Source: a virus
Taxonomy: Duplodnaviria > Heunggongvirae > Uroviricota > Caudoviricetes
Length of the DNA stretch: 64,000 bases
Virus record (IMG/VR): IMGVR_UViG_2623620505_000001
Reading direction: 5' to 3' (one strand)
In this document: positions 1 to 64,000 of the stretch, one piece after another
How positions within the stretch are numbered: position 1 is the first letter of the stretch
Layout of the letters: every line of letters starts with the position of its first letter
The notes under the pieces: generated by a model
The model's database searches: none
The model's input: only the letters and a program-made list of their open reading frames with translations
Told to the model about the DNA's origin: nothing
Translations under genes and position numbers: made by a program

Positions 1-60
1 GCTAATGTGTGCTGGCGGGATATAGGATGTGTGCTGACGGGAAAGCCTGGGTAGTTATCA
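1..60. repeat. incC: incC-type 19-bp iterons upstream of repA (partial, cut by window edge)
   Basis: Seen: two copies of GATGTGTGCTG(G/A)CGGGA-like repeat at 4-22 and 26-44, same family as the repeats after repA. Known: P1 oriR/incC iterons precede repA. Confidence 0.7.
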
Positions 61-100
61 CCACTTATAAAAGCTATCCACATAATTCGGAAAAAGTAAT

Positions 101-961
101 ATGAATCAATCTTTTATCTCCGATATTCTTTACGCAGACATTGAAAGTAAGGCAAAAGAACTAACAGTTAATTCAAACAACACTGTGCAGCCTGTAGCGT
201 TGATGCGCTTGGGGGTATTCGTGCCGAAGCCATCAAAGAGCAAAGGAGAAAGTAAAGAGATTGATGCCACCAAAGCGTTTTCCCAGCTGGAGATAGCTAA
301 AGCCGAGGGTTACGATGATATTAAAATCACCGGTCCTCGACTCGATATGGATACTGATTTCAAAACGTGGATCGGTGTCATCTACGCGTTCAGCAAATAC
401 GGCTTGTCCTCAAACACCATCCAGTTATCGTTTCAGGAATTCGCTAAAGCCTGTGGTTTCCCCTCAAAACGTCTGGATGCGAAACTGCGTTTAACCATTC
501 ATGAATCACTTGGACGCTTGCGTAACAAGGGTATCGCTTTTAAGCGCGGAAAAGATGCTAAAGGCGGCTATCAGACTGGTCTGCTTAAGGTCGGGCGTTT
601 TGATGCTGACCTTGATCTGATAGAGCTGGAGGCTGATTCGAAGCTGTGGGAGCTGTTCCAGCTTGATTATCGCGTTCTGTTGCAACACCACGCCTTGCGT
701 GCCCTTCCGAAGAAAGAAGCTGCACAAGCCATTTACACTTTCATCGAAAGCCTTCCGCAGAACCCGTTGCCGCTATCGTTCGCGCGAATCCGTGAGCGCC
801 TGGCTTTGCAGTCAGCTGTTGGCGAGCAAAACCGTATCATTAAGAAAGCGATAGAACAGCTTAAAACAATCGGTTATCTCGACTGTTCAATTGAGAAGAA
901 AGGCCGGGAAAGTTTTGTAATCGTCCATTCTCGCAATCCAAAGCTGAAACTTCCCGAATAA
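101..961 (+). CDS. repA: plasmid replication initiator RepA (iteron-binding)
   Basis: 286 aa ORF flanked by iteron arrays on both sides; N-terminus MNQSFISDILYADIESKAKELTVN matches my recollection of P1 RepA. Position upstream of parAB. Confidence 0.9.
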   Translation: MNQSFISDILYADIESKAKELTVNSNNTVQPVALMRLGVFVPKPSKSKGESKEIDATKAFSQLEIAKAEGYDDIKITGPRLDMDTDFKTWIGVIYAFSKYGLSSNTIQLSFQEFAKACGFPSKRLDAKLRLTIHESLGRLRNKGIAFKRGKDAKGGYQTGLLKVGRFDADLDLIELEADSKLWELFQLDYRVLLQHHALRALPKKEAAQAIYTFIESLPQNPLPLSFARIRERLALQSAVGEQNRIIKKAIEQLKTIGYLDCSIEKKGRESFVIVHSRNPKLKLPE

Positions 962-1247
962 GTGTGTGCTGGAGGGCAGCTGCATTCAAAAAATGTGTGC
1001 TGCCGGGAAGGCTTGTCCAATTTCCCGTTTTTGATGTGCGCTGGAGGGGGACGCCCCGCAGTTTGCTCAGACTTTCCCTCCAGCACACATCTGTCCACCC
1101 GTTTTTCCCTCCAGTGCACATGTAATTCTCTGTCTTTCCCTCCAGCACACATATTTGATACCAGCGATCCCTCCACAGCACATAATTCAATGCGACTTCC
1201 CTCTATCGCACATCTTAGACTTTTATTCTCCCTCCAGCACACATCGA
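961..1247. repeat. incA: incA copy-control iteron array (nine 19-bp repeats, 3 in one orientation and 6 inverted)
   Basis: Seen: repeats at 961, 993, 1034 (GATGTGTGCTGGAGGG-like) and inverted copies TCCCTCCAGCACACAT at 1075, 1106, 1136, 1168, 1197, 1229. The 108-aa ORF here is an artefact. Confidence 0.85.
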
Positions 1248-1518
1248 AGCTGCCGGGCAAGCCGTTCTCACCAGTTGATAGAGAGTGAAGCCTAGCTACC
1301 CGTTGAAGCAGGAAATCACCAAAATGATTCAGGCTACAACCTGAACATAGAAGAAATCCGCGTCCTTTATGCGTGGAGGATGCCAAAGCATGTTGTGACA
1401 CACTTGGCAAAGGAGTAAACATGCAGAGAATGCTATGTACAAGCATCTACGCATACATTATTATTTTATGCAGCATTTTTAATTAAATTCAAAAATACAG
1501 CATAAAGGATGACTTTCG

Positions 1519-2715
1519 ATGAGTGATTCCAGCCAGCTTCACAAGGTTGCTCAAAGAGCAAACAGAATGCTCAATGTTCTGACTGAACAAGTACAGTTGC
1601 AAAAGGATGAGCTACACGCGAACGAGTTTTACCAGGTCTATGCGAAAGCGGCACTGGCAAAATTGCCTCTATTGACTCGAGCGAACGTTGACTATGCCGT
1701 AAGTGAAATGGAAGAAAAGGGTTATGTTTTCGATAAACGCCCTGCTGGCTCTTCAATGAAATATGCGATGTCAATTCAGAACATCATTGACATATATGAA
1801 CATCGCGGAGTGCCAAAATACCGGGATCGCTACAGCGAAGCGTATGTGATTTTCATCTCCAATCTTAAAGGCGGTGTGTCAAAAACTGTATCGACGGTTT
1901 CTCTGGCGCATGCAATGCGTGCCCACCCTCATCTTCTGATGGAAGATTTAAGGATTCTGGTTATTGACCTTGATCCGCAATCTTCAGCAACGATGTTTTT
2001 AAGCCATAAACACTCTATTGGTATCGTAAACGCAACATCTGCACAGGCTATGTTGCAGAATGTAAGCCGTGAAGAGCTGTTAGAGGAGTTTATTGTTCCT
2101 TCTGTTGTACCTGGGGTTGACGTTATGCCTGCGTCGATTGACGATGCCTTTATTGCATCCGATTGGAGAGAGCTGTGCAATGAGCATCTACCGGGTCAGA
2201 ACATCCATGCTGTCCTGAAAGAAAATGTGATTGATAAGCTGAAGAGCGATTATGACTTTATCCTCGTTGATAGTGGTCCTCACCTTGACGCCTTCCTGAA
2301 AAATGCTTTGGCCTCGGCCAATATACTGTTTACACCTCTGCCGCCAGCAACTGTCGATTTCCACTCATCGCTTAAATACGTTGCCCGCCTTCCTGAGTTG
2401 GTGAAACTCATTTCGGATGAAGGCTGCGAGTGCCAGCTTGCGACTAACATTGGTTTTATGTCCAAGTTGAGTAACAAGGCAGATCATAAGTATTGCCATA
2501 GCCTGGCTAAAGAAGTGTTCGGTGGGGATATGCTCGATGTCGTCCTCCCTCGCCTTGACGGTTTTGAACGTTGCGGCGAGTCTTTTGACACTGTTATTTC
2601 AGCTAACCCGGCAACGTATGTTGGTAGTGCTGATGCATTGAAGAACGCGCGAATTGCCGCGGAAGATTTTGCTAAAGCAGTTTTTGACCGTATTGAATTT
2701 ATCAGATCTAACTGA
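1519..2715 (+). CDS. parA: partition ATPase ParA (Walker-type, type Ia)
   Basis: 398 aa; deviant Walker A region ISNLKGGVSKTVSTV; followed by parB and parS. Confidence 0.9.
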   Translation: MSDSSQLHKVAQRANRMLNVLTEQVQLQKDELHANEFYQVYAKAALAKLPLLTRANVDYAVSEMEEKGYVFDKRPAGSSMKYAMSIQNIIDIYEHRGVPKYRDRYSEAYVIFISNLKGGVSKTVSTVSLAHAMRAHPHLLMEDLRILVIDLDPQSSATMFLSHKHSIGIVNATSAQAMLQNVSREELLEEFIVPSVVPGVDVMPASIDDAFIASDWRELCNEHLPGQNIHAVLKENVIDKLKSDYDFILVDSGPHLDAFLKNALASANILFTPLPPATVDFHSSLKYVARLPELVKLISDEGCECQLATNIGFMSKLSNKADHKYCHSLAKEVFGGDMLDVVLPRLDGFERCGESFDTVISANPATYVGSADALKNARIAAEDFAKAVFDRIEFIRSN

Positions 2716-2731
2716 GGAGTAAGAAACCCCC

Positions 2732-3733
2732 ATGTCAAAGAAAAACAGACCAACAATTGGGCGAACCCTTAATCCTTCAATATTAAGCGGATTTGATAGT
2801 TCTTCAGCCTCTGGCGATCGAGTCGAGCAGGTATTCAAGTTATCAACTGGTCGCCAGGCCACATTTATTGAAGAGGTAATACCTCCGAACCAGGTAGAAA
2901 GCGATACCTTTGTTGATCAGCATAACAACGGGCGTGACCAGGCATCTCTTACGCCAAAATCATTAAAAAGTATCCGAAGCACTATTAAGCATCAGCAATT
3001 TTACCCTGCAATAGGTGTCAGACGGGCTACAGGGAAAATTGAAATTTTGGATGGTTCCCGGCGTCGAGCTTCTGCCATCTTAGAGAACGTAGGGTTGCGG
3101 GTTTTAGTCACGGACCAGGAGATCAGCGTTCAGGAAGCGCAAAATTTAGCGAAAGACGTTCAGACAGCATTGCAGCACAGCATTCGAGAAATAGGTCTGC
3201 GTTTGATGCGAATGAAAAATGATGGGATGAGTCAGAAGGATATTGCAGCCAAAGAAGGGCTGTCTCAGGCGAAGGTCACGCGTGCTCTCCAGGCAGCGAG
3301 TGCTCCGGAAGAATTAGTCGCCCTTTTCCCTGTGCAGTCGGAATTAACCTTTTCGGACTACAAAACGCTTTGTGCTGTTGGCGACGAAATGGGGAACAAG
3401 AATTTAGAGTTTGATCAGCTTATTCAAAACATATCCCCGGAAATAAACGACATCTTATCCATTGAAGAAATGGCCGAAGATGAAGTTAAAAATAAAATCC
3501 TGCGCTTGATAACAAAGGAAGCCTCACTACTCACGGATAAAGGTTCTAAAGATAAGTCCGTAGTTACTGAATTATGGAAATTTGAGGACAAGGATCGCTT
3601 TGCAAGGAAGCGCGTGAAAGGCCGTGCATTTTCTTATGAGTTTAATCGACTCTCAAAAGAGTTACAGGAAGAACTCGACAGGATGATTGGGCATATCCTT
3701 AGAAAGAGCCTCGATAAAAAGCCGAAGCCTTAA
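2732..3733 (+). CDS. parB: partition protein ParB (centromere-binding)
   Basis: 333 aa immediately downstream of parA, followed by heptamer/hexamer centromere. Confidence 0.9.
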   Translation: MSKKNRPTIGRTLNPSILSGFDSSSASGDRVEQVFKLSTGRQATFIEEVIPPNQVESDTFVDQHNNGRDQASLTPKSLKSIRSTIKHQQFYPAIGVRRATGKIEILDGSRRRASAILENVGLRVLVTDQEISVQEAQNLAKDVQTALQHSIREIGLRLMRMKNDGMSQKDIAAKEGLSQAKVTRALQAASAPEELVALFPVQSELTFSDYKTLCAVGDEMGNKNLEFDQLIQNISPEINDILSIEEMAEDEVKNKILRLITKEASLLTDKGSKDKSVVTELWKFEDKDRFARKRVKGRAFSYEFNRLSKELQEELDRMIGHILRKSLDKKPKP

Positions 3734-3744
3734 ACTTTCGCCAT

Positions 3745-3825
3745 TCAAATTTCACTATTAACTGACTGTTTTTAAAGTAAATTACTCTAAAATTTCAAGG
3801 TGAAATCGCCACGATTTCACCTTGG
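3745..3825. other. parS: parS partition centromere (box A ATTTCAC heptamers, box B TCGCCA, AT-rich IHF-like spacer)
   Basis: Seen: ATTTCAC at 3749-3755 and TGAAATCGCCACGATTTCACC at 3801-3821 separated by AT-rich spacer; matches known P1 parS layout. Confidence 0.85.
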
Positions 3826-3887
3826 ATTTTACCTTCCTCCCCTCCTCCCGAAAAAATAAAAAAATTGCTTGTCACGAGAAAGTCAAC

Positions 3888-3906
3888 AAGTGACTTTCAA
3901 TAAAAT
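3888..3906 (+). promoter_or_regulatory. putative Lpa-dependent late promoter (AAGTGACTT element + TAAAAT -10)
   Basis: Seen: AAGTGACTT tcaa TAAAAT upstream of the 575-aa late gene; same element+spacing recurs at 23298, 30250 and 43621(-). Inference that it is the late promoter type. Confidence 0.5.
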
Positions 3907-3936
3907 CTCTTCCGAAAAGGGATTCACACAAGTGCC

Positions 3937-5664
3937 TTGTGTTTAAGGAAGAGTAAATTGAGTAACTTACGCGAATACCAGAATCGTATTGCAGATATCG
4001 CAAAACGCTCTAAAGCTGTGCTTGGCTGGGCAAGCACTGCGCAGTTCGGTACTGATAACCAATTCATTAAAGATGATGCCGCGCGTGCCGCATCTATCCT
4101 TGAAGCTGCACGTAAAGACCCGGTTTTTGCGGGTATCTCTGATAATGCCACCGCTCAAATCGCTACAGCGTGGGCAAGTGCACTGGCTGACTACGCCGCA
4201 GCACATAAATCTATGCCGCGTCCGGAAATTCTGGCCTCCTGCCACCAGACGCTGGAGAACTGCCTGATTGAGTCCACCCGCAATAGCATGGATGCCACTA
4301 ATAAAGCGATGCTGGAATCCGTCGCAGCAGAGATGATGAGCGTTTCTGACGGTGTTATGCGTCTGCCTTTATTCCTCGCGATGATCCTGCCTGTTCAGTT
4401 GGGGGCAGCTACCGCTGATGCGTGTACCTTCATTCCGGTTACGCGTGACCAGTCCGACATCTATGAAGTCTTTAACGTGGCAGGTTCCTCTTTTGGTTCT
4501 TATGCTGCTGGTGATGTTCTGGACATGCAATCCGTCGGTGTGTACAGCCAGTTACGTCGCCGCTATGTGCTGGTGGCAAGCTCCGATGGCACCAGCAAAA
4601 CCGCAACCTTCAAGATGGAAGACTTCGAAGGCCAGAATGTACCAATCCGAAAAGGTCGCACTAACATCTACGTTAACCGTATTAAGTCTGTTGTTGATAA
4701 CGGTTCCGGCAGCCTACTTCACTCGTTTACTAATGCTGCTGGTGAGCAAATCACTGTTACCTGCTCTCTGAACTACAACATTGGTCAGATTGCCCTGTCG
4801 TTCTCCAAAGCGCCGGATAAAGGCACTGAGATCGCAATTGAGACGGAAATCAATATTGAAGCCGCTCCTGAGCTGATCCCGCTGATCAACCACGAAATGA
4901 AGAAATACACCCTGTTCCCAAGCCAGTTCGTTATCGCGGCTGAGCACACGGTACAGGCGGCGTATGAAGCACAGCGTGAATTTGGTCTGGACCTGGGTTC
5001 CCTACAGTTCCGCACCCTGAAGGAATACCTGTCTCATGAACAGGATATGCTGCGTCTTCGCATCATGATCTGGCGTACTCTTGCGACCGACACCTTTGAC
5101 ATCGCTCTGCCGGTTAACCAGTCCTTTGATGTATGGGCAACCATCATTCGTGGCAAATTCCAGACTGTATATCGCGACATTATTGAGCGCGTTAAATCTT
5201 CTGGTGCGATGGGGATGTTTGCTGGTGCTGATGCAGCATCTTTCTTCAAACAGTTGCCGAAGGATTTCTTCCAGCCAGCCGAAGACTATATCCAGACTCC
5301 GTATGTTCACTTCATCGGTACCCTGTTCGGTAACGTGAAAGTGTACGAAGTACCTGCTGGTATTTGTAAGAACTTAACGACAGAGAACATTCAGTTCAGC
5401 TCGATGGATGTGCTGTGCTACGTCCGTGATGAAAATCCGGGTAAAGCAGGCTTCGTGACTGGTGATGCTGTCCCGGCCATCCCGTTCCAGCATCCGACCA
5501 CTCCGGCGCTGGTCAACCGTACCACGCTGTGGGGTTCGGCTATCAACGATATGCACCCACGCAACGGCGCTGATTACTTCACTCGTGTAACGCTGACAAT
5601 GGCCAAAAAAGGCGGGCTTAACTTCATAAGCGGCGACACGATTGATGCCGGTGACTCTGAGTAA
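3937..5664 (+). CDS. late structural protein, probable major head protein (position of P1 gene 23); likely true start TTG at 3958
   Basis: 575 aa, downstream of a late-promoter-like motif, adjacent to parB as gene 23 is in P1. Function by position only. Confidence 0.5.
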   Translation: MCLRKSKLSNLREYQNRIADIAKRSKAVLGWASTAQFGTDNQFIKDDAARAASILEAARKDPVFAGISDNATAQIATAWASALADYAAAHKSMPRPEILASCHQTLENCLIESTRNSMDATNKAMLESVAAEMMSVSDGVMRLPLFLAMILPVQLGAATADACTFIPVTRDQSDIYEVFNVAGSSFGSYAAGDVLDMQSVGVYSQLRRRYVLVASSDGTSKTATFKMEDFEGQNVPIRKGRTNIYVNRIKSVVDNGSGSLLHSFTNAAGEQITVTCSLNYNIGQIALSFSKAPDKGTEIAIETEINIEAAPELIPLINHEMKKYTLFPSQFVIAAEHTVQAAYEAQREFGLDLGSLQFRTLKEYLSHEQDMLRLRIMIWRTLATDTFDIALPVNQSFDVWATIIRGKFQTVYRDIIERVKSSGAMGMFAGADAASFFKQLPKDFFQPAEDYIQTPYVHFIGTLFGNVKVYEVPAGICKNLTTENIQFSSMDVLCYVRDENPGKAGFVTGDAVPAIPFQHPTTPALVNRTTLWGSAINDMHPRNGADYFTRVTLTMAKKGGLNFISGDTIDAGDSE

Positions 5665-5724
5665 TCAGGGGAAGTTCTCCGTTTAACATAGCGCCCCCGT
5701 GCGGGGCGCATAACAGGGAAAGTT

Positions 5725-7314
5725 ATGTCTCAATATTCAATTCAACAGTCATTAGGTAATGCATCCGGCGTCGCGGTTAGCCCGATCAATGCCGATGCGA
5801 CGTTATCTACCGGTGTTGCATTAAATAGCAGCTTATGGGCTGGTATTGGCGTATTTGCGCGTGGCAAGCCGTTTACTGTTCTTGCGGTTACTGAGTCCAA
5901 TTACGAAGATGTTCTCGGCGAACCGCTGAAGCCGTCTTCCGGCTCACAGTTCGAACCAATTCGCCATGTATACGAAGCTATTCAGCAAACGTCTGGTTAT
6001 GTTGTTCGCGCTGTTCCGGATGATGCGAAGTTCCCGATTATTATGTTCGATGAATCAGGCGAACCGGCTTACAGTGCGTTGCCATACGGTTCTGAAATTG
6101 AACTTGATAGTGGCGAAGCCTTTGCTATCTACGTTGATGATGGTGATCCGTGTATTTCACCTACCCGTGAGTTAACCATCGAAACGGCAACAGCGGACAG
6201 CGCGGGTAATGAACGCTTCCTCTTAAAACTGACCCAGACGACTTCGCTCGGCGTGGTAACGACCCTGGAGACACACACTGTGTCTTTGGCGGAAGAAGCG
6301 AAAGATGACATGGGCCGCTTGTGTTATCTGCCTACGGCTCTGGAAGCCCGTTCTAAATATCTGCGCGCGGTTGTTAATGAAGAGCTGATTTCGACAGCGA
6401 AAGTAACAAACAAAAAATCGTTGGCGTTCACTGGCGGTACCAACGGCGATCAGTCGAAAATCTCAACCGCTGCGTACCTGCGTGCGGTTAAAGTGCTGAA
6501 TAATGCGCCGTACATGTACACCGCTGTTCTTGGCCTGGGCTGCTATGACAATGCGGCTATCACCGCATTAGGTAAAATCTGTGCAGATCGCCTGATTGAT
6601 GGCTTCTTTGATGTCAAACCGACATTGACGTACACGGAAGCGATCTCTGCTGTTGAAGATACCGGTTTACTTGGTACCGATTATGTAAGCTGTGCTGTCT
6701 ATCACTACCCGTTCTCCTGCAAAGACAAATGGACCCAATCCCGTGTGGTCTTTGGTCTGTCTGGCGTGGCGTATGCGGCGAAAGCTCGTGGCGTCAAGAA
6801 AAACTCTGATGTCGGCGGTTGGCATTACTCACCGGCTGGTGAAGAACGTGCCGTCATTGCTCGTGCGTCAATTCAACCGCTGTATCCGGAAGATACCCCG
6901 GACGAAGAAGCAATGGTCAAGGGCCGTCTCAATAAAGTATCTGTTGGCACCTCTGGCCAGATGATCATCGACGATGCTTTAACTTGCTGCACGCAGGATA
7001 ACTATCTGCACTTCCAGCACGTCCCATCCCTGATGAATGCAATCAGCCGTTTCTTTGTCCAGTTAGCCCGACAGATGAAGCATAGCCCGGACGGTATTAC
7101 TGCGGCTGGCCTGACTAAAGGGATGACCAAACTTTTAGATCGCTTTGTCGCCTCCGGCGCTCTGGTGGCTCCTCGTGATCCTGATGCTGACGGTACAGAA
7201 CCGTATGTGCTGAAAGTTACGCAGGCGGAATTCGATAAATGGGAAGTAGTCTGGGCCTGCTGCCCGACTGGCGTAGCCCGTCGTATCCAGGGCGTACCGC
7301 TGCTTATTAAGTAA
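5725..7314 (+). CDS. late structural protein, possibly tail sheath (position of P1 gene 22)
   Basis: 529 aa ORF co-oriented in late operon; assignment by position and size only. Confidence 0.4.
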   Translation: MSQYSIQQSLGNASGVAVSPINADATLSTGVALNSSLWAGIGVFARGKPFTVLAVTESNYEDVLGEPLKPSSGSQFEPIRHVYEAIQQTSGYVVRAVPDDAKFPIIMFDESGEPAYSALPYGSEIELDSGEAFAIYVDDGDPCISPTRELTIETATADSAGNERFLLKLTQTTSLGVVTTLETHTVSLAEEAKDDMGRLCYLPTALEARSKYLRAVVNEELISTAKVTNKKSLAFTGGTNGDQSKISTAAYLRAVKVLNNAPYMYTAVLGLGCYDNAAITALGKICADRLIDGFFDVKPTLTYTEAISAVEDTGLLGTDYVSCAVYHYPFSCKDKWTQSRVVFGLSGVAYAAKARGVKKNSDVGGWHYSPAGEERAVIARASIQPLYPEDTPDEEAMVKGRLNKVSVGTSGQMIIDDALTCCTQDNYLHFQHVPSLMNAISRFFVQLARQMKHSPDGITAAGLTKGMTKLLDRFVASGALVAPRDPDADGTEPYVLKVTQAEFDKWEVVWACCPTGVARRIQGVPLLIK

Positions 7315-7323
7315 GGGAATACA

Positions 7324-8139
7324 ATGAGCAAAAACTTTTTTCAATCCGGGGCATTTTTGGGGAATGGACTGTCTCGTTTCGCTTTGAACTCTGATCCTGT
7401 GCAGCTGATGGAGTCTGCCCGAGCAAGCGCTGAACCGCCAACAGATCCGGTTATTAATAATAATCCGGAACCGGCGGCACAGACTAACGATAACGTTCCA
7501 TCTGCCCAGGCTCCTGAGCAAATCCTGGAAGGGAAAGACGGTAAAGAATGGACCGTCGAACAGGCGCACCAGATGATTCTGGAAGCTGCAAATCGAAGTG
7601 CTATGCAAAATGCGTTGAGTGATGCGGCCGACGCCGTTTTCGCCTGGGCTGATAGCGGTGATCTGACTTTCGACTCCCTTGATGGTTTCGTTCAGGCTAT
7701 CGCTGGTATCTCTGATGACGACGACTCCGAAGTTACAGAAGAACAGGACGATGCCTATAACGAAGCATGGGCAAATGTTGCTGACTTCCTCGCAGCATGC
7801 GGTGTTGATGATGACCTGATCGAAGCACTGGCTGACGATGAAGACGACGACGCAGCTGCTGATGTTGGTGCCTCTATCGCTGGTTTAGATAGCGACGACC
7901 GCGACGAACTGGAAGCGGCGTTTGTTGTTGCTGGCACTTCTGATGAAATGCTGACTGAAGCATTTAAGAAGGTTGTTCGTAACGGTGAGATCAAACTCAT
8001 CCGTAAACGCCTGCGTAAAAAACGTCTGACTGCGGCTCAAAAATCGGCGCTGAAAAAAGCGCGTCGAAAAGCCCAGACCGGCGCGGCAAAACTTGCCCGC
8101 AAAAAGTCAATGAAACTGCGCCGTAAGCGCCTTGGCTAA
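7324..8139 (+). CDS. late protein with strongly acidic core and Lys/Arg-rich C-terminal tail
   Basis: 271 aa; acidic D/E-rich segment (DDDSEVTEEQDD, DDEDDDAAAD) followed by KLIRKRLRKKRL...KLRRKRLG basic tail. Confidence 0.5.
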   Translation: MSKNFFQSGAFLGNGLSRFALNSDPVQLMESARASAEPPTDPVINNNPEPAAQTNDNVPSAQAPEQILEGKDGKEWTVEQAHQMILEAANRSAMQNALSDAADAVFAWADSGDLTFDSLDGFVQAIAGISDDDDSEVTEEQDDAYNEAWANVADFLAACGVDDDLIEALADDEDDDAAADVGASIAGLDSDDRDELEAAFVVAGTSDEMLTEAFKKVVRNGEIKLIRKRLRKKRLTAAQKSALKKARRKAQTGAAKLARKKSMKLRRKRLG

Positions 8140-8145
8140 AGGAGG

Positions 8146-8170
8146 AGGCCGGAGAACTCCGGCCTTTAAC
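8146..8170 (+). terminator. possible stem-loop terminator after the acidic/basic protein gene
   Basis: GGCCGGAG aact CTCCGGCC stem followed by TTTAACTT (weak U-tract). Confidence 0.35.
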
Positions 8171-8174
8171 TTGA

Positions 8175-8756
8175 ATGGCACCTATTCCTTATGGGGTTTA
8201 CAGCCAGGCTGACGGTGTATCGCCATATCTGAAAGTTACTTTAACGAACTCTCAGTACCAGGTTACCGGATATATCAGCCAGGGAGCGGCAATGAACATG
8301 GCCCAGAATTGGGAAGCGCCGTTTACCGGTATGTCCATGGGATCTGTTGCTGGTGCCTTCAGTGGTTTTGCGCAGGTTGGTACTGAAACAACGTCGGTTG
8401 CCCGTTGGAACAGCTTAATGGTTTGGGAAGGGGGAACACCGCCGACTTTCACGCTGCCAGTAACTTTCATCGCTTTGTTTGACCCATTCACGGAGGTTTC
8501 AGGAGCTATCGCCGCATTGTCAGCGATGATTAGCCCGGAACTTAAAGATGCCAGTATTGGTGGTCGAATCCCGGAGCGTGTGACGCTAAACATTGGTCGC
8601 CGGATCAACATCATTGATGTCGCTATCCAGGACATAAGTTTCGATCTCGATGCGCCCAGGGACAGCAATGGACATTTCCTGAAAAACACCGTCAACCTCC
8701 AGTTGACCGGTTCTTCGATATATAACAGCTCCGATATTGTTCGGGCGTTCCAGTAA
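8175..8756 (+). CDS. hypothetical late/structural protein
   Basis: 193 aa ORF in co-oriented late cluster. Confidence 0.45.
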   Translation: MAPIPYGVYSQADGVSPYLKVTLTNSQYQVTGYISQGAAMNMAQNWEAPFTGMSMGSVAGAFSGFAQVGTETTSVARWNSLMVWEGGTPPTFTLPVTFIALFDPFTEVSGAIAALSAMISPELKDASIGGRIPERVTLNIGRRINIIDVAIQDISFDLDAPRDSNGHFLKNTVNLQLTGSSIYNSSDIVRAFQ

Positions 8757-8767
8757 AAGGATTTTAT

Positions 8768-9277
8768 ATGGGGCACAATAACACTAAGGGAAACCGTAAA
8801 TTTATTAAGGGCCGCTATACTGCCAACGCGGCCAAAGGCGAACGACTGGTATCTTCTGAATTCCAGCTCACTTTTGCAGGCCATGAAGATATCAGCGTAC
8901 TGGTTCGCACGTCGCAAATTCCTGAAATGACCCGCGAGGATGTGGAGGACTATGGTCCGAATGGTGTGAAGTTCAACCAGCACGGTCCAATTCGAAACTC
9001 AGGGGAAATCCAGGTCCAGTGCGTGGAGACTATCGAAGGCGATATTCTTCAGTTCATTAAAGATCGCATTGCGGCGAAGGACTATGTTGATATCACGATG
9101 GCTGCTACCCCTGAATCCAAATCTTCCGGGGTTAACGCTGTGACAAAAGCTGCTACAACAATTGAAATGTTGGACTGCAAAATCTACAGTGATGCAATCG
9201 ACTTTAGTACCGAAGATGTGACTGCCGCTGTGCGCCCGTCACTTCGTATCGTCTACAACTGGATTGAGTGGGATTAA
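8768..9277 (+). CDS. hypothetical late/structural protein
   Basis: 169 aa ORF with RBS-like AAAGGA upstream; followed by a strong intrinsic terminator. Confidence 0.45.
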   Translation: MGHNNTKGNRKFIKGRYTANAAKGERLVSSEFQLTFAGHEDISVLVRTSQIPEMTREDVEDYGPNGVKFNQHGPIRNSGEIQVQCVETIEGDILQFIKDRIAAKDYVDITMAATPESKSSGVNAVTKAATTIEMLDCKIYSDAIDFSTEDVTAAVRPSLRIVYNWIEWD

Positions 9278-9296
9278 GAGTCATCCCTTGTATTTT

Positions 9297-9321
9297 AAAG
9301 CTCCTTCGGGAGCTTTTTTAT
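9297..9321 (+). terminator. rho-independent terminator
   Basis: AAAGCTCC ttcg GGAGCTTT stem-loop followed by TTTTTTAT. Confidence 0.8.
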
Positions 9322-9393
9322 TTGGAGAGGAAAGGGTGCATTGAGGATACCTGACACACGAAGAGTGGCGAGGATCTCTCCTCGCCAGGTCTC

Positions 9394-9549
9394 TTACCTT
9401 TCAGATTCGTAGGCTGTGAAGACAGTGACCTCCGTCTGGCCGGTTCGGATTCGTACCTCGCAGAGGTCTTTCCTCGTTACCAGTGCCGTCACAATGACGG
9501 TTAAACAGATGACGATCAGAGCGATTAATATCGCTTTTTGCTGCTTCAT
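9394..9549 (-). CDS. hok: Hok/Gef-family type I toxin (51 aa membrane peptide); not in supplied ORF track (below length cut-off)
   Basis: Translated by hand: MKQQKAILIALIVICLTVIVTALVTRKDLCEVRIRTGQTEVTVFTAYESER; C-terminal LTRK.LCE.R.R....EV..F.AYES matches Hok family; AGGAG RBS 9 nt upstream. Confidence 0.75.
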   Translation of the reverse strand: MKQQKAILIALIVICLTVIVTALVTRKDLCEVRIRTGQTEVTVFTAYESER

Positions 9550-9607
9550 AGCCTGCTTCTCCTTGACCTTTTGGTCGGTAAGAGGCTAATCTACGTATGC
9601 TAAGCAT
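9401..9607 (-). CDS. mok: mok-like overlapping reading frame (translational coupler of hok)
   Basis: 68-aa ORF overlapping hok in another frame, as in hok/mok/sok loci. Inference from arrangement. Confidence 0.4.
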   Translation of the reverse strand: MLSIRRLASYRPKGQGEAGYEAAKSDINRSDRHLFNRHCDGTGNEERPLRGTNPNRPDGGHCLHSLRI

Positions 9608-9730
9608 AGATATTGCCTCAGATTAATGTTAAGCGTCTTGCAGGACGCGTAATGTTATCTGGGGCTTTCTTCTATCTGCTTTTCGGGTAATGCCTGAAGC
9701 AGATAGCCTCAAGCACCCGCAACGATTGTA

Positions 9731-9976
9731 TCAATGTCTGGCTTTTTTTCTATAGAAATCACCTGGAAGGGTGAATATCCACATCAGAAGAAATGTTGCA
9801 GCAAACATGATCCCTAATGGCCAGACCGCGCCAAAGAAAATCCATACTAAGATCTTCTCTGCTTGTTCTTTGCGGTCGATATCGACAAGCATTTTTCGGC
9901 TGATCATGTATACACAGAAGCCAATACAAACATATCCTGCAAAAGCGATCGCTAACTGTAAAAAATCAGATTGCAT
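9731..9976 (-). CDS. small two-TM membrane protein (track ORF 9731..10057 trimmed to internal ATG because upstream part overlaps repL)
   Basis: Hydrophobic segments LAIAFAGYVCIGFCVYMI and ILVWIFFGAVWPLGIMFAATFLLMWIF. Confidence 0.4.
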   Translation of the reverse strand: MQSDFLQLAIAFAGYVCIGFCVYMISRKMLVDIDRKEQAEKILVWIFFGAVWPLGIMFAATFLLMWIFTLPGDFYRKKARH

Positions 9977-10026
9977 CTCCGACCTCAAACTGAAAACGCC
10001 AGGTAACTCCAGATTAGAGCAATCTA

Positions 10027-10872
10027 TCACCCTCTGAATCCTGCCGGTATACCCCATTGTTCGTTATCTTTATTTTTGGCTAAAACCGCATTAAGAGCTT
10101 CGTTTACCGTCATGCAATGCGGCAGATTATCGAAGTTTGATACCCCGCCAATATCAGGAGAACGCTTGTTCTTCAGGTAAGCATATTTCCGCGCTGCCGC
10201 CTCTACTTTCTGCTTGAACTCATGTTTTTGTGCGCGTTTTTTGGATAACCGCAGATTGTCAGCCTTTGCTTTTGTCTCAGCGATCCATGAAGTCAATTTT
10301 TTGAGTCTGATCGTTCCGGCACCGCCGGAAACTGATCTTTTTGTTTTTTTAACTTGTGACTTCTTATTCTTTATTGCCACGTCATCCTGACATGGGGAGG
10401 GGGTATCATTTTGACATGGGGGTGTGGATAAAAAATTAAATAAAGCCAATGTCTTAGCGAGAACAGCTTTAACCTTGGTTGCCGCTGAAGAGATCTTTAA
10501 TTTGCTTTCAATCAGCGCATTTTTGGCTTGTTGTGCGAAGGCCAAAAAGGATGGTGTAAACCGGTACAGGTTAGCGCGACGTTCACGGTGATCGCCGATA
10601 ACAATCTCTACAGATAGAATTCCTTTGTTTACAGCTTCACGGAATGCACGAACGACGGTTGATTGGCTATAACCAGTTTCTGCCGCGATCAGGCGGTGGG
10701 GCTTGTGAATGAAGTATTCACTGGTTGTTGCCGCGAGATTTGCACATTGCGACAGGATATGCCCGGCGCTACGGGATAGACCGGAGTGTGTTACAAAGAA
10801 GGCCAATTCATAGCCAGAAAAAGTAAAATCGCTCATCGTTATACAGCTCAGGAAAGTGACTTTAGCCAGCAT
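10027..10872 (-). CDS. repL: lytic replication protein RepL
   Basis: 281 aa (size of P1 RepL as I recall), downstream of kilA and of a C1-operator-like site, as in the P1 kilA-repL operon. Confidence 0.8.
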   Translation of the reverse strand: MLAKVTFLSCITMSDFTFSGYELAFFVTHSGLSRSAGHILSQCANLAATTSEYFIHKPHRLIAAETGYSQSTVVRAFREAVNKGILSVEIVIGDHRERRANLYRFTPSFLAFAQQAKNALIESKLKISSAATKVKAVLAKTLALFNFLSTPPCQNDTPSPCQDDVAIKNKKSQVKKTKRSVSGGAGTIRLKKLTSWIAETKAKADNLRLSKKRAQKHEFKQKVEAAARKYAYLKNKRSPDIGGVSNFDNLPHCMTVNEALNAVLAKNKDNEQWGIPAGFRG

Positions 10873-10901
10873 TACAATGCTGGTGGTTCTTACTACGTCT
10901 G

Positions 10902-11702
10902 TTAGCGCGTTGCCGCGACAGGTACCAGCACACCAGCATCAAGCAATCGCTTCATCAGCCACTGCTGACCTTTGCCGGTTATACGAGTCGTGAAAGAAAT
11001 CCTGCTTCCATTGCTTGTATCGATCACGGTTTCTTTAAGGGTGAAATACCCACGGGATATGTATTCTTGTTTGGGGACGTTCCTGCGTTCACCGGTTGCG
11101 ATCAGAATTCCGTTATCACGCAACCAGGTGAAGAGATAGTTTTGGCCCAGGCCGAGCACTTTGGCATAGTTGCCGATTAGAACCCCGCTGGCGGTAGCAA
11201 CGCGTTCGGCGAATTCGACTTTAGGTGCATCCATCAGCATTTTTTGCTCCAGCCGTTGCTTTTGCTCTGCCAGGTCAGCAGCCAAACGGAGAGCTTCTGG
11301 GAGGCTCTTCGGAATAGCAGGTTGTAATCTTCCGGCTCGATAGTCGATAAATGTCTGGTTTACCTTCAGCCGAAACGCGGGAGAAATCCAGCCTGCGTAC
11401 TCCACTGCGAGCAATTCATGGGCAAAAGTGCCGCCGCCACGGCCTTCGAACGAAACTATGCAATTCTGCATAGTCTCTTTTTCAAGCTCTTCGATGAGCT
11501 GTTTGGCTGACAGCGTTCTTAGCCATTGAGCTGGCGCTTTATGGGCACCGAGTCCGCTCGCTCTGTGTAGAGCATTAAGGTTGTAACGGCCAGCGCGGTC
11601 GGTCGTAATTTCAACACCACAAATAACGGGCAGAGTGGTTGAAGGATCGACATTTTGATGAAGGTTTGATATATTCATATCCGCATTGAATGTTTGTTGC
11701 AT
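10902..11702 (-). CDS. kilA: KilA (KilA-N domain plus antirepressor-type C-terminal domain)
   Basis: 266 aa; C-terminal 130 aa clearly homologous to C-terminus of neighbouring Ant (LPEALRLAA.LAEQK...GKGQQWL). Confidence 0.8.
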   Translation of the reverse strand: MQQTFNADMNISNLHQNVDPSTTLPVICGVEITTDRAGRYNLNALHRASGLGAHKAPAQWLRTLSAKQLIEELEKETMQNCIVSFEGRGGGTFAHELLAVEYAGWISPAFRLKVNQTFIDYRAGRLQPAIPKSLPEALRLAADLAEQKQRLEQKMLMDAPKVEFAERVATASGVLIGNYAKVLGLGQNYLFTWLRDNGILIATGERRNVPKQEYISRGYFTLKETVIDTSNGSRISFTTRITGKGQQWLMKRLLDAGVLVPVAATR

Positions 11703-11772
11703 TTTTTCTCCAAATTTGCATCAACCTTCAATCACCAGCTCGAAATGGTGATTCTTTGCACTTAGAAAACGA

Positions 11773-11789
11773 AATTTATTAGAGCAAAT
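11773..11789 (-). promoter_or_regulatory. C1 operator-like site upstream of kilA-repL
   Basis: Reverse strand reads TTTGCTCTAATAAATTT vs known P1 C1 operator consensus ATTGCTCTAATAAATTT. Confidence 0.65.
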
Positions 11790-11866
11790 TTTTCTGACTC
11801 GATCCAGATCGGGTTGGACGATCTGCTCAGAAACCTGCCAGTTTGCTGGCAGGTTTTTTTCTTTTG

Positions 11867-12901
11867 TTAACCTATTGCTACTGGTTTTAACAAACCAGCA
11901 TCAAGTAGCTTGCGAGTTAACCACTGCTGGCCTTTACCCGTTAATTGTGGCGTCAGCCGTATCTGATAGCCATTTTCATCATCCAGCACCACTTCTTTCA
12001 CCGTGAAATACCCGGCGTTAATGTACTGCTGGCGCGGTACGTTTTTGCGCGCACCAAAAGCCATGAGAATGCCGTTCTGGCGCAACCATGAGAAAAGGGC
12101 GTTTTGCTTAAGTCCAACGACCTTTGCAAAGTTACCGATCAGGATTCCATTAGCCACTGATACCCGGTCGGCAAAATCGACTTTAGGTGCTGCGGCCACC
12201 AGCTGTTGTTCCAGATGCATTTTCTGTTCTGCCAACTCGGCAGCCAGGCGTAGGGCTTCTGGTAATGTTTGGGGGATCGATGGGGTAGGGGAGTTTGCCT
12301 GCTGTAATTCTTCCAGTTTGTCGATCAGCGAACGGCGGACCGCTTTTGACTCGCGCGCGGCAACTCGCAGGGCTTGTTTGTAGGTCATGGTTATAATATC
12401 TATTTCTGCGCCGTTTTTTTGACCTACGAAAATTTCGTAGGTTTCTCCTTCAAGCTCATCCTTAACTCTGGCAATGAAATCATTGTTGCGAACTGGTTTT
12501 TCGCTACATAATTTCCGTGCCTCATTGACCATCTTCAACAATGTTTGGCTGTCGATTGTGTCTCCGGTGTTGGGGATGACATTCAGGGCTGGTGCTGGCG
12601 TAGCTGAAGCAACAGGTGCTGGTTTTTCAACATTTAAATTATTACCGGTCATTCTATGTGCCTCCTTTCTCATTTCTGCTGCCACTGTTGCGTAACGTAG
12701 ACGTCCTTGTTCAATCAAATAATCCCTGATCTCGGCTATCAGTAGCCTGTTGATCACAGCCTTATCTGTTCGGGTATAAAAACGCCTGGTTATCATGAAA
12801 TAGTTGGCAATTGCGCCGGGGATCTCCCGTGTCGGCATACAGATTGTATGCAAGGCGATCGCTTCGGCTATTTCATTACGGGTGACGAGAGGTGTTTTCA
12901 T
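11867..12901 (-). CDS. ant1: antirepressor Ant (Ant1; in-frame internal start may give Ant2)
   Basis: 344 aa downstream of icd; shares C-terminal domain with KilA; immI gene order icd-ant. Confidence 0.8.
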   Translation of the reverse strand: MKTPLVTRNEIAEAIALHTICMPTREIPGAIANYFMITRRFYTRTDKAVINRLLIAEIRDYLIEQGRLRYATVAAEMRKEAHRMTGNNLNVEKPAPVASATPAPALNVIPNTGDTIDSQTLLKMVNEARKLCSEKPVRNNDFIARVKDELEGETYEIFVGQKNGAEIDIITMTYKQALRVAARESKAVRRSLIDKLEELQQANSPTPSIPQTLPEALRLAAELAEQKMHLEQQLVAAAPKVDFADRVSVANGILIGNFAKVVGLKQNALFSWLRQNGILMAFGARKNVPRQQYINAGYFTVKEVVLDDENGYQIRLTPQLTGKGQQWLTRKLLDAGLLKPVAIG

Positions 12902-13119
12902 AAACCCCCCTGAACGTCGGCAGAGAAGGGGAGGCTCCAGTAACTAAGTGAATTGCGCGAGTTAGTTGAAAAACGGGCAGTAAAAATGCAGGGGCCATCA
13001 GGCAATTGAGAGCGTGCTTCGTCTTCTGTTGCTGCGATAACGAAGTGATAGTGGTGTTTTTTACAGGAATAGAAACGCCAGATGAATTCTTGGCGTGCGC
13101 AAGGATTGGCATTAACCAT
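12898..13119 (-). CDS. icd: Icd (cell-division inhibitor, immI leader ORF)
   Basis: 73-aa ORF overlapping ant start; size and position as P1 icd. Confidence 0.6.
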   Translation of the reverse strand: MVNANPCARQEFIWRFYSCKKHHYHFVIAATEDEARSQLPDGPCIFTARFSTNSRNSLSYWSLPFSADVQGGL

Positions 13120-13129
13120 AGTTACGGCC

Positions 13130-13330
13130 TCACTAACAGGTTTAACAACCTGCTACCCGCTGCTAAACAGGTGGCAGGACGTGACGGGGTTAGCAGACTG
13201 GCGTTAGTGAAACCAGCAGGCCGAAGCCTCCCCATCACGCCCCACCATAATTTGGGCGTAACGCGGTTTTACGGACACAAAAATACCGCAATATCGGATA
13301 TCTGCGGTTGTCCGCACTAACATTCAGGCT
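13130..13330 (-). ncRNA. c4: region expected to encode c4-like antisense repressor RNA (exact ends not determined)
   Basis: Known: in P1 c4 RNA lies between the operator-controlled promoter and icd. Seen: operator-like site at 13434-13450 and repeated CTGCTAAC/TAGCAG complementary elements. Boundaries are inference. Confidence 0.3.
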
Positions 13331-13433
13331 GCTAAACCCGGTCGCAGAATTTGCTACGACGGCGGAACTATAAGCCTGAACGATTAAAAGGTCAATATGA
13401 TGCGAAAAGATAGCATTCGCGACTTAAAAATAC

Positions 13434-13450
13434 AAATTTATTAGAGCATT
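13434..13450 (-). promoter_or_regulatory. C1 operator-like site at immI promoter
   Basis: Reverse strand AATGCTCTAATAAATTT (1 mismatch to consensus). Confidence 0.65.
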
Positions 13451-13546
13451 GTGTGCTTAATAAATACACAATTGGATCTAATAACCTCTTTTTTTTAAAG
13501 GCGAAAATATGTACCCTAAATGAGTTATAAGGCAGGTGAGGTTATA

Positions 13547-14194
13547 ATGAGAAAACTATTACTACCGTTATTATTTATGGCTGGGACTGTTAATGCAGCA
13601 TCAAGCGTAAAGGAGATTTGTACCGATTATACGAAATACCTTGGGCACGTTTACGGCTTTGCTGTCAGTCAAGACGAATCCATGCGCAAGAAGTTACTGT
13701 CAGATATGAAACGCCTTAAACTTTCTGAAGCGATGGTGCAGCAAGAACTGTATAAAGTCGCAACCAACGAAAATGCTAAATATCAATATTCTCGCCTGTT
13801 AAATCCCGACGCAAACGAGATCAATCGAAGCTCTTTCGATTATATGGTAAAGGCATGCGAAACCGCTCCTGATTTTGCTATTCCTAGCTGGGGTGTGCTG
13901 GTGGCGAGCAATGCCGTTAATAAAGAAGACGTTGGAAGAAATGGCATTGACTCAATCAGAAATGCCCCTGGAATGCGCCATCAAAACGTGCAGGGTACGC
14001 TTGAAGAGCGGGCCAGGGGGCCGGGTACAAACTCCCCAATGGGAAACCTCTCACCAGAGGAATTGCAAGAGTATAACCAACGGATGGAGCAGTATGAGAA
14101 AGCGGCACGCGAACAAATGGAACAACAAAAGAACGGCTCACTTAATACCTTTCAGCAAGGTTTAAAAGCGCTTAATTTACCATATGAATGGTAA
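13547..14194 (+). CDS. secreted protein with signal peptide; candidate superinfection-exclusion (Sim-like) protein
   Basis: Track ORF 13520..14194 trimmed to ATG at 13547 with GGTGAGG RBS; signal peptide MRKLLLPLLFMAGTVNA; shares PGMR..VQGTLEERAR motif with Sit. Sim assignment is positional inference. Confidence 0.5.
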   Translation: MRKLLLPLLFMAGTVNAASSVKEICTDYTKYLGHVYGFAVSQDESMRKKLLSDMKRLKLSEAMVQQELYKVATNENAKYQYSRLLNPDANEINRSSFDYMVKACETAPDFAIPSWGVLVASNAVNKEDVGRNGIDSIRNAPGMRHQNVQGTLEERARGPGTNSPMGNLSPEELQEYNQRMEQYEKAAREQMEQQKNGSLNTFQQGLKALNLPYEW

Positions 14195-14255
14195 ATATAT
14201 TATGGATAACCAATTAAAATATTGATAATCGTTAATATCCAAAGGAGATAAATTA

Positions 14256-14732
14256 ATGCGCATCAAACGATTTTTTCTAATTCTTGCTTTGCTTACTCCA
14301 TTTTCATCAATGGCAAATGTAAGCAAATGGTCAACCGGCGAGACTCATGGTGTTCGTTCTTATGCTGTTTCCAGCAAAGATAATTATACGCTTACATTTG
14401 AGTGCGATGTTGGATTTAATAATACGGATCCCAATCAAGTAGGAACACGACTACTCACTCTCATGAAAACAGAACCTGGCGGTGAGTCATTTGATGCTAA
14501 AAAAGAACAAATAACGCTGAAAGTTGGTGATGATGAATATCCTATAAGTTCTATCGGTTCCTCTGTGGGTGATAGTTACTGGTATGGTTTTTGGTCAGAT
14601 ACCCCTGATATGGAAGTAAAAACATTCGATGCATACGTAGACGGAAAAAAAATTGCAACATTTACGCTACGTAAGGCCGCAGAGCTTTTCAACGCGGCAC
14701 CTGAAGATGGCTGCCTGAAGCGCGCAAAATGA
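14256..14732 (+). CDS. secreted protein (signal peptide MRIKRFFLILALLTPFSSMA)
   Basis: 158 aa, strong RBS AAAGGAGA, cleavable signal peptide. Confidence 0.5.
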   Translation: MRIKRFFLILALLTPFSSMANVSKWSTGETHGVRSYAVSSKDNYTLTFECDVGFNNTDPNQVGTRLLTLMKTEPGGESFDAKKEQITLKVGDDEYPISSIGSSVGDSYWYGFWSDTPDMEVKTFDAYVDGKKIATFTLRKAAELFNAAPEDGCLKRAK

Positions 14733-14766
14733 CCTGTCACAAATGACTACTCGTAGAATCGGTTAA

Positions 14767-15357
<591 letters not shown>

Positions 15358-15367
15358 GGGGGCTGAT

Positions 15368-15979
15368 ATGGGGCTTAATGTTGCTTCAGTAAAGTCTTAT
15401 GTATCTTCGGCATTAACGACGACATTATTTGGCTCCGGCGTTGGTGAGCGGGAAGTTGGCAAGCTGACGTCAATCATCATGAACAAAATGCTGTTCGCGC
15501 AAGGATGGCAGTTCTCTGTCGAAGTTGATGGTCTGGAGGGGGCAGACTTCTTTGCTAAAGACATTACCTACCACGATTACAGCATCGAATATGAAACGAT
15601 TAAAATCGGCGGAGGGAATATCCTTCAGCCAACGGAGCGTTCGCCTGGGCAGATAACAATGATGGTCAGGGATACCGTTGATGGCCTCGTTTTGGACTGG
15701 TTTAAGACGGCAAAAAGTCGGGTGATCAATCCGGACGGTACCGGGAATATACCGTCTAAATATTTGCTCAATGTGCGTATTTATCGGTTGCTGTCCTCCG
15801 GTTTAACCAAACTGGAAAATGAGATGACGGTATTCCCGGTCACTACCGGCGATGTCACCTATGCGCGGGATCAGGTTACGGAATTTAAGTCATTCCCAAT
15901 GACCTTCGCGTTGCACAGCACGTTTAACCAATCCTCAAGTTCTTTAGCTTCCCTTCTGGGCTTTAGTTTTTCGCTTTAA
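15368..15979 (+). CDS. hypothetical tail-module protein
   Basis: 203 aa, translationally close-packed in the block. Confidence 0.45.
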   Translation: MGLNVASVKSYVSSALTTTLFGSGVGEREVGKLTSIIMNKMLFAQGWQFSVEVDGLEGADFFAKDITYHDYSIEYETIKIGGGNILQPTERSPGQITMMVRDTVDGLVLDWFKTAKSRVINPDGTGNIPSKYLLNVRIYRLLSSGLTKLENEMTVFPVTTGDVTYARDQVTEFKSFPMTFALHSTFNQSSSSLASLLGFSFSL

Positions 15980-15993
15980 ATTAAGGAGCAAGG

Positions 15994-16875
15994 ATGCTTT
16001 TACCCCTTTTCCCGCTACCATCGCGGCCAACTGAATTAATCCAGTTCCGTCAGCCAAATATTGCTGATGCGATGCGTTTCAACTCGATAACACCGGAGGA
16101 ACAAGAACAGCAGACAACAGCGTATTTAAAAGCCTTGCTGGCTGAAGCTGCGAAACATGATCCACTGAAATGGACGGCACAGGACCGGATTACCGCGTTA
16201 TGGTGGATATTTACTGGCTCCCGCGAAACACCGATCGAGACATTTACCTACACCTGTAAACATTGCGGTAAAGAGCATTATTACGATTGCGATATGAATG
16301 CTCTGGCTGAAGATATCCAGGTCCTGGAAGTGGAACCGTTCATTGACGATATTGAGGTGTCTGTAGAGGGCGTGCCTTATCAATGGCGTATCGTGCCGCT
16401 TGATGGTTGGGCAATGGAAATGCTGGAGATGCGCCGAGCAGCATTGCCACCTGAAGACGACGCGGAATTCAAAGAAGCGATCGTTGATTTGCGTTTTTGG
16501 GAATTCGCTTATCAGTGTGAACTTTATAACGATGTTAGCGGTACTCGTGAAGAGCAGGCTGAGCGTCGTTATGAAACGATCAAACGGATGGCCATTGATA
16601 CTGAATTTATGAAGCTGGCGGCACACATCCGGCTGGCTCATGAAAAGCTCGAACATGGTTTACCGTGCTACATCGATAAAGGCGAAATGCGTCTTCGTCT
16701 CCCGCCGCACAAATGCCCAAACCAGGATACAAAGGAGTCCACAGAGGGTGCGTATACCCGTCTGTGGGTGCCCTTTCGGGCTACCGACTTCATTCCACAG
16801 GTGGGGATTGAAAAGCTATCAGACCTTAGTGTCCAACCTGGTTTTGTATGGGGGTATACCGATTCAGGACGCTGA
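15994..16875 (+). CDS. hypothetical tail-module protein
   Basis: 293 aa ORF preceding sit. Confidence 0.45.
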   Translation: MLLPLFPLPSRPTELIQFRQPNIADAMRFNSITPEEQEQQTTAYLKALLAEAAKHDPLKWTAQDRITALWWIFTGSRETPIETFTYTCKHCGKEHYYDCDMNALAEDIQVLEVEPFIDDIEVSVEGVPYQWRIVPLDGWAMEMLEMRRAALPPEDDAEFKEAIVDLRFWEFAYQCELYNDVSGTREEQAERRYETIKRMAIDTEFMKLAAHIRLAHEKLEHGLPCYIDKGEMRLRLPPHKCPNQDTKESTEGAYTRLWVPFRATDFIPQVGIEKLSDLSVQPGFVWGYTDSGR

Positions 16876-16956
16876 AAGGCTTACTGAATCCTATGCGTTT
16901 TTCCTGTTGGAGAAACTGGAAGAAAAACTTAAACCGAAACGGTAGGCGATAAGATC

Positions 16957-19900
16957 ATGGAAAGAAAAAACGCCAATATTGACGATGTTATAAGGACAGT
17001 TGAAACCGCCAGCGCGAAAGAGCTGGAAGAGCTTGCAGGTATTCGGGAAGCTGTTGAAGATTTGAAAGGGGAACGAGTTGCAACTGTTGATCCTGTCTCT
17101 CGCAGTGTGTCGGCATTAAATCGCACAATCGAAAATTCACGTCCTGACTTTGTGACCAATGTGCCATCAGTGGACTCTATTGTTGACGCAATGAAACGGC
17201 TTAATTTAGGGGACGTTTCTCGTATACGGGAGGACAAAGTCACTAACCGTGAACAGCAGGCTGCACCAACAGCGCACAATCCCCCAAATAGACGAAGAGA
17301 GGCAATAACAGAGGATGTTAAAGCACAGCGGTTAGAAACGGTCAAACTCGCTCGTGATTTGAAAGGGGAACGCGTTGCAACGGTTGACCCAGTATCTCGC
17401 AGTGTGTCGGCATTAAATCGAACAATCGAAAATTCCCGGCCAGACTTTGTGGCCAATGCGCCATCAGTAGACCCTATTGTTGACGCAATGAAACGGCTTA
17501 ATTTAGGGGACGTTTCTCGTGTAGTTCAGGAGGGCATTGCTCAACAGGAACAGCAGGCCAAATCAACTACACCAAAGGGTAAAAAAAGACGCAGGAAGGC
17601 TATATCAGAGGATATAAAGGCACAACGGACCGAAGCAGCCGAACACGCTCGCGAAATGTTCGATCAAAAAGGCGGTGCGCAAAAAAGCCAAAACCAACGC
17701 GATGCGCGTGGTCGTTTTATTGGAAAGTCAGGGAGTAAGGCCGCAGCGGAAGATGCCCGTGCTGAACGTGCTGAAAAGGCCAGGCGCAAAGAGGATGATG
17801 AGCGTCTAAATGCTGAATCAGGTTTATTAAAAAAACTGTCAAAAGTAGCTGAAGGCATAGGTAACCCTTCAGAGACTCGTGCCGTCGATGCGTTAGGTTA
17901 TGCCGTTGCTGGTCCATTGTGGGCAGCAGGGAAGGAGCTTGGCGGGATATCAAAAGAAGTTGGTGGATCGCTTAATGGCGCCAGAAAGTCTATTGCCGAT
18001 GTGATTCGTGGCAATGACGATAACAGCCGTAGAAAAGGTTTTTTTAGGCGTAAATCGCAAAATAGTGCCGATGTCGTTCAGGTTAACACCCAAAAACGGA
18101 CGGTTCAGGAACTTCAGGAGCAGACCAGCGAAATTAAAGAGGGCAATGACAAGATTCTCAGCGCCCTTGATCAGATAGCCAAAAACACCGGGAAAAAGAA
18201 GGGCGGCTTGCTGTCCAAACTATTTAGCCTGTTAGGGAAGGGGGCCGGTGGCGTCGCGTCGTTGTTAATGGGGCGTGGCATGCTGAAAAAAGCTGGAGCA
18301 CTCGCTTTTGGCGCTCTGGGGGCAAAGAAACTTGTAGGAATGCTACGCGGTGGTGGCAAGAAGACTATCGCCCATGAAGGTGGAGATTTGGCTGCCCGGG
18401 CAGCAGGTAAATTTGGATTAAAGGCAGTTGGTAAAGGGGCGTTACGCGCAATTCCCTTAGTCGGCACAGTGGCTGGAGGTATTTATGATGCGGTAACCGG
18501 TTGGAATGATACAGAAGCGCAACGTCGAGCGTTTGGGCTTAAATCAGGACAAGAGCCATCATTCCAGCAAAAAGCCGCTTATACGTTAGCCAATGTTCTT
18601 GATATGGGGGGACTGGTATCTGGTATTAGCAGCGCCATTGGTGAGGTTCTCAAATCACTTGGATTTGAGGATATCGGCAATATGTTGCAATCATTTTCGA
18701 CGGAAAGTATTGCCCAGGCCATTGATAGTGGGATTACCAACTTAGAAACATATATTTCTAACCTTGGCGACACCATTTCTACCAAGTTCGAAGATTACAC
18801 AGCAAAGATTGGTGATGCTGTTTCAGCATGGTTTAGCGATACATCTAATAAGCTGCTTGAAAAGCTGGATGCCATCAAAGACTTCTTTACTGTTGATAAC
18901 CTGAAACAGGTTTTCAGTGATGCAATTGATAGTGCAATTGATTTCATTAAGAACCCAGGGAAACACATTAAAGAGGCGGCTGGTAATATTTGGGATGGGG
19001 TTAAAAATTTACCTGGTAAAGCATTAGATGCAGCGGTTGATGCCGTTAAAAATACCCCTGCGGCAATGATTGTATCAAAAATACCCAATCCGATCGGCGA
19101 GGCTAATGCGAAAGAAATCACTCCGGAGTTAAAAGCTCCGGTTAATAGCCACCAGGAGACGTCTGATTCTAAAACTGAATCCGATGCCAAACAGAGTAAT
19201 ATTGCTACCCGCGTGATAAATGCGGCACTGGACACAGCGAAAGATAGCAATAAAACAGTTAAACAAACTGCTAATCAGATTATCAATGCAAATGCCGTAG
19301 AAACGGGCAATAGCGCGTTGCAGAAAATTGATAAAGCTATTGGTCAAAATAGCTCGTCATCATCGTCGCTTAATACCACTGGCACCAGGAATGACATTCA
19401 GAAAGCTGCGGATACTTACAACAATGGCAACTTAGATGTAAAAGTCGGAAGTCTTGGCGCTGAAGGTAAGGCAAATCTCGATAAGTTGGCTCCGTATTTT
19501 GCCGAACTAGAGAATAAATACGGTCTTCCAGAAGGCACTCTTTACGCGATTGCTGCAACTGAATCTGGTGGTAATCCGTATGCAAAATCCCAAACCGGTG
19601 CTCTGGGGATGTTTCAGTTCACGGGGATTGCTCGTGAAGAGACTGGCTTAGCTGAAGGTGAATCGTTTGATCCTGTGAAATCGGCAGAAGCTGCGGCTCT
19701 TCTCATGAGCAAGTATCTTAAGCAAGCCAATGGAGACTTAAACGAGGCCATCACTGCATATAATGCTGGGTTTGGCACTATTAATAAGTGGAAAAAAGGC
19801 ACCGGTGACTTATCGAAAGAAAACCGTGAGTACGCGATCAAGGTCAATACTCATCGTGCTCGCTATTTAGGTGGTGAAATCTATACACCTGGAGCAGGAG

Positions 19901-20646
19901 CACAGGGTGGGGCGCAATATGGAGTGAGGGGACCACTGCCTGATAACGCTGTTATCGATCAGTATACTGGCCTGGCGTTTACCCCTGGTGATAGCCCGTT
20001 TGAGAAAGGCGGTCTGGTCGACAAAATCGGCAATGCTGTTGGCGTTAACGATCTGGTCAACAAATTCATGAATGGCCGGGGGATGCGTCGGGAAGTCGTT
20101 CAGGGAACGCTAGAAGAACGTGCACGAGAGAAGGGGACCGCAACAGCAGCTGGCAATGTGTATGTTGATACTCCGATGCCAGTTGAAGAGGCGCGTCCGG
20201 TGGCCAACAACTCAAGTTACTTTGACCATCTCGGCGCACAAATGGGGATTGATGGACTATTCGATAAACTCCGCAACTCGCCGGGGATGCGGAAAAATAA
20301 TGCGCCTGAACCAGCCTCCACGTCCCAGGTGACGACTGCCGCCAACGATTTGCAGCAACCAACCGGTCGTATGCAGATAGACGGGCAGGTTATTAGTGAC
20401 CTTGGCGGTTCCGGTGCCAAGCCGACAATGCAGTTGGCTGATAATACCGTTTCACTTGATGGTGAAACGAAGCGGCTGTTTGCGCAGATGACCTCATTGC
20501 TTGCCAGGATTGAAGAGCACACCAAAGACTCGGCGAAAGGCCAGGGAACTGTCGTAAAGGTCAGCACGCCTCAGCCGGGCGTTATGCGCACGGTACCACT
20601 GTCAATTGATGATCCGTTGATGAATGACTACGCGAGAGTTGATTGA
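16957..20646 (+). CDS. sit: Sit-like tape-measure/injection protein with soluble lytic transglycosylase domain
   Basis: 1229 aa; Gly-rich linker region; SLT motifs ...ESGGNPYAKS..GALGMFQF... and AYNAG; position as P1 sit. Confidence 0.8.
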   Translation: MERKNANIDDVIRTVETASAKELEELAGIREAVEDLKGERVATVDPVSRSVSALNRTIENSRPDFVTNVPSVDSIVDAMKRLNLGDVSRIREDKVTNREQQAAPTAHNPPNRRREAITEDVKAQRLETVKLARDLKGERVATVDPVSRSVSALNRTIENSRPDFVANAPSVDPIVDAMKRLNLGDVSRVVQEGIAQQEQQAKSTTPKGKKRRRKAISEDIKAQRTEAAEHAREMFDQKGGAQKSQNQRDARGRFIGKSGSKAAAEDARAERAEKARRKEDDERLNAESGLLKKLSKVAEGIGNPSETRAVDALGYAVAGPLWAAGKELGGISKEVGGSLNGARKSIADVIRGNDDNSRRKGFFRRKSQNSADVVQVNTQKRTVQELQEQTSEIKEGNDKILSALDQIAKNTGKKKGGLLSKLFSLLGKGAGGVASLLMGRGMLKKAGALAFGALGAKKLVGMLRGGGKKTIAHEGGDLAARAAGKFGLKAVGKGALRAIPLVGTVAGGIYDAVTGWNDTEAQRRAFGLKSGQEPSFQQKAAYTLANVLDMGGLVSGISSAIGEVLKSLGFEDIGNMLQSFSTESIAQAIDSGITNLETYISNLGDTISTKFEDYTAKIGDAVSAWFSDTSNKLLEKLDAIKDFFTVDNLKQVFSDAIDSAIDFIKNPGKHIKEAAGNIWDGVKNLPGKALDAAVDAVKNTPAAMIVSKIPNPIGEANAKEITPELKAPVNSHQETSDSKTESDAKQSNIATRVINAALDTAKDSNKTVKQTANQIINANAVETGNSALQKIDKAIGQNSSSSSSLNTTGTRNDIQKAADTYNNGNLDVKVGSLGAEGKANLDKLAPYFAELENKYGLPEGTLYAIAATESGGNPYAKSQTGALGMFQFTGIAREETGLAEGESFDPVKSAEAAALLMSKYLKQANGDLNEAITAYNAGFGTINKWKKGTGDLSKENREYAIKVNTHRARYLGGEIYTPGAGAQGGAQYGVRGPLPDNAVIDQYTGLAFTPGDSPFEKGGLVDKIGNAVGVNDLVNKFMNGRGMRREVVQGTLEERAREKGTATAAGNVYVDTPMPVEEARPVANNSSYFDHLGAQMGIDGLFDKLRNSPGMRKNNAPEPASTSQVTTAANDLQQPTGRMQIDGQVISDLGGSGAKPTMQLADNTVSLDGETKRLFAQMTSLLARIEEHTKDSAKGQGTVVKVSTPQPGVMRTVPLSIDDPLMNDYARVD
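17059..17520 (+). repeat. two 165-bp imperfect direct repeats (about 90 percent identical, period 297 bp) inside sit
   Basis: Seen: 17059-17223 vs 17356-17520; encode duplicated 55-aa unit DLKGERVATVDPVSRSVSALNRTIENSRPDFV.N.PSVD.IVDAMKRLNLGDVSR. Confidence 0.85.
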
Positions 20647-21002
20647 TGGCCAACAATAACGAAATTGATCCTTTGCTGACGCTGGAGTTATCCGGCGTAA
20701 AAACGTATGAGTCCCAGGAGGAGGCCTGGGGCGCTCGTTTATATGAGTGGCTAAACACTTATCAGGGTGAGGTATACGGAGATCCGTCATGGGGCAATGT
20801 TTTACCGCTGTTTAAACACGAACCGACCAACTTGTCGCATGTTCAAATTGCGGTTGAGGCAATGCTGTTGCAAAAACTGACGGTAGATTTACCTGACATA
20901 CCGATTTCTGGCTTGTCAGTAGCCGAGGGAGATGCTTTTGATAAGTTGAAAATATCCATTCGTATCAGGGATATAACTATCACACAGGACGTGGTGCTAT
21001 GA
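20643..21002 (+). CDS. baseplate wedge protein (GPW/gp25-like)
   Basis: 119 aa, overlaps sit stop; size and position typical of gp25-like baseplate protein. Fold assignment is inference. Confidence 0.5.
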   Translation: MMANNNEIDPLLTLELSGVKTYESQEEAWGARLYEWLNTYQGEVYGDPSWGNVLPLFKHEPTNLSHVQIAVEAMLLQKLTVDLPDIPISGLSVAEGDAFDKLKISIRIRDITITQDVVL

Positions 21003-22432
21003 GTAAAACAACACCGACTAAAGACAGTATTCGTGCAGAGTTTGAAGAGCTTGTCGAGAAAGATTCATTCTGGTCGAAGTTTGTCGGCTCTCAATTTGTC
21101 TCGATGCTGACATTGTTTATTACCCAGATTGTCTACAGGTGCTTTCAGTATGCCGATGCGGCGCTGGCTGAAGGCTTTATATCGACCGCGACGCGGCGTT
21201 CCTCTATCCTGGCAGCGGCAGAAACGAATAGTTACGTTGGTACCAAGCCAACACCGTCATCGGGGATGATTGAGATCACCGCCACAAGTGAAGATGCCCC
21301 AGCGGTAATCCCCAAAAATATGCCTTTAATATCTGACGACCAGTACCCTTACATGACTATGGATGTATGCAGGTTGGTTGACGGCACCGGTACGGTAGAA
21401 GTGGCACAGTTGGAAATCCAGGAGGTGACATATACCGTTACGGCAGCCAAAGAATTTCTGGAAGTCGTGTTATCAAAGGCTCTCACTGCTGTCTGCTATA
21501 AGCTGGAAGTATTCGTGACGACCGATGGTAAGACCACGCAGTGGTCTTCCAGCACTATGTTCCGGTTAGCCGGTAGTAAAAGCCAGGTCTACGTTGAGTT
21601 TTATAAGCCATCCGAGCAGTTGGGGGTTCGATTCGGTGATGGGCTAATTGGGCAAATACCGCCAGAAGGCTCGACCATTACACTTAAGGTATGGTGCACC
21701 AACGGAGATATAACCCTGGTTGCTGGCCAAAACCTGACGCCTGTCGATTCTGCGGCTAATTTAGCTAATTTGATTTCAGTTAAGACAACGACACCCATAA
21801 CCGCAGGTACCGATGCCGAAACAACGGAGATCACACGTAATCGTGCACAATATTACCTTGCCTATGATGATCAGGTCGTATGGGGCGGGGACTATACGTA
21901 TTTTTTGGTGCGTAACATCCCGGGACTGTCCTGGGTAAAGGCATGGGGCGAAGGCCAGCAAGAGAAATTAGATGGTGCTTATAATGTTCGGAATATCAAT
22001 AAGATATTTATTTCAGGATGGCATCCAAACAAAAGCCAGTCAGAGCTTGAAGAAGTGATCCTGGCTGCCTTTAAGAAGGTGCCGAATGAGTTGAACAAGA
22101 AATTCTCGTATAAAGAGGTCAGAAAACTCCCCTTTAAGATCACTATCACTGGGCGGATATCGGCAAGCCTGACCATTGAGAACGTGACTGATGAGCTGAA
22201 GTCGGCACTGGAAACAAAATTTGGGCGTGACTCAACTTTCTTTGATCCGAACCGTGTCGGCAAGTACATCCTAATCAAGAAAAAAGACGTTTGGGCATTT
22301 ATCGAAACGCTGGGTTATTTCCGCGACTTTTATCTGGAATTTGTCGAGTGGAATGAGTCCAACGGCTTTTACGATTTCGTTTATCTGGATACAGAAAACT
22401 CCACCTTTAATATTTCGTATGAGGAGGAGTGA
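20999..22432 (+). CDS. baseplate protein (J-like; position of P1 bplA)
   Basis: 477 aa, start overlaps previous stop. Confidence 0.5.
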   Translation: MSKTTPTKDSIRAEFEELVEKDSFWSKFVGSQFVSMLTLFITQIVYRCFQYADAALAEGFISTATRRSSILAAAETNSYVGTKPTPSSGMIEITATSEDAPAVIPKNMPLISDDQYPYMTMDVCRLVDGTGTVEVAQLEIQEVTYTVTAAKEFLEVVLSKALTAVCYKLEVFVTTDGKTTQWSSSTMFRLAGSKSQVYVEFYKPSEQLGVRFGDGLIGQIPPEGSTITLKVWCTNGDITLVAGQNLTPVDSAANLANLISVKTTTPITAGTDAETTEITRNRAQYYLAYDDQVVWGGDYTYFLVRNIPGLSWVKAWGEGQQEKLDGAYNVRNINKIFISGWHPNKSQSELEEVILAAFKKVPNELNKKFSYKEVRKLPFKITITGRISASLTIENVTDELKSALETKFGRDSTFFDPNRVGKYILIKKKDVWAFIETLGYFRDFYLEFVEWNESNGFYDFVYLDTENSTFNISYEEE

Positions 22433-23268
22433 TGCAGCGTTCCTGGTTTAATAACCGGCTTACATCAGCTAAGCAAAAGTCATTACTTTATAAATCATTG
22501 GCTGATTTGGTTCAGTCAATGATGGACACCTTTGTTGACCCATGGTTGGAGCGAATTACCAACCGGAAGTCTATTTTCTCCATGAGCAAGGAGGATCTGG
22601 AGACTAGGACAAATGAACTTGGCCAGTTTTTTACTATCAGAACGTCGAATTCATCTTCCGTTCCGATGTTGTTACAACAGCGGTTTGATGAGATCCATTT
22701 TAAGGGTACTGAACGCCCTATAAACCAGACAATTTATCGCGAATTTAACGGTATATCGGTTTTATGGGATCCAATATATGCTCCGGTGGACTTTGAACGT
22801 CATCCCTATGGCACGGTCCTGATTCCAGAAAGCACACTGGAAACCACCGGCGGCACATTCGGCGAGATGTTTCTGACTTCCAGAGGAATGATCAGTATTC
22901 CCATAAACGACCTGGCCCGGACAATGGGTATTACTGGAACGATAGATCAGTCCGCAATTACAGAAGAAATTCTCAGAAAGTTTAATCAGTTCGTAAAGCC
23001 TCTACTGCCACTGCATATAGTGTTTGATGGGCTTACGCTCTATTTGTCGGTTGTTGTAAATGAACAGGCCGACATGATCACTTTGAATGAGATTTCTGAT
23101 ACCGAAAAAGCATTCTGCTGGTTTGAAACTTCGGATACAACTTCGCTTACTGAAGTTACGTCGATTAACGCCCCGATCACTGCAACGCCGGGCGGCACTA
23201 TTGTGAAAGCAACGCCTACGTTTGATCGCACCCGCGCAGATGATTTGCTGTTGGATAGCGATGCGTGA
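22429..23268 (+). CDS. baseplate/tail-fibre attachment protein (position of P1 gene 16)
   Basis: 279 aa, overlapping start/stop with preceding gene. Confidence 0.45.
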   Translation: MMQRSWFNNRLTSAKQKSLLYKSLADLVQSMMDTFVDPWLERITNRKSIFSMSKEDLETRTNELGQFFTIRTSNSSSVPMLLQQRFDEIHFKGTERPINQTIYREFNGISVLWDPIYAPVDFERHPYGTVLIPESTLETTGGTFGEMFLTSRGMISIPINDLARTMGITGTIDQSAITEEILRKFNQFVKPLLPLHIVFDGLTLYLSVVVNEQADMITLNEISDTEKAFCWFETSDTTSLTEVTSINAPITATPGGTIVKATPTFDRTRADDLLLDSDA

Positions 23269-23297
23269 CAATCACCCCGTCCGCAGGGCGGGGTGAC

Positions 23298-23316
23298 AAG
23301 TTACTTATCTTACAAT
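23298..23316 (+). promoter_or_regulatory. putative late promoter for R-S tail-fibre operon
   Basis: AAGTTACTT atct TACAAT, same element/-10 architecture as at 3888. Confidence 0.45.
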
Positions 23317-23346
23317 GAGGCTTCACAACATTGATTAGGGAAAATC

Positions 23347-23781
23347 ATGTCTGACGTCTCAACAAACCTCTATAAGAGTCAGTTGTTGGACTATTACTAT
23401 CAGCGGCGCGCTGAATCGTCCATTAACAAAGGCTCTCGATTTTTAATCAGCAAGGCCGTTTTCGGTACCAGTTCACTGGTTACTAAGAAAGGAGATGGCA
23501 CTTATGAGATTGGAGAACTGCCAAAGGCTTTCGATCTGGCAGAACTGACCAGTCAATTTTGCACCATCAACCTCGTCCCAACCTACTCAGGCGGGATAAT
23601 TACTGTCCGAATGGACCTTGATCAAAGTCAGTTGCAGGAAGGGAAAAACTACCCATTCAACACTCTGGTTGTTCTGGATAACGAGAATAAGCCAATCGCC
23701 ATTATTTGTGTCCAGGAAGACTCGCTGTATGTGGGCAAAACATATACCGCAGTTATGGCCATAAACTCGACTACAGCATAA
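23347..23781 (+). CDS. R: tail-fibre operon protein R
   Basis: 144 aa immediately upstream of S; by position. Confidence 0.5.
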   Translation: MSDVSTNLYKSQLLDYYYQRRAESSINKGSRFLISKAVFGTSSLVTKKGDGTYEIGELPKAFDLAELTSQFCTINLVPTYSGGIITVRMDLDQSQLQEGKNYPFNTLVVLDNENKPIAIICVQEDSLYVGKTYTAVMAINSTTA

Positions 23782-23792
23782 GGATATGCTTG

Positions 23793-25811
23793 ATGAATGA
23801 CGTTACAGTTGTTACATCGGTTACTTACCCATCACCCGAGTCGTTGGCTCTGGTGGCTGATGTGCAATACCACGAACCATATCTGTCAGCCGCTCTAAAC
23901 CGAAAATTCAGGGGAATTGTTGACCCGGGATTTTATGCTGGTTTCTTGCCTAAGCCTGGCGGTGGGATGAACCTGTTAATCACCTCAGTGGATGGAGATA
24001 AAACCGCTGGCGCGGCGTCAGTGGATATTGGTGAATTCTACCAGGTAACTATTCAGCATCGTAAGGATATCTCTCTTGCACTTAACGCAGGCAAGAAATA
24101 TGCAATTGTGCTGAAGGGAAGATACCTTCTTGGAGAAGATACCTATCAGGTGAATACCGCGTCACATATTCATGCAGCTGAATTTGTTGCCAGAACCTAT
24201 ACCGATTCATATCAGTTAGGTGATGGGGAACTGCTGGTTTGTACGGTGAATATCCCTGCTGGCGTATCTACCATTACTCAAGAGATGATTGATACATCCG
24301 AGCGTATCAACCGCACGATCGGCATTGATATTTCAGACTCTGTAACCAGTACCAGAAGTGATGTTGCTGCGAGTTCGCTGGCAGTTAAAAAAGCCTACGA
24401 TCTGGCGAAAAGCAAGTATACGGCGCAGGATGCAAGCACAACGCAAAAGGGATTAGTTCAGCTCAGTAGTGCCACTAACAGTACGTCCGAAGTGCTGGCC
24501 GCCACACCGAAAGCTGTCAAGGCTGCATATGACCTGGCTAACGGGAAGTATACAGCCCAGGATGCAACCACGACACAAAAAGGGATAGTTCAGCTCAGTA
24601 GCGACACCAACAGCACTTCTGAAACATTAGCTGCAACGCCAAAAGCGGTTAAAGCTGCATACGATCTAGCAGCCGGAAAGGCACCATCCAGTCATACACA
24701 TCCCTGGAATCAGATCACTGGTGTGCCAACAGCTTCATTGACAGCGAAAGGCATCACTCAGCTCAGTAGTGCCACTAACAGCACGTCTGAAGTGCTGGCC
24801 GCCACACCGAAAGCTGTCAAGGCTGCATATGACCTGGCTAACGGGAAGTATACAGCCCAGGATGCAACCACGACACAAAAAGGGATAGTTCAGCTCAGTA
24901 GCGACACCAACAGCACTTCTGAAACATTAGCTGCAACGCCAAAAGCGGTTAAAGCTGCATACGATCTAGCAGCCGGAAAGGCACCATCCAGTCATACACA
25001 TCCCTGGAATCAGATCACTGGTGTGCCAACAGCTTCATTGACAGCGAAAGGCATCACTCAGCTCAGTAGTGCCACTAACAGCACGTCCGAAGTGCTGGCC
25101 GCTACACCGAAAGCTGTCAAGGCTGCATATGATTTGGCTAATGGAAAGCAAGCGGCAGACGCTACGCTCACTGCTCTAGCGGCACTAGCTACCGCAGCAG
25201 ATAAACTCCCTTATTTCACAGGGGTTGATCGTGCCGCGTTAACTGCACTGACAAGTGTTGGACGTGCAATTCTTAGTAAGCCCAGTATTCAGAGCGTTCT
25301 TAATTACCTTGGTTTAGGGGAAGGCTCGGCGCTGCCCGTTGGTGTACCTATTCCATGGCCCTCAGCCACACCGCCAACGGGGTGGCTGAAATGCAATGGT
25401 GCAGCATTTTCTTCTGAAAAGTACCCAAATCTGGCAAAGGTTTACCCAACGTTAAAATTACCTGATTTACGCGGTGAGTTTATCCGTGGCTGGGATGATG
25501 GGCGAGGGATTGACTCTGGTCGCTCTATTTTAAGCGAGCAAGGATATGCAACGGAGGATCATGCTCACGGATTACCGTCAAAATCAACCGTAGCAACTGA
25601 CCGCTCAATTAATTTCTACTTTGACGAGGCATGGGCTACTAGTGGTAATACGGGAGTTATCAGATGGGGGAACACAAACGATGCAGGATTGCCAGCCCCT
25701 AATTATGGAACTTTTAAAACATATAAACAGTCCGTAGCTAATTTAGGTACTGCTGGCTTAGAAACCCGCCCTCGTAATATTGCATTTAATTATATTGTGA
25801 GGGCGGATTAA
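23793..25811 (+). CDS. S: tail fibre protein S (constant part Sc fused to currently expressed variable C-terminus)
   Basis: Track ORF 23706..25811 trimmed to ATG 23793 with AAGGA RBS. Repeated LAATPKAVKAAYDLA tail-fibre repeats; C-terminus ...ETRPRNIAFNYIVRAD shared with the silent cassettes. Confidence 0.85.
   Translation: MNDVTVVTSVTYPSPESLALVADVQYHEPYLSAALNRKFRGIVDPGFYAGFLPKPGGGMNLLITSVDGDKTAGAASVDIGEFYQVTIQHRKDISLALNAGKKYAIVLKGRYLLGEDTYQVNTASHIHAAEFVARTYTDSYQLGDGELLVCTVNIPAGVSTITQEMIDTSERINRTIGIDISDSVTSTRSDVAASSLAVKKAYDLAKSKYTAQDASTTQKGLVQLSSATNSTSEVLAATPKAVKAAYDLANGKYTAQDATTTQKGIVQLSSDTNSTSETLAATPKAVKAAYDLAAGKAPSSHTHPWNQITGVPTASLTAKGITQLSSATNSTSEVLAATPKAVKAAYDLANGKYTAQDATTTQKGIVQLSSDTNSTSETLAATPKAVKAAYDLAAGKAPSSHTHPWNQITGVPTASLTAKGITQLSSATNSTSEVLAATPKAVKAAYDLANGKQAADATLTALAALATAADKLPYFTGVDRAALTALTSVGRAILSKPSIQSVLNYLGLGEGSALPVGVPIPWPSATPPTGWLKCNGAAFSSEKYPNLAKVYPTLKLPDLRGEFIRGWDDGRGIDSGRSILSEQGYATEDHAHGLPSKSTVATDRSINFYFDEAWATSGNTGVIRWGNTNDAGLPAPNYGTFKTYKQSVANLGTAGLETRPRNIAFNYIVRAD
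24461..25140 (+). repeat. 300-bp tandem duplication inside S (2.3 copies, near-perfect)
   Basis: Seen: 24541-24780 identical to 24841-25080; unit encodes 100 aa of tail-fibre repeats. Confidence 0.9.
25297..25322. other. mix/cix-type 26-bp inversion crossover site 1 (at Sc/Sv junction, opposite orientation to sites 2-6)
   Basis: Reverse complement TTCCCCTAAACC AA GGTAATTAAGAA; resembles known gix/hix half-site pattern TTCC..TAAACC. Confidence 0.75.
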
Positions 25812-25816
25812 TTATA

Positions 25817-26428
25817 TCAACTGGCTGTAGAAAGTTGTTTTTCAGGCCAGTTGAGATCTGGTGCCGTGGTTAAATCCATCGCGTTCAGCTCGTCTATATA
25901 ATCTAGCACGGAGTTAAGCTGCGTGGTTTCTGCCTGCGTCAACTTCCGTCCAGCCCGTAATTTCAACTGAATCAGACTAATGGAATCCATCGCAGTATCA
26001 ATCAATGACTGACGTTTTGTTTCTGCTGCCTCTACAGCTGCACTATGTTGAGCCTCAGTATCAACCACCCATTTCTCTCCATCCCATTTGTCGTATGGTG
26101 TTAGCGGGGCGATAGTGGTTGTATTTTCCGGATAGTCACCCAACACCGTGATTTCTTCGGGATTCCCAGTGTCAATGCTATAGACAGTTTCGCCACGATG
26201 ATCTGGCACATACTCCCATGAACTTAAATCCTCTGAACGGAGAATCGCATAACCTGCTTTATGTGAGCCTGGAGCATCCAAACAAGAATTTGCCGGAATA
26301 CCAACGCCAACAGCAAGATATTCAGTTGATGCAGAAATATATTCCCGATTACCACCATCATAGTTATAAACGATAATGTTTCCTGCCTGTATGGCTATAA
26401 GTTCGCTATTTAATATCGCATTATCCAT
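25817..26428 (-). CDS. U: tail fibre assembly protein (U/Tfa family), inverted relative to S
   Basis: 203 aa; C-terminus ...LNAMDLTTAPDLNWPE resembles Tfa C-terminal motif; start overlaps stop of cassette B. Confidence 0.8.
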   Translation of the reverse strand: MDNAILNSELIAIQAGNIIVYNYDGGNREYISASTEYLAVGVGIPANSCLDAPGSHKAGYAILRSEDLSSWEYVPDHRGETVYSIDTGNPEEITVLGDYPENTTTIAPLTPYDKWDGEKWVVDTEAQHSAAVEAAETKRQSLIDTAMDSISLIQLKLRAGRKLTQAETTQLNSVLDYIDELNAMDLTTAPDLNWPEKQLSTAS

Positions 26429-26886
26429 TATGCTGCTCTCACAATATAATTGAAGGCAATGTTACGTGGGCGGGTTTCATTCCCCCCAGATAACTCCGTT
26501 CTGTATTGACTGGTAAATTTACCATTAATCGCTCCTTGCCGGACGGCGTTATCTGTCGACAACAGACTATCCCCCCCTCTGTCATTTGGCACCAATACCG
26601 TGTTATCCCACGCGTCCCATGACCGAATATTATGATAATGACTTCCTGTTAACCACCCCTGTATGCTTAAGATGACCCTTCCCGCATCCACACCTCGCCC
26701 ATCATCCCAGCCACGGATAAACTCACCGCGTAAATCAGGTAATTTTAACGTTGGGTAAACCTTTGCCAGATTTGGGTACTTTTCAGAAGAAAATGCTGCA
26801 CCATTGCATTTTAGCCAGCCCGTTGGTGGTGTTTCTAAGGGCCACGGAACGGGCACACCAACAGGCAGTGCAGAGCCTTCCCCCAA
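26428..26886 (-). other. silent alternative S C-terminal cassette B (promoterless; followed by U)
   Basis: Encodes GEGSALPVGVPVPWP...ETRPRNIAFNYIVRAA with unique central region; 5' end is mix site 2. Confidence 0.8.
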
Positions 26887-26903
26887 ACCAACGTTTTTAT
26901 GTG
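26878..26903. other. mix site 2
   Basis: TTCCCCCAAACCAACGTTTTTATGTG. Confidence 0.75.
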
Positions 26904-27370
26904 GCCCTTACAATGTAATTAAAAGCAACGTTGCGGGGGCGCATTGATATCCATGCCCCGGTAAAATTATCCTCTGCCGTCCTTTGAGTGCCTGTTATGG
27001 AGTTATCTGATGATGCTAGAACATAATCGCTATTATCTCCTGCTTTAGGATTAGCAGGGTTTCCAACAGTTATAACAGAATCAGCAGTAGCATAAGCGAT
27101 ACCTACTTTGACATTAGTAGTCAGATCGACACCGTAATAATCCTGCAAAGCTGTACGAATAAATGTTGCAGTCTGACCACTTAGCAATGAACGCCCTGTA
27201 TCAATCCCTCTCGAATCATCCCAACCACGGATAAACTCACCGCGTAAATCAGGTAATTTTAACGTTGGGTAAACCTTTGCCAGATTTGGGTACTTTTCAG
27301 AAGAAAATGCTGCTCCGTTACATTTCAGCCACCCCGTTGGTGGTGTGGCGGAGGGCCACGGAACAGGCAC
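26897..27370 (-). other. silent alternative S C-terminal cassette C (reading frame continues to mix site 3 at 27392)
   Basis: 157-aa ORF with conserved N/C ends; identical to cassette at 28376-28849. Confidence 0.8.
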
Positions 27371-27391
27371 ACCAACGGGCAGCGCCGAGCC

Positions 27392-27417
27392 TTCCCCTAA
27401 ACCAACGTTTTTATGCC
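27392..27417. other. mix site 3
   Basis: TTCCCCTAAACCAACGTTTTTATGCC; overlaps stop codon of next cassette. Confidence 0.75.
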
Positions 27418-27878
27418 GCCCTTACGATGTAATTAAATGCAATATTACGGGGGCGGGTTTCAGATGCTGTACGAACTGAGCGAGAGGCGTCGAATGTCCA
27501 GTTATAAGAGCCATAACCCTCAATAATTTCCGTTTCCTTTAGGCCTGTAGATAATACTTGACCATGTTGACTAAATGGCCCTGAACTAAGTACATCTCTA
27601 AAAAGCTGAGTACGCCCGAAAGAACCAACAATATTCTGAATTGCATCATTCTGTGCAGATAATAAATTACGGCCAGAGTCAATCCCCCGCCCGTCATCCC
27701 AGCCGCGAATAAATTCGCCCCGTAGATCCGGCAATTTATTAGTAGGGTAAACCTTTGCCAGATTTGGGTACTTTTCAGAAGAAAATGCTGCACCATTGCA
27801 TTTCAGCCACCCCGTTGGCGGTGTGGCTGAGGGCCATGGAACAGGTACACCAACGGGCAGTGCCGAGCCTTCCCCCAA
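27411..27878 (-). other. silent alternative S C-terminal cassette D
   Basis: 155-aa ORF, conserved ends, distinct core. Confidence 0.8.
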
Positions 27879-27895
27879 ACCAACGTTTTTATGCC
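27870..27895. other. mix site 4
   Basis: TTCCCCCAAACCAACGTTTTTATGCC. Confidence 0.75.
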
Positions 27896-28365
27896 GCCCT
27901 TACGATGTAATTAAATGCGATATTTCGTGGACGGGTTTCACTCCCGCCAGTATTACCAATACTCCCTCGAGAATGAAGTGTCGGTGATGGAATCAAATTC
28001 CCTCCTGTATTTGAGGCATCAAGCCCCCGTCCTTGTGTGTATGTTTTTTTGAAAATTGTCGCCAGCTCCCATTCATCTTTTGTGTCGTAACCATCATTGG
28101 CTACAACAATATGTCGGTGCTTTTCCAGCATTCCTGTCTGAATGCTCAATAAAGCACGTCCCGCATCCACCCCGCGCCCATCATCCCAGCCGCGAATAAA
28201 TTCTCCCCGTAAATCCGGTAATTTATTGGTGGGGTAGGCCTTTGCCAGTTTGGGATACATTTCAGAAGAAAATGCTGCTCCGTTACATTTCAGCCACCCC
28301 GTTGGCGGTGTTTCTAAGGGCCACGGAACGGGCACGCCAACGGGCAATGCTGAGCCTTCCCCCAA
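27889..28365 (-). other. silent alternative S C-terminal cassette E
   Basis: 158-aa ORF, conserved ends, distinct core. Confidence 0.8.
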
Positions 28366-28382
28366 ACCAACGTTTTTATGTG
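28357..28382. other. mix site 5
   Basis: TTCCCCCAAACCAACGTTTTTATGTG. Confidence 0.75.
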
Positions 28383-28849
28383 GCCCTTACAATGTAATTA
28401 AAAGCAACGTTGCGGGGGCGCATTGATATCCATGCCCCGGTAAAATTATCCTCTGCCGTCCTTTGAGTGCCTGTTATGGAGTTATCTGATGATGCTAGAA
28501 CATAATCGCTATTATCTCCTGCTTTAGGATTAGCAGGGTTTCCAACAGTTATAACAGAATCAGCAGTAGCATAAGCGATACCTACTTTGACATTAGTAGT
28601 CAGATCGACACCGTAATAATCCTGCAAAGCTGTACGAATAAATGTTGCAGTCTGACCACTTAGCAATGAACGCCCTGTATCAATCCCTCTCGAATCATCC
28701 CAACCACGGATAAACTCACCGCGTAAATCAGGTAATTTTAACGTTGGGTAAACCTTTGCCAGATTTGGGTACTTTTCAGAAGAAAATGCTGCTCCGTTAC
28801 ATTTCAGCCACCCCGTTGGTGGTGTGGCGGAGGGCCACGGAACAGGCAC
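28376..28849 (-). other. silent cassette C-prime (exact duplicate of cassette C)
   Basis: Predicted protein identical to 26897..27370; DNA identical over about 538 bp. Confidence 0.8.
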
Positions 28850-28870
28850 ACCAACGGGCAGCGCCGAGCC

Positions 28871-28896
28871 TTCCCCTAAACCAACGTTTTAGTCTT
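28871..28896. other. mix site 6 (outermost, next to invertase gene)
   Basis: TTCCCCTAAACCAACGTTTTAGTCTT. Confidence 0.7.
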
Positions 28897-28950
28897 AATC
28901 CCTACCTATACCAACGATGTATTTTTAACTAAACAAAGAGGTTGTTTTTC

Positions 28951-29523
28951 ATGCAAATTGGCTACATTCGTGTGTCAACAAATGACCAAAACACAGATTT
29001 ACAAAGAAATGCACTGAATTGCGCAGGATGTGAACTGATTTTTGAAGATAAAATAAGCGGAACAAAGTCAGCCAGACCAGGCTTGAAAAAGCTGCTCAGA
29101 ACGTTATCAGAAGGAGATACGCTGGTTGTCTGGAAGCTGGATAGGCTTGGCAGAAGTATGAAACACCTTATCACGCTTATAGAGGAGTTGCGGGAAAAAG
29201 GTGTTAATTTCCGTAGTCTGACAGACAGTATTGACACATCAACACCCATGGGGCGTTTCTTTTTTCATGTCATGGGTGCTTTAGCAGAAATGGAACGTGA
29301 ATTAATTGTTGAGAGAACACTGGCCGGACTGGCAGCTGCACGCGAACAGGGACGCATTGGCGGACGTCGCCCGAAGTTGACAAAAGAACAACATGAGCAA
29401 ATAGCGAGGTTGATCGAAAATGGCTACAGCAGGAAACAGTTGGCAATTATTTACGATATCGGTGTATCGACGATTTATCGTTATCATCCTGTAGAGAAGC
29501 GCCAAACTCAATCTGAGCTGTAA
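28951..29523 (+). CDS. cin: serine DNA invertase (Cin/Min/Gin/Hin family)
   Basis: Track ORF 28942..29523 trimmed to ATG 28951 (AAAGAGG RBS); N-terminal catalytic motif IGYIRVSTNDQ, C-terminal HTH; adjacent to the inversion sites. Confidence 0.9.
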   Translation: MQIGYIRVSTNDQNTDLQRNALNCAGCELIFEDKISGTKSARPGLKKLLRTLSEGDTLVVWKLDRLGRSMKHLITLIEELREKGVNFRSLTDSIDTSTPMGRFFFHVMGALAEMERELIVERTLAGLAAAREQGRIGGRRPKLTKEQHEQIARLIENGYSRKQLAIIYDIGVSTIYRYHPVEKRQTQSEL

Positions 29524-29958
29524 TTCTAATGCCGCGTCGGTGTAATTTATCTTGATAGAATAGGTACATTTATCGCGCGGCACATCAATTCGATGTATCT
29601 AGCGCCTGCTGACCGCTAATGAAAACTGTTCTCGAAATGTTGTCCCTAGTCCGAGACTAGGGTATCACCTCTGGAAAGCATACGCAGAACCTTTTTTAAC
29701 CCAGGGTGCCCAGTTTTTTTGCTGCTCGCCTTATTCGCAAAAATTAGCTCACATCCTGCGCTTTCAAGTGCTTTTCACTGCATAGCTGTGTTTTGTTCAT
29801 TTGTCTATATGCATACATAGCCTATTAACATATTTTCTGCCCACTATCGTTATTTATTGCAAGCTACAGGTTTTAATTAACAAAACCAGTGTGTGTGGAA
29901 ATCACAAAGTGCATACCGTTCTCAAATGTTGTTCAACTTACTGTTGTATAGGTAAAAA

Positions 29959-30222
29959 ATGACATTTTATGTACATATCGTGATGTTATCCCTTCTTGGT
30001 GGGGTGTATTCGTATTTGAGTGGGCTATGTGAAAACCGTTACGAGTCTTCATGCAAGAAATTGCTGGCCGAATGTATTTCCGCCGTACTTGCTGGCTTTA
30101 TTGGCATGTATCTCGCGGAATATAAGGACATGAATGAAAGCCTTCAGAGCTGCATGGTTCTTATTTTCAGCGCCAATAGCAGGCTTATTATTGAAGGTTC
30201 CAAAAGTCGGTTGAATAGGTAA
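29959..30222 (+). CDS. small hydrophobic protein (possible lysis-associated)
   Basis: 87 aa with two hydrophobic segments, in AT-rich region between invertase and lysis genes. Confidence 0.35.
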   Translation: MTFYVHIVMLSLLGGVYSYLSGLCENRYESSCKKLLAECISAVLAGFIGMYLAEYKDMNESLQSCMVLIFSANSRLIIEGSKSRLNR

Positions 30223-30249
30223 GTCTCTTATGCAACATAACCGGTTGAG

Positions 30250-30268
30250 AAGTTACTTTGCATACCAT
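30250..30268 (+). promoter_or_regulatory. putative late promoter for lysis/dar operon
   Basis: AAGTTACTT tgca TACCAT about 30 nt upstream of the GTG start with AGGAGGG RBS. Confidence 0.4.
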
Positions 30269-30296
30269 TACCTCCTGACAACGTAGGAGGGAACTT

Positions 30297-30626
30297 GTGC
30301 TTGACACACAGGAATTAGCTCCAGTTGCTATTGCGCTCCTGCTTTCAGTAATTGGTGGGATAGGCACGTTCCTGATGGATGTCCGAGACGGTCGCCAGTC
30401 TGGCAATTTGTTGGGATTGGTTACGGAGATCTTTGTTGCAGTGACAGCTGGCGCGGTGGCGTACCTATTGGGGCAACACGAGGGCTGGGAGTTATCAATT
30501 ACGTACTTAATGGTAACGATAGCCAGCAATAACGGTCATGAGGTGATTTCAGGGATGAAACGAGTGAATATCGATAGCATTCTGAATGTTCTTACAAGTT
30601 TGGTGAAAAAGGGAGGCGGGAAATGA
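30297..30626 (+). CDS. holin-like membrane protein (position of P1 lydA)
   Basis: 109 aa, hydrophobic helices, first gene of operon leading to darA. Holin role is inference. Confidence 0.5.
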   Translation: MLDTQELAPVAIALLLSVIGGIGTFLMDVRDGRQSGNLLGLVTEIFVAVTAGAVAYLLGQHEGWELSITYLMVTIASNNGHEVISGMKRVNIDSILNVLTSLVKKGGGK

Positions 30627-31066
30627 TTGGCTGGGGTGTATGCGTTCTTGCGTTAGCCTTAGCCGATCGCTATTTGCTAAAACGCAAGGACATCACGCAT
30701 TTAGAACTTGGTGATGTGGAAATTAAACCGGGTTTCATCCGGGTGCCGTTCAAATACCGGTCTAAATTCCCGTTTTTGCGCGGCGCAACGGTCAGATATT
30801 GGATCCGCGATGTTCAGAAGCCGACGACAGTGATTGAAGGCGAACAACGTTGTTTGACGTCGGCTGAACAGGGCGAAAACAGTGAATGGTTGTACATACC
30901 CACTGAATATATGGGTAAAGGAGAGCGACTGTGGCATTTCAACGTCATGGTTACGCATGGCGACTCGTTCATTAACCCGTTGTATCGGATTTTCCCTGTT
31001 ACTCAGCAAATCCGCAGAAGTTACGTAATAAATCTCGCACAGGATGTGTCAGATGACGAAAAATAA
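30623..31066 (+). CDS. hypothetical protein (position of P1 lydB antiholin)
   Basis: 147 aa, overlaps previous stop. Confidence 0.4.
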   Translation: MIGWGVCVLALALADRYLLKRKDITHLELGDVEIKPGFIRVPFKYRSKFPFLRGATVRYWIRDVQKPTTVIEGEQRCLTSAEQGENSEWLYIPTEYMGKGERLWHFNVMVTHGDSFINPLYRIFPVTQQIRRSYVINLAQDVSDDEK

Positions 31067-31655
31067 GTATGCAACGGTCGATTTTGACCAGGTTAATGAA
31101 AAGGGGCTGAAATCCCTTATCGCGGCGATCAATAAAACCGGTGTTACGGTAATTGAGGTTGACTCCAGCAACCGCGCAACAACGAAAGATGGCGTTAAAG
31201 TTAAAACCGCAAAGCTGGTTCTTAACGACGGACAAATTCTTGCCATACAGGTAAACGATACTGGCGATATATCGTCTGTGAGGCTGAATGGAAAAGCTAT
31301 TCCTAACGCTCAGTCGCCGGATATCAAGACGCTTGGTACCGTCATGGGGCAAGCGGCCCGCAAAAACTCCGCAAAATTCCAGAAATCACTGATCGCCAAA
31401 GCGAAACGTGTTGCCAATCCGGTAGACAAGAAACCGGCAGTAAAATCCAACTTTCAGCGCCTGCAAGAGGCAAAACAGCGGAATGCTCAGGTGGTTGCCG
31501 CTTATAAATCAGCGCAGAACTCGGTGTCTTTCAATCAACAGCAGATCACTGATTTGCGGGCGAAGCTGGATAAGGAGACAGGCCGACTCAATAACGAAAA
31601 GGCCCGAAATGGCGAACTCAAACGCCGTCTTAAGCAACTGAAAGCAGGAAATTAA
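31044..31655 (+). CDS. hdf: Hdf-like protein (homologous to a segment of DarA)
   Basis: Seen: ARKNSAKFQKSL in this ORF vs AEKNSAKFQRAQ in the downstream 639-aa protein, plus coiled-coil C-terminus. Confidence 0.6.
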   Translation: MCQMTKNKYATVDFDQVNEKGLKSLIAAINKTGVTVIEVDSSNRATTKDGVKVKTAKLVLNDGQILAIQVNDTGDISSVRLNGKAIPNAQSPDIKTLGTVMGQAARKNSAKFQKSLIAKAKRVANPVDKKPAVKSNFQRLQEAKQRNAQVVAAYKSAQNSVSFNQQQITDLRAKLDKETGRLNNEKARNGELKRRLKQLKAGN

Positions 31656-31656
31656 C

Positions 31657-33576
31657 ATGGAACAGTTCAATATCAATAAAGGGGTGACGATCAAGCCTGG
31701 GCTTGACGTGCTTCCCCCGCCAGTGACTGATGATGAATATCGCGCATTAATGGCCGGTGAGGACCGCTATCTGATGACGGAATCCAACACCCTGGAGGAA
31801 ATCGAGGCTACGTTCTTCTATGACACGCCGATCCACTGGTGTGCTACGGATTTACTGGAGGCGATTAGTTCTACTCGTTTGCAGTTACACCGGACCATGC
31901 AGGCATTTGTCCGGGCATTGAACCAGAAGCTGAATGGTACCGGAATCTCTGCGGGGAGTGATAAAACGGGGGATGTGGCCCAGAGCGGCGCGCGCGCGAT
32001 CGGCGGTGCTGAAATTGGCCGGGCACGTAACGTTAACGGGCTGCCGGTCCTGCCAGCCATTATTCCGCTCAGTGATGGTCAGACTATCAGCATTCTGTTT
32101 CATAGCCCGACAGCGGAAAACCGGATCACCAATAGCGATACGCTGGTTGCTTTCCAGTTCTTACTGAATAAAAAAGACGTTACTCACACCGTTGCTCCGA
32201 TGAGTGGACGTGATATGACGCTGGCGCAGGTCACCATGAAACTTGCCAACCTTGCAGAGAAAAACTCGGCAAAATTTCAGCGTGCGCAGAAGAAGAAAAA
32301 AGCCCTTGTTGATGAAATAACCCAACTACAGGCTGACAGTGACCAGAAAGAGGATGCCATGAGCGACCTCGTGGATCAGGTGGCAGCGGTAGAAGGGCAG
32401 AAGGTAGATCTGGAGCAGAAAATTAACGCTGTTGCATCGGAAGCGGATTCTCTTTATGAAGAGAATGAGCGTTTGCAGACGGAGATTGATCAGCTCAATC
32501 GCACTGGTGGGCGCGATACCATTGCTCCTGCGGGGATGACTGGTGGACACTCTCGCGCGATGACGGATCGCCTTGCCAGTATCAAAAATCGTATGCATAT
32601 GAACGGGGAAGTGACGCTCAGTAATGGTGCATCAATGAAGCAATTCATTGAGGACGGCGAAGGGTATATCCAGTTAACCGATTCGGATGGCAGCGTGTAC
32701 ATGATCAAGGCTAAATCCATACAGGGTGTGGACATGGCAGATGCGATCGGCAAGCTGTTTAAAGCCTATAAAGCGGGTAATGTATCGGAATACCTGGTCC
32801 AACCAGAAGAACATAAACCGGAAAACGTCGAACCTGAACCAGCGGAGGATACCGGTAGCTCTTCGCCTGAACCAGAAGTCTCTGTAGGTGCATATCGATA
32901 TGCCCTGCAAATGCGTCCGGCGGCCCCTGGCGCAATACCTGAAGGTAACAAAGCAATTCTGCCGCGCCCTGATGAAGGTGACCCGTATTATGAATATGCA
33001 CGCTACGGCATTGCTACTTACGATACCCCGCTTTCTGATCAGCAAATGAGTGAGTACGACCTGAAGTTATTGCCTCGCGAGGATTCTTTCGACTTCCTGG
33101 CGAAGACACTTACTAATGGTCCGTTTGGCAAATATGCACAAAAAGCTCTGGAGCTGGCCACCAGCTCACCAGACGAGTTCCGCGTAATGCTGAAAACTCA
33201 GTTTCAAAAAACTTTCCCCAATATTGCGTTTCCGGGGGGCGCTGGCACCGAGAAAATGGTGCAGAGCATGATCAATGCATTGCAGGCCGAAGTCGGTGAG
33301 ATTACTCAGCCAGAACCTGCCCCGGCACAGCCTGATGAAACGGTTAGCGAAGCAGATGCAGAGGCTAATAAAGCCATTGAATATCTCAATAACGTGATGG
33401 ATATGCAAAGCACTGACATGGCGGAGATCCGTAACGCCCGGGGTAATGTCCGGGAAGCGATTGCAGCCCTTCAGGCTGCCGGGCGTTTTGAGGAAAACGA
33501 AGAGCTGGTTAATGGCGCTGCTCGCCACTTGGCTGATCTGCTGGTAGCAATCCAGAAAGCGGGGGTAGCGGCATGA
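31657..33576 (+). CDS. darA: DarA-like capsid-internal anti-restriction protein
   Basis: 639 aa (size of P1 DarA as I recall); followed by ddrA/ddrB-sized genes. Confidence 0.7.
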   Translation: MEQFNINKGVTIKPGLDVLPPPVTDDEYRALMAGEDRYLMTESNTLEEIEATFFYDTPIHWCATDLLEAISSTRLQLHRTMQAFVRALNQKLNGTGISAGSDKTGDVAQSGARAIGGAEIGRARNVNGLPVLPAIIPLSDGQTISILFHSPTAENRITNSDTLVAFQFLLNKKDVTHTVAPMSGRDMTLAQVTMKLANLAEKNSAKFQRAQKKKKALVDEITQLQADSDQKEDAMSDLVDQVAAVEGQKVDLEQKINAVASEADSLYEENERLQTEIDQLNRTGGRDTIAPAGMTGGHSRAMTDRLASIKNRMHMNGEVTLSNGASMKQFIEDGEGYIQLTDSDGSVYMIKAKSIQGVDMADAIGKLFKAYKAGNVSEYLVQPEEHKPENVEPEPAEDTGSSSPEPEVSVGAYRYALQMRPAAPGAIPEGNKAILPRPDEGDPYYEYARYGIATYDTPLSDQQMSEYDLKLLPREDSFDFLAKTLTNGPFGKYAQKALELATSSPDEFRVMLKTQFQKTFPNIAFPGGAGTEKMVQSMINALQAEVGEITQPEPAPAQPDETVSEADAEANKAIEYLNNVMDMQSTDMAEIRNARGNVREAIAALQAAGRFEENEELVNGAARHLADLLVAIQKAGVAA

Positions 33577-33938
33577 CACTATCAGCTATTGAGTTAATGG
33601 ATCTCAGCGATAAGTTGGATGCTTTGATGTCCAAAGCGGCTACCGCGAGTGGCATGGAGTTGCTGGATATCAGCGATGAAATTGACCAGATCATGCAACA
33701 GATGGGGTACGGTGTGTCCGGTGGCAGTAGTGGCGAGGAAAAACAACCTTCGGTACATGATGGTGTGCCAAAACTGGTTGCTGATTTCCTGGCTGATAAA
33801 TTCGTCGATCAGAGCACCGATGCATTTATCGGTACCTTGCAGGATTTGAGTCAATATGTTGGCACATACATCGACCTGGACCAGGTTAAACAGCACACGG
33901 CGGCATGGATAGCCGCCAACATTAAAGAGGCAGCATAA
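33573..33938 (+). CDS. ddrA: DdrA-like protein
   Basis: 121 aa, overlapping start, dar operon position. Confidence 0.55.
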   Translation: MTLSAIELMDLSDKLDALMSKAATASGMELLDISDEIDQIMQQMGYGVSGGSSGEEKQPSVHDGVPKLVADFLADKFVDQSTDAFIGTLQDLSQYVGTYIDLDQVKQHTAAWIAANIKEAA

Positions 33939-33950
33939 GGCGTAACAGGG

Positions 33951-36938
33951 ATGAGCTTAAGCGATCAGGTGGTAATGGCCACCAGCATAGAAACGCTGAT
34001 CGAGCTGCTAAAGAACCTGCCCGGTTATGGGCGGGTTTCGTATGTGGTGACAGCGAAGGGAGACGAGGTAAAAACAGCGTTTGATATCGTCGATGCCTCA
34101 GCTCTTTTGGTATCCAATACTCTGGATGGGAAAATTAATCCTGACTATCCCCAGGAACTTCAGCCGCGCGACCGGACCCGCGCATCCAGCCTTCTTCAGG
34201 TTAACCAGATATCCAAAGATTTGCGGCCTGCTCAGCTTACTGATTCCGGTTTATCCAGCCATGGTGCGCCGATAATTGGTGAGGACAATGCCGTTGAGTC
34301 AGGTAATGGACGGACCATGGGGATCATCAAAGCCTATCAGGACGGCAATGCGGATCGGTATCGTGAGTACCTGATTGAACATGCGACCGAATTCGGCATA
34401 CCTCCTGAAAAGGTTGAATCAATGACGGCTCCGGTACTGGTGCGCCGCCGGTTAACTAAGGTTGACCGCGTTCAGTTTGCCAAGGACTCAAATATTTCTG
34501 ATCTTCAGGAAATGGCAGCCAGTGAAAAAGCTTTTGTTGATGCCGACAGCATAACACCGGCGATGATGGCGCTTTTTAACCCGTCAGAAAGCGGAGATCT
34601 GCTTAGCCGCAGTAATGACGCGTTTATTCGCGGATTTATGACGCAAGTTGGTGCCACACAGGCGGCTGGCCTTGTAATGGAAGATGGGCGACCAACGCGG
34701 CAACTTGTTGACCGTATACAAAACGCGATCTTTGCCAAGGCATATAAGGATGCGCGCCTGGTAAGGATGGTTGCAGAAGAACCTGATCCGGATATGCGTA
34801 ATGTTCTGACGGCGCTTAATGCGGCAGCCAATGATTTTGTCCAGATGCAGGCTTTATCAGGAGAAGCGCACAAGCAGGCTGTGACAACTATTGTTGATGG
34901 CATTGAGACAGCGGATAGCCTCGATAAAAAGGCGCTGGCGGCATTGAAAGATGCGGTAGACCTGGTAAGGCAATCGAAGGAGTCAGGCCAGCATATTACC
35001 GATGTTATTGCTCAGGGGGATATGTTCAGCGAAACGGCCCCGGAAGTGAAAGCACTCGCGTTGTTCATCGTCGCGAATAACCGTAGCGCGAAGCGTATGG
35101 CCACCGCCTTTAAGTTGATGGCTCAACGTATCAATGATGAGTTACAGCACCAGGGCCAGGCGCTGGGGGATATGTTTGGCGGTGGTGATGTGTCGTTACA
35201 GGATATCCTTCGCCAGGTGTCTCAGGAACTGGAAAACGAAGGCATGCAAGGGATATCCGGCGGTCTTTTCGAGTCCGTTTCCGGCGGTAGTTACAATGGT
35301 GTTGCTCCATATACCAGTTTGCTATTACATCGGGCATCCGGCATCAAAGACATTATTCATCTGATCAGGCTGCTTTCCCGTACAGATCCCCAGGATGAAC
35401 AGCTTGTACAAGTGCTTGCGCATTTTGTTCGAATGCCTGTTGCCGACGTGAAAAAATGGTGCCGATTATTCGGTATCAGCAATTCGTTACTTCGCGGCTT
35501 GTTAAATCACGCATCCTCCCTTGGGCGCGATGGCTTTGACGAGATAGCGCAGGCGATAAAAAACGGAGATATGCCACCAGCTATTGACTGGTTTTCCATT
35601 CGCCCAACCAGGGTGAAAGCATTCCTTAGCGCGGCGCATTCGGCATCACCATTGGCAGAAATGGTTCAGAGGTTGTCGCTCATATTCACAGACCATACCG
35701 CGTTGGGTGATCTGACTCTGGACGAGATGAAAGAAGCCTCCATTCAGTGGGCCGATCAACAAAATGAGGTTAACTCTGACTTCTTGCCAGCATTCAGGAA
35801 GGCCGTTAGTAAAGCTGATGATGCCCGTGGAATTCTGAGGGCATTTAAGGCATTGCAAAGTCAGGTTAATAAACATGTCGGTGATATCGATGGGGTAACG
35901 GCGGAAGGCAGGGATATCCTTAAAGAGCACGGCATAACGCCAGAGTTTATTGATGAGATCAGGACTGATATGCAGCGTGAGGTCGTATCGTCCCTGCAAA
36001 TCGTAGCCAGAGCGTTGGCGGATGCTAATCCGAAGAGTGCGGCCATTGTTAACCGTGTTATTGGTGATATTGAAGCATCGGAGGGCATGGGGGCGCTGAA
36101 ACTCTTCCTTTCGCGAGCGTTTAATCCTAACGGCAATATTCTCCCCGGCATTATTGGTGAGGCTAAAAAGTATGTCAGCGAAGAAGAACTTGAGCATCTT
36201 GACCAACTACTTAAGCGATTCTCATATAACCCGCAGACACGCTGGCAAATGAATCAGCAAAGTATGGGTTCGGTCCACGAGAAAGTGTTATCTGCCATGA
36301 ACAGTGCGATCGCCAACTCATCCGTATCTGAAGAAAAAGCTCTTGAGTGGGCCGACTCTTTTATCACGGAAGAAGTGGAAGAAGCCCGCGCTGGACAGAA
36401 TGGTGGGATAGACCTGCGCAAGGAACTTGCTGATATTTATCGCCTGACCGGCGGTAAAATTTCGACCTTATCAAAGGTGGTTCACCACCAGGGAAGGGCA
36501 TATGCAAATATTAATGGTGTTGTTGCTGTCAATTTGAACGATGAAAATGCAAGTGCACTGTGGCACGAGCTGGGTCATCATCTTGAGTACAGTAACCCTG
36601 GTTTGTTAGAGAAAGCCCGGTCATTCCTGAAGGCCAATGTTGAAGGGGATAAGCCATCTTTCGTTAATATCGGTGGGCGTGGCAAGCCTGAATGGTGCTT
36701 CAGATCTCGATTGAGTAATATTTATATGGCGAAGGTATACCCGCCAGCCTCAGTAAGTAACACCGGGAAAATTCGGCAGAAATCACCGACTATTTCCAAA
36801 ACGTCAGCAACGGAAGTATTCTCTATGGCTCTTCAGTTGTATCATGACAAAGAGGCCGCTGCCGCATCACTGATGAATGGTGACGGATTGCTGGAACTGT
36901 TATTAGGTGTGGCAAAGGAGCTAAATAATGCAGATTAA
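33951..36938 (+). CDS. ddrB: DdrB-like large dar-operon protein
   Basis: 995 aa following ddrA; by position/size. Confidence 0.6.
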   Translation: MSLSDQVVMATSIETLIELLKNLPGYGRVSYVVTAKGDEVKTAFDIVDASALLVSNTLDGKINPDYPQELQPRDRTRASSLLQVNQISKDLRPAQLTDSGLSSHGAPIIGEDNAVESGNGRTMGIIKAYQDGNADRYREYLIEHATEFGIPPEKVESMTAPVLVRRRLTKVDRVQFAKDSNISDLQEMAASEKAFVDADSITPAMMALFNPSESGDLLSRSNDAFIRGFMTQVGATQAAGLVMEDGRPTRQLVDRIQNAIFAKAYKDARLVRMVAEEPDPDMRNVLTALNAAANDFVQMQALSGEAHKQAVTTIVDGIETADSLDKKALAALKDAVDLVRQSKESGQHITDVIAQGDMFSETAPEVKALALFIVANNRSAKRMATAFKLMAQRINDELQHQGQALGDMFGGGDVSLQDILRQVSQELENEGMQGISGGLFESVSGGSYNGVAPYTSLLLHRASGIKDIIHLIRLLSRTDPQDEQLVQVLAHFVRMPVADVKKWCRLFGISNSLLRGLLNHASSLGRDGFDEIAQAIKNGDMPPAIDWFSIRPTRVKAFLSAAHSASPLAEMVQRLSLIFTDHTALGDLTLDEMKEASIQWADQQNEVNSDFLPAFRKAVSKADDARGILRAFKALQSQVNKHVGDIDGVTAEGRDILKEHGITPEFIDEIRTDMQREVVSSLQIVARALADANPKSAAIVNRVIGDIEASEGMGALKLFLSRAFNPNGNILPGIIGEAKKYVSEEELEHLDQLLKRFSYNPQTRWQMNQQSMGSVHEKVLSAMNSAIANSSVSEEKALEWADSFITEEVEEARAGQNGGIDLRKELADIYRLTGGKISTLSKVVHHQGRAYANINGVVAVNLNDENASALWHELGHHLEYSNPGLLEKARSFLKANVEGDKPSFVNIGGRGKPEWCFRSRLSNIYMAKVYPPASVSNTGKIRQKSPTISKTSATEVFSMALQLYHDKEAAAASLMNGDGLLELLLGVAKELNNAD

Positions 36939-37239
36939 AATCGCAGCGCCATTAGGCGGAGATGCCATTATCGAATTTGATGATAATGAAGAAGTTTCCG
37001 GGCGTTTAAGCATTATCTCCGGTGACATTACCGAGGACATGATCGCTGAAGCCATAGCTGGGGCAAATCCCAATAGCTATATGGGATTCGTTAACACCCT
37101 TGATGCTCCCGCAAGTGATGTTCTCCGAACGCTGCATCTTTACGCTGGCTGGTTTGTTGATTGGCCAGCAGTAGATGGTGGCGATGAGGACGACGACGAC
37201 GATGATTTTGGTGATCATGTAGACCAGATCGTATATTGA
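36928..37239 (+). CDS. small protein with poly-Asp C-terminal tract
   Basis: 103 aa ending ...DGGDEDDDDDDFGDHVDQIVY; last gene of dar operon before terminator. Confidence 0.45.
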   Translation: MQIKIAAPLGGDAIIEFDDNEEVSGRLSIISGDITEDMIAEAIAGANPNSYMGFVNTLDAPASDVLRTLHLYAGWFVDWPAVDGGDEDDDDDDFGDHVDQIVY

Positions 37240-37242
37240 AGA

Positions 37243-37268
37243 AATCCCGCCAATTGGCGGGATTTTTA
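37243..37268. terminator. bidirectional rho-independent terminator between convergent operons
   Basis: AAATCCCGCC aatt GGCGGGATTT perfect hairpin flanked by A-run and T-run. Confidence 0.8.
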
Positions 37269-37270
37269 CC

Positions 37271-38365
37271 TCACGAGAAACTCTTTTCTGATGTCAGCCA
37301 ACAGTGCTCGTGCATATCTCTTGGTGGTTTTTCGACAAATGCCTCTTCAGCCACATCCTGCCAGGGGATTTGTTTAGCCCATTCAGTTATAGCGTTATGG
37401 TTTGCCGAGAATAACGGTATTGTATAGGCCTTCAGCCAGTCTAATGTGCTGGAGTTGTGTTTTTGAGCGTGATGTTTCGCATGGTGTTTGGCGATCACGA
37501 TCGTAGGCACTACCCATTTACTACCGTCAGTCATTGTGAAGTGCATATTACGGGGAACAGATGACTTTTCCATCAACTCCCGAATCCCTGGGAATTTCCC
37601 CAAGATCAATCGGCGATATTCATCGCTATTGCGCCCACCAAACTCTTTGGCTTTGAATTCAAGATATGCTTCAGAAACGAGAGGTGAATCCTCTGTGTTT
37701 AGAGTTATCGCCGTGAAAAAACCAGCAGGATTGTTTTTACTATGGGCCAACCGGTGATGCGAATCATAAAAGTACCCTTTCTCGCGTTCCGATGGTTTCG
37801 ACAGCAACAGCAGGCGCGAGTCATAATTGGTTAAATTGCCAGTTATCACTGCATGAGCGCGATCGCTGATTTCCGCCGAGTTAATAACGATGAAAAGATC
37901 GTGCGGTCCAGTAAAACCAGCCAGAGACTCTTCGTTATTCAGACAATAGGTTATATAGACGCATCCCCATGTTTCACTGATATGCACCAACCCTTTGTCA
38001 GGGTGTATTCTGAAATAATTGCCAAGAAAAGTGTGTTTTTGGGTAACTCGCTCCCAATAACGGAACATATAGTCAATTATTGTTTTTCGACAATCGTTAA
38101 TCGCAGGAGAAACAACCACTGTACGGGAACACGAATACAGTATTGTTTGCAGGATGCTAATCACTGCCACAATAGAGGTTTCCCCAATACCATGTGGTGT
38201 GGTGGCAGTGATTTTGGCTCCGGTGTTCTTTATCGCGTTAATAATTTTTGCTTGATGAGGTGTTAACTCAATATCAAGCAACTCTTTTGCTGCCAGTTCC
38301 CAATTGTCTTTATACCGTTCTATCAGTGCTAACCAGGCAGATTCATTCTGTATACGATTAATCAC
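37271..38365 (-). CDS. terminase large-subunit-like protein, degenerate paralog of PacB (ATPase motifs altered, C-terminal part absent)
   Basis: Seen by aligning to the 494-aa PacB in this window: shared YRYDW/ERYKDNW, TPTWQQ/TPHQ; Walker A GHGTGKS vs PHGIGETS; Walker [10 protein letters not shown] vs LFIVINSAE. Confidence 0.7.
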   Translation of the reverse strand: MINRIQNESAWLALIERYKDNWELAAKELLDIELTPHQAKIINAIKNTGAKITATTPHGIGETSIVAVISILQTILYSCSRTVVVSPAINDCRKTIIDYMFRYWERVTQKHTFLGNYFRIHPDKGLVHISETWGCVYITYCLNNEESLAGFTGPHDLFIVINSAEISDRAHAVITGNLTNYDSRLLLLSKPSEREKGYFYDSHHRLAHSKNNPAGFFTAITLNTEDSPLVSEAYLEFKAKEFGGRNSDEYRRLILGKFPGIRELMEKSSVPRNMHFTMTDGSKWVVPTIVIAKHHAKHHAQKHNSSTLDWLKAYTIPLFSANHNAITEWAKQIPWQDVAEEAFVEKPPRDMHEHCWLTSEKSFS

Positions 38366-39266
38366 TTTCCACCTCTTCCGTGGTGTTTTCTTGCAGTTCT
38401 GTTAATGCAGCACGACATAGGTTCCGGGCATTGGCTATAGCCACACTTTTGACTTCATCCGTCATCGTGCAGGTAATGTACTGATCGAGTTCTTCAGCGC
38501 GGATGATGCTTTTGCCAATCAGAAACTGTATTTGCCATAGCAGATCGGCATCCATAATCAGAATTTCTGCCGGGCCTTCAGGGCCAGCCGGGAAGGAAAC
38601 ATAAGACTGTTTGCCCAGGCCGACAACTCGACAACTTGCTTCAAGAATTGCGCGCTTGAGGTCTGACTTTATAACGGAAACAGGTTGATTTTCACCAGTG
38701 ATTACGCCGTTGACATGGAAAGGCATGTAGCTTGAAATACGCTCTACTTTCCACACGCCAGCAAGCGATCCTTCATGCAGCACAATGGGGGTAACCGCGA
38801 GTTTCATCTCACCATATAACTGCTGGCAGATAGCTGGATTGCTGAATACATCTAAAGGCTCACATTCAAACAGCGGCGCAATCTGCATGAGGTCCATCAT
38901 GGTCATCCCTGGGGTACGAGCAGTAATGAATTTGCGCATACCAGTATCCATTGCGCTCCAGATTGCTACACCATGCTTTTTGCTCACTTCTTCAGTAAAG
39001 CCAAGGTGGCACATGATGGTTTTTTCGATAGCCAGATCAGAGATAGAAACCTTTTCGCCAGGTACTCCATCATTATTGATGGTCACTTCGACACTCTGGC
39101 CATTACGTAGGCGGTATTGAATGGTTTTAGTATTTTGTGCTGTCATAGTCTTTTCTCTGCTTAAAAACTGATGTATTGCGTCTTCAGGTGGGTTAGGAAT
39201 GTTTTCCCACCAGCGAAAGCAATATCTCGTGGTGTTCTGTTCGTTAAAAACGCGTGCCATTGCCAA
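38358..39266 (-). CDS. hypothetical protein co-transcribed with ssb and the terminase-like gene (start uncertain; alternative ATG at 39146)
   Basis: 302-aa ORF; stop overlaps start of downstream gene. Confidence 0.45.
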   Translation of the reverse strand: MAMARVFNEQNTTRYCFRWWENIPNPPEDAIHQFLSREKTMTAQNTKTIQYRLRNGQSVEVTINNDGVPGEKVSISDLAIEKTIMCHLGFTEEVSKKHGVAIWSAMDTGMRKFITARTPGMTMMDLMQIAPLFECEPLDVFSNPAICQQLYGEMKLAVTPIVLHEGSLAGVWKVERISSYMPFHVNGVITGENQPVSVIKSDLKRAILEASCRVVGLGKQSYVSFPAGPEGPAEILIMDADLLWQIQFLIGKSIIRAEELDQYITCTMTDEVKSVAIANARNLCRAALTELQENTTEEVESD

Positions 39267-39348
39267 CTTTGGCGTTTTTTAGCGAGTTCGTGCTTTTGTT
39301 GGCGTTTGGACCACCGCTTTTCTTTCAGTCGTTTTTTACTCATAAACT

Positions 39349-39837
39349 CTAAAACGGAATATCGTCTTCAAAGTCCATTGGAGGTTCGTTATTGGCGCTG
39401 CTCTGAGGTTTGCCGCCACCGCTGTATTGCTGGTGGTTTTGAGGTTGGTTTGACTGCCCCCAGCCATTTGAGGACTGTGAATCGTCGCGGCGAGTGCCGA
39501 TCATTTGCATGGTGCCGCCCTGGCTGACGATAATTTCCGTCGTGTAACGTTCTACACCGGCGTCATCAGTCCACTTACGGGTTTTAAGTTTCCCTTCGAT
39601 GTAGAGCTGAGAACCTTTTCGTAAATACTCACTCGCAATTTCAGCAAGTTTTCCGAACAAAACGACTTTATGCCATTCTGTTTGCTCTTTCTGTTGGCCC
39701 GTTTGCTTATCGCGCCATGATTCATTCGTTGCGATGCTGAGTCTTCCGACTGCGCCGCCATTTGGTATATACCTGATCTCCGGGTCTTGCCCCAGGGTAC
39801 CAATCAGGATGACTTTGTTTACACCGCGTTGTGCCAC
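39349..39837 (-). CDS. ssb: single-stranded DNA-binding protein
   Basis: 162 aa; classic SSB sequence ...[30 protein letters not shown]... with Gly/Gln-rich tail ending DFEDDIPF. Confidence 0.95.
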
Positions 39838-39856
39838 TTTTCTTACCTAATAAAAT

Positions 39857-39873
39857 AAATTAATTAGAGCAAT
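39857..39873 (-). promoter_or_regulatory. C1 operator-like site upstream of ssb operon
   Basis: Reverse strand ATTGCTCTAATTAATTT (1 mismatch). Confidence 0.6.
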
Positions 39874-40006
39874 AATGTATATCTTTGAAACGTGGCTAAC
39901 AAGTGATTTGCATTATCCTGTGCCTTCTAAAGGGATCGAGTCAGTCGGTATTGGCTGTGAATGAGTGTTTGTCCTGGAGCGTAAAAAATTCGCTTATGAG
40001 GTCTTT

Positions 40007-40564
40007 ATGAAGGGAAAAACAGCCGCAGGAGGCGGTGCAATTTGCGCTATCGCGGTGATGATTACCATCGTGATGGGTAATGGCAATGTGCGAACCAACC
40101 AGGCGGGGCTTGAGCTGATTGGTAACGCTGAAGGTTGCCGACGTGATCCATACATGTGCCCGGCGGGGGTATGGACTGACGGGATCGGTAATACACACGG
40201 GGTAACGCCGGGTGTGCGAAAAACCGACCAGCAAATCGCCGCTGATTGGGAAAAGAATATCCTGATCGCTGAACGCTGTATTAATCAGCACTTCCGGGGC
40301 AAAGACATGCCCGATAATGCCTTCAGTGCAATGACAAGCGCGGCATTCAATATGGGATGCAATAGCTTACGGACCTACTACAGCAAAGCGCGAGGCATGC
40401 GAGTAGAAACGTCCATCCACAAGTGGGCGCAGAAAGGGGAATGGGTGAATATGTGTAACCATCTCCCTGATTTCGTGAACAGTAACGGCGTGCCCCTGCG
40501 AGGTTTAAAGATTCGCCGTGAAAAAGAACGCCAGCTTTGCCTGACGGGGCTTGTCAATGAATAA
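40007..40564 (+). CDS. lyz: SAR-endolysin (T4 lysozyme-like with N-terminal signal-arrest-release helix)
   Basis: Track ORF 39965..40564 trimmed to MKGKTAAGGG start; Gly/Ala-rich weakly hydrophobic N-terminal helix AICAIAVMITIVMG then lysozyme-like domain. Confidence 0.85.
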   Translation: MKGKTAAGGGAICAIAVMITIVMGNGNVRTNQAGLELIGNAEGCRRDPYMCPAGVWTDGIGNTHGVTPGVRKTDQQIAADWEKNILIAERCINQHFRGKDMPDNAFSAMTSAAFNMGCNSLRTYYSKARGMRVETSIHKWAQKGEWVNMCNHLPDFVNSNGVPLRGLKIRREKERQLCLTGLVNE

Positions 40565-40855
40565 ACTCCGGCAGCTCCGCCGACTTTCGACAATGAAGTT
40601 ATCGCTGGCGGCGATAGTTTTTGACTCGATTTTCATGGCGGTATATGTGCTCAATGAGACGTGGCCACTGGAACCGCTATTGTATGCCGGGCTTCGGCTG
40701 TGCCTGACATTTTTGAGCATGGCTGCGAGATTGATGCAGCAGAAAGAAACCGCTTCAGATTGTCCACGCCGCGCGGTGCGCAAATATATGGCACGCAGGC
40801 GAAGGCGATAATAGTTAACGAGAACCCCGGCAGCTGCCGGGGTTATTTTTGGTGG

Positions 40856-43586
<2,731 letters not shown>

Positions 43587-43620
43587 TTAATTAGAATAAT
43601 TCGCATCGTGTTTGAACGGA

Positions 43621-43640
43621 AATTTAACACTAGTCACTTG
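43621..43640 (-). promoter_or_regulatory. putative late promoter for prt-pro
   Basis: Reverse strand CAAGTGACTA gtgt TAAATT, same architecture as at 3888. Confidence 0.45.
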
Positions 43641-43653
43641 TTAAGGATTACCA

Positions 43654-46600
43654 ATGAACAAGCTATCTATGGGGGTGTTTCGCTGTTCAAGTGTCAGCGA
43701 AATATTGAAATACATTAGGGCAATAACATCTCACCGAGCGCCGATTAAATACGGCGTGGAAAAGGTGGAAGGCAAAAGCTATGACCGACTGCGCCGTGAG
43801 GCGAATCAGAAGGCGATAGATTTGCTTAATTCGCTGGTGGACGGCGCGACACTGACAGATGAACAGCGCCAGATCCTGGCTGGGTACACCGGTGAAGGCG
43901 GCATTGGCGGGTCCGTCTCCGAATATTACACACCAAAGCCGATCGCTGAAGGTGTCTGGGAGATCATGAAGCTCTACGGCGCGGACGTAGGTAACACTCT
44001 GGAACCATCGGCGGGAACCGGCGTTTTTAATGAGACAAAACCGGTTGGTACGGTGATGACCGCGACTGAGATCAGCAGTGTTTCCGGTCGTATAAACCAG
44101 CTGTTGCACCCGGAAGACAGCGTACAGATTTCTCCGTTCGAACAACTGGCTGTAAGCACGCCTAACGATTCATTCGACCATGTTGTGGGTAACGTTCCGT
44201 TCGGTGGTCGTGATAACACACGCAACATCGATAAGCCTTACGCAGAAGAAACGGACATGGGTTCTTACTTCATGCTCCGCATGCTGGACAAGATAAAGCC
44301 AGGCGGATTCATGTGCGTGATTGTGCCGCCGTCCATTGTTTCAGGTTCAAACATGAAGCGGTTACGCCTGCGCCTATCACGGAAAGCTGAATTTCTTGGT
44401 GCCCACCGCTTGCCTACCGGTACTTTTGACGCAAACGGGACCAGTACAGTTGTTGATGTGGTGCTGATGCGCAAACATCCGGCAGAGATGGCTGAGAAAA
44501 TCCCCCTGGTGGATGAAAGCACTCTCGAATCGGCAAATGTGCTTTGGCCAACGTTTATTTCTGGCAAGTGGTTTGAAAAGGACGGCCGCCGGTTTGTTCA
44601 TGGCACCCAGGAAAAGGGCTTCCAGGGGCGTATTGAGGTTCGTGCCGACGGTCAGATTGATAACCAGGCTCTTAAAGCGAAGCTGATTCATCGTTTCGAA
44701 AGCCGTATCGACTGGTCTTTGCTCGATATGGCTGAACCGTCACCGACCGCAGACGTTGTTGGTGAAGGGGAAATGCGCCTGATTAATGGCGTATGGCAAA
44801 AATATGCTGGTGGTCGCTGGATTGAAGCTGATGCCGGGAAGGAACTTAAGATCGATGCTGCCAGTTATGGCGCGGATAGCTGGGAGGCTCTTCAGCGTAA
44901 CCTGACTACAACAGAAGGCCGTCTCGGCATGACATTTACCCAGATGGCAAATGTCCGCGATAAGTACACCACATCAATCAGCGACGATATGGTGCAGCTG
45001 GTGGACTGGATTAACAGCCAGCCTGAAAAATACCGTGAACGCTTGTATCGCGGGGCGATGATTGGCCGGATGTTAATTGAATATCAGGACATGAAGGCCG
45101 CCGGGCATAGTGCTGAACAAATCGAACAGCAGCGCCTTTCTCTGGTATCCCGTTTGCAGGCAGAGATTGACCGTTTTGGTAACCCCGGTCGCGGTCCGAT
45201 AGCGAAATTGTCGGGGAGCGGTGCGCGCGCCTGGTTTGCTTTCCGTGGTGCAATTAAGCTGGATGGCACTATTTCTGACGAGCTGACAGGGAAGCTGGTT
45301 ACGCATGATTCCAGCGCAAGTTATGACTCCACCAGCTATCAGGACACCCTGCGTTATCTCTATAGCGATCTCACCCGCGATCCAATCCAGCTCGATGATT
45401 TCCGCCTTGCGTTTACCGGCGAACTGCCAGCCAGTGATGAAGAGTTGCTTAATTTATTGGCCAGCACCCCTGGTATTGCGGTTTCACCGTATGGCGGGAT
45501 TGTTCCGTTCGCCCGCGCCACCAGCGGCGACATTAACGAGATAGTGGCTCCAAAACAGGAATTCCTCGCCACACTCCCCGACGGTCCAGTAAAGAACAAC
45601 GTCCTTAATCAGCTGGCAGCTATCGAAGAGAAGCGCATCAAGACGCCAGCAGAGAATATCCGGTTTAAGCTCAATAGCCGTTGGTTCGACCGTTCCGTCA
45701 TTCTGGAATTTTTGCAGGAAAACGGCTATCCGGATCTGCGCTATGTGCAGTCAGTGCAGCTGGAAGGCGACGAAATGGTTTCTGACACCTATCACGGTGG
45801 TGATGGTCTGTTCGTCGGGCACCGATACGGTGTCGTCCAGCGCAAGGATAAAGAAACAGGTGAGATTCGCTACGAGTGGGACCGTAAATCAGGTGAAAAC
45901 GCGACCGGGTTCCCGGCACAGCTGGAAAAGTATCTCAATGGTGCGCGTATCGGTGGCAAAGATAGCGCGGCGGCGAACGGCTACCGCGAGCAGATGGCAC
46001 TGCTTGAGGACCAGTTCAATAAGTGGATCAAGACGCACGATCGCTACGATGAGCTGGTTGCCAAATACAACGATGTGTTCAATAGCAATATCCCGTATGA
46101 ACACTCTGGCGATCCGCTTGGGTTGAAGGGATTAAGCGGTAAGCGCCAGCCATTTGATTACCAGAATAGCGAGGTGCGCCGACTGTCCGAAGATGGGCGC
46201 GGCATCCTGGGCTTCGGCACCGGGCTGGGTAAAACCACGACCGCGCTGGCGCTTGAGGCGTTCAACTATGAGAACGGTCGCTCCACCCGTACTGCGTATG
46301 TAGTGCCTAAATCAGTGCTGGAAAACTGGTATTACGAAGCAAAAGAATTCCTGAGTGAAGAGGCATTCAGTAACTACCTGTTCGTCGGTCTTGATGTGCT
46401 GATGGATGGCGATCAGATTCGCCAGGTGCAGGTGCTCGATGAGAACGGTAAACCTGTTCTTGGTACTGATGGCACTCCAGTTATGCGCGATGCTCTTAAG
46501 CTGGCAGATGAAGCCACTATCACGGCGCGGATGAACGCGATCCCGCACTCAAATTACCGTGCAGTCGTGTTTACCAAAGAACAATACGCCCGCATTCCGC

Positions 46601-49600
46601 TACGTGATGACACCGTAGATGAGCATGCACAGGATATGCTTTATGACTTCGTTGCCGCCGGACGCGTAGCCAGCGCAATGGACTCCGACTCCCACCGCAA
46701 AGAGGCCGCGCGTCGCCGGGTATTGTCGGAGTATTCAGATACCGGCACCGAAAAAGCAGAGAAGTATCCGTACTTTGAGGATATGGGCTTCGATAGTGTG
46801 ATCGCTGACGAAGGTCACAACTACCGCAATAGCTATAAAAATGGTCGCGAAGCGTCACAACTGGCCTATCTGCCCACCAGCGCGGTGGCGCAATCGGCGC
46901 GAGATATGGCAATTAAAAACGCGTACCTGATGAAAAAGAATGGTGGGCGCGGGCCGGTTCTCCTGACTGCAACGCCAGTCGTTAACACCCCGATCGATGC
47001 ATACAACATGCTTTCTCATGTTCTGCCGAAGGAATACTGGCAGAACATGGGGATCTACGGTCCTGATGACTTCGTTAAATTCTTCGGCAAGACCAGGCTG
47101 GAAACGGTACAGAAAATTAGCGGTGAAGTTGAAGAAAAAATGGCGCTGGTGGGCTTTGAAAACCTTGATGCGCTGCGCGGTATATTCCATCGCTGGGTAA
47201 CGCTTAAAACGGCGGAAGACGTTAAGGATACCGTGGAGATCCCGGAGCTGGACGAACACCAGCAGGATGCACCACTTACTGAAGAACAACTGGCGGCGTA
47301 TGAAGAATTGCGTCAGCAGGCGGAAGCGGCGGCCAAAGCCAACAATGGCGTAACGACCTCGGTCAATGAAGACGGCGTGATTGAGCACGAGAAAGCCCGT
47401 CCGATCTTCTCAATAATCAGGGATATGGACCGCGTATGTACTGACATGGACCTGTACTATCGCCGGATCACCTATCGTTTCCTGCCGGAGTACGCCGATG
47501 CGGTGCAGCAGCTGGCGGACAGTTTGCCTAAACAAGCCACCAGCGAAGACGACGACAGTGATGATTCAATCACGCAGCAATCGCAATACTCCCTGATAGA
47601 TAAGGGCGAGTTTATTCAGTTGCAGGTTCCGGAAGCGTTCGAGCAGGAAGTGAATAAGCGCCTGGCCAGGTTTGGCATTGACGAACAGACCGTAACTCAC
47701 CCCGTTACGCCCAAATACGCGAAGCTGATTGCCACGCTGAAGGAGTTTTTCCCGGAAGGTAAGCAAATCATCTTCACCGATGAAAAAACGCAGCACCAGA
47801 AGCTCAAGCGCATTATCTGCAATGCTCTTAACCTTGAACCTTCAAAGGTGGGGATACTGAATGCTCAGACGGTTGCCGAGGCAGGTAAAACCGGTAAGAA
47901 ACTGAAAGCGGTTAAACCGCCGAAAGAGTTACCGGATGAACCAACAGATGCACAGATAGCGAAATACAACGAGCAAATGGCTCTGTATGACGCCTATATC
48001 GCGCAGCAAAATGAAATGTCGTTGGGCGGTCTGGAAAAGATTGCAGCCGACTTCCAGGAGGGCCGGACTCCGATCATCATCTGCAACAAAAAGGCAGAGG
48101 TGGGTATCAACCTGCATCGAGGAACGACTGACATCCATCATCTGACGTTGCCATGGACTCCAGCCAGTATTGCGCAACGAAACGGTCGCGGTGCCCGAGT
48201 TGGCTCCAACCGTGCAAGCGTTCGCGTTCACTACTACTGCGGCAAGGGGTCTTTCGATGAATACCGACTGAAGACGCTGAAGCGTAAAGCAGGCTGGATC
48301 TCCGATATCCTCCGTTCAGATAAGTCAGAAATGGAGAACGCCGACGCCAACGATATGATCGAAATGCAGATGTATACCGCGAAGGATGACGGCGAACGTC
48401 TGGCAATGATGCAGGTTCAAATGGATAAGGCGAAAGCTGCGAAACGCGCTCGCCAGAAAGAACAGGCTACTATCGACCTTCAGAACTACATCAAGGCGCA
48501 GCACGCAGCTGGTGAGGATGTGGAGGTACTTACCGCTGAATTGGAGCGAAGCAAAGCGGAACTTGAAAAGACCACCGCCGACGTCGCCAAATTCAAACAG
48601 GCGGTAATGGCCAAAGCAGCTGATAACGCAGACTGGAAAGCCCGCTGGGGTAGCGTCCATCACACAGACCGTATGTTGTTAGCACAGTATCGCGCGTCGT
48701 TGAAAAGCGCCATTCAGCGCAAGGCTAATATCTCTCAGGCCATCTCCCGCTATGAGAAATTATTGAACCGTACTCAGAAGGCCGCGACGGATATCAAACG
48801 CCTGCGCCCGCTGGTGGAGGATGCAATAAATAAAGGCATTCTGGATGTTGATCCTGATCTGGTTAACCATGCGAATGAGTTCCTTGTTATCGGCGATCGC
48901 TCATGGCGTGTAGGCCAATACTATGATTGTGCCGGTGATATCGTTCGCATTAAGTCGCTGGACTTCGACAGCCAGCGCGCAGACGTGGAGATCATCTTTA
49001 CCTTCAAAGGCACCAAATCGGGTAACTGGGATGTGAAGACGCTGGATAAACAGGTTGATGTAACTCCCGATGAAGATGCTGTTATGCAGAAAATCAGTGG
49101 TGGCGTCTCCATCGCCGGGATTAACGACATCGTTTCCTGTGACGATTTCTACCGTTTCCAGCAGCGCGGCATGATCAAAATCACTGACTCATACGGCGTT
49201 CAGACTACAGAGTCAGGCTATAGCATTGATTTTGTTGGTACCTATACGGACCCACTGAAGCATGCGGTTTACCCGGATCGCCGTGACGGCGCGCTGAAGT
49301 CGTCAATTGCAAAATGGGTGCTTGGTATGATGTCGGAAGGGAATAACCGCCAGATCCGTTCGGCAGAAGCATTCCTGGTTGAACTGTTTGGCTCCAATTA
49401 TGGCGATGTAATCGCGTCATACGGAGATACGCTATCCCCTGAAGCAATTCAGGAGAAAATAGCGGATGCGATCGCCAGAATGCCGGAAAAAACAAGCCAG
49501 GGGGCTACTCGTAACGGGGATTCTGAACTTGAAGTCACCAATGCCATTTTCGGTACCAATGAGTTCCGGGCGTCAGATTATGAGATCACCACAGCACAGT

Positions 49601-50421
49601 TTGGCACCATTGGCATTTACAGCAATAAAGACGAGATCAAGCAGGCAATGGACGCAGCAAGCGCGCGCATCGCAGCAGAACGGGAAGCCAATCTGAATCA
49701 TGCAGTCGCCGCGCTGACTCAATCGTGGGTAACAGCAATCAGGGAGGCCGCCACCACAGGGAAAATCACACCTGCAATAGCGGATGTCGTAAACGACGGC
49801 TCTAAATTTATGGATGCCTATCAAATGGATGCGGTGAAGTTGCCATCAGCCTATGGTCAACTCAGCTATCGCATGACCTACAACCTGGTATCAATGTTTT
49901 CCGACCTTGCCATCCTTGGGCTGGTGGATCTTAACGAGGTTACGCCGGAATTGCTCAGCATGCGCAAGAATCATGTGGAGATATTGCAGAGAATTAACAC
50001 GGTTCTTGCCGGGCGCACCGATGAAGAGAAACAGGCCGACGCTGATCGGATAAACCTGGCCCTTGGCAACATCACGGAGGAAGAGATTGCCGCCAGAAAC
50101 GAGAAACAAGAAGAGTTATCATCAATACAGGGTGATGCCACCAGCATAGCTCAGTCTCTTGGTCTGAATTATCGCGTATCCACCGCCGACCTGAAGATGA
50201 TGTACGCACCAAAATTCGCCGCTGGCGAGGTATTTGGGCTTCAGGAAGCCTCAGGCATGAAAGGCGTTCTTTTCCGTGCGAAAGACGCAATCAAGGCGAA
50301 ATTCGGCGCTCGCTGGCTGCCAGCGAAGGCGAAGAACAGCGATTTCCCGGGTAACTGGTGGATTATCGAGACAAAACACAACGTGGCGGACGTTCTGGCC
50401 GTCATCCAACAATACGCATAA
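43654..50421 (+). CDS. darB: DarB-like giant anti-restriction protein (N6-adenine methyltransferase-like N-terminus plus DEAH helicase domains)
   Basis: 2255 aa; MTase-like motif VGNVPFGG; helicase motif II VIADEGHNYRN and helicase C motif; P1 darB position. Confidence 0.85.
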   Translation: MNKLSMGVFRCSSVSEILKYIRAITSHRAPIKYGVEKVEGKSYDRLRREANQKAIDLLNSLVDGATLTDEQRQILAGYTGEGGIGGSVSEYYTPKPIAEGVWEIMKLYGADVGNTLEPSAGTGVFNETKPVGTVMTATEISSVSGRINQLLHPEDSVQISPFEQLAVSTPNDSFDHVVGNVPFGGRDNTRNIDKPYAEETDMGSYFMLRMLDKIKPGGFMCVIVPPSIVSGSNMKRLRLRLSRKAEFLGAHRLPTGTFDANGTSTVVDVVLMRKHPAEMAEKIPLVDESTLESANVLWPTFISGKWFEKDGRRFVHGTQEKGFQGRIEVRADGQIDNQALKAKLIHRFESRIDWSLLDMAEPSPTADVVGEGEMRLINGVWQKYAGGRWIEADAGKELKIDAASYGADSWEALQRNLTTTEGRLGMTFTQMANVRDKYTTSISDDMVQLVDWINSQPEKYRERLYRGAMIGRMLIEYQDMKAAGHSAEQIEQQRLSLVSRLQAEIDRFGNPGRGPIAKLSGSGARAWFAFRGAIKLDGTISDELTGKLVTHDSSASYDSTSYQDTLRYLYSDLTRDPIQLDDFRLAFTGELPASDEELLNLLASTPGIAVSPYGGIVPFARATSGDINEIVAPKQEFLATLPDGPVKNNVLNQLAAIEEKRIKTPAENIRFKLNSRWFDRSVILEFLQENGYPDLRYVQSVQLEGDEMVSDTYHGGDGLFVGHRYGVVQRKDKETGEIRYEWDRKSGENATGFPAQLEKYLNGARIGGKDSAAANGYREQMALLEDQFNKWIKTHDRYDELVAKYNDVFNSNIPYEHSGDPLGLKGLSGKRQPFDYQNSEVRRLSEDGRGILGFGTGLGKTTTALALEAFNYENGRSTRTAYVVPKSVLENWYYEAKEFLSEEAFSNYLFVGLDVLMDGDQIRQVQVLDENGKPVLGTDGTPVMRDALKLADEATITARMNAIPHSNYRAVVFTKEQYARIPLRDDTVDEHAQDMLYDFVAAGRVASAMDSDSHRKEAARRRVLSEYSDTGTEKAEKYPYFEDMGFDSVIADEGHNYRNSYKNGREASQLAYLPTSAVAQSARDMAIKNAYLMKKNGGRGPVLLTATPVVNTPIDAYNMLSHVLPKEYWQNMGIYGPDDFVKFFGKTRLETVQKISGEVEEKMALVGFENLDALRGIFHRWVTLKTAEDVKDTVEIPELDEHQQDAPLTEEQLAAYEELRQQAEAAAKANNGVTTSVNEDGVIEHEKARPIFSIIRDMDRVCTDMDLYYRRITYRFLPEYADAVQQLADSLPKQATSEDDDSDDSITQQSQYSLIDKGEFIQLQVPEAFEQEVNKRLARFGIDEQTVTHPVTPKYAKLIATLKEFFPEGKQIIFTDEKTQHQKLKRIICNALNLEPSKVGILNAQTVAEAGKTGKKLKAVKPPKELPDEPTDAQIAKYNEQMALYDAYIAQQNEMSLGGLEKIAADFQEGRTPIIICNKKAEVGINLHRGTTDIHHLTLPWTPASIAQRNGRGARVGSNRASVRVHYYCGKGSFDEYRLKTLKRKAGWISDILRSDKSEMENADANDMIEMQMYTAKDDGERLAMMQVQMDKAKAAKRARQKEQATIDLQNYIKAQHAAGEDVEVLTAELERSKAELEKTTADVAKFKQAVMAKAADNADWKARWGSVHHTDRMLLAQYRASLKSAIQRKANISQAISRYEKLLNRTQKAATDIKRLRPLVEDAINKGILDVDPDLVNHANEFLVIGDRSWRVGQYYDCAGDIVRIKSLDFDSQRADVEIIFTFKGTKSGNWDVKTLDKQVDVTPDEDAVMQKISGGVSIAGINDIVSCDDFYRFQQRGMIKITDSYGVQTTESGYSIDFVGTYTDPLKHAVYPDRRDGALKSSIAKWVLGMMSEGNNRQIRSAEAFLVELFGSNYGDVIASYGDTLSPEAIQEKIADAIARMPEKTSQGATRNGDSELEVTNAIFGTNEFRASDYEITTAQFGTIGIYSNKDEIKQAMDAASARIAAEREANLNHAVAALTQSWVTAIREAATTGKITPAIADVVNDGSKFMDAYQMDAVKLPSAYGQLSYRMTYNLVSMFSDLAILGLVDLNEVTPELLSMRKNHVEILQRINTVLAGRTDEEKQADADRINLALGNITEEEIAARNEKQEELSSIQGDATSIAQSLGLNYRVSTADLKMMYAPKFAAGEVFGLQEASGMKGVLFRAKDAIKAKFGARWLPAKAKNSDFPGNWWIIETKHNVADVLAVIQQYA

Positions 50422-50454
50422 CAGGAGCGCCCGGTTCGCCGGGCGTCGCATAAT

Positions 50455-50895
50455 ATGGCCACACTATCTGATACAATAAAACCGAATAAAACATATCTTG
50501 AGGCGGTACTCCGTACAGCGTTGTTAGGAAAGACAGAAGACGAATACGTTGATTTCTTCCTGTCAGGGCTACGCGGGCGATTACTGAAAAATCCCCGCCT
50601 GTACCGCAGCTATGGTCCATACTGGCCGGAAATTAAAAAATTATTACTGGAGCGCGGTTATGGTAATTTCGGTCGTCTCGTTGACCGTGACGTTCGCAAA
50701 ATTTACCGTTATGACCGCCCGGCGCTAACACTCATAGCCGCGACGCTCTACAGCCAGGAGCGTTTTGATAATGGTCAGATATACTCAGCCTGGCATTTAC
50801 TGCCAGTGCCTGAAGAAGTTGACGACCAGGACTATGAGTTTGAGTCTTACGATTTGGAAGTTGAAGCCTTGGCACAGGCTGGAGAGAAAACTTGA
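50455..50895 (+). CDS. ulx: Ulx-like protein
   Basis: 146 aa between darB and lxc, as in P1. Confidence 0.55.
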   Translation: MATLSDTIKPNKTYLEAVLRTALLGKTEDEYVDFFLSGLRGRLLKNPRLYRSYGPYWPEIKKLLLERGYGNFGRLVDRDVRKIYRYDRPALTLIAATLYSQERFDNGQIYSAWHLLPVPEEVDDQDYEFESYDLEVEALAQAGEKT

Positions 50896-51140
50896 AAAAG
50901 CGATACTACACAGTAAAGCATGGGACGCTACGAGCATTACAAGAGTTTGCTGATAAGCATAACGTTGAGGTGCGCAGGGAAGGGGGAAGTAAAGCTCTGC
51001 GCATGTACCGTCCGGACGGGAAATGGCGTACGGTCGTCGATTTCAAAACTAACAGCGTTCCCCAGGGCGTCCGCGACCGGGCATTCGAAGAATGGGAGCA
51101 GATCATCATAGATAACGCATTGCTCCTGAATGCTGATTAA
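50892..51140 (+). CDS. lxc: Lxc/Bof-like C1 co-repressor
   Basis: 82 aa basic protein; size and position of P1 lxc. Confidence 0.55.
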   Translation: MKKRYYTVKHGTLRALQEFADKHNVEVRREGGSKALRMYRPDGKWRTVVDFKTNSVPQGVRDRAFEEWEQIIIDNALLLNAD

Positions 51141-51177
51141 ATCTTTGGCTATGCCTGGCTAAGCCAGGCATAGGAAT

Positions 51178-52317
51178 TTACACAGTATCAATGTGTCTGC
51201 TAAGGAATCTCCCGAACTGATTTGTTGACCCAAAATAGTTAGGATAAGCCTTTTTAAGAGATTTAATGTTGTTAGTGGCAAGCAGCACCGCAATTAATAC
51301 TTCAGGATCCGCATCATCCTTATTAAGTTCCTGGAGGGCTTGTTCCGATTCTTTTTTCCTAAAAGGTTTCACAGAAACAAGAAACTTTCCAGTATCCTTG
51401 CCATTTTTTGTTATGGCGTTTCTCATCCTCACCAAAAAGAATCCATTATGGTTTTTGGGCAGGCTTTTCTTTAGGTTTGCATCTGATGTCAGCTTCATTG
51501 CAAATGTATATGTACTTAATTTTGAGCGAACAGATAAAGCCTCCTCCAATGTTTTAAGCTCTGTTTGATAATTTTTGATGGTTTCATCATCAAGAATACA
51601 GGCACCTTCATCATGAGCAACTAGGCATCCAGAAAGATAAAAAAATCTTCTCCACTCAGGGTGACCTTCATTAGAAGTTTTCAGCTTAATATTTTCAAGT
51701 GTATCTATTATCTCCAGACTTGTTGCCCAAGCATGTTGGAGTTCTGTTCTTAGTTGTACTTCGATTTTAGTTTTACTCCACGGATTGTTACCGTTTTCTT
51801 CATCAAAACAACTATATGCAAGGTGAATGCCACTATATCCGCTTGGCTTTGGAGTTAAATAGTCATATTCCTTTAAGATTTTATGCTTGGAGCGACTTTT
51901 AACTAGTCGGTCTTTTAGTTTCTTTAGTTGTTCGATGTTTCTAACTATAGCTCTACATCCGCCAATATCCTGCATTCTAGTAAGGGCTATTGCATTATTT
52001 GTTGCGCCGCCGTCAAGACTTGGACGCTCCAGTTTATCAATTATTGTGCTAAGTCTTTTTAGGCGTCTTGCAACAATAATCTTATTCTCTTTATCAACTT
52101 TTTTTGCAGCCCTATCAAGATGATTTTTCATTAGCATCAATGGATATAAATGAAGCTCGCGGAAATTTTGAATCATTTTAATTGCTTCTTCTCGCTCTGC
52201 GCCCTCACAACCATGTCTAATTTTTCTGGCTGCTTTTTCTATTTGAGATTTCGAATATTTAAGTTCGCATTTTTGGCTTTGATATACTTCACTGCCCATT
52301 ACTAACATCCAGTTCAA
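51178..52317 (-). CDS. RelA/SpoT-homolog (toxSAS-type) nucleotide pyrophosphokinase, likely fused toxin-antitoxin defence protein (CapRel-like)
   Basis: Seen: RSH synthetase motifs DIGGCRAIV, KPSGYSGIHL, IEVQLRTELQHAWAT; AT-rich gene, TTG/weak start, no separate antitoxin ORF nearby. CapRel comparison is from memory. Confidence 0.75.
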   Translation of the reverse strand: MNWMLVMGSEVYQSQKCELKYSKSQIEKAARKIRHGCEGAEREEAIKMIQNFRELHLYPLMLMKNHLDRAAKKVDKENKIIVARRLKRLSTIIDKLERPSLDGGATNNAIALTRMQDIGGCRAIVRNIEQLKKLKDRLVKSRSKHKILKEYDYLTPKPSGYSGIHLAYSCFDEENGNNPWSKTKIEVQLRTELQHAWATSLEIIDTLENIKLKTSNEGHPEWRRFFYLSGCLVAHDEGACILDDETIKNYQTELKTLEEALSVRSKLSTYTFAMKLTSDANLKKSLPKNHNGFFLVRMRNAITKNGKDTGKFLVSVKPFRKKESEQALQELNKDDADPEVLIAVLLATNNIKSLKKAYPNYFGSTNQFGRFLSRHIDTV

Positions 52318-52411
52318 ATGATTAATGTGTTGTTACATATAATAACAAATCAAGCTAGAAATCAATGGGTATGAAAATGAAACATACCCATAATGTTACC
52401 TAACGTAACTA

Positions 52412-53053
52412 TTATAAATAGTTCTGTTTACCTGTTAATTCTCCTTGCGGCACTTGTTTTTGCGTTAGTGTTTGAGTTCCGCGAATTATGTTAATCAGGG
52501 GACTTAGTAATGATGGTTCCTGATGGGCCTCAACTTCTCCAGCCATTGCCCTGATGTAGTCGGCGCTGGCAACGTTGTTGTATTCCGTCGCAAAGCAACA
52601 TAGTAACGTCAGAACATGTTCTGTCGTTATTTCGCTCCAGTTGATGTTGAAAAATTCATCGCCTTTTTTATCGTGTTCGGAATCGAAGATGCTTTGGTGA
52701 AGGATGTATTTGCCGGATTCCTTGCGCGGTAACTTGATCGCTTTCTGGCGTTCCAATTCCTTGTAAATCTGCATTGCTTCAATCAGTACCGGTCTGCCGT
52801 TCATGAAGGGATCACGCAACCTTACACGCTGGCCAACTCGACCGGTAATAAAGCTGTTTTCCTCTTCCACCAGCACGATAAAACCCTTTTCCTCTTTTTC
52901 TCGCAATTCGCGCAGCAGCTGGAGTTCCATATCGCGGCGGCGTTCAGGGTAGCTGGTCCGCTCAGCCATTATCAGCTCATTGTTGATCCATGCAGCAGTC
53001 ATTGACGCCGGTTTGCCGACGCTCATTGAAACAACGCATATTTTCTTATCCAT
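52412..53053 (-). CDS. hypothetical protein (position of P1 mat)
   Basis: Track ORF 52412..53080 trimmed to MDKK ATG; backbone-like GC content. Confidence 0.45.
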   Translation of the reverse strand: MDKKICVVSMSVGKPASMTAAWINNELIMAERTSYPERRRDMELQLLRELREKEEKGFIVLVEEENSFITGRVGQRVRLRDPFMNGRPVLIEAMQIYKELERQKAIKLPRKESGKYILHQSIFDSEHDKKGDEFFNINWSEITTEHVLTLLCCFATEYNNVASADYIRAMAGEVEAHQEPSLLSPLINIIRGTQTLTQKQVPQGELTGKQNYL

Positions 53054-53241
53054 AGCGCCCCTACAAAAAAGAAAAGCCACCAGCGGCGGCTTAGCAATAC
53101 AACTGAAGGTAGCGCCCGGTACTCAGACTGTGCCGTCCATGGAATATTTGAAAAGGGATCCATCCGTACCGGGCGTGTGATGATTCTGACTCAAGTCACT
53201 TGTCAGTTGTCAATCATTTAAGATTAAAAATAATATATTTA

Positions 53242-53802
53242 TTAGTGCATGATGTTTGCCATTTCATAGGCGTCAGCCAGCAACTCCATCTCTGACTTGT
53301 TCAACAAGGTGAATTCTTTCTTGCCTCCTACCACGCCATCTGCATGAACAGGGACCAGCCAAGGGTATTTTTCTCTTACTTCAGCCGGTGCTGCATGCTG
53401 GTGGTGCCATCTGCAAAGGGGCAATTGCTTTTTGTGACAACCCGGCGCGGTACGACCGGAGATATGGTGCAGAGACACCTCTTCAGATATTACTCCATGC
53501 ATGTAGCAGGCAATGCAGGGGAGAGTGCCAAGAGCATTGGCGATGGTCCGTTCCTCCGCCGTCGGTGTTCGCCCCTTCAAGCCACGAGATTTTATTTTTA
53601 CCGCACTTTTCCGCGTTTTGCTGGCTGGTGGGCGCTCTTTCTGTTTAGCGATACGGCGGTCGATAGAATCCCGCATTTTCTGATATTGCGATTCTCGCCA
53701 GGCGGGGTCAGCCAACTTTTCCCGTTGCCGAGCGATCGCTCGTTCTCTGGCTGCCTTCTGCCACTCGCGGCGCTGTTCAAGTTTTTGTTCGATTGTTTTC
53801 AT
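53242..53802 (-). CDS. ref: Ref-like HNH endonuclease (RecA-dependent)
   Basis: Track ORF 53242..53880 trimmed to MKTIEQKLEQRREWQKAARE start (186 aa) as I recall for P1 Ref; Cys/His HNH-like motifs CIACYMHG...HH...CRWHHQH; C1-operator upstream. Confidence 0.8.
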   Translation of the reverse strand: MKTIEQKLEQRREWQKAARERAIARQREKLADPAWRESQYQKMRDSIDRRIAKQKERPPASKTRKSAVKIKSRGLKGRTPTAEERTIANALGTLPCIACYMHGVISEEVSLHHISGRTAPGCHKKQLPLCRWHHQHAAPAEVREKYPWLVPVHADGVVGGKKEFTLLNKSEMELLADAYEMANIMH

Positions 53803-53890
53803 ATGGCAAAAAAAAGGCGGCCTAATGGCCGCCAATGATGTCAAGGAGTGAAGTAATGGCAACGTCTTCGTAGTTGACAAAAACTGCGGC

Positions 53891-53917
53891 TAAATTATAG
53901 CAATCAATTAGAGCAAT
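53891..53917 (-). promoter_or_regulatory. two overlapping C1 operator-like sites upstream of ref
   Basis: Reverse strand ATTGCTCTAATTGATTG (53901-53917) and adjacent ATTGCTATAATTTA. Confidence 0.6.
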
Positions 53918-54020
53918 GGCAGATATTTTGTTTATCGCGAATCACATTTTTTCACTTCAGTACCTGTGTGCTATACTCCTTCTTGATTGATTGGATGCGG
54001 AATACAAACCCGCTCTTTTG

Positions 54021-54050
54021 TGCAGCCTGGCTCCTTGCCAGGCTTTTTTT
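54021..54050 (+). terminator. rho-independent terminator on + strand
   Basis: AGCCTGGC tccttg GCCAGGCT followed by TTTTTTTTAT. Confidence 0.6.
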
Positions 54051-54361
54051 TATTTCATCATGGAAGCTGTTAACGCTTTGGACCTTGCTGAACTGATTGA
54101 AAGGGCATTGTTTACCTTACCCAGGAGTTCGCCAAATTCCCCCATCACTCTAGTAAGCCCGCGCCGCGCTTCCTCCTCCGTTGCATTCATCACAAAATGT
54201 TCAGCACTCCGCATGCTTTTAACGGGGAACGCAACAGATATCGAGTCGATATCAGGCATCCTATCGCTCAACTTTACGGTGACAATGACAGATGGTGACA
54301 GAATATTAGTGCTTACAGACAGCACTACATATTTTCCGTCGATGTTGAAATCCTTTCTCAT
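54050..54361 (-). CDS. hypothetical protein between cre and ref (position of P1 cra/hxr)
   Basis: 103-aa ORF with C1 operator-like site just upstream. Confidence 0.4.
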   Translation of the reverse strand: MRKDFNIDGKYVVLSVSTNILSPSVIVTVKLSDRMPDIDSISVAFPVKSMRSAEHFVMNATEEEARRGLTRVMGEFGELLGKVNNALSISSARSKALTASMMK

Positions 54362-54377
54362 ATGCCACCATAAATAT

Positions 54378-54394
54378 CAAAGAATTAGAGCAAT
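54378..54394 (-). promoter_or_regulatory. C1 operator-like site
   Basis: Reverse strand ATTGCTCTAATTCTTTG. Confidence 0.5.
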
Positions 54395-54411
54395 CATTTA
54401 CGCGTTAATGG

Positions 54412-55443
54412 CTAATCGCCATCTTCCAGCAGGCGCACCATTGCCCCTGTTTCACTATCCAGGTTACGGATATAGTTCATGACAATATTTACATTGGTCC
54501 AGCCACCAGCTTGCATGATCTCCGGTATTGAAACTCCAGCGCGGGCCATATCTCGCGCGGCTCCGACACGGGCACTGTGTCCAGACCAGGCCAGGTATCT
54601 CTGACCAGAGTCATCCTTAGCGCCGTAAATCAATCGATGAGTTGCTTCAAAAATCCCTTCCAGGGCGCGAGTTGATAGCTGGCTGGTGGCAGATGGCGCG
54701 GCAACACCATTTTTTCTGACCCGGCAAAACAGGTAGTTATTAGGATCATCAGCTACACCAGAGACAGAAATCCATCGCTCGACCAGTTTAGTTACCCCCA
54801 GGCTAAGTGCCTTCTCTACACCTGCGGCGCTAACCAGCGTTTTCGTTCTGCCAATATGGATTAACATTCTCCCACCGTCAGTACGTGAGATATCTTTAAC
54901 CCTGATCCTGGCAATTTCTGCTATACGTAGCAGGGTATTATAAGCAATCCCAAGAAATGCCAGATTACGTATATCCTGGCAGCGATCGCTATTTTCCATG
55001 AGTGAACGAACCTGGTCGAAATCAGTGCGTTCGAACGCCAATGCCTGTTTTGCACGCTCACCGGCATCAACGTTTTCTTTTCGGATCCGTCGCATGACCA
55101 GTGAAACAGCATTGCTGTCACTTGGTCGTGGCAGCCCGGACCGACGATGAAGCATATTTAGCTGGCCCAAATGTTGCTGGATAGTTTTTACTGCCAGACC
55201 GCGCGCCTGAAGATATAGAAGATAATCGCGAACATCTTCAGGTTCTGCGGGAAACCATTTCCGGTTATTCAACTTGCACCATGCCGCCCACGACCGGCAA
55301 ACGGACAGAAGCATTTTCCAGGTATGCTCAGAAAACGCCTGGCGATCCCTGAACATGTCCATCAGGTTCTTGCGAACCTCATCACTCGTTGCATCGACCG
55401 GTAATGCAGGCAAATTTTGGTGTACGGTCAGTAAATTGGACAT
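54412..55443 (-). CDS. cre: Cre site-specific tyrosine recombinase
   Basis: 343 aa beginning MSNLLTVHQNLPALPVDATSDEVRKNLMDMF..., recognised as Cre; loxP 420 bp upstream. Confidence 0.97.
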   Translation of the reverse strand: MSNLLTVHQNLPALPVDATSDEVRKNLMDMFRDRQAFSEHTWKMLLSVCRSWAAWCKLNNRKWFPAEPEDVRDYLLYLQARGLAVKTIQQHLGQLNMLHRRSGLPRPSDSNAVSLVMRRIRKENVDAGERAKQALAFERTDFDQVRSLMENSDRCQDIRNLAFLGIAYNTLLRIAEIARIRVKDISRTDGGRMLIHIGRTKTLVSAAGVEKALSLGVTKLVERWISVSGVADDPNNYLFCRVRKNGVAAPSATSQLSTRALEGIFEATHRLIYGAKDDSGQRYLAWSGHSARVGAARDMARAGVSIPEIMQAGGWTNVNIVMNYIRNLDSETGAMVRLLEDGD

Positions 55444-55450
55444 TTAACAC

Positions 55451-55672
55451 TCAGATAATGGTTTTAAGTAAAGTGTACAGGATCGGCTCTGCCTTTACCT
55501 GTTTATGGTTCTCGTCATAGAAACGCCAGCGACCGCGCGTGCGTTCTATTTTCTCTTCACCGCGCGATAATGACAGTTGACAACTATCACGATCAAACCC
55601 TTTTGCCCGCCAGTAACCACGGTTTTTCTCAAGCTCAAGATGAGTGGACACTTTAGCAGCTGAATATCCCAT
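55451..55672 (-). CDS. small ORF in cre leader region
   Basis: 73-aa ORF between loxP and cre; coding status uncertain. Confidence 0.3.
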   Translation of the reverse strand: MGYSAAKVSTHLELEKNRGYWRAKGFDRDSCQLSLSRGEEKIERTRGRWRFYDENHKQVKAEPILYTLLKTII

Positions 55673-55861
55673 TTTTCACCTCTGATTGATTGGTGGTGCT
55701 AAGTGCGCTACGCGAAATCTGGAGCACAAACACTGCCAACATTTCACAGATTTTACGTAGCGCAACCTTGATCAAATGATCAAGTGATCACTATTTGACC
55801 TGATAAGGTATTGAACTGTATGGATTTACAGGTAAATTGATCATGTTCAATAACCCTTAAG

Positions 55862-55895
55862 ATAACTTCGTATAATGTATGCTATACGAAGTTAT
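55862..55895. other. loxP: loxP recombination site
   Basis: Exact 34-bp ATAACTTCGTATA ATGTATGC TATACGAAGTTAT. Confidence 0.97.
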
Positions 55896-55938
55896 TAGGT
55901 CTGAAGAGGAGTTTACGTCCAGCTGCGCATAAAAATCA

Positions 55939-55955
55939 AGAATTATTAGAGCAAT
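55939..55955 (-). promoter_or_regulatory. C1 operator-like site in immC region
   Basis: Reverse strand ATTGCTCTAATAATTCT. Confidence 0.6.
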
Positions 55956-56014
55956 AAATTTTGAGAGAAAAATCCCACTCCACCAGCCAAAAACTGGATT
56001 GTTTTTCATAGTTG

Positions 56015-56042
56015 TTTGACAATTGCTCTAATAAATTATAGT
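56015..56042 (+). promoter_or_regulatory. sigma70-like promoter with C1 operator in spacer, reading toward coi-c1
   Basis: TTGACA (56015-20), ATTGCTCTAATAAATTA (56022-38, near-consensus operator), TATAGT (56037-42). Confidence 0.65.
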
Positions 56043-56276
56043 TTTGCCGCCGTTTCGTAATACGACTTTGGATTCACTATTTAATGTGTCTTCAGCGTTG
56101 TAGAGCGGCTCAGAAGGAAATGAGCAAACAGGGAAACCTTATACAACGGCATTACAGCTATGCATTGCTCATCTTACACACAGCGCAATGTTGTTAGATT
56201 ACCCCAGCATGGATCATGGGTGAAACAGTAGGTCAGAGCTTCAGGCTCTGTGTTGTCAATACAGTGAGGCATAATT

Positions 56277-56486
56277 ATGGCTTTCATTCCACCAACCATC
56301 GACGACGTTAGACATTGCTCTAACGCTTTATCTGTAGACCCCGCCGAAACCGACGCTGCCCGCGCCATTGCTGAACACTACTCAAAGATATCCAATCAGG
56401 AGTACCGCATCACCCAAGACGACCTGGATGATCTCACTGACACAATCGAATATCTCATGGCCACTAACCAGCCAGACTCACAATAA
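56277..56486 (+). CDS. coi: Coi-like C1 inactivator
   Basis: 69 aa acidic protein directly upstream of c1. Confidence 0.6.
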   Translation: MAFIPPTIDDVRHCSNALSVDPAETDAARAIAEHYSKISNQEYRITQDDLDDLTDTIEYLMATNQPDSQ

Positions 56487-56596
56487 ATGCACTAATAAAT
56501 CTATTATTTTCGTTGGATCCTTCTATAATGGTGGCCAACAACTCCCAGTGTAATCCGCTGTGAGTTGTTGGCCATGTCAATTCTGGAGGAGGATCA

Positions 56597-57448
56597 ATGA
56601 TAAATTATGTCTACGGCGAACAACTGTACCAGGAGTTCGTCAGCTTCAGGGATCTCTTTCTAAAAAAAGCTGTTGCACGCGCCCAACACGTTGATGCCGC
56701 CAGCGACGGTCGTCCTGTACGCCCGGTTGTCGTTCTGCCGTTCAAAGAAACGGACAGCATTCAGGCTGAAATTGATAAATGGACTTTAATGGCGCGGGAA
56801 CTGGAACAGTACCCAGACCTCAATATCCCAAAGACTATTTTATATCCAGTGCCTAACATCCTTCGCGGTGTGCGTAAGGTTACAACTTATCAGACAGAAG
56901 CAGTGAACAGCGTCAATATGACCGCTGGCCGCATTATTCATCTGATTGATAAGGACATTCGCATCCAAAAAAGCGCGGGGATCAATGAGCACAGTGCGAA
57001 ATACATAGAGAACCTGGAAGCAACAAAAGAGCTAATGAAGCAGTACCCGGAGGATGAAAAATTCCGTATGCGCGTACACGGCTTTAGCGAAACAATGCTG
57101 CGCGTCCATTACATTTCCAGTAGCCCTAACTACAATGATGGTAAATCAGTTAGTTACCATGTGCCGCTGTGTGGTGTGTTTATCTGCGATGAAACTCTCC
57201 GTGATGGAATCATCATCAACGGTGAATTCGAGAAAGCAAAATTTAGCCTTTATGACTCTATAGAACCGATCATCTGCGACCGCTGGCCGCAGGCAAAAAT
57301 ATATCGCCTGGCAGATATTGAAAATGTAAAAAAACAAATTGCCATCACTCGCGAAGAGAAAAAGGTCAAATCAGCCGCATCAGTTACGCGCAGCCGTAAA
57401 ACTAAGAAGGGGCAGCCAGTAAACGACAACCCCGAAAGCGCGCAATAG
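56597..57448 (+). CDS. c1: C1 immunity repressor
   Basis: 283 aa (P1 C1 size); its operator consensus occurs at least 8 times in the window; between loxP and pacB. Confidence 0.85.
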   Translation: MINYVYGEQLYQEFVSFRDLFLKKAVARAQHVDAASDGRPVRPVVVLPFKETDSIQAEIDKWTLMARELEQYPDLNIPKTILYPVPNILRGVRKVTTYQTEAVNSVNMTAGRIIHLIDKDIRIQKSAGINEHSAKYIENLEATKELMKQYPEDEKFRMRVHGFSETMLRVHYISSSPNYNDGKSVSYHVPLCGVFICDETLRDGIIINGEFEKAKFSLYDSIEPIICDRWPQAKIYRLADIENVKKQIAITREEKKVKSAASVTRSRKTKKGQPVNDNPESAQ

Positions 57449-57472
57449 TTTCTATCCGGCATGGTCAATGAG

Positions 57473-58957
57473 TTATTCATTAAGCCATGCCAGAGCTTCA
57501 TCAACCTGCGCTTCGTCTTCGACGCTAAGCACTTCATCCTGGGGAACATAATCCGCCAGCATAGCGAAACAATATGTATCCCAATGGTCTGGTGAGTGCA
57601 GGTTGAGTTTTTTCTTCATATCCTCCTTACTCATCACCTTCCATTGACCTGCGGAGTTAATCCCTACAGGGATTTTCGACGCTTCCTCAATAGTTTCATT
57701 ACCCTTATCCAGTCTCATACGACCTGATTTTACGGCCTCTGCGGCTTGAACGTTGGCATAAGCACGCTTATCAAAGTACAGGCTCTTATCTTCACGGCTA
57801 TGCATCTTTTTACCCCAGCGTATACGCTGTACGGTAATACCATAATACTCGTACATCAGATCCGCCGTTGCTTTACCCAGGCCATCGCCGTCTATCGCTA
57901 TGGTGATATTTGGGAATCGCTCAGGATTACATTCTGCGAAAATTTTGGCGGCAAGCTGCGTTTCTGTAACGTCTGTGTATTCCAGCATTCGATAGTTGAT
58001 TACACGGCGTTTATTTCTCTGGCCGGACACCATCATGATATTGATAACGGACTTATCCCGTCCCGTACCACCAGCAACGTCCACACATGCAAGCCAGCCC
58101 CATCCTTTGGCAATCTTGACTTTCCGCCGCGTCGCACGTTCAACCTCATCACGTCCAAGAAGGAAGCCATCCTGTGATTTAGGGAATAGTCCGCGTACTT
58201 TAATCATGTACATAGGGTTATCACGCCCGCCGTACTCCGCCAGCTTCATTTTGATAAATGCTGGCGTTACCAGCGGTGATTCCTCACTGTTAAGCGTGAT
58301 CGCCGTATAAACGCCATCAGGGTTACCAGGACGCTTGGCCAGTTTATGGTGAGTATCGTAGAAATAGCCGCTTGGGCGTGTAGGCTGTGACAGTAATAAG
58401 ATGCGGTTATCCTGTCCGGTAAGAGCACCAGTGATGATACCGAAAGCTCTATCACTGACACCGGAGGCTTCATCGATAATATACAGAAGATGATCTGCGT
58501 GTTCACCGGCGAGAGCTTCTTCACTTCCCAGACGAAAGCCCTTCGGTACTACAGTCCATACACCTTTACCAGTAACCTCATAGAAAGCGGTTTCTGTCAG
58601 AACAAAATAATCAGCAAGCCATGGAAAACGGCTGGTGGCAGTAGCCCAGTTTATCTTGATGTACTTGAATATACCGGTCATTACCTGCTGAATTTTGTTC
58701 GCAACGATAATGGCGCGGGCACCGGGATACATGATTATGAACAACATGATCATGATAGAAGTCATGTCTGATTTCCCGGTACCGTGACCAGACGAAACAG
58801 ATGTCTTGCTACCCTGTTCCTGCACAGACTCAATAATCAGATCCTGCTGCCAGGTAGGTGTTTTGCCGAACAAAACATCAGCGGCCGCAATCCAGTCATA
58901 ACGATATAGCGCCACCAGCTCGCGCCAACGTGGATCCGTTACGCAACTTCTGGCCAT
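57473..58957 (-). CDS. pacB: terminase large subunit PacB
   Basis: 494 aa; Walker A SGHGTGKS, Walker [10 protein letters not shown]; downstream of pacA. Confidence 0.9.
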
Positions 58958-60150
58958 TAATCATCATCCCCGTATAGCTTGCGGGTAACTTCTTCGTCTT
59001 CCTCCTCGTCTTCGTCCAGGTCTTGTTCCAGCCATGGGTCGTTTGATACACCTTCAGTATCAACATCTCCATAACCGCCTGTATCAACAATATCGGCGAT
59101 TTCTTCCCTACGCTGCTCAATCCACAATGCGGCATCGGCGCGGCGGTTGGCGGCCCGTTCTCGCGCAACTTTGTCCAGATCTTCAAGAGAAGGGCCACCG
59201 ACGGCTGTTTGCCTTTCCTCATCATCGGTATTGGTCTTAGGAGCACGCAGATCGGCTTTGATTTGCTCCAGCATCAGGGGCGGTACTTTCCCTCCATGCG
59301 CCTCGATGAATTCAGCTGCCTCCAGCACTGACCAGTTGTTTTCACGCTTTCGTTCGTATGCCAGCTTAACAATGCCAGCTTGCCCCATAGACAAAGCGTG
59401 CTTTTCCGCCTCCCGGCTTTCTTTTCGATAGTTATTCCGGATGCTGTAAATGGTGTTGATCAGGCTGCTTATCTGCGCGGAACAGCTGTTTAGCATGCTC
59501 GCGATACGGTATTCAGGCGGAGTTCCTTCATCATCGTCTTTTTGCTGATCGCGCATTTCCTGAACCAAGCGAATACACGTATCCCTGGCGTTCTCCAGCA
59601 TAAGGAGATGAGAGAGAGACTTTTCCAGAAGAGTGGTTTCCAGAACATCAGCCCCGGACCGACGCAACATAGCGCGCGCGGCCTTCCGCGCTTCAACGTT
59701 ATCTATCAGGTAATCGCCAGCTTCGAATTCAAAGCGTTCACCATCATCATCCAGGGTGTCGCGTTCCAGGCGATCACGTAAGGTCCGGTGGGCGCGGGTG
59801 ATCACGTCATGATCATCAGAACGATCATTTATGCGCTTATTCTGGCGCTTCGCGTTCTCGACTGCGGCACTGACAACAGCATTAACTCTTTGTTTTTCAG
59901 CCATTTCAGCCACAATGTGATCACCTGCACGTTGATCATTAGCGTGATCAATGATCATGCTTTTTAGTGGTTTTCTGACAGGCTTATTTGGCTTACGGCT
60001 GTCCGCTGTTCCGGTGTCTTCTTTGAATGCACGGAGATAACGACGTGCGGTGTTTGGGTTGAGATTAAACTCGGCGGCATATTGTGCGATGGTGTAACCA
60101 CCATCTCGCGCCAGGCGAGCAAAATTCTTCTTGTGATCGTCCCAGGTCAC
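58957..60150 (-). CDS. pacA: terminase small/pac-recognition subunit PacA (GTG start)
   Basis: 397 aa, acidic C-terminus; contains GATC-rich pac site. Confidence 0.85.
59770..59960. other. pac: pac packaging site (two clusters of TGATCA/G hexamers with Dam GATC sites)
   Basis: Seen: TGATCA at 59799, 59810, CGATCA 59823; TGATCA at 59918, 59933, 59945, 59952. Matches known P1 pac organisation. Confidence 0.75.
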
Positions 60151-60236
60151 TTATGCTTCCTTTCGTATAAAACTCTTTTTGACGCGAGGGTAACGAAAGT
60201 CACATGTCAAAAGGCCCGGAACGGGCAAGCAATCAA

Positions 60237-60689
60237 TCAGATACGTGCGGATGTGGCATTACCGTAATGACGGTGCTGACGGACCACCTTATTGAAAAGT
60301 TGACGCGCCATCACCCAAGGCTGGTGCTCCCGGCGTTCCTTTTCGTCCTGCGTCATATAGAGTTCGTTCTGGAGTTTTTCATCAAACCGGCGCGGAGCGC
60401 GGCTGCGGCGAAAGAATTCAGGATTCAGAGAGTGGATCTGAAATCTACGTGGGCGTGTACTGTCATCAATCAAAACAGACGAATACTTAGACACAGCGAT
60501 AGCCTTTAAGCGCAGATAAACATCGCGCTTATCGACATCCAGATGCGGGTATTCCTTTTCAAGAATTGCTGCGAGTTCTTTCGCTGATAGAAGAGATTTA
60601 GTGCGGATCATGTAATCCGCAATCTCGTACGATGTTATTCGTGAGTGATTTATTTCCATGAAGTGGCGTCCCTGCCAGTTAAGTAACAT
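60237..60689 (-). CDS. lpa: late promoter activator Lpa (gene 10)
   Basis: 150 aa immediately upstream of pacA, C1 operator-like site upstream. Confidence 0.75.
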   Translation of the reverse strand: MLLNWQGRHFMEINHSRITSYEIADYMIRTKSLLSAKELAAILEKEYPHLDVDKRDVYLRLKAIAVSKYSSVLIDDSTRPRRFQIHSLNPEFFRRSRAPRRFDEKLQNELYMTQDEKERREHQPWVMARQLFNKVVRQHRHYGNATSARI

Positions 60690-60759
60690 CCTGTCACCTA
60701 CTGATTAGCCCATGTCAACTAATCAACGTCGAATATAATACCCTCGATTAAAGAAATAG

Positions 60760-60776
60760 CAATACATTAGAGCAAT
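60760..60776 (-). promoter_or_regulatory. C1 operator-like site upstream of lpa
   Basis: Reverse strand ATTGCTCTAATGTATTG. Confidence 0.6.
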
Positions 60777-60777
60777 T

Positions 60778-61821
60778 TTATCTAACGCTCGACGAGTGAC
60801 TTGTGATAGCGCCGACTCCAAGCGCGTAATCAAAGAACAATCGTTGATGCATCGCCAGCCTACCGTGCGTCTTCTCCCAATTATCGCGGTCACGCTCAAT
60901 ATCACGCTGGCATGACTGGCACAGAGGAATAGCATAAATGTCATGCGCGCATAATCGACTATGACGAACGATATAAGGCGTAATGTGAGCGCCAGCTCCC
61001 GCAGCTCCACAGCCACAGCATGGACGGGAAGCCACAAAGTCCATGTACTCGGGCAATTTTAGCGATTGAAGTTTTGGTATTTTGAAATGCGCCATATCTG
61101 GGTCGGAGTCAACATCCACAGGGCATACTTTTGCACGCATTGGCGCGGCGCGTTCTTCCATCATCTGAACATATGCTGTAGCGCGATCGTCATACGGGCG
61201 AATATCCGCCTCTTTCAGAGGTCCGCTATCCTGCGGAGTAGCCTTCATCTTATTTATTGATATGCGGCAGACTTCTTCCGGCATCAGGTGCATCATGTTG
61301 CGCATGAAAGCCCACCAGCACAGTTCCTGAATACTTAAATCATGGCCATCTGAAAGCCCCATTTCCTGACGGGCGACATCCAGTATCCAGTTAACGCGAT
61401 TATTATGCAGCGTTTCTTTCAGCTCATTAAAACCACGCATCCGGTAATGGTTATCGTGATGCCAGCACAACAACACCGCGCTCTTGTCTCGTTCAGCGTG
61501 GACAATATGGTTGTCACACCAACTACGATCTGCGGCCTGGCATTGACCCTCTTTCCTACGCAACCACGCCACCAGCGAGTCAATTCCACCAATACGGCGA
61601 AACAGTTCATCGCTGTTAAAAAACGGCTGCAACGCCTCATTTGTTGCCATGGTTTGCTCGGTAACAACGAGGCCGTCTTCCATGTGCTCGATTAACTCAC
61701 GCGGCACCGGCTCCATAATAAATTTACGGCCAGCCTCCACCAGCTTTCTGACCTCCTGATCCACTTTGAACGTGGCGAGGCCAAGCTCTTTCTGTACAAA
61801 GGGAGTAATTATGGCTTTCAC
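60778..61821 (-). CDS. pdcB: PdcB-like protein
   Basis: 347 aa between doc and lpa; position only. Confidence 0.5.
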
Positions 61822-61848
61822 ATCACACCTTTAATCACTGATTGGGCT

Positions 61849-62049
61849 TTATCTGCTGCCCGGCATTCTCTGTTTAAGCACAACCATTTCCTGACGGCAT
61901 AACACAGCAATAGCGGTCCTGACTCCAATTTGCTTACCAACCAGGTATTGCTTTACCTTGCGGCGGCTCACGCCATCAAGAAGCATCTTTAACGCTTCAC
62001 GGGACAACTTGTTGTATTTACGTGCCATTAATCTACTCCGCAGAACCAT
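61849..62049 (-). CDS. small basic protein (position of P1 pdcA)
   Basis: 66-aa ORF, start uncertain. Confidence 0.35.
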
Positions 62050-62413
62050 ACAATCTACGTAACGTGTCGGCGACAGAAGATACAGATATCTCGCCAGTCG
62101 CAGCGCCTACAGTAAGGTCTGCCAGTTCAGGTGAATCAAATACCTGCACCCCGTTACGGCGTAGAAATAGCAGCGCACTGTTTAGCGCGGTACGCTTATT
62201 GGCATCATTGAATATATGCCCTCTCGCTGTAGCCACCAGGTAGGTGGCGGAGACTTCGAAAAGGTCGGTGATCTCTTCGTAGGCAACTCTGGCCTGAACT
62301 CTCCCGATAATGGCCTCTGCCCTACCCGGATCAGACATTCCCGGCAGGCCGCCGTAGCGGCTTATATTCGCATCATGAAGCGCAACAAGTTCTTCCGGTG
62401 ATATATGTCTCAT
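62033..62413 (-). CDS. doc: Doc toxin (Fic-fold kinase)
   Basis: 126 aa MRHISPEEL...[23 protein letters not shown]; Fic-like motif; overlaps phd stop. Confidence 0.9.
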
Positions 62414-62634
62414 TATCGGTTAACCAGTTCCTTGTTGGTGGAGTCCAGGGTGTCAAACAGGGATGCAAATTCAGCATCCAGCGCCGCTTTTTTGTAGGCT
62501 TCGAAAGTAGCCTTGCTGACAATTACTGCTGGCTCACGGCCTCTGCGGGTGATTTCAACCTCTTCCCCGGCTTCAACATTGTTGAGCACTTCAGAAAGGT
62601 TGCCACGCGCGGTACGGAAGTTAATGGATTGCAT
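62413..62634 (-). CDS. phd: Phd antitoxin
   Basis: [73 protein letters not shown]. Confidence 0.9.
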
Positions 62635-62706
62635 AAACACCTCGTGTACTCGTTATGTGTACACAATTATAAACTTCACAGGCATAAAGCACCAGCACTT
62701 TGCAGC

Positions 62707-63096
62707 TTAAATAACCGGACAATCATCAAATTCCCCACTTCGGGCATCATTGATGACATGAGTGATCACACCAAAAACAGCATTACTGCCCGTGTATCCA
62801 TCGTCATCTACTGGTAACGCCTCTTTCTTCCCGGTGCTTAAGTCCTCCAGGTGCTGGCGCGGATACTTCCTGTATCTCTTTATGCGATATTCACCCTCCA
62901 TAGCGCACACAAGCAGAGAACCATCAACCGGAGTAAGCGAGGAATCAACCACCAGCAAAGCACCCTGCAATATTCCCTCACGGTGATGGCTATCAGCTGC
63001 CCGCATGAAGTAGGTCGCTGAAGGATGTCTAATTATCTGCTGATCAAGAGAAATTCGGCTTTCAACATAATCCGCCGCAGGAGAAGGGAAGCCCAT
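62707..63096 (-). CDS. humD: HumD (UmuD-prime-like S24 peptidase-fold protein)
   Basis: 129 aa with YFMRAADSH and LLVVDSS motifs resembling UmuD. Confidence 0.75.
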   Translation of the reverse strand: MGFPSPAADYVESRISLDQQIIRHPSATYFMRAADSHHREGILQGALLVVDSSLTPVDGSLLVCAMEGEYRIKRYRKYPRQHLEDLSTGKKEALPVDDDGYTGSNAVFGVITHVINDARSGEFDDCPVI

Positions 63097-63219
63097 AGCG
63101 TTTTACCTCAATGATACTGTTTATTCATACAGTATACATTGAAAAGGCATAGTTTGTGAAAGCGGGGTTTGTAGGCGCGCCACGCTGGGGGCTAATCACA
63201 TTTCTCCCCCATCTTGCCG

Positions 63220-63471
63220 TTATTTTTTTGGTGCATCCTCGTTCTGATACACCGGATCGCTCCCTTTTGGCAACTGGAGGCTTAACTGCCGGTAGTGCCG
63301 TAGCCGTTCCATGAAATAGGCGCGCAGGTTTTCCGGTTGCTCACGGGCCACCTGCTCTGCAATCACAGGTATATTCAGCCGTTCTTTGTAAGCAACGCCG
63401 CTGGCGGCAAGGTCTACGTTCACCTTGTCTCGCTCTTCCTGGCTTTTAGCTGCTATATTTCGATCTGACAC
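63220..63471 (-). CDS. hot: Hot (homolog of DNA polymerase III theta subunit HolE)
   Basis: 83 aa; [43 protein letters not shown] resembles E. coli HolE. Confidence 0.75.
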
Positions 63472-63503
63472 AAGAAACCTCCAGGAGTTAGTGGATCAGG
63501 CAC

Positions 63504-63854
63504 ATGCACAATAACGTTCTCAATGTTAGCCGTTCAATTCAGACAATCAGAGACTGCACCAGTGTGGTGGCATCAATCCCATTGCGAAACAGCATAGACG
63601 AACTGCAAATTCGTGTATTGAATCCGAATCAGGCTAATAAGCAATTGCGCTTTATTTTGACGCTGAAAAGTGAAACAGAGGGGATAAAGCACAGCGTAAA
63701 AGTGTTTTCTGAGGCCATTCTGCTTAATGGGAAGCTCCGGCATCTGGTAAGGCCAGAACGTCAATATCCTGACGTCCTGGCGCGTGAAAAAGACCTTCTT
63801 TCTGAAGTTCAGGATAGGGTGATCGATTTCGTCAAATGCTATCCCCTGCATTGA
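63504..63854 (+). CDS. hypothetical protein
   Basis: 116-aa ORF near window end; no recognisable motif. Confidence 0.35.
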   Translation: MHNNVLNVSRSIQTIRDCTSVVASIPLRNSIDELQIRVLNPNQANKQLRFILTLKSETEGIKHSVKVFSEAILLNGKLRHLVRPERQYPDVLAREKDLLSEVQDRVIDFVKCYPLH

Positions 63855-64000
63855 GGGCAGGTGTTCCCTTCCGCAAAGTAGGGAAAATTGCTATCAAGTT
63901 CATCACACCATCTGCGATGGTCGTAGCACCAAAACGCCTCCCACGGTGCACGGAAATACTTCATCCACCAGGACACTCGATCAGGTATATCTGCTGGTGG

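Follow-up and report, generated by a model that had tools for sequence, protein, structure and literature searches.

An exactly repeated tail-fibre cassette in a putative Min-type inversion switch of the plasmid prophage p1303_95

In the tail-fibre array of the plasmid prophage p1303_95, one silent cassette is present twice, letter for letter, and the duplicated unit is exactly one invertible segment, running from crossover core to crossover core. We favour the reading that this segment truly exists in two copies within a Min-type switch, and we put the probability of this reading at roughly 0.55. The analysis was carried out on a stretch of 64,000 nucleotides, hereafter the window, which belongs to GenBank CP009168.1, the P1-like plasmid prophage p1303_95 (94,959 bp) of E. 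coli 1303, a bovine mastitis strain; the stretch of this record that we retrieved (18897-35370) is 100% identical to the window, with coordinates unchanged. Judged from sequence, the backbone is P1-like: it is ~99% identical across 25 kb to IncY phage-plasmids of ~95 kb in size, it contains a C4 antisense RNA and a sok RNA, the genes for DarA, LydB and a holin adjoin the tail-fibre array, and both Cre and loxP are present.

Results

Anatomy of the array

The features of the array, and the two backbone features used below, are the following.

23793..25310, plus strand: constant 5' part of the tail-fibre gene, called Sc (ORF list, Pfam and gene call)
25297..25322, minus strand: crossover site s0 (scan match 25306-25322), which joins Sc to the expressed cassette A and is inverted with respect to the other five sites
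25311..25811, plus strand: cassette A, the currently expressed C-terminal receptor-binding part, in frame with Sc (GLGEGS...IVRAD, then stop; Collar)
25817..26428, minus strand: tail-fibre assembly (chaperone) gene (Pfam Caudo_TAP, E 3e-30)
26428..26889, minus strand: silent cassette B, second head of the double-headed segment (translation, Collar)
26878..26903, plus strand: crossover site s1, B head / C tail (pattern scan)
26873..27411, minus strand: repeat copy 1, that is, silent cassette C with two half-sites (coding from 27403 down to 26897)
27392..27417, plus strand: crossover site s2, C head / D tail (pattern scan)
27411..27881, minus strand: silent cassette D (Pfam, translation)
27870..27895, plus strand: crossover site s3, D head / E tail (pattern scan)
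27889..28368, minus strand: silent cassette E (Pfam, translation)
28357..28382, plus strand: crossover site s4, E head / C' tail (pattern scan)
28352..28890, minus strand: repeat copy 2, that is, silent cassette C' (coding from 28882 down to 28376)
28871..28896, plus strand: crossover site s5, C' head / outer flank beside the invertase gene (pattern scan)
28951..29523, plus strand: Min/Gin-type serine DNA invertase of 190 aa (Pfam Resolvase, E 2e-51, and HTH_7, E 3e-15)
29655..29831, minus strand: truncated second invertase gene (tblastn; residues 1-59, 61% identical to the intact invertase)
54415-55443: Cre, the dimer-resolution gene
55862: loxP, perfect match

The longest open reading frame over the tail-fibre gene runs from a TTG start at 23706 to 25811, and the called coding sequence (23793-25811) specifies 672 aa with six Phage_fiber_2 domains and a Collar domain; a 300-bp tandem repeat lies inside Sc (24458-25148). 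The tail-fibre assembly gene is the sole one, and is enclosed in the double-headed A-tfa-B segment in the same orientation as cassette B. Residues 1-185 of the invertase aligned by phmmer (E 2e-91) with a chain of PDB 3UJ3/4M6F whose deposited name is 'DNA-invertase' and which we take to be Gin of phage Mu. NCBIfam profiles returned no informative names.

Scanning with the pattern TTCCCCYAAACC-AA-SGT detected six crossover sites, one on the minus strand and five on the plus strand. All six read TTCCCCYAAACC-AA-SGTTT..., with a half-site identical to that of the EC958 Phi2 site, which is tabulated together with the family consensus in PMC4134206; the window's sites match the 26-bp Din-family crossover sites of prophage tail-fibre switches listed there. 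In the coding direction, all six cassettes begin after their site with GGT TTR GGG GAA, in frame with Sc, stay open for 153-168 codons and end in ...RPRN[IV]AFNYIVRA. The array is of the kind that had been predicted from the DNA letters, a diversity-generating array of silent cassettes.

The anatomy is seen directly, and we infer the inversion function from the family. Every site consists of an upstream tail (the Sc end, a cassette's stop-codon end or the outer flank) and a cassette head, and the invertase would swap the partners. The lone inverted site, at the end of Sc, would be recombined by the serine invertase with one or another of the five sites of opposite orientation, and every such inversion would fuse another 3' cassette in frame to Sc and reshuffle the rest. 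Comparison among relatives suggests that the segment does occur in alternative orientations, as the same cassettes are found on either strand and also fused to Sc (the exact C allele at Sc in locus L115; C> in L085 and L118).

Arrangements were counted by breadth-first enumeration of inversions between oppositely oriented sites. Four single cassettes and one double-headed segment give 240 labelled arrangements, 120 of them distinguishable when two singles are identical. In 96 of the 240 (40%), it is cassette C that is joined to Sc, and in 80 of the 240 the two copies of C stand in opposite orientation. Without the extra copy, 48 arrangements are obtained, with C fused to Sc in 25%. Since C and C' are the same, five different fusion proteins are possible instead of six.

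Kinship with known inversion systems

The array shares with the Din family (Hin/Gin/Cin/Pin/Min) both the enzyme, a small serine recombinase (~190 aa) that has its resolvase catalytic domain at the N-terminus and a helix-turn-helix at the C-terminus, and its substrate, 26-bp imperfectly symmetric sites with a 2-bp core, inverted around invertible DNA. Gin, Cin and Hin work with a Fis-bound recombinational enhancer in cis, located within the 5' end of the invertase gene. The C segment of P1 with Cin and the G segment of Mu with Gin resemble the array in the invertase family, in the logic of the 3'-end swap and in the 26-bp sites with their 2-bp core. P1 and Mu, however, possess two sites, two fibre ends and an assembly gene for each, whereas the window has six sites, five or six ends and one assembly gene. 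The R64 shufflon (Rci) is likewise a multiple-inversion cluster, with several 3' cassettes behind one constant 5' gene part, but there a tyrosine recombinase acts on sfx repeats of 19 bp and the product varied is a pilus adhesin, in contrast to the serine invertase and Din-type sites of the window. As the recombinase beside the array is a serine enzyme, the array is not an R64-type shufflon.

Min of p15B from E. coli 15T- shares with the array a P1-related IncY plasmid prophage as its carrier, a constant 5' tail-fibre part containing internal repeats, a set of six crossover sites, one double-headed segment beside several single 3' cassettes, and an adjoining Gin/Cin-like invertase gene followed by a truncated second invertase gene. 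This last arrangement, an invertase gene and then a truncated second one, is said to have been described for p15B by Sandmeier et al. in 1991. The six crossover sites of p15B go with six different variable ORFs. The sole departure of the window from the description of p15B is that its C equals C', leaving five fibres where p15B has six different cassettes. For p15B Min, 240 possible isomers are given (PMC2481393), the same number as enumerated for the window. Moreover, a plasmid of the type of L001, a related locus, is reported to match p15B min at 99% identity along 92% of its length, and the window is 97-99% identical to L001. The isomer number and this kinship point to the array being a p15B Min-type multiple-inversion tail-fibre switch; the cassette set varies from plasmid to plasmid, and the kinship to p15B is indicated indirectly, by way of the L001 type.

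The repeat and its limits

The original prediction described a perfect 538-bp direct repeat of one cassette on either side of cassettes D (27411-27881) and E (27889-28368), and both the repeat and its position were borne out: 26873-27410 and 28352-28889 are identical at 538 of 538 positions, and the exact match can be extended to at most 539 bp (26873-27411 and 28352-28890). The remaining cassette pairs have 80-90% identity over the first 225 nt, with a longest exact run of 119 bp, and we found no repeat of comparable size elsewhere in the 64-kb window. Chance or the usual similarity within the family could thus be ruled out, as exact runs in the other pairs are at most 119 bp and their heads 80-90% identical. 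An insertion sequence or other mobile repeat was also discarded, since what is repeated is a tail-fibre cassette that encodes a Collar domain, and the window contains no further large repeats.

The limits of the identity were then located with respect to the crossover sites. On the left, the repeat sets in 17 nt ahead of the AA core of s1 (26878) and s4 (28357), and these 17 nt are common to the heads of the neighbouring cassettes B and E; the first base outside the repeat is already mismatched (26872 versus 28351). On the right, it extends 6 nt beyond the AA core of s2 (27392) and s5 (28871). Crossover sites mark both limits of the identity, and hence the duplicated unit is one invertible segment and nothing else. 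Such a core-to-core unit points to recombination, or to an assembly path, through the crossover sites, rather than to random duplication of a segment or to gene conversion acting locally. The crossover-to-crossover extent of the unit had not been part of the earlier description.

Both copies carry a T at cassette position 385, which specifies Leu where other alleles have Pro. We considered whether this T was a substitution private to the plasmid and rejected it, because three other assemblies carry it too; for the same reason, it is of no use for dating the duplication.

Duplicated cassettes in related arrays

About 100 related loci were parsed with the same site and cassette script. Arrays lying beside identical or near-identical invertases contain from 2 to 17 cassettes, implying that cassettes are frequently gained and lost; one of the very large arrays, with 17, is that of NZ_CP135665.1. 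Duplicates are present in two of the 19 arrays with at least three intact cassettes, the loci having been sampled by invertase only. Cassette C itself occurs twice in L085 (inverted and identical), in L109 (one difference) and in L118 (five differences, in the head), and the six-site layout of L118 is that of the window with H replacing D. Other cassettes behave similarly: L110 and L111 hold several identical cassette pairs, L091 has E four times among 17 cassettes, L108 has G twice in tandem, L134 has E twice with one difference, L087 has D twice and I twice (3 and 6 differences), and L104/L123 has M twice with 3 differences, one of them in the variable part. Pairs that differ by 1-6 bases cannot be one copy assembled twice, so that real paralogues exist. 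Read from the database records, duplicated cassettes are a recurrent minority state in related arrays. They are not rare there, which makes the duplication in the window plausible biology. Identical direct repeats had been called unexpected in such an array; with duplicates in about one tenth of the related arrays, and some of the pairs slightly diverged, this was too strong. Some database duplicates lie in error-laden arrays (e.g. L083), and not all of them are trustworthy.

Each context of C in the window was also encountered singly in independent assemblies. The B|C junction is found in L101 and in L113, the latter an independent assembly with the exact same C allele; the order C-D-E-invertase is found in L116 and L117, and the order E-C-invertase in L004, L089 and L001, L004 being an independent contig with one mismatch in C. 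By BLAST, the C-specific 286 bp matched at 86 places among plasmids, spread over 74 records, and at 293 among E. coli sequences, spread over 257. From one plasmid to another, C alleles vary chiefly at their two ends, over ~100 nt at the start and ~20 nt at the finish. Regarding independent assemblies of p1303_95 itself, an exact-protein look-up of the Sc-A fusion matched the source record only, and that of cassette C matched the source and three short contigs from other samples, with no second p1303_95 assembly among them.

Genuine copy, chimeric assembly or gene conversion

The single occurrences of each context argue for a real copy, and so does the tidiness of the record, in which four single cassettes lie in one orientation with no frameshifts. 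The perfect identity of the two copies points the other way: an artefact predicts 100% identity, which a real duplication would show only if it were recent or homogenised. An assembly artefact would mean that the true plasmid has one C, five sites and three single cassettes, and that the finishing path crossed C twice. This could have come about from a mixture of inversion isomers, with B|C and C|D from one isomer being joined by hand to E|C and C|invertase from another. We regard this explanation, including the route just described, as possible but doubtful. The way in which the genome of E. coli 1303 was assembled is compatible with it. The genome was built from 454 reads and Illumina reads of 101 bp; Sanger reads were the longest used, and this strain had no large-insert library. 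The contigs from Newbler and MIRA were combined manually in Gap4, with PCR primer walking and Sanger sequencing filling the gaps. When isomers are mixed, PCR can connect cassettes that do not lie side by side in the main molecule. The order in the record is the exact merge of C-D-E-invertase, as in L116 and L117, with E-C-invertase, as in L004 and L089, and a chimeric path would look alike.

Similar difficulties are documented for such regions. The EC958 genome paper (PMC4134206) warns that artefactual duplications can result when alternative alleles of an invertible phage tail region are integrated. Among the related long-read records, L083, L084 and L086 show consensus damage in the array, indicating that isomer mixtures do disturb assemblies, and short-read assemblies break within the array, the L004 contig stopping inside it.

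Several observations nevertheless count against the artefact. Firstly, by enumeration, four inversion steps separate the single-copy isomers that it needs; with both in one culture, many other isomers should be present too, including cassettes in plus orientation, and yet the record is tidy and its cassettes are intact. Secondly, a single-copy C would match D and E in read depth, which argues against a finisher using C twice. Thirdly, Sanger reads of 700-900 nt can span 539 bp, so that a true duplication was resolvable with the methods used. The slightly diverged genuine duplicates in related arrays weigh in the same direction.

The perfect match could also have arisen by gene conversion, if one of the two places was formerly occupied by another, sixth cassette and C was copied over it by homologous recombination starting in the conserved head and tail. 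Cassette heads (80-90% identical over 225 nt) and tails would supply the homology; the variation of C alleles mostly at their ends (first ~100 and last ~20 nt) implies that patchy end exchange occurs, and conversion localised at crossover sequences is described for P1 Cin (reference 51 in PMC4134206). A conversion tract primed in flanking homology should, however, have arbitrary ends and mosaic neighbours, whereas the identity fills the whole segment and halts at both crossover sites, and the heads of B and E stay fully distinct. Conversion is thus very improbable as the source of the second copy. A recent duplication, a substrate for RecA-mediated deletion and a mis-assembly of inversion isomers had been put forward at the outset; this was the right set of candidates, and each of them keeps some likelihood.

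Discussion

If the second copy of C is genuine, as we favour, it may have been gained by unequal exchange between two plasmid copies or two inversion isomers. The exchange point would be either two different crossover sites, by invertase-mediated fusion, or the conserved ~235-bp cassette heads, by RecA. The resulting dimer would then be resolved through Cre/loxP or RecA, one product gaining C and the other losing it, and subsequent inversions may have separated the C copies. Intermolecular fusion and deletion mediated by the invertases Cin and Gin are announced in the titles of Kennedy 1983 and Plasterk 1983. We abandoned the attempt to deduce the origin from the order C-D-E-C: later inversions can move the copies anywhere, and the order is therefore silent on whether a tandem duplication or an exchange between isomers was the first event.

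Once present, the two copies could themselves become substrates. As a direct repeat, the 539 bp could, by homologous recombination, delete C-D-E (1,479 bp), as we infer from the layout; as oppositely oriented copies, they could drive inversion independently of the invertase.

Whether the repeat is real or artefactual, the array belongs to an established class of switch, in a plasmid already published, and is no new type of system. Were the repeat an artefact, it would be a caution that finished genomes produced without long reads may hold chimeric invertible tail-fibre arrays, and that genes annotated 'phage tail protein' in such arrays are silent 3' fragments. If the repeat is real, it is a small illustration of cassette birth and death in multi-cassette inversion switches, and copy number could bias the receptor-binding tip that the P1-like phage-plasmid displays. 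Since P1-like elements commonly carry resistance genes in Enterobacteriaceae, their host range is of practical interest.

Beyond this plasmid, we tentatively propose, while holding it to be somewhat less than an even bet, that cassette copy number in Min-type arrays is a recurrent heritable variable, and that an extra copy is not an error and biases the host-range lottery of the phage progeny. Unequal exchange at crossover sites between plasmid copies or isomers would then make arrays grow and shrink, between 2 and 17 cassettes, and an extra copy would weight the switch, with C-tipped fibres in 40% instead of 25% of the arrangements.

Cassette alleles and gene calls

We compared alleles of cassette C at about 35 loci (L089, L100 and L118, for example) and found that their differences cluster in the first ~100 nt, on the crossover-site side, and in the last ~20 nt; the receptor-specific middle is almost constant. 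The pattern suggests a patchy swapping of ends among cassettes. The silent cassettes (window 26428-28890) are called as separate 'phage tail protein' genes with GTG or TTG starts, likewise in related records; these called genes are 3' gene fragments without a start of their own, an annotation problem raised too in PMC4134206.

Large and damaged arrays in other records

The array of L091 (NZ_CP135665.1, locus 1-10000) comprises 17 cassettes in the record, all open, and that of L110 (NZ_JBXSEY010000003.1) comprises 13, two of which are disrupted; several cassettes are present in 2-4 copies. These very large arrays may be real expansions or else assembly products. Some complete plasmid records carry indel-laden, frameshifted array cassettes, namely L083 (NZ_CP041630.1, 5004-5755), L084 and L086. 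At L083, a clean C-E pair adjoins a damaged C-E pair; the damage fits either a long-read consensus drawn from mixed inversion isomers or repeats left unpolished. Short-read contigs often stop upstream of the invertase gene, within ~100-1100 bp of it, as in L004 (NZ_PTRE01000134.1) and at many other loci, and invertible arrays of this type are routine break points of draft assemblies. A more distant relative, L180 (IMGVR_UViG_2698536335_000014; invertase identity 84%), contains identical cassettes at 9282-9791 and 10979-11488, one on each side of the invertase gene.

P1-like features and an invertase remnant

Outside the cassettes, the window contains the following features, the three RNA matches being Rfam matches that score above gathering:

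9544-9718, minus strand, sok antitoxin RNA
13167-13252, minus strand, C4 antisense RNA
13321-13373, minus strand, a1/b1 targets of C4
17059-17628, tandem repeat (unit 297 bp, 1.9 copies, 81% matches) in the gene of a 1229-aa transglycosylase (SLT domain)
29655-29831, minus strand, remnant of a second invertase gene
54415-55443, minus strand, Cre recombinase
55862-55895, perfect 34-bp loxP site

C4 and the a1/b1 targets correspond to immI, the immunity region of P1. Cre is 99.7% identical to the P1 Cre sequence. The invertase remnant, downstream of the intact invertase gene, retains residues 1-59 only (61% identity to the intact invertase) and resembles the truncated 'psi-win' gene, which is reported to adjoin min in p15B.

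The tail-fibre gene and its assembly gene

Two further features belong to the fibre operon and the double-headed segment (cassette A, assembly gene, cassette B), respectively:

24458-25148, tandem repeat (unit 300 bp, 2.3 copies, 97% matches) within the tail-fibre gene's constant part
25817-26428, minus strand, tail-fibre assembly gene, the sole one in the array

The assembly gene shares its orientation with cassette B only; none of the other cassettes is immediately followed by a chaperone gene. Half of the arrangements leave the assembly gene in antisense orientation with respect to the fibre operon. In the close relative CP056447.1 (L003), the fibre gene is 600 bp longer and aligns to the window at 300-bp offsets; hence, the repeat number differs among plasmids, and fibre length presumably differs along with it.

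Follow-up and report, generated by a model that had tools for sequence, protein, structure and literature searches.

The window analysed here is a stretch of viral DNA of 64,000 nucleotides. We conclude with high confidence that its 364-aa ORF downstream of ssb and isaA is an intact gene under purifying selection, which encodes a pseudo-terminase having the fold of PacB, the large subunit of the P1 pacase, and in which catalysis has been lost. Judged from its sequence, the protein is probably a non-catalytic mimic of terminase and not a packaging enzyme. The positions of the relevant features are given in Table 1.

Table 1. Features of the window related to the pseudo-terminase gene
Feature	Position	Strand	Remarks
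Pseudo-terminase gene, 364 aa, GTG start	37271..38365	-	Very probably a TerL ATPase-fold domain that derives from PacB and has a dead active site, followed by a C-terminal phage-specific domain
TerL-ATPase-like N-terminal domain, aa 1 to ~265	37571..38365	-	Walker A PHGIGETS, Walker B FIVINSAE, motif III SKPS vs SQPT
C-terminal domain, aa ~268-364	37274..37564	-	Beta-hairpin and three helices, disordered tail; model pLDDT 79; most constrained part of the protein
Hairpin, GC-rich, AAATCCCGCC-AATT-GGCGGGATTT	37237..37273	.	Lies where hxr and the paralog gene converge; each strand has a T-rich tail
isaA ortholog, 262 aa from the probable start, ATG at 39146	38358..39146	-	Longest ORF extends to 39266 (302 aa)
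Leader between ssb and isaA	39147..39348	-	Conserved in relatives; Tad2-like gene inserted at its 3' edge in E. albertii plasmid L019
ssb	39349..39837	-	First gene of the transcription unit
C1 repressor operator, ATTGCTCTAATTAATTT	39857..39873	-	Identical to P1 Ossb/Op21; overlaps annotated ssb promoters
pacB, 494 aa	57473..58957	-	Catalytically intact large terminase subunit; reference paralog, same element
pacA	58957..60150	-	Small-subunit partner of PacB; candidate target of the 364-aa paralog if it modulates packaging

Similarity of the 364-aa protein to PacB

In a BLASTP comparison with the PacB of the window, the 364-aa protein showed 35% identity over 266 aa (E 1e-53), a sequence similarity that is far above chance. 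It was matched by the profile of PHROG 2, 'terminase large subunit' (E 4.5e-9), and was covered end to end by PHROG 5902 (E 1e-186), and the top Foldseek matches of its AlphaFold model (pLDDT 87) were the terminase ATPase domains of Sf6, P74-26, D6E and T4 (E 1e-9 to 1e-6). The N-terminal ASCE ATPase fold of terminases was thus recognised by BLASTP, PHROG 2 and Foldseek, confirming the proposal of the first-pass annotation that the protein is a paralog of the ATPase half of PacB. Pfam, NCBIfam and PADLOC gave no match for the paralog or IsaA, a PDB sequence search with the paralog as query returned nothing significant, and the PADLOC defence models, at E values up to 1, matched neither the paralog, nor IsaA, nor the C-terminal domain. 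The gene is about 19 kb away from pacA-pacB (57473-60150), behind ssb and isaA and not adjoining the small-subunit gene, in agreement with its earlier placement outside the packaging module. It was also noticed that some P1-like records (MH422554, MH445380) carry the automatic label 'terminase large subunit' for this gene.

The alignment with PacB was ungapped at both Walker motifs. The sequence TTPHGIGETS of the paralog stood opposite the GHGTGKS-type Walker A motif of PacB, with the Lys replaced, and DLFIVINSAE stood opposite the Walker B motif, with FIVINSAE where PacB has YIIDEASG; both substitutions had been read from the sequence before. Motif III reads SKPSE in the window paralog versus SQPT in the canonical proteins, and the conserved Arg after motif III was also absent. 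It is very likely that nothing of the catalytic machinery is left in the pseudo-terminase, which has lost the Lys/Ser of the P-loop, the Asp/Glu of Walker B, the Gln/Thr of motif III and the family-conserved Arg.

An exhaustive HMM search was needed to collect relatives, as word-indexed protein searches gave few. Among the 139 relatives of at least 220 aa, 15 were without both Walker motifs, all of them 228-444 aa long and none with the nuclease domain; among the relatives of at least 450 aa, none was devoid of both the Lys of Walker A and the acids of Walker B, and almost all had the two together. About a dozen short metagenomic relatives were without the same catalytic positions. Of the columns that at least 85% of the canonical PacB-like proteins conserve, 21 were lost in the degenerate group (including K62, S63, D161, E162, Q190, T192 and R194), and 35 structural columns were retained. 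The Walker B acidic pair was absent from all 15 degenerate relatives, with D, N, Q or H at the former Glu position in most of them, and P-loop position 62 was occupied by E, R, H, M, T, I, C or N, no basic residue being conserved. Q38 (the adenine-recognising Gln) and the P-loop glycines G59 and G61 were invariant, as was R251, the latter in the degenerate group only. One relative, P0007, has GIGHKS and IVMDAA, in which the Lys and the Asp are each displaced by one position. Paralog and PacB also have in common the N-terminal DPRW..Y..W helix region and a series of non-catalytic family motifs (Q-motif, P-loop glycines, EE.LAG, GYFYDSHH, SPLV, YGGR and LG.FP). Since paralog-paralog and paralog-PacB identities were similar, it is likely rather than proven that the degenerate group arose only once; the neighbour-joining tree of the relatives was built without support values.

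Downstream of residue 272 or so the alignment with PacB stopped, and the RNase H-like nuclease domain is absent. The missing part corresponds to PacB residues ~275-494, about 45% of PacB, and an unrelated, phage-specific domain of ~95 aa stands where the nuclease would be. The protein had been described as one without its C-terminal third; this has to be amended, because the whole nuclease half is gone and a different C-terminal domain has been gained. A fold search of this domain against PDB gave no match at E 0.001 or better, Pfam and PADLOC gave none, and its BFVD fold matches were uncharacterised phage proteins only. It matched the C-terminus of PHROG 17928, and its dN/dS was 0.08-0.18.

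For the paralog as a whole, dN/dS was 0.27-0.31 at a dS of 0.15, i.e. 0.3 versus 0.1 for ssb and IsaA. The gene was full length in all E. coli carriers (99 complete genomes; 100 of 100 records), and its cluster at 90% identity comprised 851 member sequences. A copy with 100% identity to the gene of the window is found on the 95.6-kb plasmid NZ_CP039843.1. Alleles with 52% and 47% identity, also degenerate, were found in related phage-plasmids, where length, architecture and the IsaA partner were kept. With its frame intact, a dN/dS of about 0.3 and diverged alleles maintained, the paralog is not a relic. Between the same elements, N-domain identity was 33-44% for the paralog versus 60-77% for PacB, the paralog thus changing about twice as fast, and each paralog was 34-41% identical to every PacB, with no co-variation with the resident PacB. 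Distribution was patchy: about a quarter of P1-type elements (~26-29%) carried the paralog, all carriers with enough sequence also had pacA-pacB-c1, and phage P1, which is without the paralog, packages normally. A scan of GTDB genomes mostly picked up canonical PacB genes, since GYFYDSHH, the pattern searched for, is common to both proteins, and the paralog was seen only in L021 and in L022, a probably mis-binned contig.

The ssb unit and the isaA-paralog cassette

The first-pass annotation had placed the paralog in the ssb unit behind a C1 operator, and the sequence bears this out: in an alignment with P1 that was 97% identical overall, the operator upstream of ssb was identical to P1 Ossb, a consensus terminator scan revealed no minus-strand terminator-like sites between ssb and the paralog, and a hairpin follows the paralog stop. 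This hairpin escaped the consensus scan, was spotted by eye and was confirmed by folding (-20.7 and -19.3 kcal/mol, z ~-5 on both strands); it is likely to be a bidirectional terminator that closes the ssb-isaA-paralog unit. There is an 8-nt overlap between the isaA stop and the GTG start of the paralog, and the 3' end of isaA contains a GAGGTG Shine-Dalgarno sequence, suggesting strongly that the paralog is translationally coupled to IsaA and is the last gene of the unit. From these signals and the P1 annotation, we infer that the paralog is co-transcribed with ssb and expressed early.

The neighbouring 302-aa ORF (38358-39266, minus strand) had been delimited correctly but listed as an unknown protein, whereas it is an ortholog of P1 IsaA with 93% identity. 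PHROG 2326 aligns with this long ORF from residue 44, and IsaA probably starts at the internal ATG that gives 262 aa. Alleles of IsaA with 46-48% identity adjoin the paralog in L003 and L010, and in all probability isaA and the paralog constitute an accessory cassette with diverged forms in related phage-plasmids. Two relationships considered for IsaA were rejected, one with PacA/PacB as part of a 'pseudo-pacase' pair (hhalign probability ~0.1%) and one with Ref-like nucleases (no similarity), and a PDB sequence search with the IsaA profile gave nothing significant. The earlier guess that the genes on either side of IS1 in P1 are an interrupted version of the paralog was not upheld, because IsaB is unrelated (best BLASTP match of the paralog to P1 IsaB, E 0.052) and IsaA is a neighbour that is intact in both phages. 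Apart from pacB, blastn and tblastn searches of P1 found nothing left of the paralog, either as DNA or as protein. In P1, isaB plus IS1 replaces positions 37238-38341 of the window (blastn), or up to 38356 in a more sensitive search. Neither isaA nor isaB is essential in P1 (PMC10695390).

In P1-like elements, this interval is known as a hypervariable region for cargo (PMC6906374, PMC9603915). It adjoins the hxr-ddrB antirestriction operon, and GC content here is below that of the flanks. A Thoeris anti-defence Tad2-like gene (domain E ~1e-21) was located directly upstream of isaA-paralog in L003, L010 and L019; L019 and the window are distinguished by a clean indel of this gene. The association with Tad2 is not general, since the neighbours differ outside the E. 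coli-type elements: in L006 the paralog is translationally coupled to a gene for a Ref-like RecA-dependent nuclease (Pfam E 8e-35), in L005 a radical SAM gene is the neighbour, and in L012 there are small unknown genes. Ref-like genes are also near the paralog in L012 and L015, and in L003 and L010 genes for dUTPase and an integrase precede it in the same orientation.

Possible functions of the pseudo-terminase

As the pseudo-terminase can neither drive DNA packaging nor cut DNA, it would have to act by binding. The role of 'regulator or decoy' offered in the first-pass annotation may still apply. Our first choice, a tentative one, is that the protein imitates terminase in a conflict with the host. 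Among the enzymes of tailed phages, terminase is the most conserved, and it is also a main 'pattern' read by bacterial NLR-like immunity (Avs, Upx). The terminase ATPase domain alone triggers Avs2 and Upx, and in EcAvs2 a bridging ATP contacts the terminase-bound ATP (PMC13601566). EcAvs2 is also triggered by vs.8 of T4, a protein that resembles the terminase ATPase but stands alone and has intact motifs, and the authors propose that vs.8-type proteins may be anti-defence factors (PMC13601566). Upx has been reported to bind an unfolded ATPase core in a catalysis-independent manner.

If the protein serves in such a conflict, it would be made early, with the C1 repressor absent and ahead of the late-expressed PacB, and would tie up host proteins by which the terminase ATPase domain is recognised (such as the Avs1-3 or Upx sensors) without presenting the ATP-loaded active site that these sensors read; the alarm later raised by PacB would thereby be blunted, with IsaA and the C-terminal domain possibly acting as partner or adaptor parts. 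At the minimum, loss of the active site would keep an early terminase-fold protein from triggering the alarm itself. The full proposal, that the P1-like family of dead terminase ATPase mimics, together with IsaA, acts as early decoys blinding Avs1-3/Upx sensors, the pocket being bound without an ATP-loaded site, appears unlikely. If binding by Avs/Upx requires the ATP-loaded site, the paralog might be no sponge and the idea would then shrink to 'stealth' instead of 'decoy', and since Upx reportedly binds independently of catalysis, the paralog might itself trigger Upx. The hypervariable region, Tad2-like neighbour, patchiness, fast N-domain and lower GC content form a signature of a conflict gene, in which the nearness of anti-defence genes is circumstantial; membership of the ssb operon is equally compatible with a role in DNA metabolism.

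Modulation of packaging and a scaffold function in DNA metabolism are close rivals of the conflict explanation. As a packaging modulator or poison subunit, a role that we regard as doubtful, the dead ATPase domain would retain the contact surfaces of PacB and bind PacA, the pac site complex, PacB or the portal, either delaying the phage's own pac cleavage until late or blocking the pacase of a competing P1-like phage or satellite, with IsaA as specificity or self-immunity partner. The sole detectable homology of the paralog is indeed to PacB, including the N-terminal helix region and the non-catalytic motifs, and in phage lambda the large subunit binds the small one through its N-terminus; the presence of pacA-pacB-c1 in all sufficiently sequenced carriers also fits, as does the rapid N-domain divergence with a mosaic at the domain boundary, which would be expected of an arms race between phages. 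However, P1 packages normally without the gene, and isaA and isaB are dispensable in it (PMC10695390), so the paralog is not in a core timing mechanism, and its lack of co-variation with the resident PacB (34-41% to every PacB) and the lack of similarity of IsaA to PacA or PacB are difficult to reconcile with such a role. Moreover, exclusion of the TERi type works in the lysogenic state, whereas the paralog promoter is C1-repressed and its protein should therefore be absent in lysogens. An exapted factor of DNA metabolism, i.e. a non-catalytic DNA/protein-binding scaffold acting with SSB, IsaA and recombination proteins in early replication/recombination, is in our view unlikely. Its basis is the location in the ssb unit, the coupling to the Ref-like nuclease in L006 with Ref-like genes nearby in L012 and L015, the dUTPase and integrase genes of L003 and L010, and the invariance of Q38 and the P-loop glycines, owing to which nucleotide or DNA binding may survive. 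Proximity to ref and ssb is weak evidence, as such genes are found in all P1-like elements anyway, no DNA-binding domain was detected in the paralog, and a dispensable, patchy cassette, with a paralog dN/dS of 0.3 versus 0.1 for ssb/IsaA, would be unusual for a core factor.

That the protein is still an enzyme, a non-canonical NTPase or nucleotide binder using substitute residues (the Asp/Asn that follows the lost Walker B Asp by one position, the shifted Lys of P0007, or the clade-specific Arg251), is very improbable. The invariant Q38, G59 and G61, the R251 invariant in the degenerate group only, the D, N, Q or H at the former Glu and the one-position shifts in P0007 could be read in this way, but no basic residue of the P-loop is conserved across the group, nothing remains of the metal-binding Asp, motif III or Arg194, and the substitutions vary by member, fitting relaxed constraint and not a new conserved site. 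Least probable is a functionless, decaying duplicate of pacB. Loss of the catalytic residues and the nuclease domain, and the absence of the gene from P1 and ~70% of P1-type elements, would agree with decay, but this reading is already contradicted by the conservation data: the frame is intact in 100 of 100 E. coli records, dN/dS is 0.27-0.31 and ~0.1 in the C-terminal domain, and the 47-52% alleles keep length, architecture and the IsaA partner. A confident, well-folded model (pLDDT 87) and the presence of a Shine-Dalgarno sequence with translational coupling also speak against decay.

Comparison with known systems

Literature searches revealed no described dead terminase paralog in P1-like phages. 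The present findings correct the 'terminase large subunit' labels mentioned above, clarify the arrangement of isaA, IS1 and isaB on the P1 map, and point to IsaA and the small phage-specific domain as partners worth study. A conserved phage family appears to keep the terminase fold while shedding the residues needed for catalysis and immune recognition, and if the decoy reading is true, a virus would here be imitating its own conserved 'pattern' protein so as to blind pattern-recognition immunity. The family allows one to ask whether mimics of self-proteins are directed against pattern recognition, or whether dead motor subunits regulate or sabotage packaging.

The closest known protein is PacB, with which the paralog has in common a homologous N-terminal ATPase fold, the non-catalytic motifs and residence in the same element; unlike PacB, the paralog is without the catalytic motifs, Arg194 and the nuclease, has an extra C-terminal domain, is located by isaA and not pacA, is dispensable, and changes about twice as fast. 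PHROG 5902, which is also matched by the short degenerate relatives P0012 and P0015, and PHROG 20197 are unannotated phage families, and their library entries record no function, motif analysis or terminase link. T4 vs.8 is similarly a nuclease-less terminase-ATPase paralog outside the packaging module and, according to its describers, a possible anti-defence factor (PMC13601566), but it has intact Walker A (GRQSGKS) and Walker B (YIIDEP) motifs, is of T4-type origin, and has no C-terminal domain or IsaA-like partner. Membership of vs.8 in the same family was rejected, as hhalign against the PacB/paralog profile gave 0.9% (E 0.06) and the two proteins belong to PHROG 1488 and PHROG 5902, respectively. 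TERi of Listeria prophages (TerI, anti-TerI1 and anti-TerI2) resembles the cassette in being an accessory multi-gene module of temperate phages, one that acts on the terminase complex, and provides a precedent for interference with packaging (bioRxiv 10.1101/2025.02.27.640495). No homology between the two is to be expected; TerI is small, unrelated to the large terminase subunit and expressed in lysogens, whereas the cassette of the window is situated behind a repressor-controlled early promoter.

A terminase-ATPase fold without catalytic residues

The 364-aa ORF of the window (the paralog) encodes a folded, selected, terminase-ATPase-like protein that lacks the catalytic residues and the nuclease and lies in an accessory cassette predicted to be early. 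It aligned with the window's large terminase subunit, PacB (494 aa), over 266 residues at 35% identity (E 1e-53), with no gap around either nucleotide-binding motif. TTPHGIGETS stood opposite the Walker A motif of PacB, replacing its Lys by Glu, and DLFIVINSAE stood opposite the Walker B motif, replacing Asp-Glu by Asn-Ser. A PHROG terminase profile matched the paralog at 4.5e-9, and PHROG 5902, a family of unknown function, covered it end to end. The AlphaFold model (29 sequences) was confident (mean pLDDT 87, pTM 0.83). A Foldseek comparison with the PDB matched it best to terminase ATPase domains, namely those of Sf6, P74-26, D6E and T4 (E 1e-9 to 1e-6). Alignment, ungapped motif losses, profile, model and fold matches thus confirmed the degenerate terminase paralog proposed in the first-pass annotation, with one correction: rather than a C-terminal third, the whole nuclease half of PacB (approximately residues 275–494) was missing, the alignment ending near residue 272, and another domain had been gained. 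Since five of the six features that define a large terminase subunit were absent, that label, used in records MH422554 and MH445380, should not be applied to the paralog. A Pfam search of the paralog gave no match. The window's PacB, which is a genuine large terminase subunit, likewise had no Pfam match at E up to 0.01, and a close relative (P0010) reached only sub-threshold scores with Terminase_3 and Terminase_6N, showing that Pfam coverage of PacB-type terminases is poor.

In place of the nuclease half, residues 268–350 were predicted to form a beta-hairpin and three helices. A PDB fold search with this domain returned no counterpart, and its matches were confined to uncharacterised phage proteins and the C-terminus of PHROG 17928. 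It was also found alone, in the 123-aa protein P0104, and at the N-terminal side of a degenerate ATPase domain in P0027, a relative whose gene is apparently truncated and is followed by about 1.7 kb without gene calls. Comparison of the paralogs of loci L003 and L010 gave a dS of 1.45 and a dN of 0.41 in the N-domain, versus 0.21 and 0.016 in the C-terminal domain, which indicates that these alleles recombined at the domain boundary.

Gene order and control of the paralog

P1-like phage-plasmids of E. coli and Salmonella (Punavirus) matched the window region at 95–99% identity. The interval between hxr and ssb has been described as a hypervariable region for cargo genes, named RD-2 or "region 2" (PMC6906374, PMC9603915), and the hxr-ddrB antirestriction operon adjoins the paralog cassette on the side opposite ssb. 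The GC content over the paralog (37750–38500) was 0.42–0.45, versus 0.48–0.55 in the ddrB and lyz/pro regions on either side.

Features of the paralog locus and of related loci
Sequence	Feature	Position	Strand	Remark
Window	ddrB, hxr		+	converge on the 364-aa ORF
Window	364-aa ORF, 302-aa ORF, ssb		-	lyz next after ssb
Window	paralog (364-aa ORF)	37271-38365	-	
Window	inverted repeat AAATCCCGCC AATT GGCGGGATTT	37237-37273		perfect, 10 bp, GC-rich; T-rich tails on both strands
Window	ssb-isaA leader	39147-39348		200 nt; conserved in relatives
Window	60-aa ORF MSKKRLKEKRWSKRQQKHELAKKRQ...	39161-39343	-	very basic; within the leader
Window	C1 operator ATTGCTCTAATTAATTT	39857-39873		identical to annotated P1 Ossb/Op21
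Window	pacA and pacB	57473-60150		
Window	pacB	57473-58957	-	
L019 vs window	Tad2-like gene indel	4914-5615 vs 39136-39143		
L006	paralog and Ref-like gene	9336-10792		paralog overlaps Ref-like stop by 4 nt
L003 vs L010	mosaic paralog alleles	3988-5082 vs 8001-9101		C-terminal domain nearly identical
L014	P0104	2562-2933		stand-alone C-terminal domain; H-NS-like gene directly downstream
L015	P0027	8001-8741		C-terminal domain at N-terminus of degenerate ATPase domain

The 302-aa ORF does adjoin the paralog, as first annotated, but is not an unknown protein; it is IsaA, 93% identical to that of P1. Because the family starts at MTAQNT (ATG at 39146), the longer N-termini of the annotated 320-aa P1 IsaA and of the 302-aa ORF, both of which reach into the ssb-isaA leader, are probably annotation artefacts. 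Searches with IsaA detected no family and no relative of solved structure, and comparison with PacA, PacB and Ref showed no similarity; a PHROG search with the basic ORF of the leader gave no match. IsaA-like and paralog genes were neighbouring and overlapping in all five E. coli-type loci examined (window, L003, L004, L010 and L019), in three of which IsaA identity to that of the window dropped to 46–48%. The isaA stop and the GTG of the paralog overlap by 8 nt, with GAGGTG five bases upstream, which indicates translational coupling.

The 130-bp control region upstream of ssb was 97% identical to that of P1, and the identity of the operator to Ossb/Op21 upheld the placement of the paralog behind a C1 operator with ssb. 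A terminator scan found no terminator-like site on the minus strand from ssb to the paralog. Directly past the paralog stop, between the convergent hxr and paralog, a hairpin with a stem of 10–12 bp (-20.7 and -19.3 kcal/mol on the two strands, z about -5) resembles a bidirectional terminator; it was absent from the sites called by the consensus terminator scan. The simplest reading of this arrangement is that ssb, isaA and the paralog form one C1-repressed unit.

The match between P1 and the window ran to the end of hxr (37237) and resumed at isaA, the second match beginning at 38342 or 38357 depending on the search, and P1 carries isaB and IS1 in the paralog interval. Since IsaB is unrelated to the paralog and no remnant of the latter was found in P1, the earlier idea that the paralog is the uninterrupted form of isaA/isaB is wrong. 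P1 isaA and isaB are non-essential (PMC10695390).

In L003, L004 and L010, an integrase, two small genes, a dUTPase and a Tad2-like gene were followed by the isaA-paralog cassette; the Thoeris anti-defence Tad2-like domain was tested in L003 and L010 (Pfam E approximately 1e-21). E. albertii plasmid NZ_CP043260.1 (L019), 95% identical to the window here, had the order ssb, Tad2-like gene, isaA and paralog, and differed by a clean indel of the Tad2-like (DUF2829) gene exactly at the isaA start, which suggests a gene slot within the ssb operon at this point. In L006, another P1-like element, the gene coupled to the degenerate ATPase-only paralog (263 aa) was not isaA-like but encoded a Ref-like RecA-dependent nuclease, and in L005 a radical SAM gene preceded the paralog.

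Relatives, selection and distribution

An exhaustive HMM search of 1.84 billion representatives yielded 1202 relatives; the 139 of at least 220 aa were aligned and their motif columns read. Neither the Walker A Lys nor the Walker B acids were present in 15 of the 139, all of them 228–444 aa long and without a nuclease domain. No relative of at least 450 aa had lost both motifs, and nearly all had lost neither; ten scored as non-canonical at Walker B merely through reading EE or similar, and five deviated or aligned poorly at the P-loop. A census of the columns that 85% or more of the canonical PacB-like proteins share revealed that the degenerate group had lost S56, G57, H58, T60, K62 and S63 of the P-loop, D161, E162 and S164 of Walker B, Q190 and T192 of motif III, and R194, K98 and Q91, while 35 structural positions were retained, among them Gln38, which recognises adenine, the glycines of the P-loop and the GYFY motif. 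Arg251 (window approximately 37613–37615), invariant in the 11 aligned degenerate members and M, K, I or N in canonical PacB-like terminases, is a clade-specific constraint of the degenerate group. The short members ended directly past the LG.FP motif, which closes the ATPase domain, and are therefore real ATPase-domain-only proteins, not fragments. Most degenerate members formed one clade apart from canonical PacBs in a neighbour-joining tree (no support values).

Compared with close alleles (dS approximately 0.15), the window gene had a dN/dS of 0.27–0.31, with 0.11–0.13 for IsaA and 0.10–0.14 for ssb; its C-terminal domain (0.08–0.18) was tighter than the N-domain (0.29–0.41). In complete E. 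coli genomes, each of the 100 copies was full length. Purifying selection maintains the paralog as a non-enzyme.

The window-type paralog was present in 99 of 5426 complete E. coli genomes, and PacB (at least 90% identity) in 374 records. In PLSDB, 119 plasmids carried the paralog, approximately 407 PacB and 335 IsaA, and 34 further plasmids had a 64%-identical paralog allele. Roughly a quarter of P1-type elements carry the paralog, P1 itself being without it. Where enough of the contig was present, distant degenerate members lay on contigs of 84–94 kb also encoding pacA-pacB and a P1/P7-type C1 repressor (e.g. L006, L010 and L016). For the same element pairs, PacB N-domains were 60–77% identical and paralogs just 33–44%, each paralog being 34–41% identical to every PacB; this pattern suggests that the duplication is old, that the paralogs have since evolved fast and that they do not co-vary with the PacB of their own element. 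A 7-kb contig of a "Bacillota bacterium" MAG (L022, JAFAFU010000075.1) carried the E. coli-type paralog at 99% identity and is most likely mis-binned or contaminating.

Possible roles and comparison with T4 vs.8

We infer that the paralog acts by binding. According to a 2026 study, the terminase ATPase domain alone suffices to activate the immune sensors Avs2 and Upx; SeAvs3 reads terminase active-site residues and bound ATP, and the EcAvs2 interface is sealed by a bridging ATP touching the terminase-bound ATP (PMC13601566). Our preferred mechanism, held tentatively, is a terminase mimic: sharing the architecture of T4 vs.8 but having lost exactly the ATP-binding features, encoded among anti-defence genes and probably made before the late pacB, the paralog would engage host proteins that recognise terminase and would leave them inactive. 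In the minimal version, it would be a terminase-fold protein turned invisible to them.

Only slightly less probable is a non-catalytic subunit that would bind PacA, PacB or the portal and so time or sabotage packaging; the Listeria TERi system offers a precedent for interference with packaging. A scaffold in DNA metabolism, acting alongside SSB, IsaA or Ref, is a further close rival of somewhat lower probability, and residual, non-canonical nucleotide binding is quite improbable. A decaying duplicate of pacB is hardly credible, being contradicted by the intact full-length copies and the dN/dS conservation data. The anatomy of the paralog is solid, and the terminase-mimic hypothesis is sharp and testable as a proposal for its function.

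A literature search for a dead PacB paralog found none described. EcAvs2 is also triggered by T4 vs.8, a terminase-ATPase-like protein that stands alone, keeps its motifs intact and may itself serve in anti-defence (PMC13601566). The likeness of the paralog to vs.8 is one of kind and not of family (hhalign probability 0.9%, another PHROG); compared with such stand-alone paralogs, the paralog is a pseudoenzyme version that has a conserved partner gene and has gained a domain.

Follow-up and report, generated by a model that had tools for sequence, protein, structure and literature searches.

The gene at positions 51178-52299 of the stretch of DNA analysed here (64,000 nucleotides; hereafter the window) almost certainly encodes CapRel-SJ46, a phage-defence protein in which toxin and antitoxin are fused, and is accessory cargo of a P1-like phage-plasmid. 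Nothing contradicts this identification. The sequence identity, domain content and position of the gene, together with the boundaries and distribution of its cargo, were established directly in the present analysis. CapRel-SJ46 itself is already known: it is the type member of a well characterised system, with a crystal structure and detailed studies published from 2022 onwards. Both the gene and the cargo swap were likewise known beforehand, the slot that it occupies being the published region of difference RD-1.

A single gene occupies the interval between lxc and mat

The gene lies among the following features of the window.

43654-50421, plus strand: darB (flank).
50455-50895, plus strand: ulx (flank).
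50892-51140, plus strand: lxc, the left backbone flank, 96-98% identical to the lxc genes of P1 and RCS47.
51147-52426: cargo module as defined against the empty site of RCS47, in which 49 nt replace 1,280 nt of the window.
52412-53053, minus strand: mat, the right backbone flank, in the 213-codon reading annotated in SJ46.
53242-53880, minus strand: ref (Pfam RecA_dep_nuc, E=1e-49).
54412-55443, minus strand: cre (flank).
55862-55895: a perfect loxP site.

The initial annotation placed a single AT-rich gene between lxc and the mat/ref/cre block, and this was borne out. The listing of open reading frames (ORFs) contains one substantial ORF in 51141-52411, on the minus strand, and the GC content is 0.35-0.37 over 51200-52400 against approximately 0.48-0.54 in the flanks. 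The gene had been described as 379 aa in length. An ORF of that length is real (51178-52317, minus strand) and is the longest reading, but it begins with a TTG at 52317, six codons upstream of an ATG at 52299. This ATG is the start of the annotated and crystallised protein, and the CapRel product (MGSEVYQ...) is 373 aa long. The counterpart in SJ46, BI168_gp058, is annotated as 1122 nt. We therefore give the gene and the two regions of its product as follows.

51178-52299, minus strand: capRel CDS, 373 codons from the ATG at 52299, with the stop codon at 51178-51180.
51484-52299, minus strand: toxSYNTH (RelA/SpoT-type pyrophosphokinase) toxic region, residues 1-272, from the Pfam match and the fragment described in PMC9712102.
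51181-51483, minus strand: antitoxin and phage-sensor region, residues 273-373, comprising the pseudo-zinc-finger, anchors, YXXY motif, L280 and L307 (PMC9712102).

All other ORFs of at least 40 aa in the 1.27-kb cargo lie within the capRel CDS, all but one of them on the opposite strand. The longest (100 aa; 51266-51568, plus strand) was considered as a hidden antitoxin encoded antisense to capRel and was rejected, since the ORF is lost in a second CapRel allele of 74% identity (hereafter allele 2). Taken together, the ORF listing and the comparison with allele 2, in which the nested ORFs are not conserved, reveal no second conserved ORF and no separate antitoxin gene in the 1.27-kb cargo, as had been claimed from the outset.

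Public records name the gene '(p)ppGpp synthetase', 'GTP pyrophosphokinase' or 'RelA/SpoT domain-containing protein'.

The product is identical to CapRel-SJ46

A search of solved structures found the product to be identical to PDB 7ZTB chain A over 373 of 373 residues, and to 9ERV chain A over 372 of 372 (E=1e-250). Both entries are structures of CapRel-SJ46 (PMC9712102, PMC11578894; Zhang et al. Nature 2022, 2024). The proposal that the gene encodes a fused toxin-antitoxin of the CapRel type, known from a P1-like prophage, is thus upheld at the level of complete identity. The best PDB relatives after CapRel are weak ones, namely GTP pyrophosphokinases of the RelP/RelQ/YjbM type (E=1e-7 to 1e-4).

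Profile searches gave a consistent picture. The initial annotation had named a significant RSH profile match and intact catalytic residues as the checks on its reading, and both were found. Pfam RelA_SpoT matched at E=3e-13 (50.4 bits against a cutoff of 27), covering residues 79-193 (nt 51721-52065); it is the sole Pfam domain in the 379 aa, and the same search found neither an HD hydrolase domain nor the TGS/ACT-type regulatory domains of long RSH proteins (RelA/SpoT). The PADLOC model PDC-S33, a candidate single-gene system, matched at full length (E=5e-87; residues 17-376 of the 379-aa ORF). The NCBIfam equivalog for the GTP diphosphokinase YjbM scored 39.4 bits against a cutoff of 320, so that its threshold was not reached. 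A housekeeping alarmone synthetase was rejected as an assignment on account of this score, which lies far under the NCBIfam cutoff.

The three RSH synthetase motifs quoted in the initial annotation are all present and begin, in the 373-aa numbering, at residues 111 (DIGGCRAIV), 154 (GYSGIHL) and 180 (EVQLRTELQHAWA). R79, R116 and Y155 are present, and hence the ATP-coordinating arginines and the G-loop tyrosine are intact. The YXXY motif reads YPNY at 352-355 (Y352/Y355), and L280 and L307 are also found; since the protein is 100% identical to CapRel-SJ46, every named functional residue is in place. A C-terminal extension of roughly 170 aa had been noted, a figure that holds if everything after the Pfam match is counted, but the experimentally defined antitoxin is shorter (residues 273-373, approximately 100 aa). 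The product has all of the sequence features of the CapRel subfamily: a toxSYNTH domain, a fused C-terminal antitoxin with YXXY, and no separate antitoxin gene. We suggest naming the gene CapRel in annotations, with the description of a fused toxSAS toxin-antitoxin that acts against phages by abortive infection.

The mat/lxc slot behaves as a point of exchange for defence cargo

Variation at this locus has been described repeatedly. The regions of difference among P1-like elements go back to Venturini et al. (2019), who defined them, noted that they coincide with low-GC loci such as res-mod, and recorded a "putative phosphokinase" adjoining lxc in pTZ20_1P (PMC6906374). Of the eight variable regions named in a survey from 2022, the first is res-mod (PMC9603915). 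Lai and Cooper (2024) reported that the RD-1 of a P1-like phage from E. coli M114 contains relAP1, a RelA-like gene always located between mat and lxc, and showed the content of RD-1 to be variable (PMC10865808). A 2025 preprint includes CapRel among the defence systems of P1-like phage-plasmids and finds it commoner in E. coli (bioRxiv 10.1101/2025.09.12.675607).

The junctions between backbone and cargo were placed by BLAST of window positions 50892-53080 against six relatives. One falls at 51141-51147, directly behind the lxc stop codon, and the other at the mat stop codon, at 52411-52426. The P1 genes res and mod, together with an IS5, occupy the corresponding interval between mat, which ends at 3468, and lxc, which ends at 9750; in RCS47 the site is empty. 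The claim that the gene sits in the slot of P1 res-mod was accordingly confirmed as a swap of cargo. The finding that had been named as fatal to the claim, namely presence of the gene at this position throughout P1-like genomes and in P1 itself, was not encountered: the gene is absent from P1 and is not universal at the slot. The cargo thus has the mat and lxc flanks and the low GC content of RD-1 cargo, and other P1-like genomes lack it or have something else in its place.

Annotations and profile searches confirmed a variety of other occupants. Apart from allele 2 (375 aa), these were a SIR2-like protein (PADLOC PDC-S25, ThsA-like), a YaaC-family protein with a partner weakly resembling nucleoside deoxyribosyltransferases, a DUF2971 protein (PDC-S31), a PIN-domain protein in JL22 (PDC-S34), an Icd-like and KilAC antirepressor module, and a pair of EAL and AraC-type proteins. 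With type III restriction-modification, two CapRel alleles and SIR2-like, DUF2971, PIN and YaaC cargos all found between the same two genes, the mat/lxc slot behaves as a one-site exchange point for defence cargo. We infer that the capRel cargo was brought into the slot through recombination within the conserved flanks.

The mat/lxc flanks are matched by 710-713 records in PLSDB. The SJ46 allele was found in 21 records (20 at ≥99% amino acid identity and one partial copy) and allele 2 in approximately 52, the latter being recovered by tblastn and missed by megablast with the cargo alone. A CapRel allele is therefore present in about 10% of P1-like PLSDB plasmids. Among complete E. coli genomes, 13 of 5,426 carry the SJ46 allele, which is plasmid-borne in every case.

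The 1,271-bp interval is 99.9% identical at the DNA level to that of the Salmonella phage SJ46 and has the same lxc and mat flanks. Only the base at 52264 differs, a synonymous change at the third position of codon 12. The two elements nonetheless part company close by: the SJ46 record has Tn1721 approximately 190 bp beyond mat and its match to the window ends at 53270, while in the window ref, c8, cre and loxP are all intact. The possibility that the window is the SJ46 genome was rejected on this basis. Over 5.1 kb (50400-55500) the window is 100% identical to the E. coli plasmids AP026465.1, NZ_CP128965.1, CP098993.1 and NZ_OY757122.1, and the P1-like phage-plasmid pMTY1887_untypable_1 is colinear with it at 98-99% over most of its length without being identical. 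The window is an E. coli-type P1-like phage-plasmid and not the SJ46 record.

Sequences at the two ends of the cargo

Three features lie outside the capRel reading frame.

52365-52391: perfect inverted repeat ATGGGTATG-n9-CATACCCAT with 9-bp arms.
52411-52438, minus strand: promoter-like TTAACA-16-TATAAT (11 of 12 matches), straddling the mat stop; a candidate capRel promoter by consensus match only.
51149-51173: perfect palindrome with 12-nt arms (11-bp stem, 3-nt loop) between the convergent stops of lxc and capRel.

The inverted repeat noticed in the initial annotation exists with the perfect 9-bp arms ascribed to it, but lies six bases from the position first given (52359-52385). It lies 66-92 nt ahead of the capRel start codon and 21-47 nt beyond the mat stop codon, within the cargo and outside the backbone as judged by comparison with relatives. 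An operator or a 5'-leader hairpin controlling capRel is one interpretation. The arms are perfect and the repeat is unique in the window, with 0 expected by chance; folding predicts an RNA hairpin of -11.7 kcal/mol (z=-2.8). It is also located downstream of the best promoter-like site and travels with the cargo. Moreover, native expression has been obtained from the 100-200 bp upstream of the ORF (PMC9712102), a span that would take in both the promoter-like site and the repeat. Against this, the stem is AT-rich and has no U-tract, Rfam gave no match at E≤1 in or around it, there is no similarity to C1 operators, and the repeat is not conserved upstream of allele 2, where a 10-nt gap in the alignment deletes one arm. 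A controlling role is thus somewhat unlikely in our view, and the repeat may instead be an incidental hairpin or a structure at the end of the mat transcript. Because it is not conserved in allele 2, we make no regulatory claim for it.

Promoter-like sites are no more numerous in this region than chance would predict. No C1-operator-like site was found in 51141-52430, although nine occur elsewhere in the window, and a C1 repressor operator before capRel was rejected on this evidence. In the lysogen, capRel presumably has a promoter of its own and is expressed without control by the C1 repressor.

At the opposite end of the cargo, the palindrome at 51149-51173 is predicted to fold at approximately -20 kcal/mol on both strands (z=-4.6 and -4.9), with no clear U-tract. 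It belongs to the cargo, and each alternative cargo has a different hairpin at the same spot. The palindrome is likely to be a bidirectional transcript-end hairpin.

Mode of action and alternative functions

Toxicity, autoinhibition, triggers, tRNA pyrophosphorylation and abortive infection are ascribed to the present protein from the literature on its identical counterpart, for which the gene had been cloned on pBR322 or integrated into the E. coli chromosome. In that work (PMC9712102), residues 1-272 were toxic alone and a C-terminal fragment rescued in trans, while full-length CapRel-SJ46 was non-toxic without a trigger. Plaquing of T2, T4, T6, RB69 and SECphi27 was reduced 10- to 1,000-fold via abortive infection, and the G-loop substitution Y155A abolished defence. 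The pseudo-zinc-finger domain docks at the ATP site via YXXY (Y352, Y355), between R79 and R116. The major capsid protein of SECphi27, Gp57, binds the C-terminal domain directly and is necessary and sufficient for activation, and the active enzyme carries out ATP-dependent pyrophosphorylation of tRNA in vitro, blocking translation but not transcription. A second, unrelated trigger is the small protein Gp54 of Bas11, for which a co-crystal structure is available (PMC11578894).

By extension, in an uninfected lysogen of the phage-plasmid described here the C-terminal pseudo-zinc-finger would fold back so that YXXY blocks the ATP site of the toxSYNTH domain. Upon infection, newly made major capsid protein (Gp57 of SECphi27 or its relatives) or Bas11 Gp54 would bind the C-terminal domain and hold CapRel open, and the enzyme would then move pyrophosphate from ATP to tRNAs. 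Translation would stop and the infection would be aborted, with the clonal population and the resident phage-plasmid being protected.

The database names imply a different activity, that of a small alarmone synthetase raising (p)ppGpp or ppApp, and Lai and Cooper proposed the same for relAP1 in the mat/lxc slot (PMC10865808). RelA_SpoT as the only Pfam domain, the weak PDB relatives RelP, RelQ and YjbM, and the agreement of public annotations all speak for such an enzyme. It is nevertheless extremely improbable as a description of this gene: the YjbM equivalog reaches 39 bits where 320 are called for, the identical protein pyrophosphorylates tRNA and inhibits translation rather than transcription (PMC9712102), and CapRel does possess a C-terminal regulatory domain, where PMC10865808 assumed none. 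A role chiefly in plasmid addiction (post-segregational killing) instead of phage defence, taking over the stabilising function of res-mod in P1, is also very unlikely, if slightly less so. Such a role would suit a toxin-antitoxin module on a low-copy plasmid prophage, and the slot is that of P1 res-mod, which is listed among plasmid addiction systems (PMC6906374). Post-segregational killing, however, needs toxin and antitoxin to decay at different rates, which is unavailable here because both reside in one polypeptide. In addition, the untriggered full-length protein is non-toxic (PMC9712102), phd-doc and hok-type modules are already present on the element in close relatives, and null alleles of relAP1 alone have no effect on fitness (PMC10865808).

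Phage defence by a fused toxin-antitoxin therefore remains by far the best account of the gene. As a discovery it carries little weight, given that the structure, triggers and mechanism of the family and the variability of the slot have all been published; its use lies in annotation.

A connection with relAP1 and the cost of antibiotic resistance

In E. coli M114, relAP1 was reported to be both necessary and sufficient for blaTEM-116* to incur a fitness cost. The authors read it as a ppGpp synthetase without regulation, one that "lacks any recognized regulatory domain" (PMC10865808). The same paper states that pTZ20_1P carries relAP1. In our tblastn search of PLSDB, pTZ20_1P carries allele 2, and relAP1 is for this reason most probably the 74%-identical CapRel allele. 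The compensatory mutation I179S in relAP1 affects a residue that is conserved in both alleles and adjoins the EVQLRT motif. PMC10865808 makes no mention of CapRel, and no paper in the literature searched contains both 'relAP1' and 'CapRel'; the survey of the slot thus ties the literature on resistance cost to the biology of CapRel.

It is conceivable, though unlikely, that the blaTEM-116* cost represents an immune misfire of CapRel, whereby autoinhibition is partly relieved by a non-phage, plasmid-borne protein or by the stress that it causes. Translation would then be slowed by tRNA pyrophosphorylation, rather than by the rise in ppGpp that Lai and Cooper suggested. Were this so, CapRel cargo, including the SJ46 allele, would shape which resistance genes the hosts of P1-like phage-plasmids can carry cheaply.

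Comparison with known systems

Among the closest known systems is allele 2 (for example WP_000526244.1 in CP027133.1; pTZ20_1P). Its single ORF, of 375 aa, lies in the mat/lxc slot with the orientation of capRel in the window, is likewise matched by PADLOC PDC-S33 (E=8e-86), and conserves all of the catalytic and YXXY residues. The two alleles are 74% identical in amino acids and approximately 79% in DNA. Much of the synthetase part is 80-96% identical between them, and divergence peaks in the C-terminal sensor (44-64% identity in windows 276-325), which fits the published description of the pseudo-ZFD as the least conserved region of CapRel (PMC9712102). The block of divergence extends from about 51130 to about 52500, starting sharply at the lxc stop and running into the last ~30 codons of mat. 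Allele 2 differs further in having another terminator hairpin and no upstream inverted repeat.

The housekeeping small alarmone synthetases RelQ/YjbM and RelP/YwaC have the synthetase fold in common with CapRel, and RelQ (5DEC) superposes on the toxSYNTH domain (PMC9712102). Their sequence similarity is marginal (E=1e-7 to 1e-4), they are without the sensor domain, and the substrate of CapRel differs, being tRNA. The EcoP1I res-mod genes of P1 resemble capRel in position (the mat/lxc interval, RD-1), in low GC content and in serving defence. They encode a type III restriction-modification system, however, with unrelated proteins and an unrelated mechanism, and take up approximately 6.3 kb including IS5 as against 1.27 kb here. 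Finally, the bicistronic toxSAS systems PhRel/ATphRel of mycobacteriophage Phrann and FaRel2/ATfaRel2 share with CapRel a RelA/SpoT-type toxin that pyrophosphorylates tRNA, and the antitoxin of bicistronic toxSAS is homologous to the C-terminal region of CapRel (PMC9712102). In PhRel/ATphRel and FaRel2/ATfaRel2 toxin and antitoxin are the products of two genes, whereas in CapRel they are fused in one.

The mat-lxc slot as a cargo exchange point

Comparison of window 51141-52426 with loci L002-L013 of other P1-like phage-plasmids revealed that the interval between the backbone genes mat and lxc is a one-site cargo exchange point, whose content consists mostly of defence or defence-candidate genes. 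Several of the cargos matched the PADLOC candidate models PDC-S25, PDC-S31, PDC-S33 and PDC-S34. Among 60 records picked at even steps out of 713, the commonest occupant was the SIR2-like protein; in some P1-like elements the slot is empty.

Occupants of the mat-lxc slot
Type III restriction-modification
CapRel, two alleles
SIR2-like protein
YaaC pair
DUF2971
PIN protein
Icd/KilAC module
EAL+AraC pair

When window 50892-53080 was compared with the locus carrying the second CapRel allele (L003), the block over which the two CapRel cargos diverge was found to take in the 3'-terminal ~90 bp of mat as well. Since the divergence block extends this far, the last ~30 codons of mat are exchanged along with the cargo instead of staying with the backbone.

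Other variable sites and regulatory elements

The mat-ref interval constitutes a second, smaller variable slot, which is empty in the window (53054-53241) and is occupied in two of the comparison plasmids.

Occupants of the mat-ref slot
L007 3308-4057, CP102949.1: DUF4145 protein
L013 2669-3223, CP063350.1: 184-aa hypothetical protein

The interval between the pac genes and c1 is a further indel hotspot: at 57462-57475 the window lacks a ~1.7-kb segment of pMTY1887_untypable_1 (L014 4905-6600), which carries part of an ash gene together with one Icd-like and one KilAC antirepressor gene.

The P1 C1-operator consensus ATTGCTCTAATAAATTT was matched nine times in the window with at most three mismatches, against 0.26 matches expected by chance. 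Some of these sites lie upstream of ref and some around loxP and c1; none of the nine falls within the capRel cargo. A perfect 34-bp loxP site (55862-55895) adjoins cra and cre.

C1-operator-like matches (window positions)
11772
13434
39857
43708
53901
55939
56022
56486
60760

Relationship to relAP1 and SJ46

The cost of blaTEM-116* in E. coli M114 has been attributed to relAP1, a gene residing in the mat-lxc slot as does capRel in the window (51178-52299), and relAP1 was read in that study, which does not cite CapRel, as an unregulated ppGpp synthetase (PMC10865808). We conclude that relAP1 is a CapRel homologue, and probably the 74% CapRel allele.

The capRel cargo is identical in the window element and SJ46. 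In the SJ46 reference genome, Tn1721 (tnpA, tnpR) is inserted just past mat (L001 8903-12247; window ~53270), whereas at this position the window retains ref, c8, cre and loxP, all intact. The window thus represents a different, E. coli-type P1-like element.
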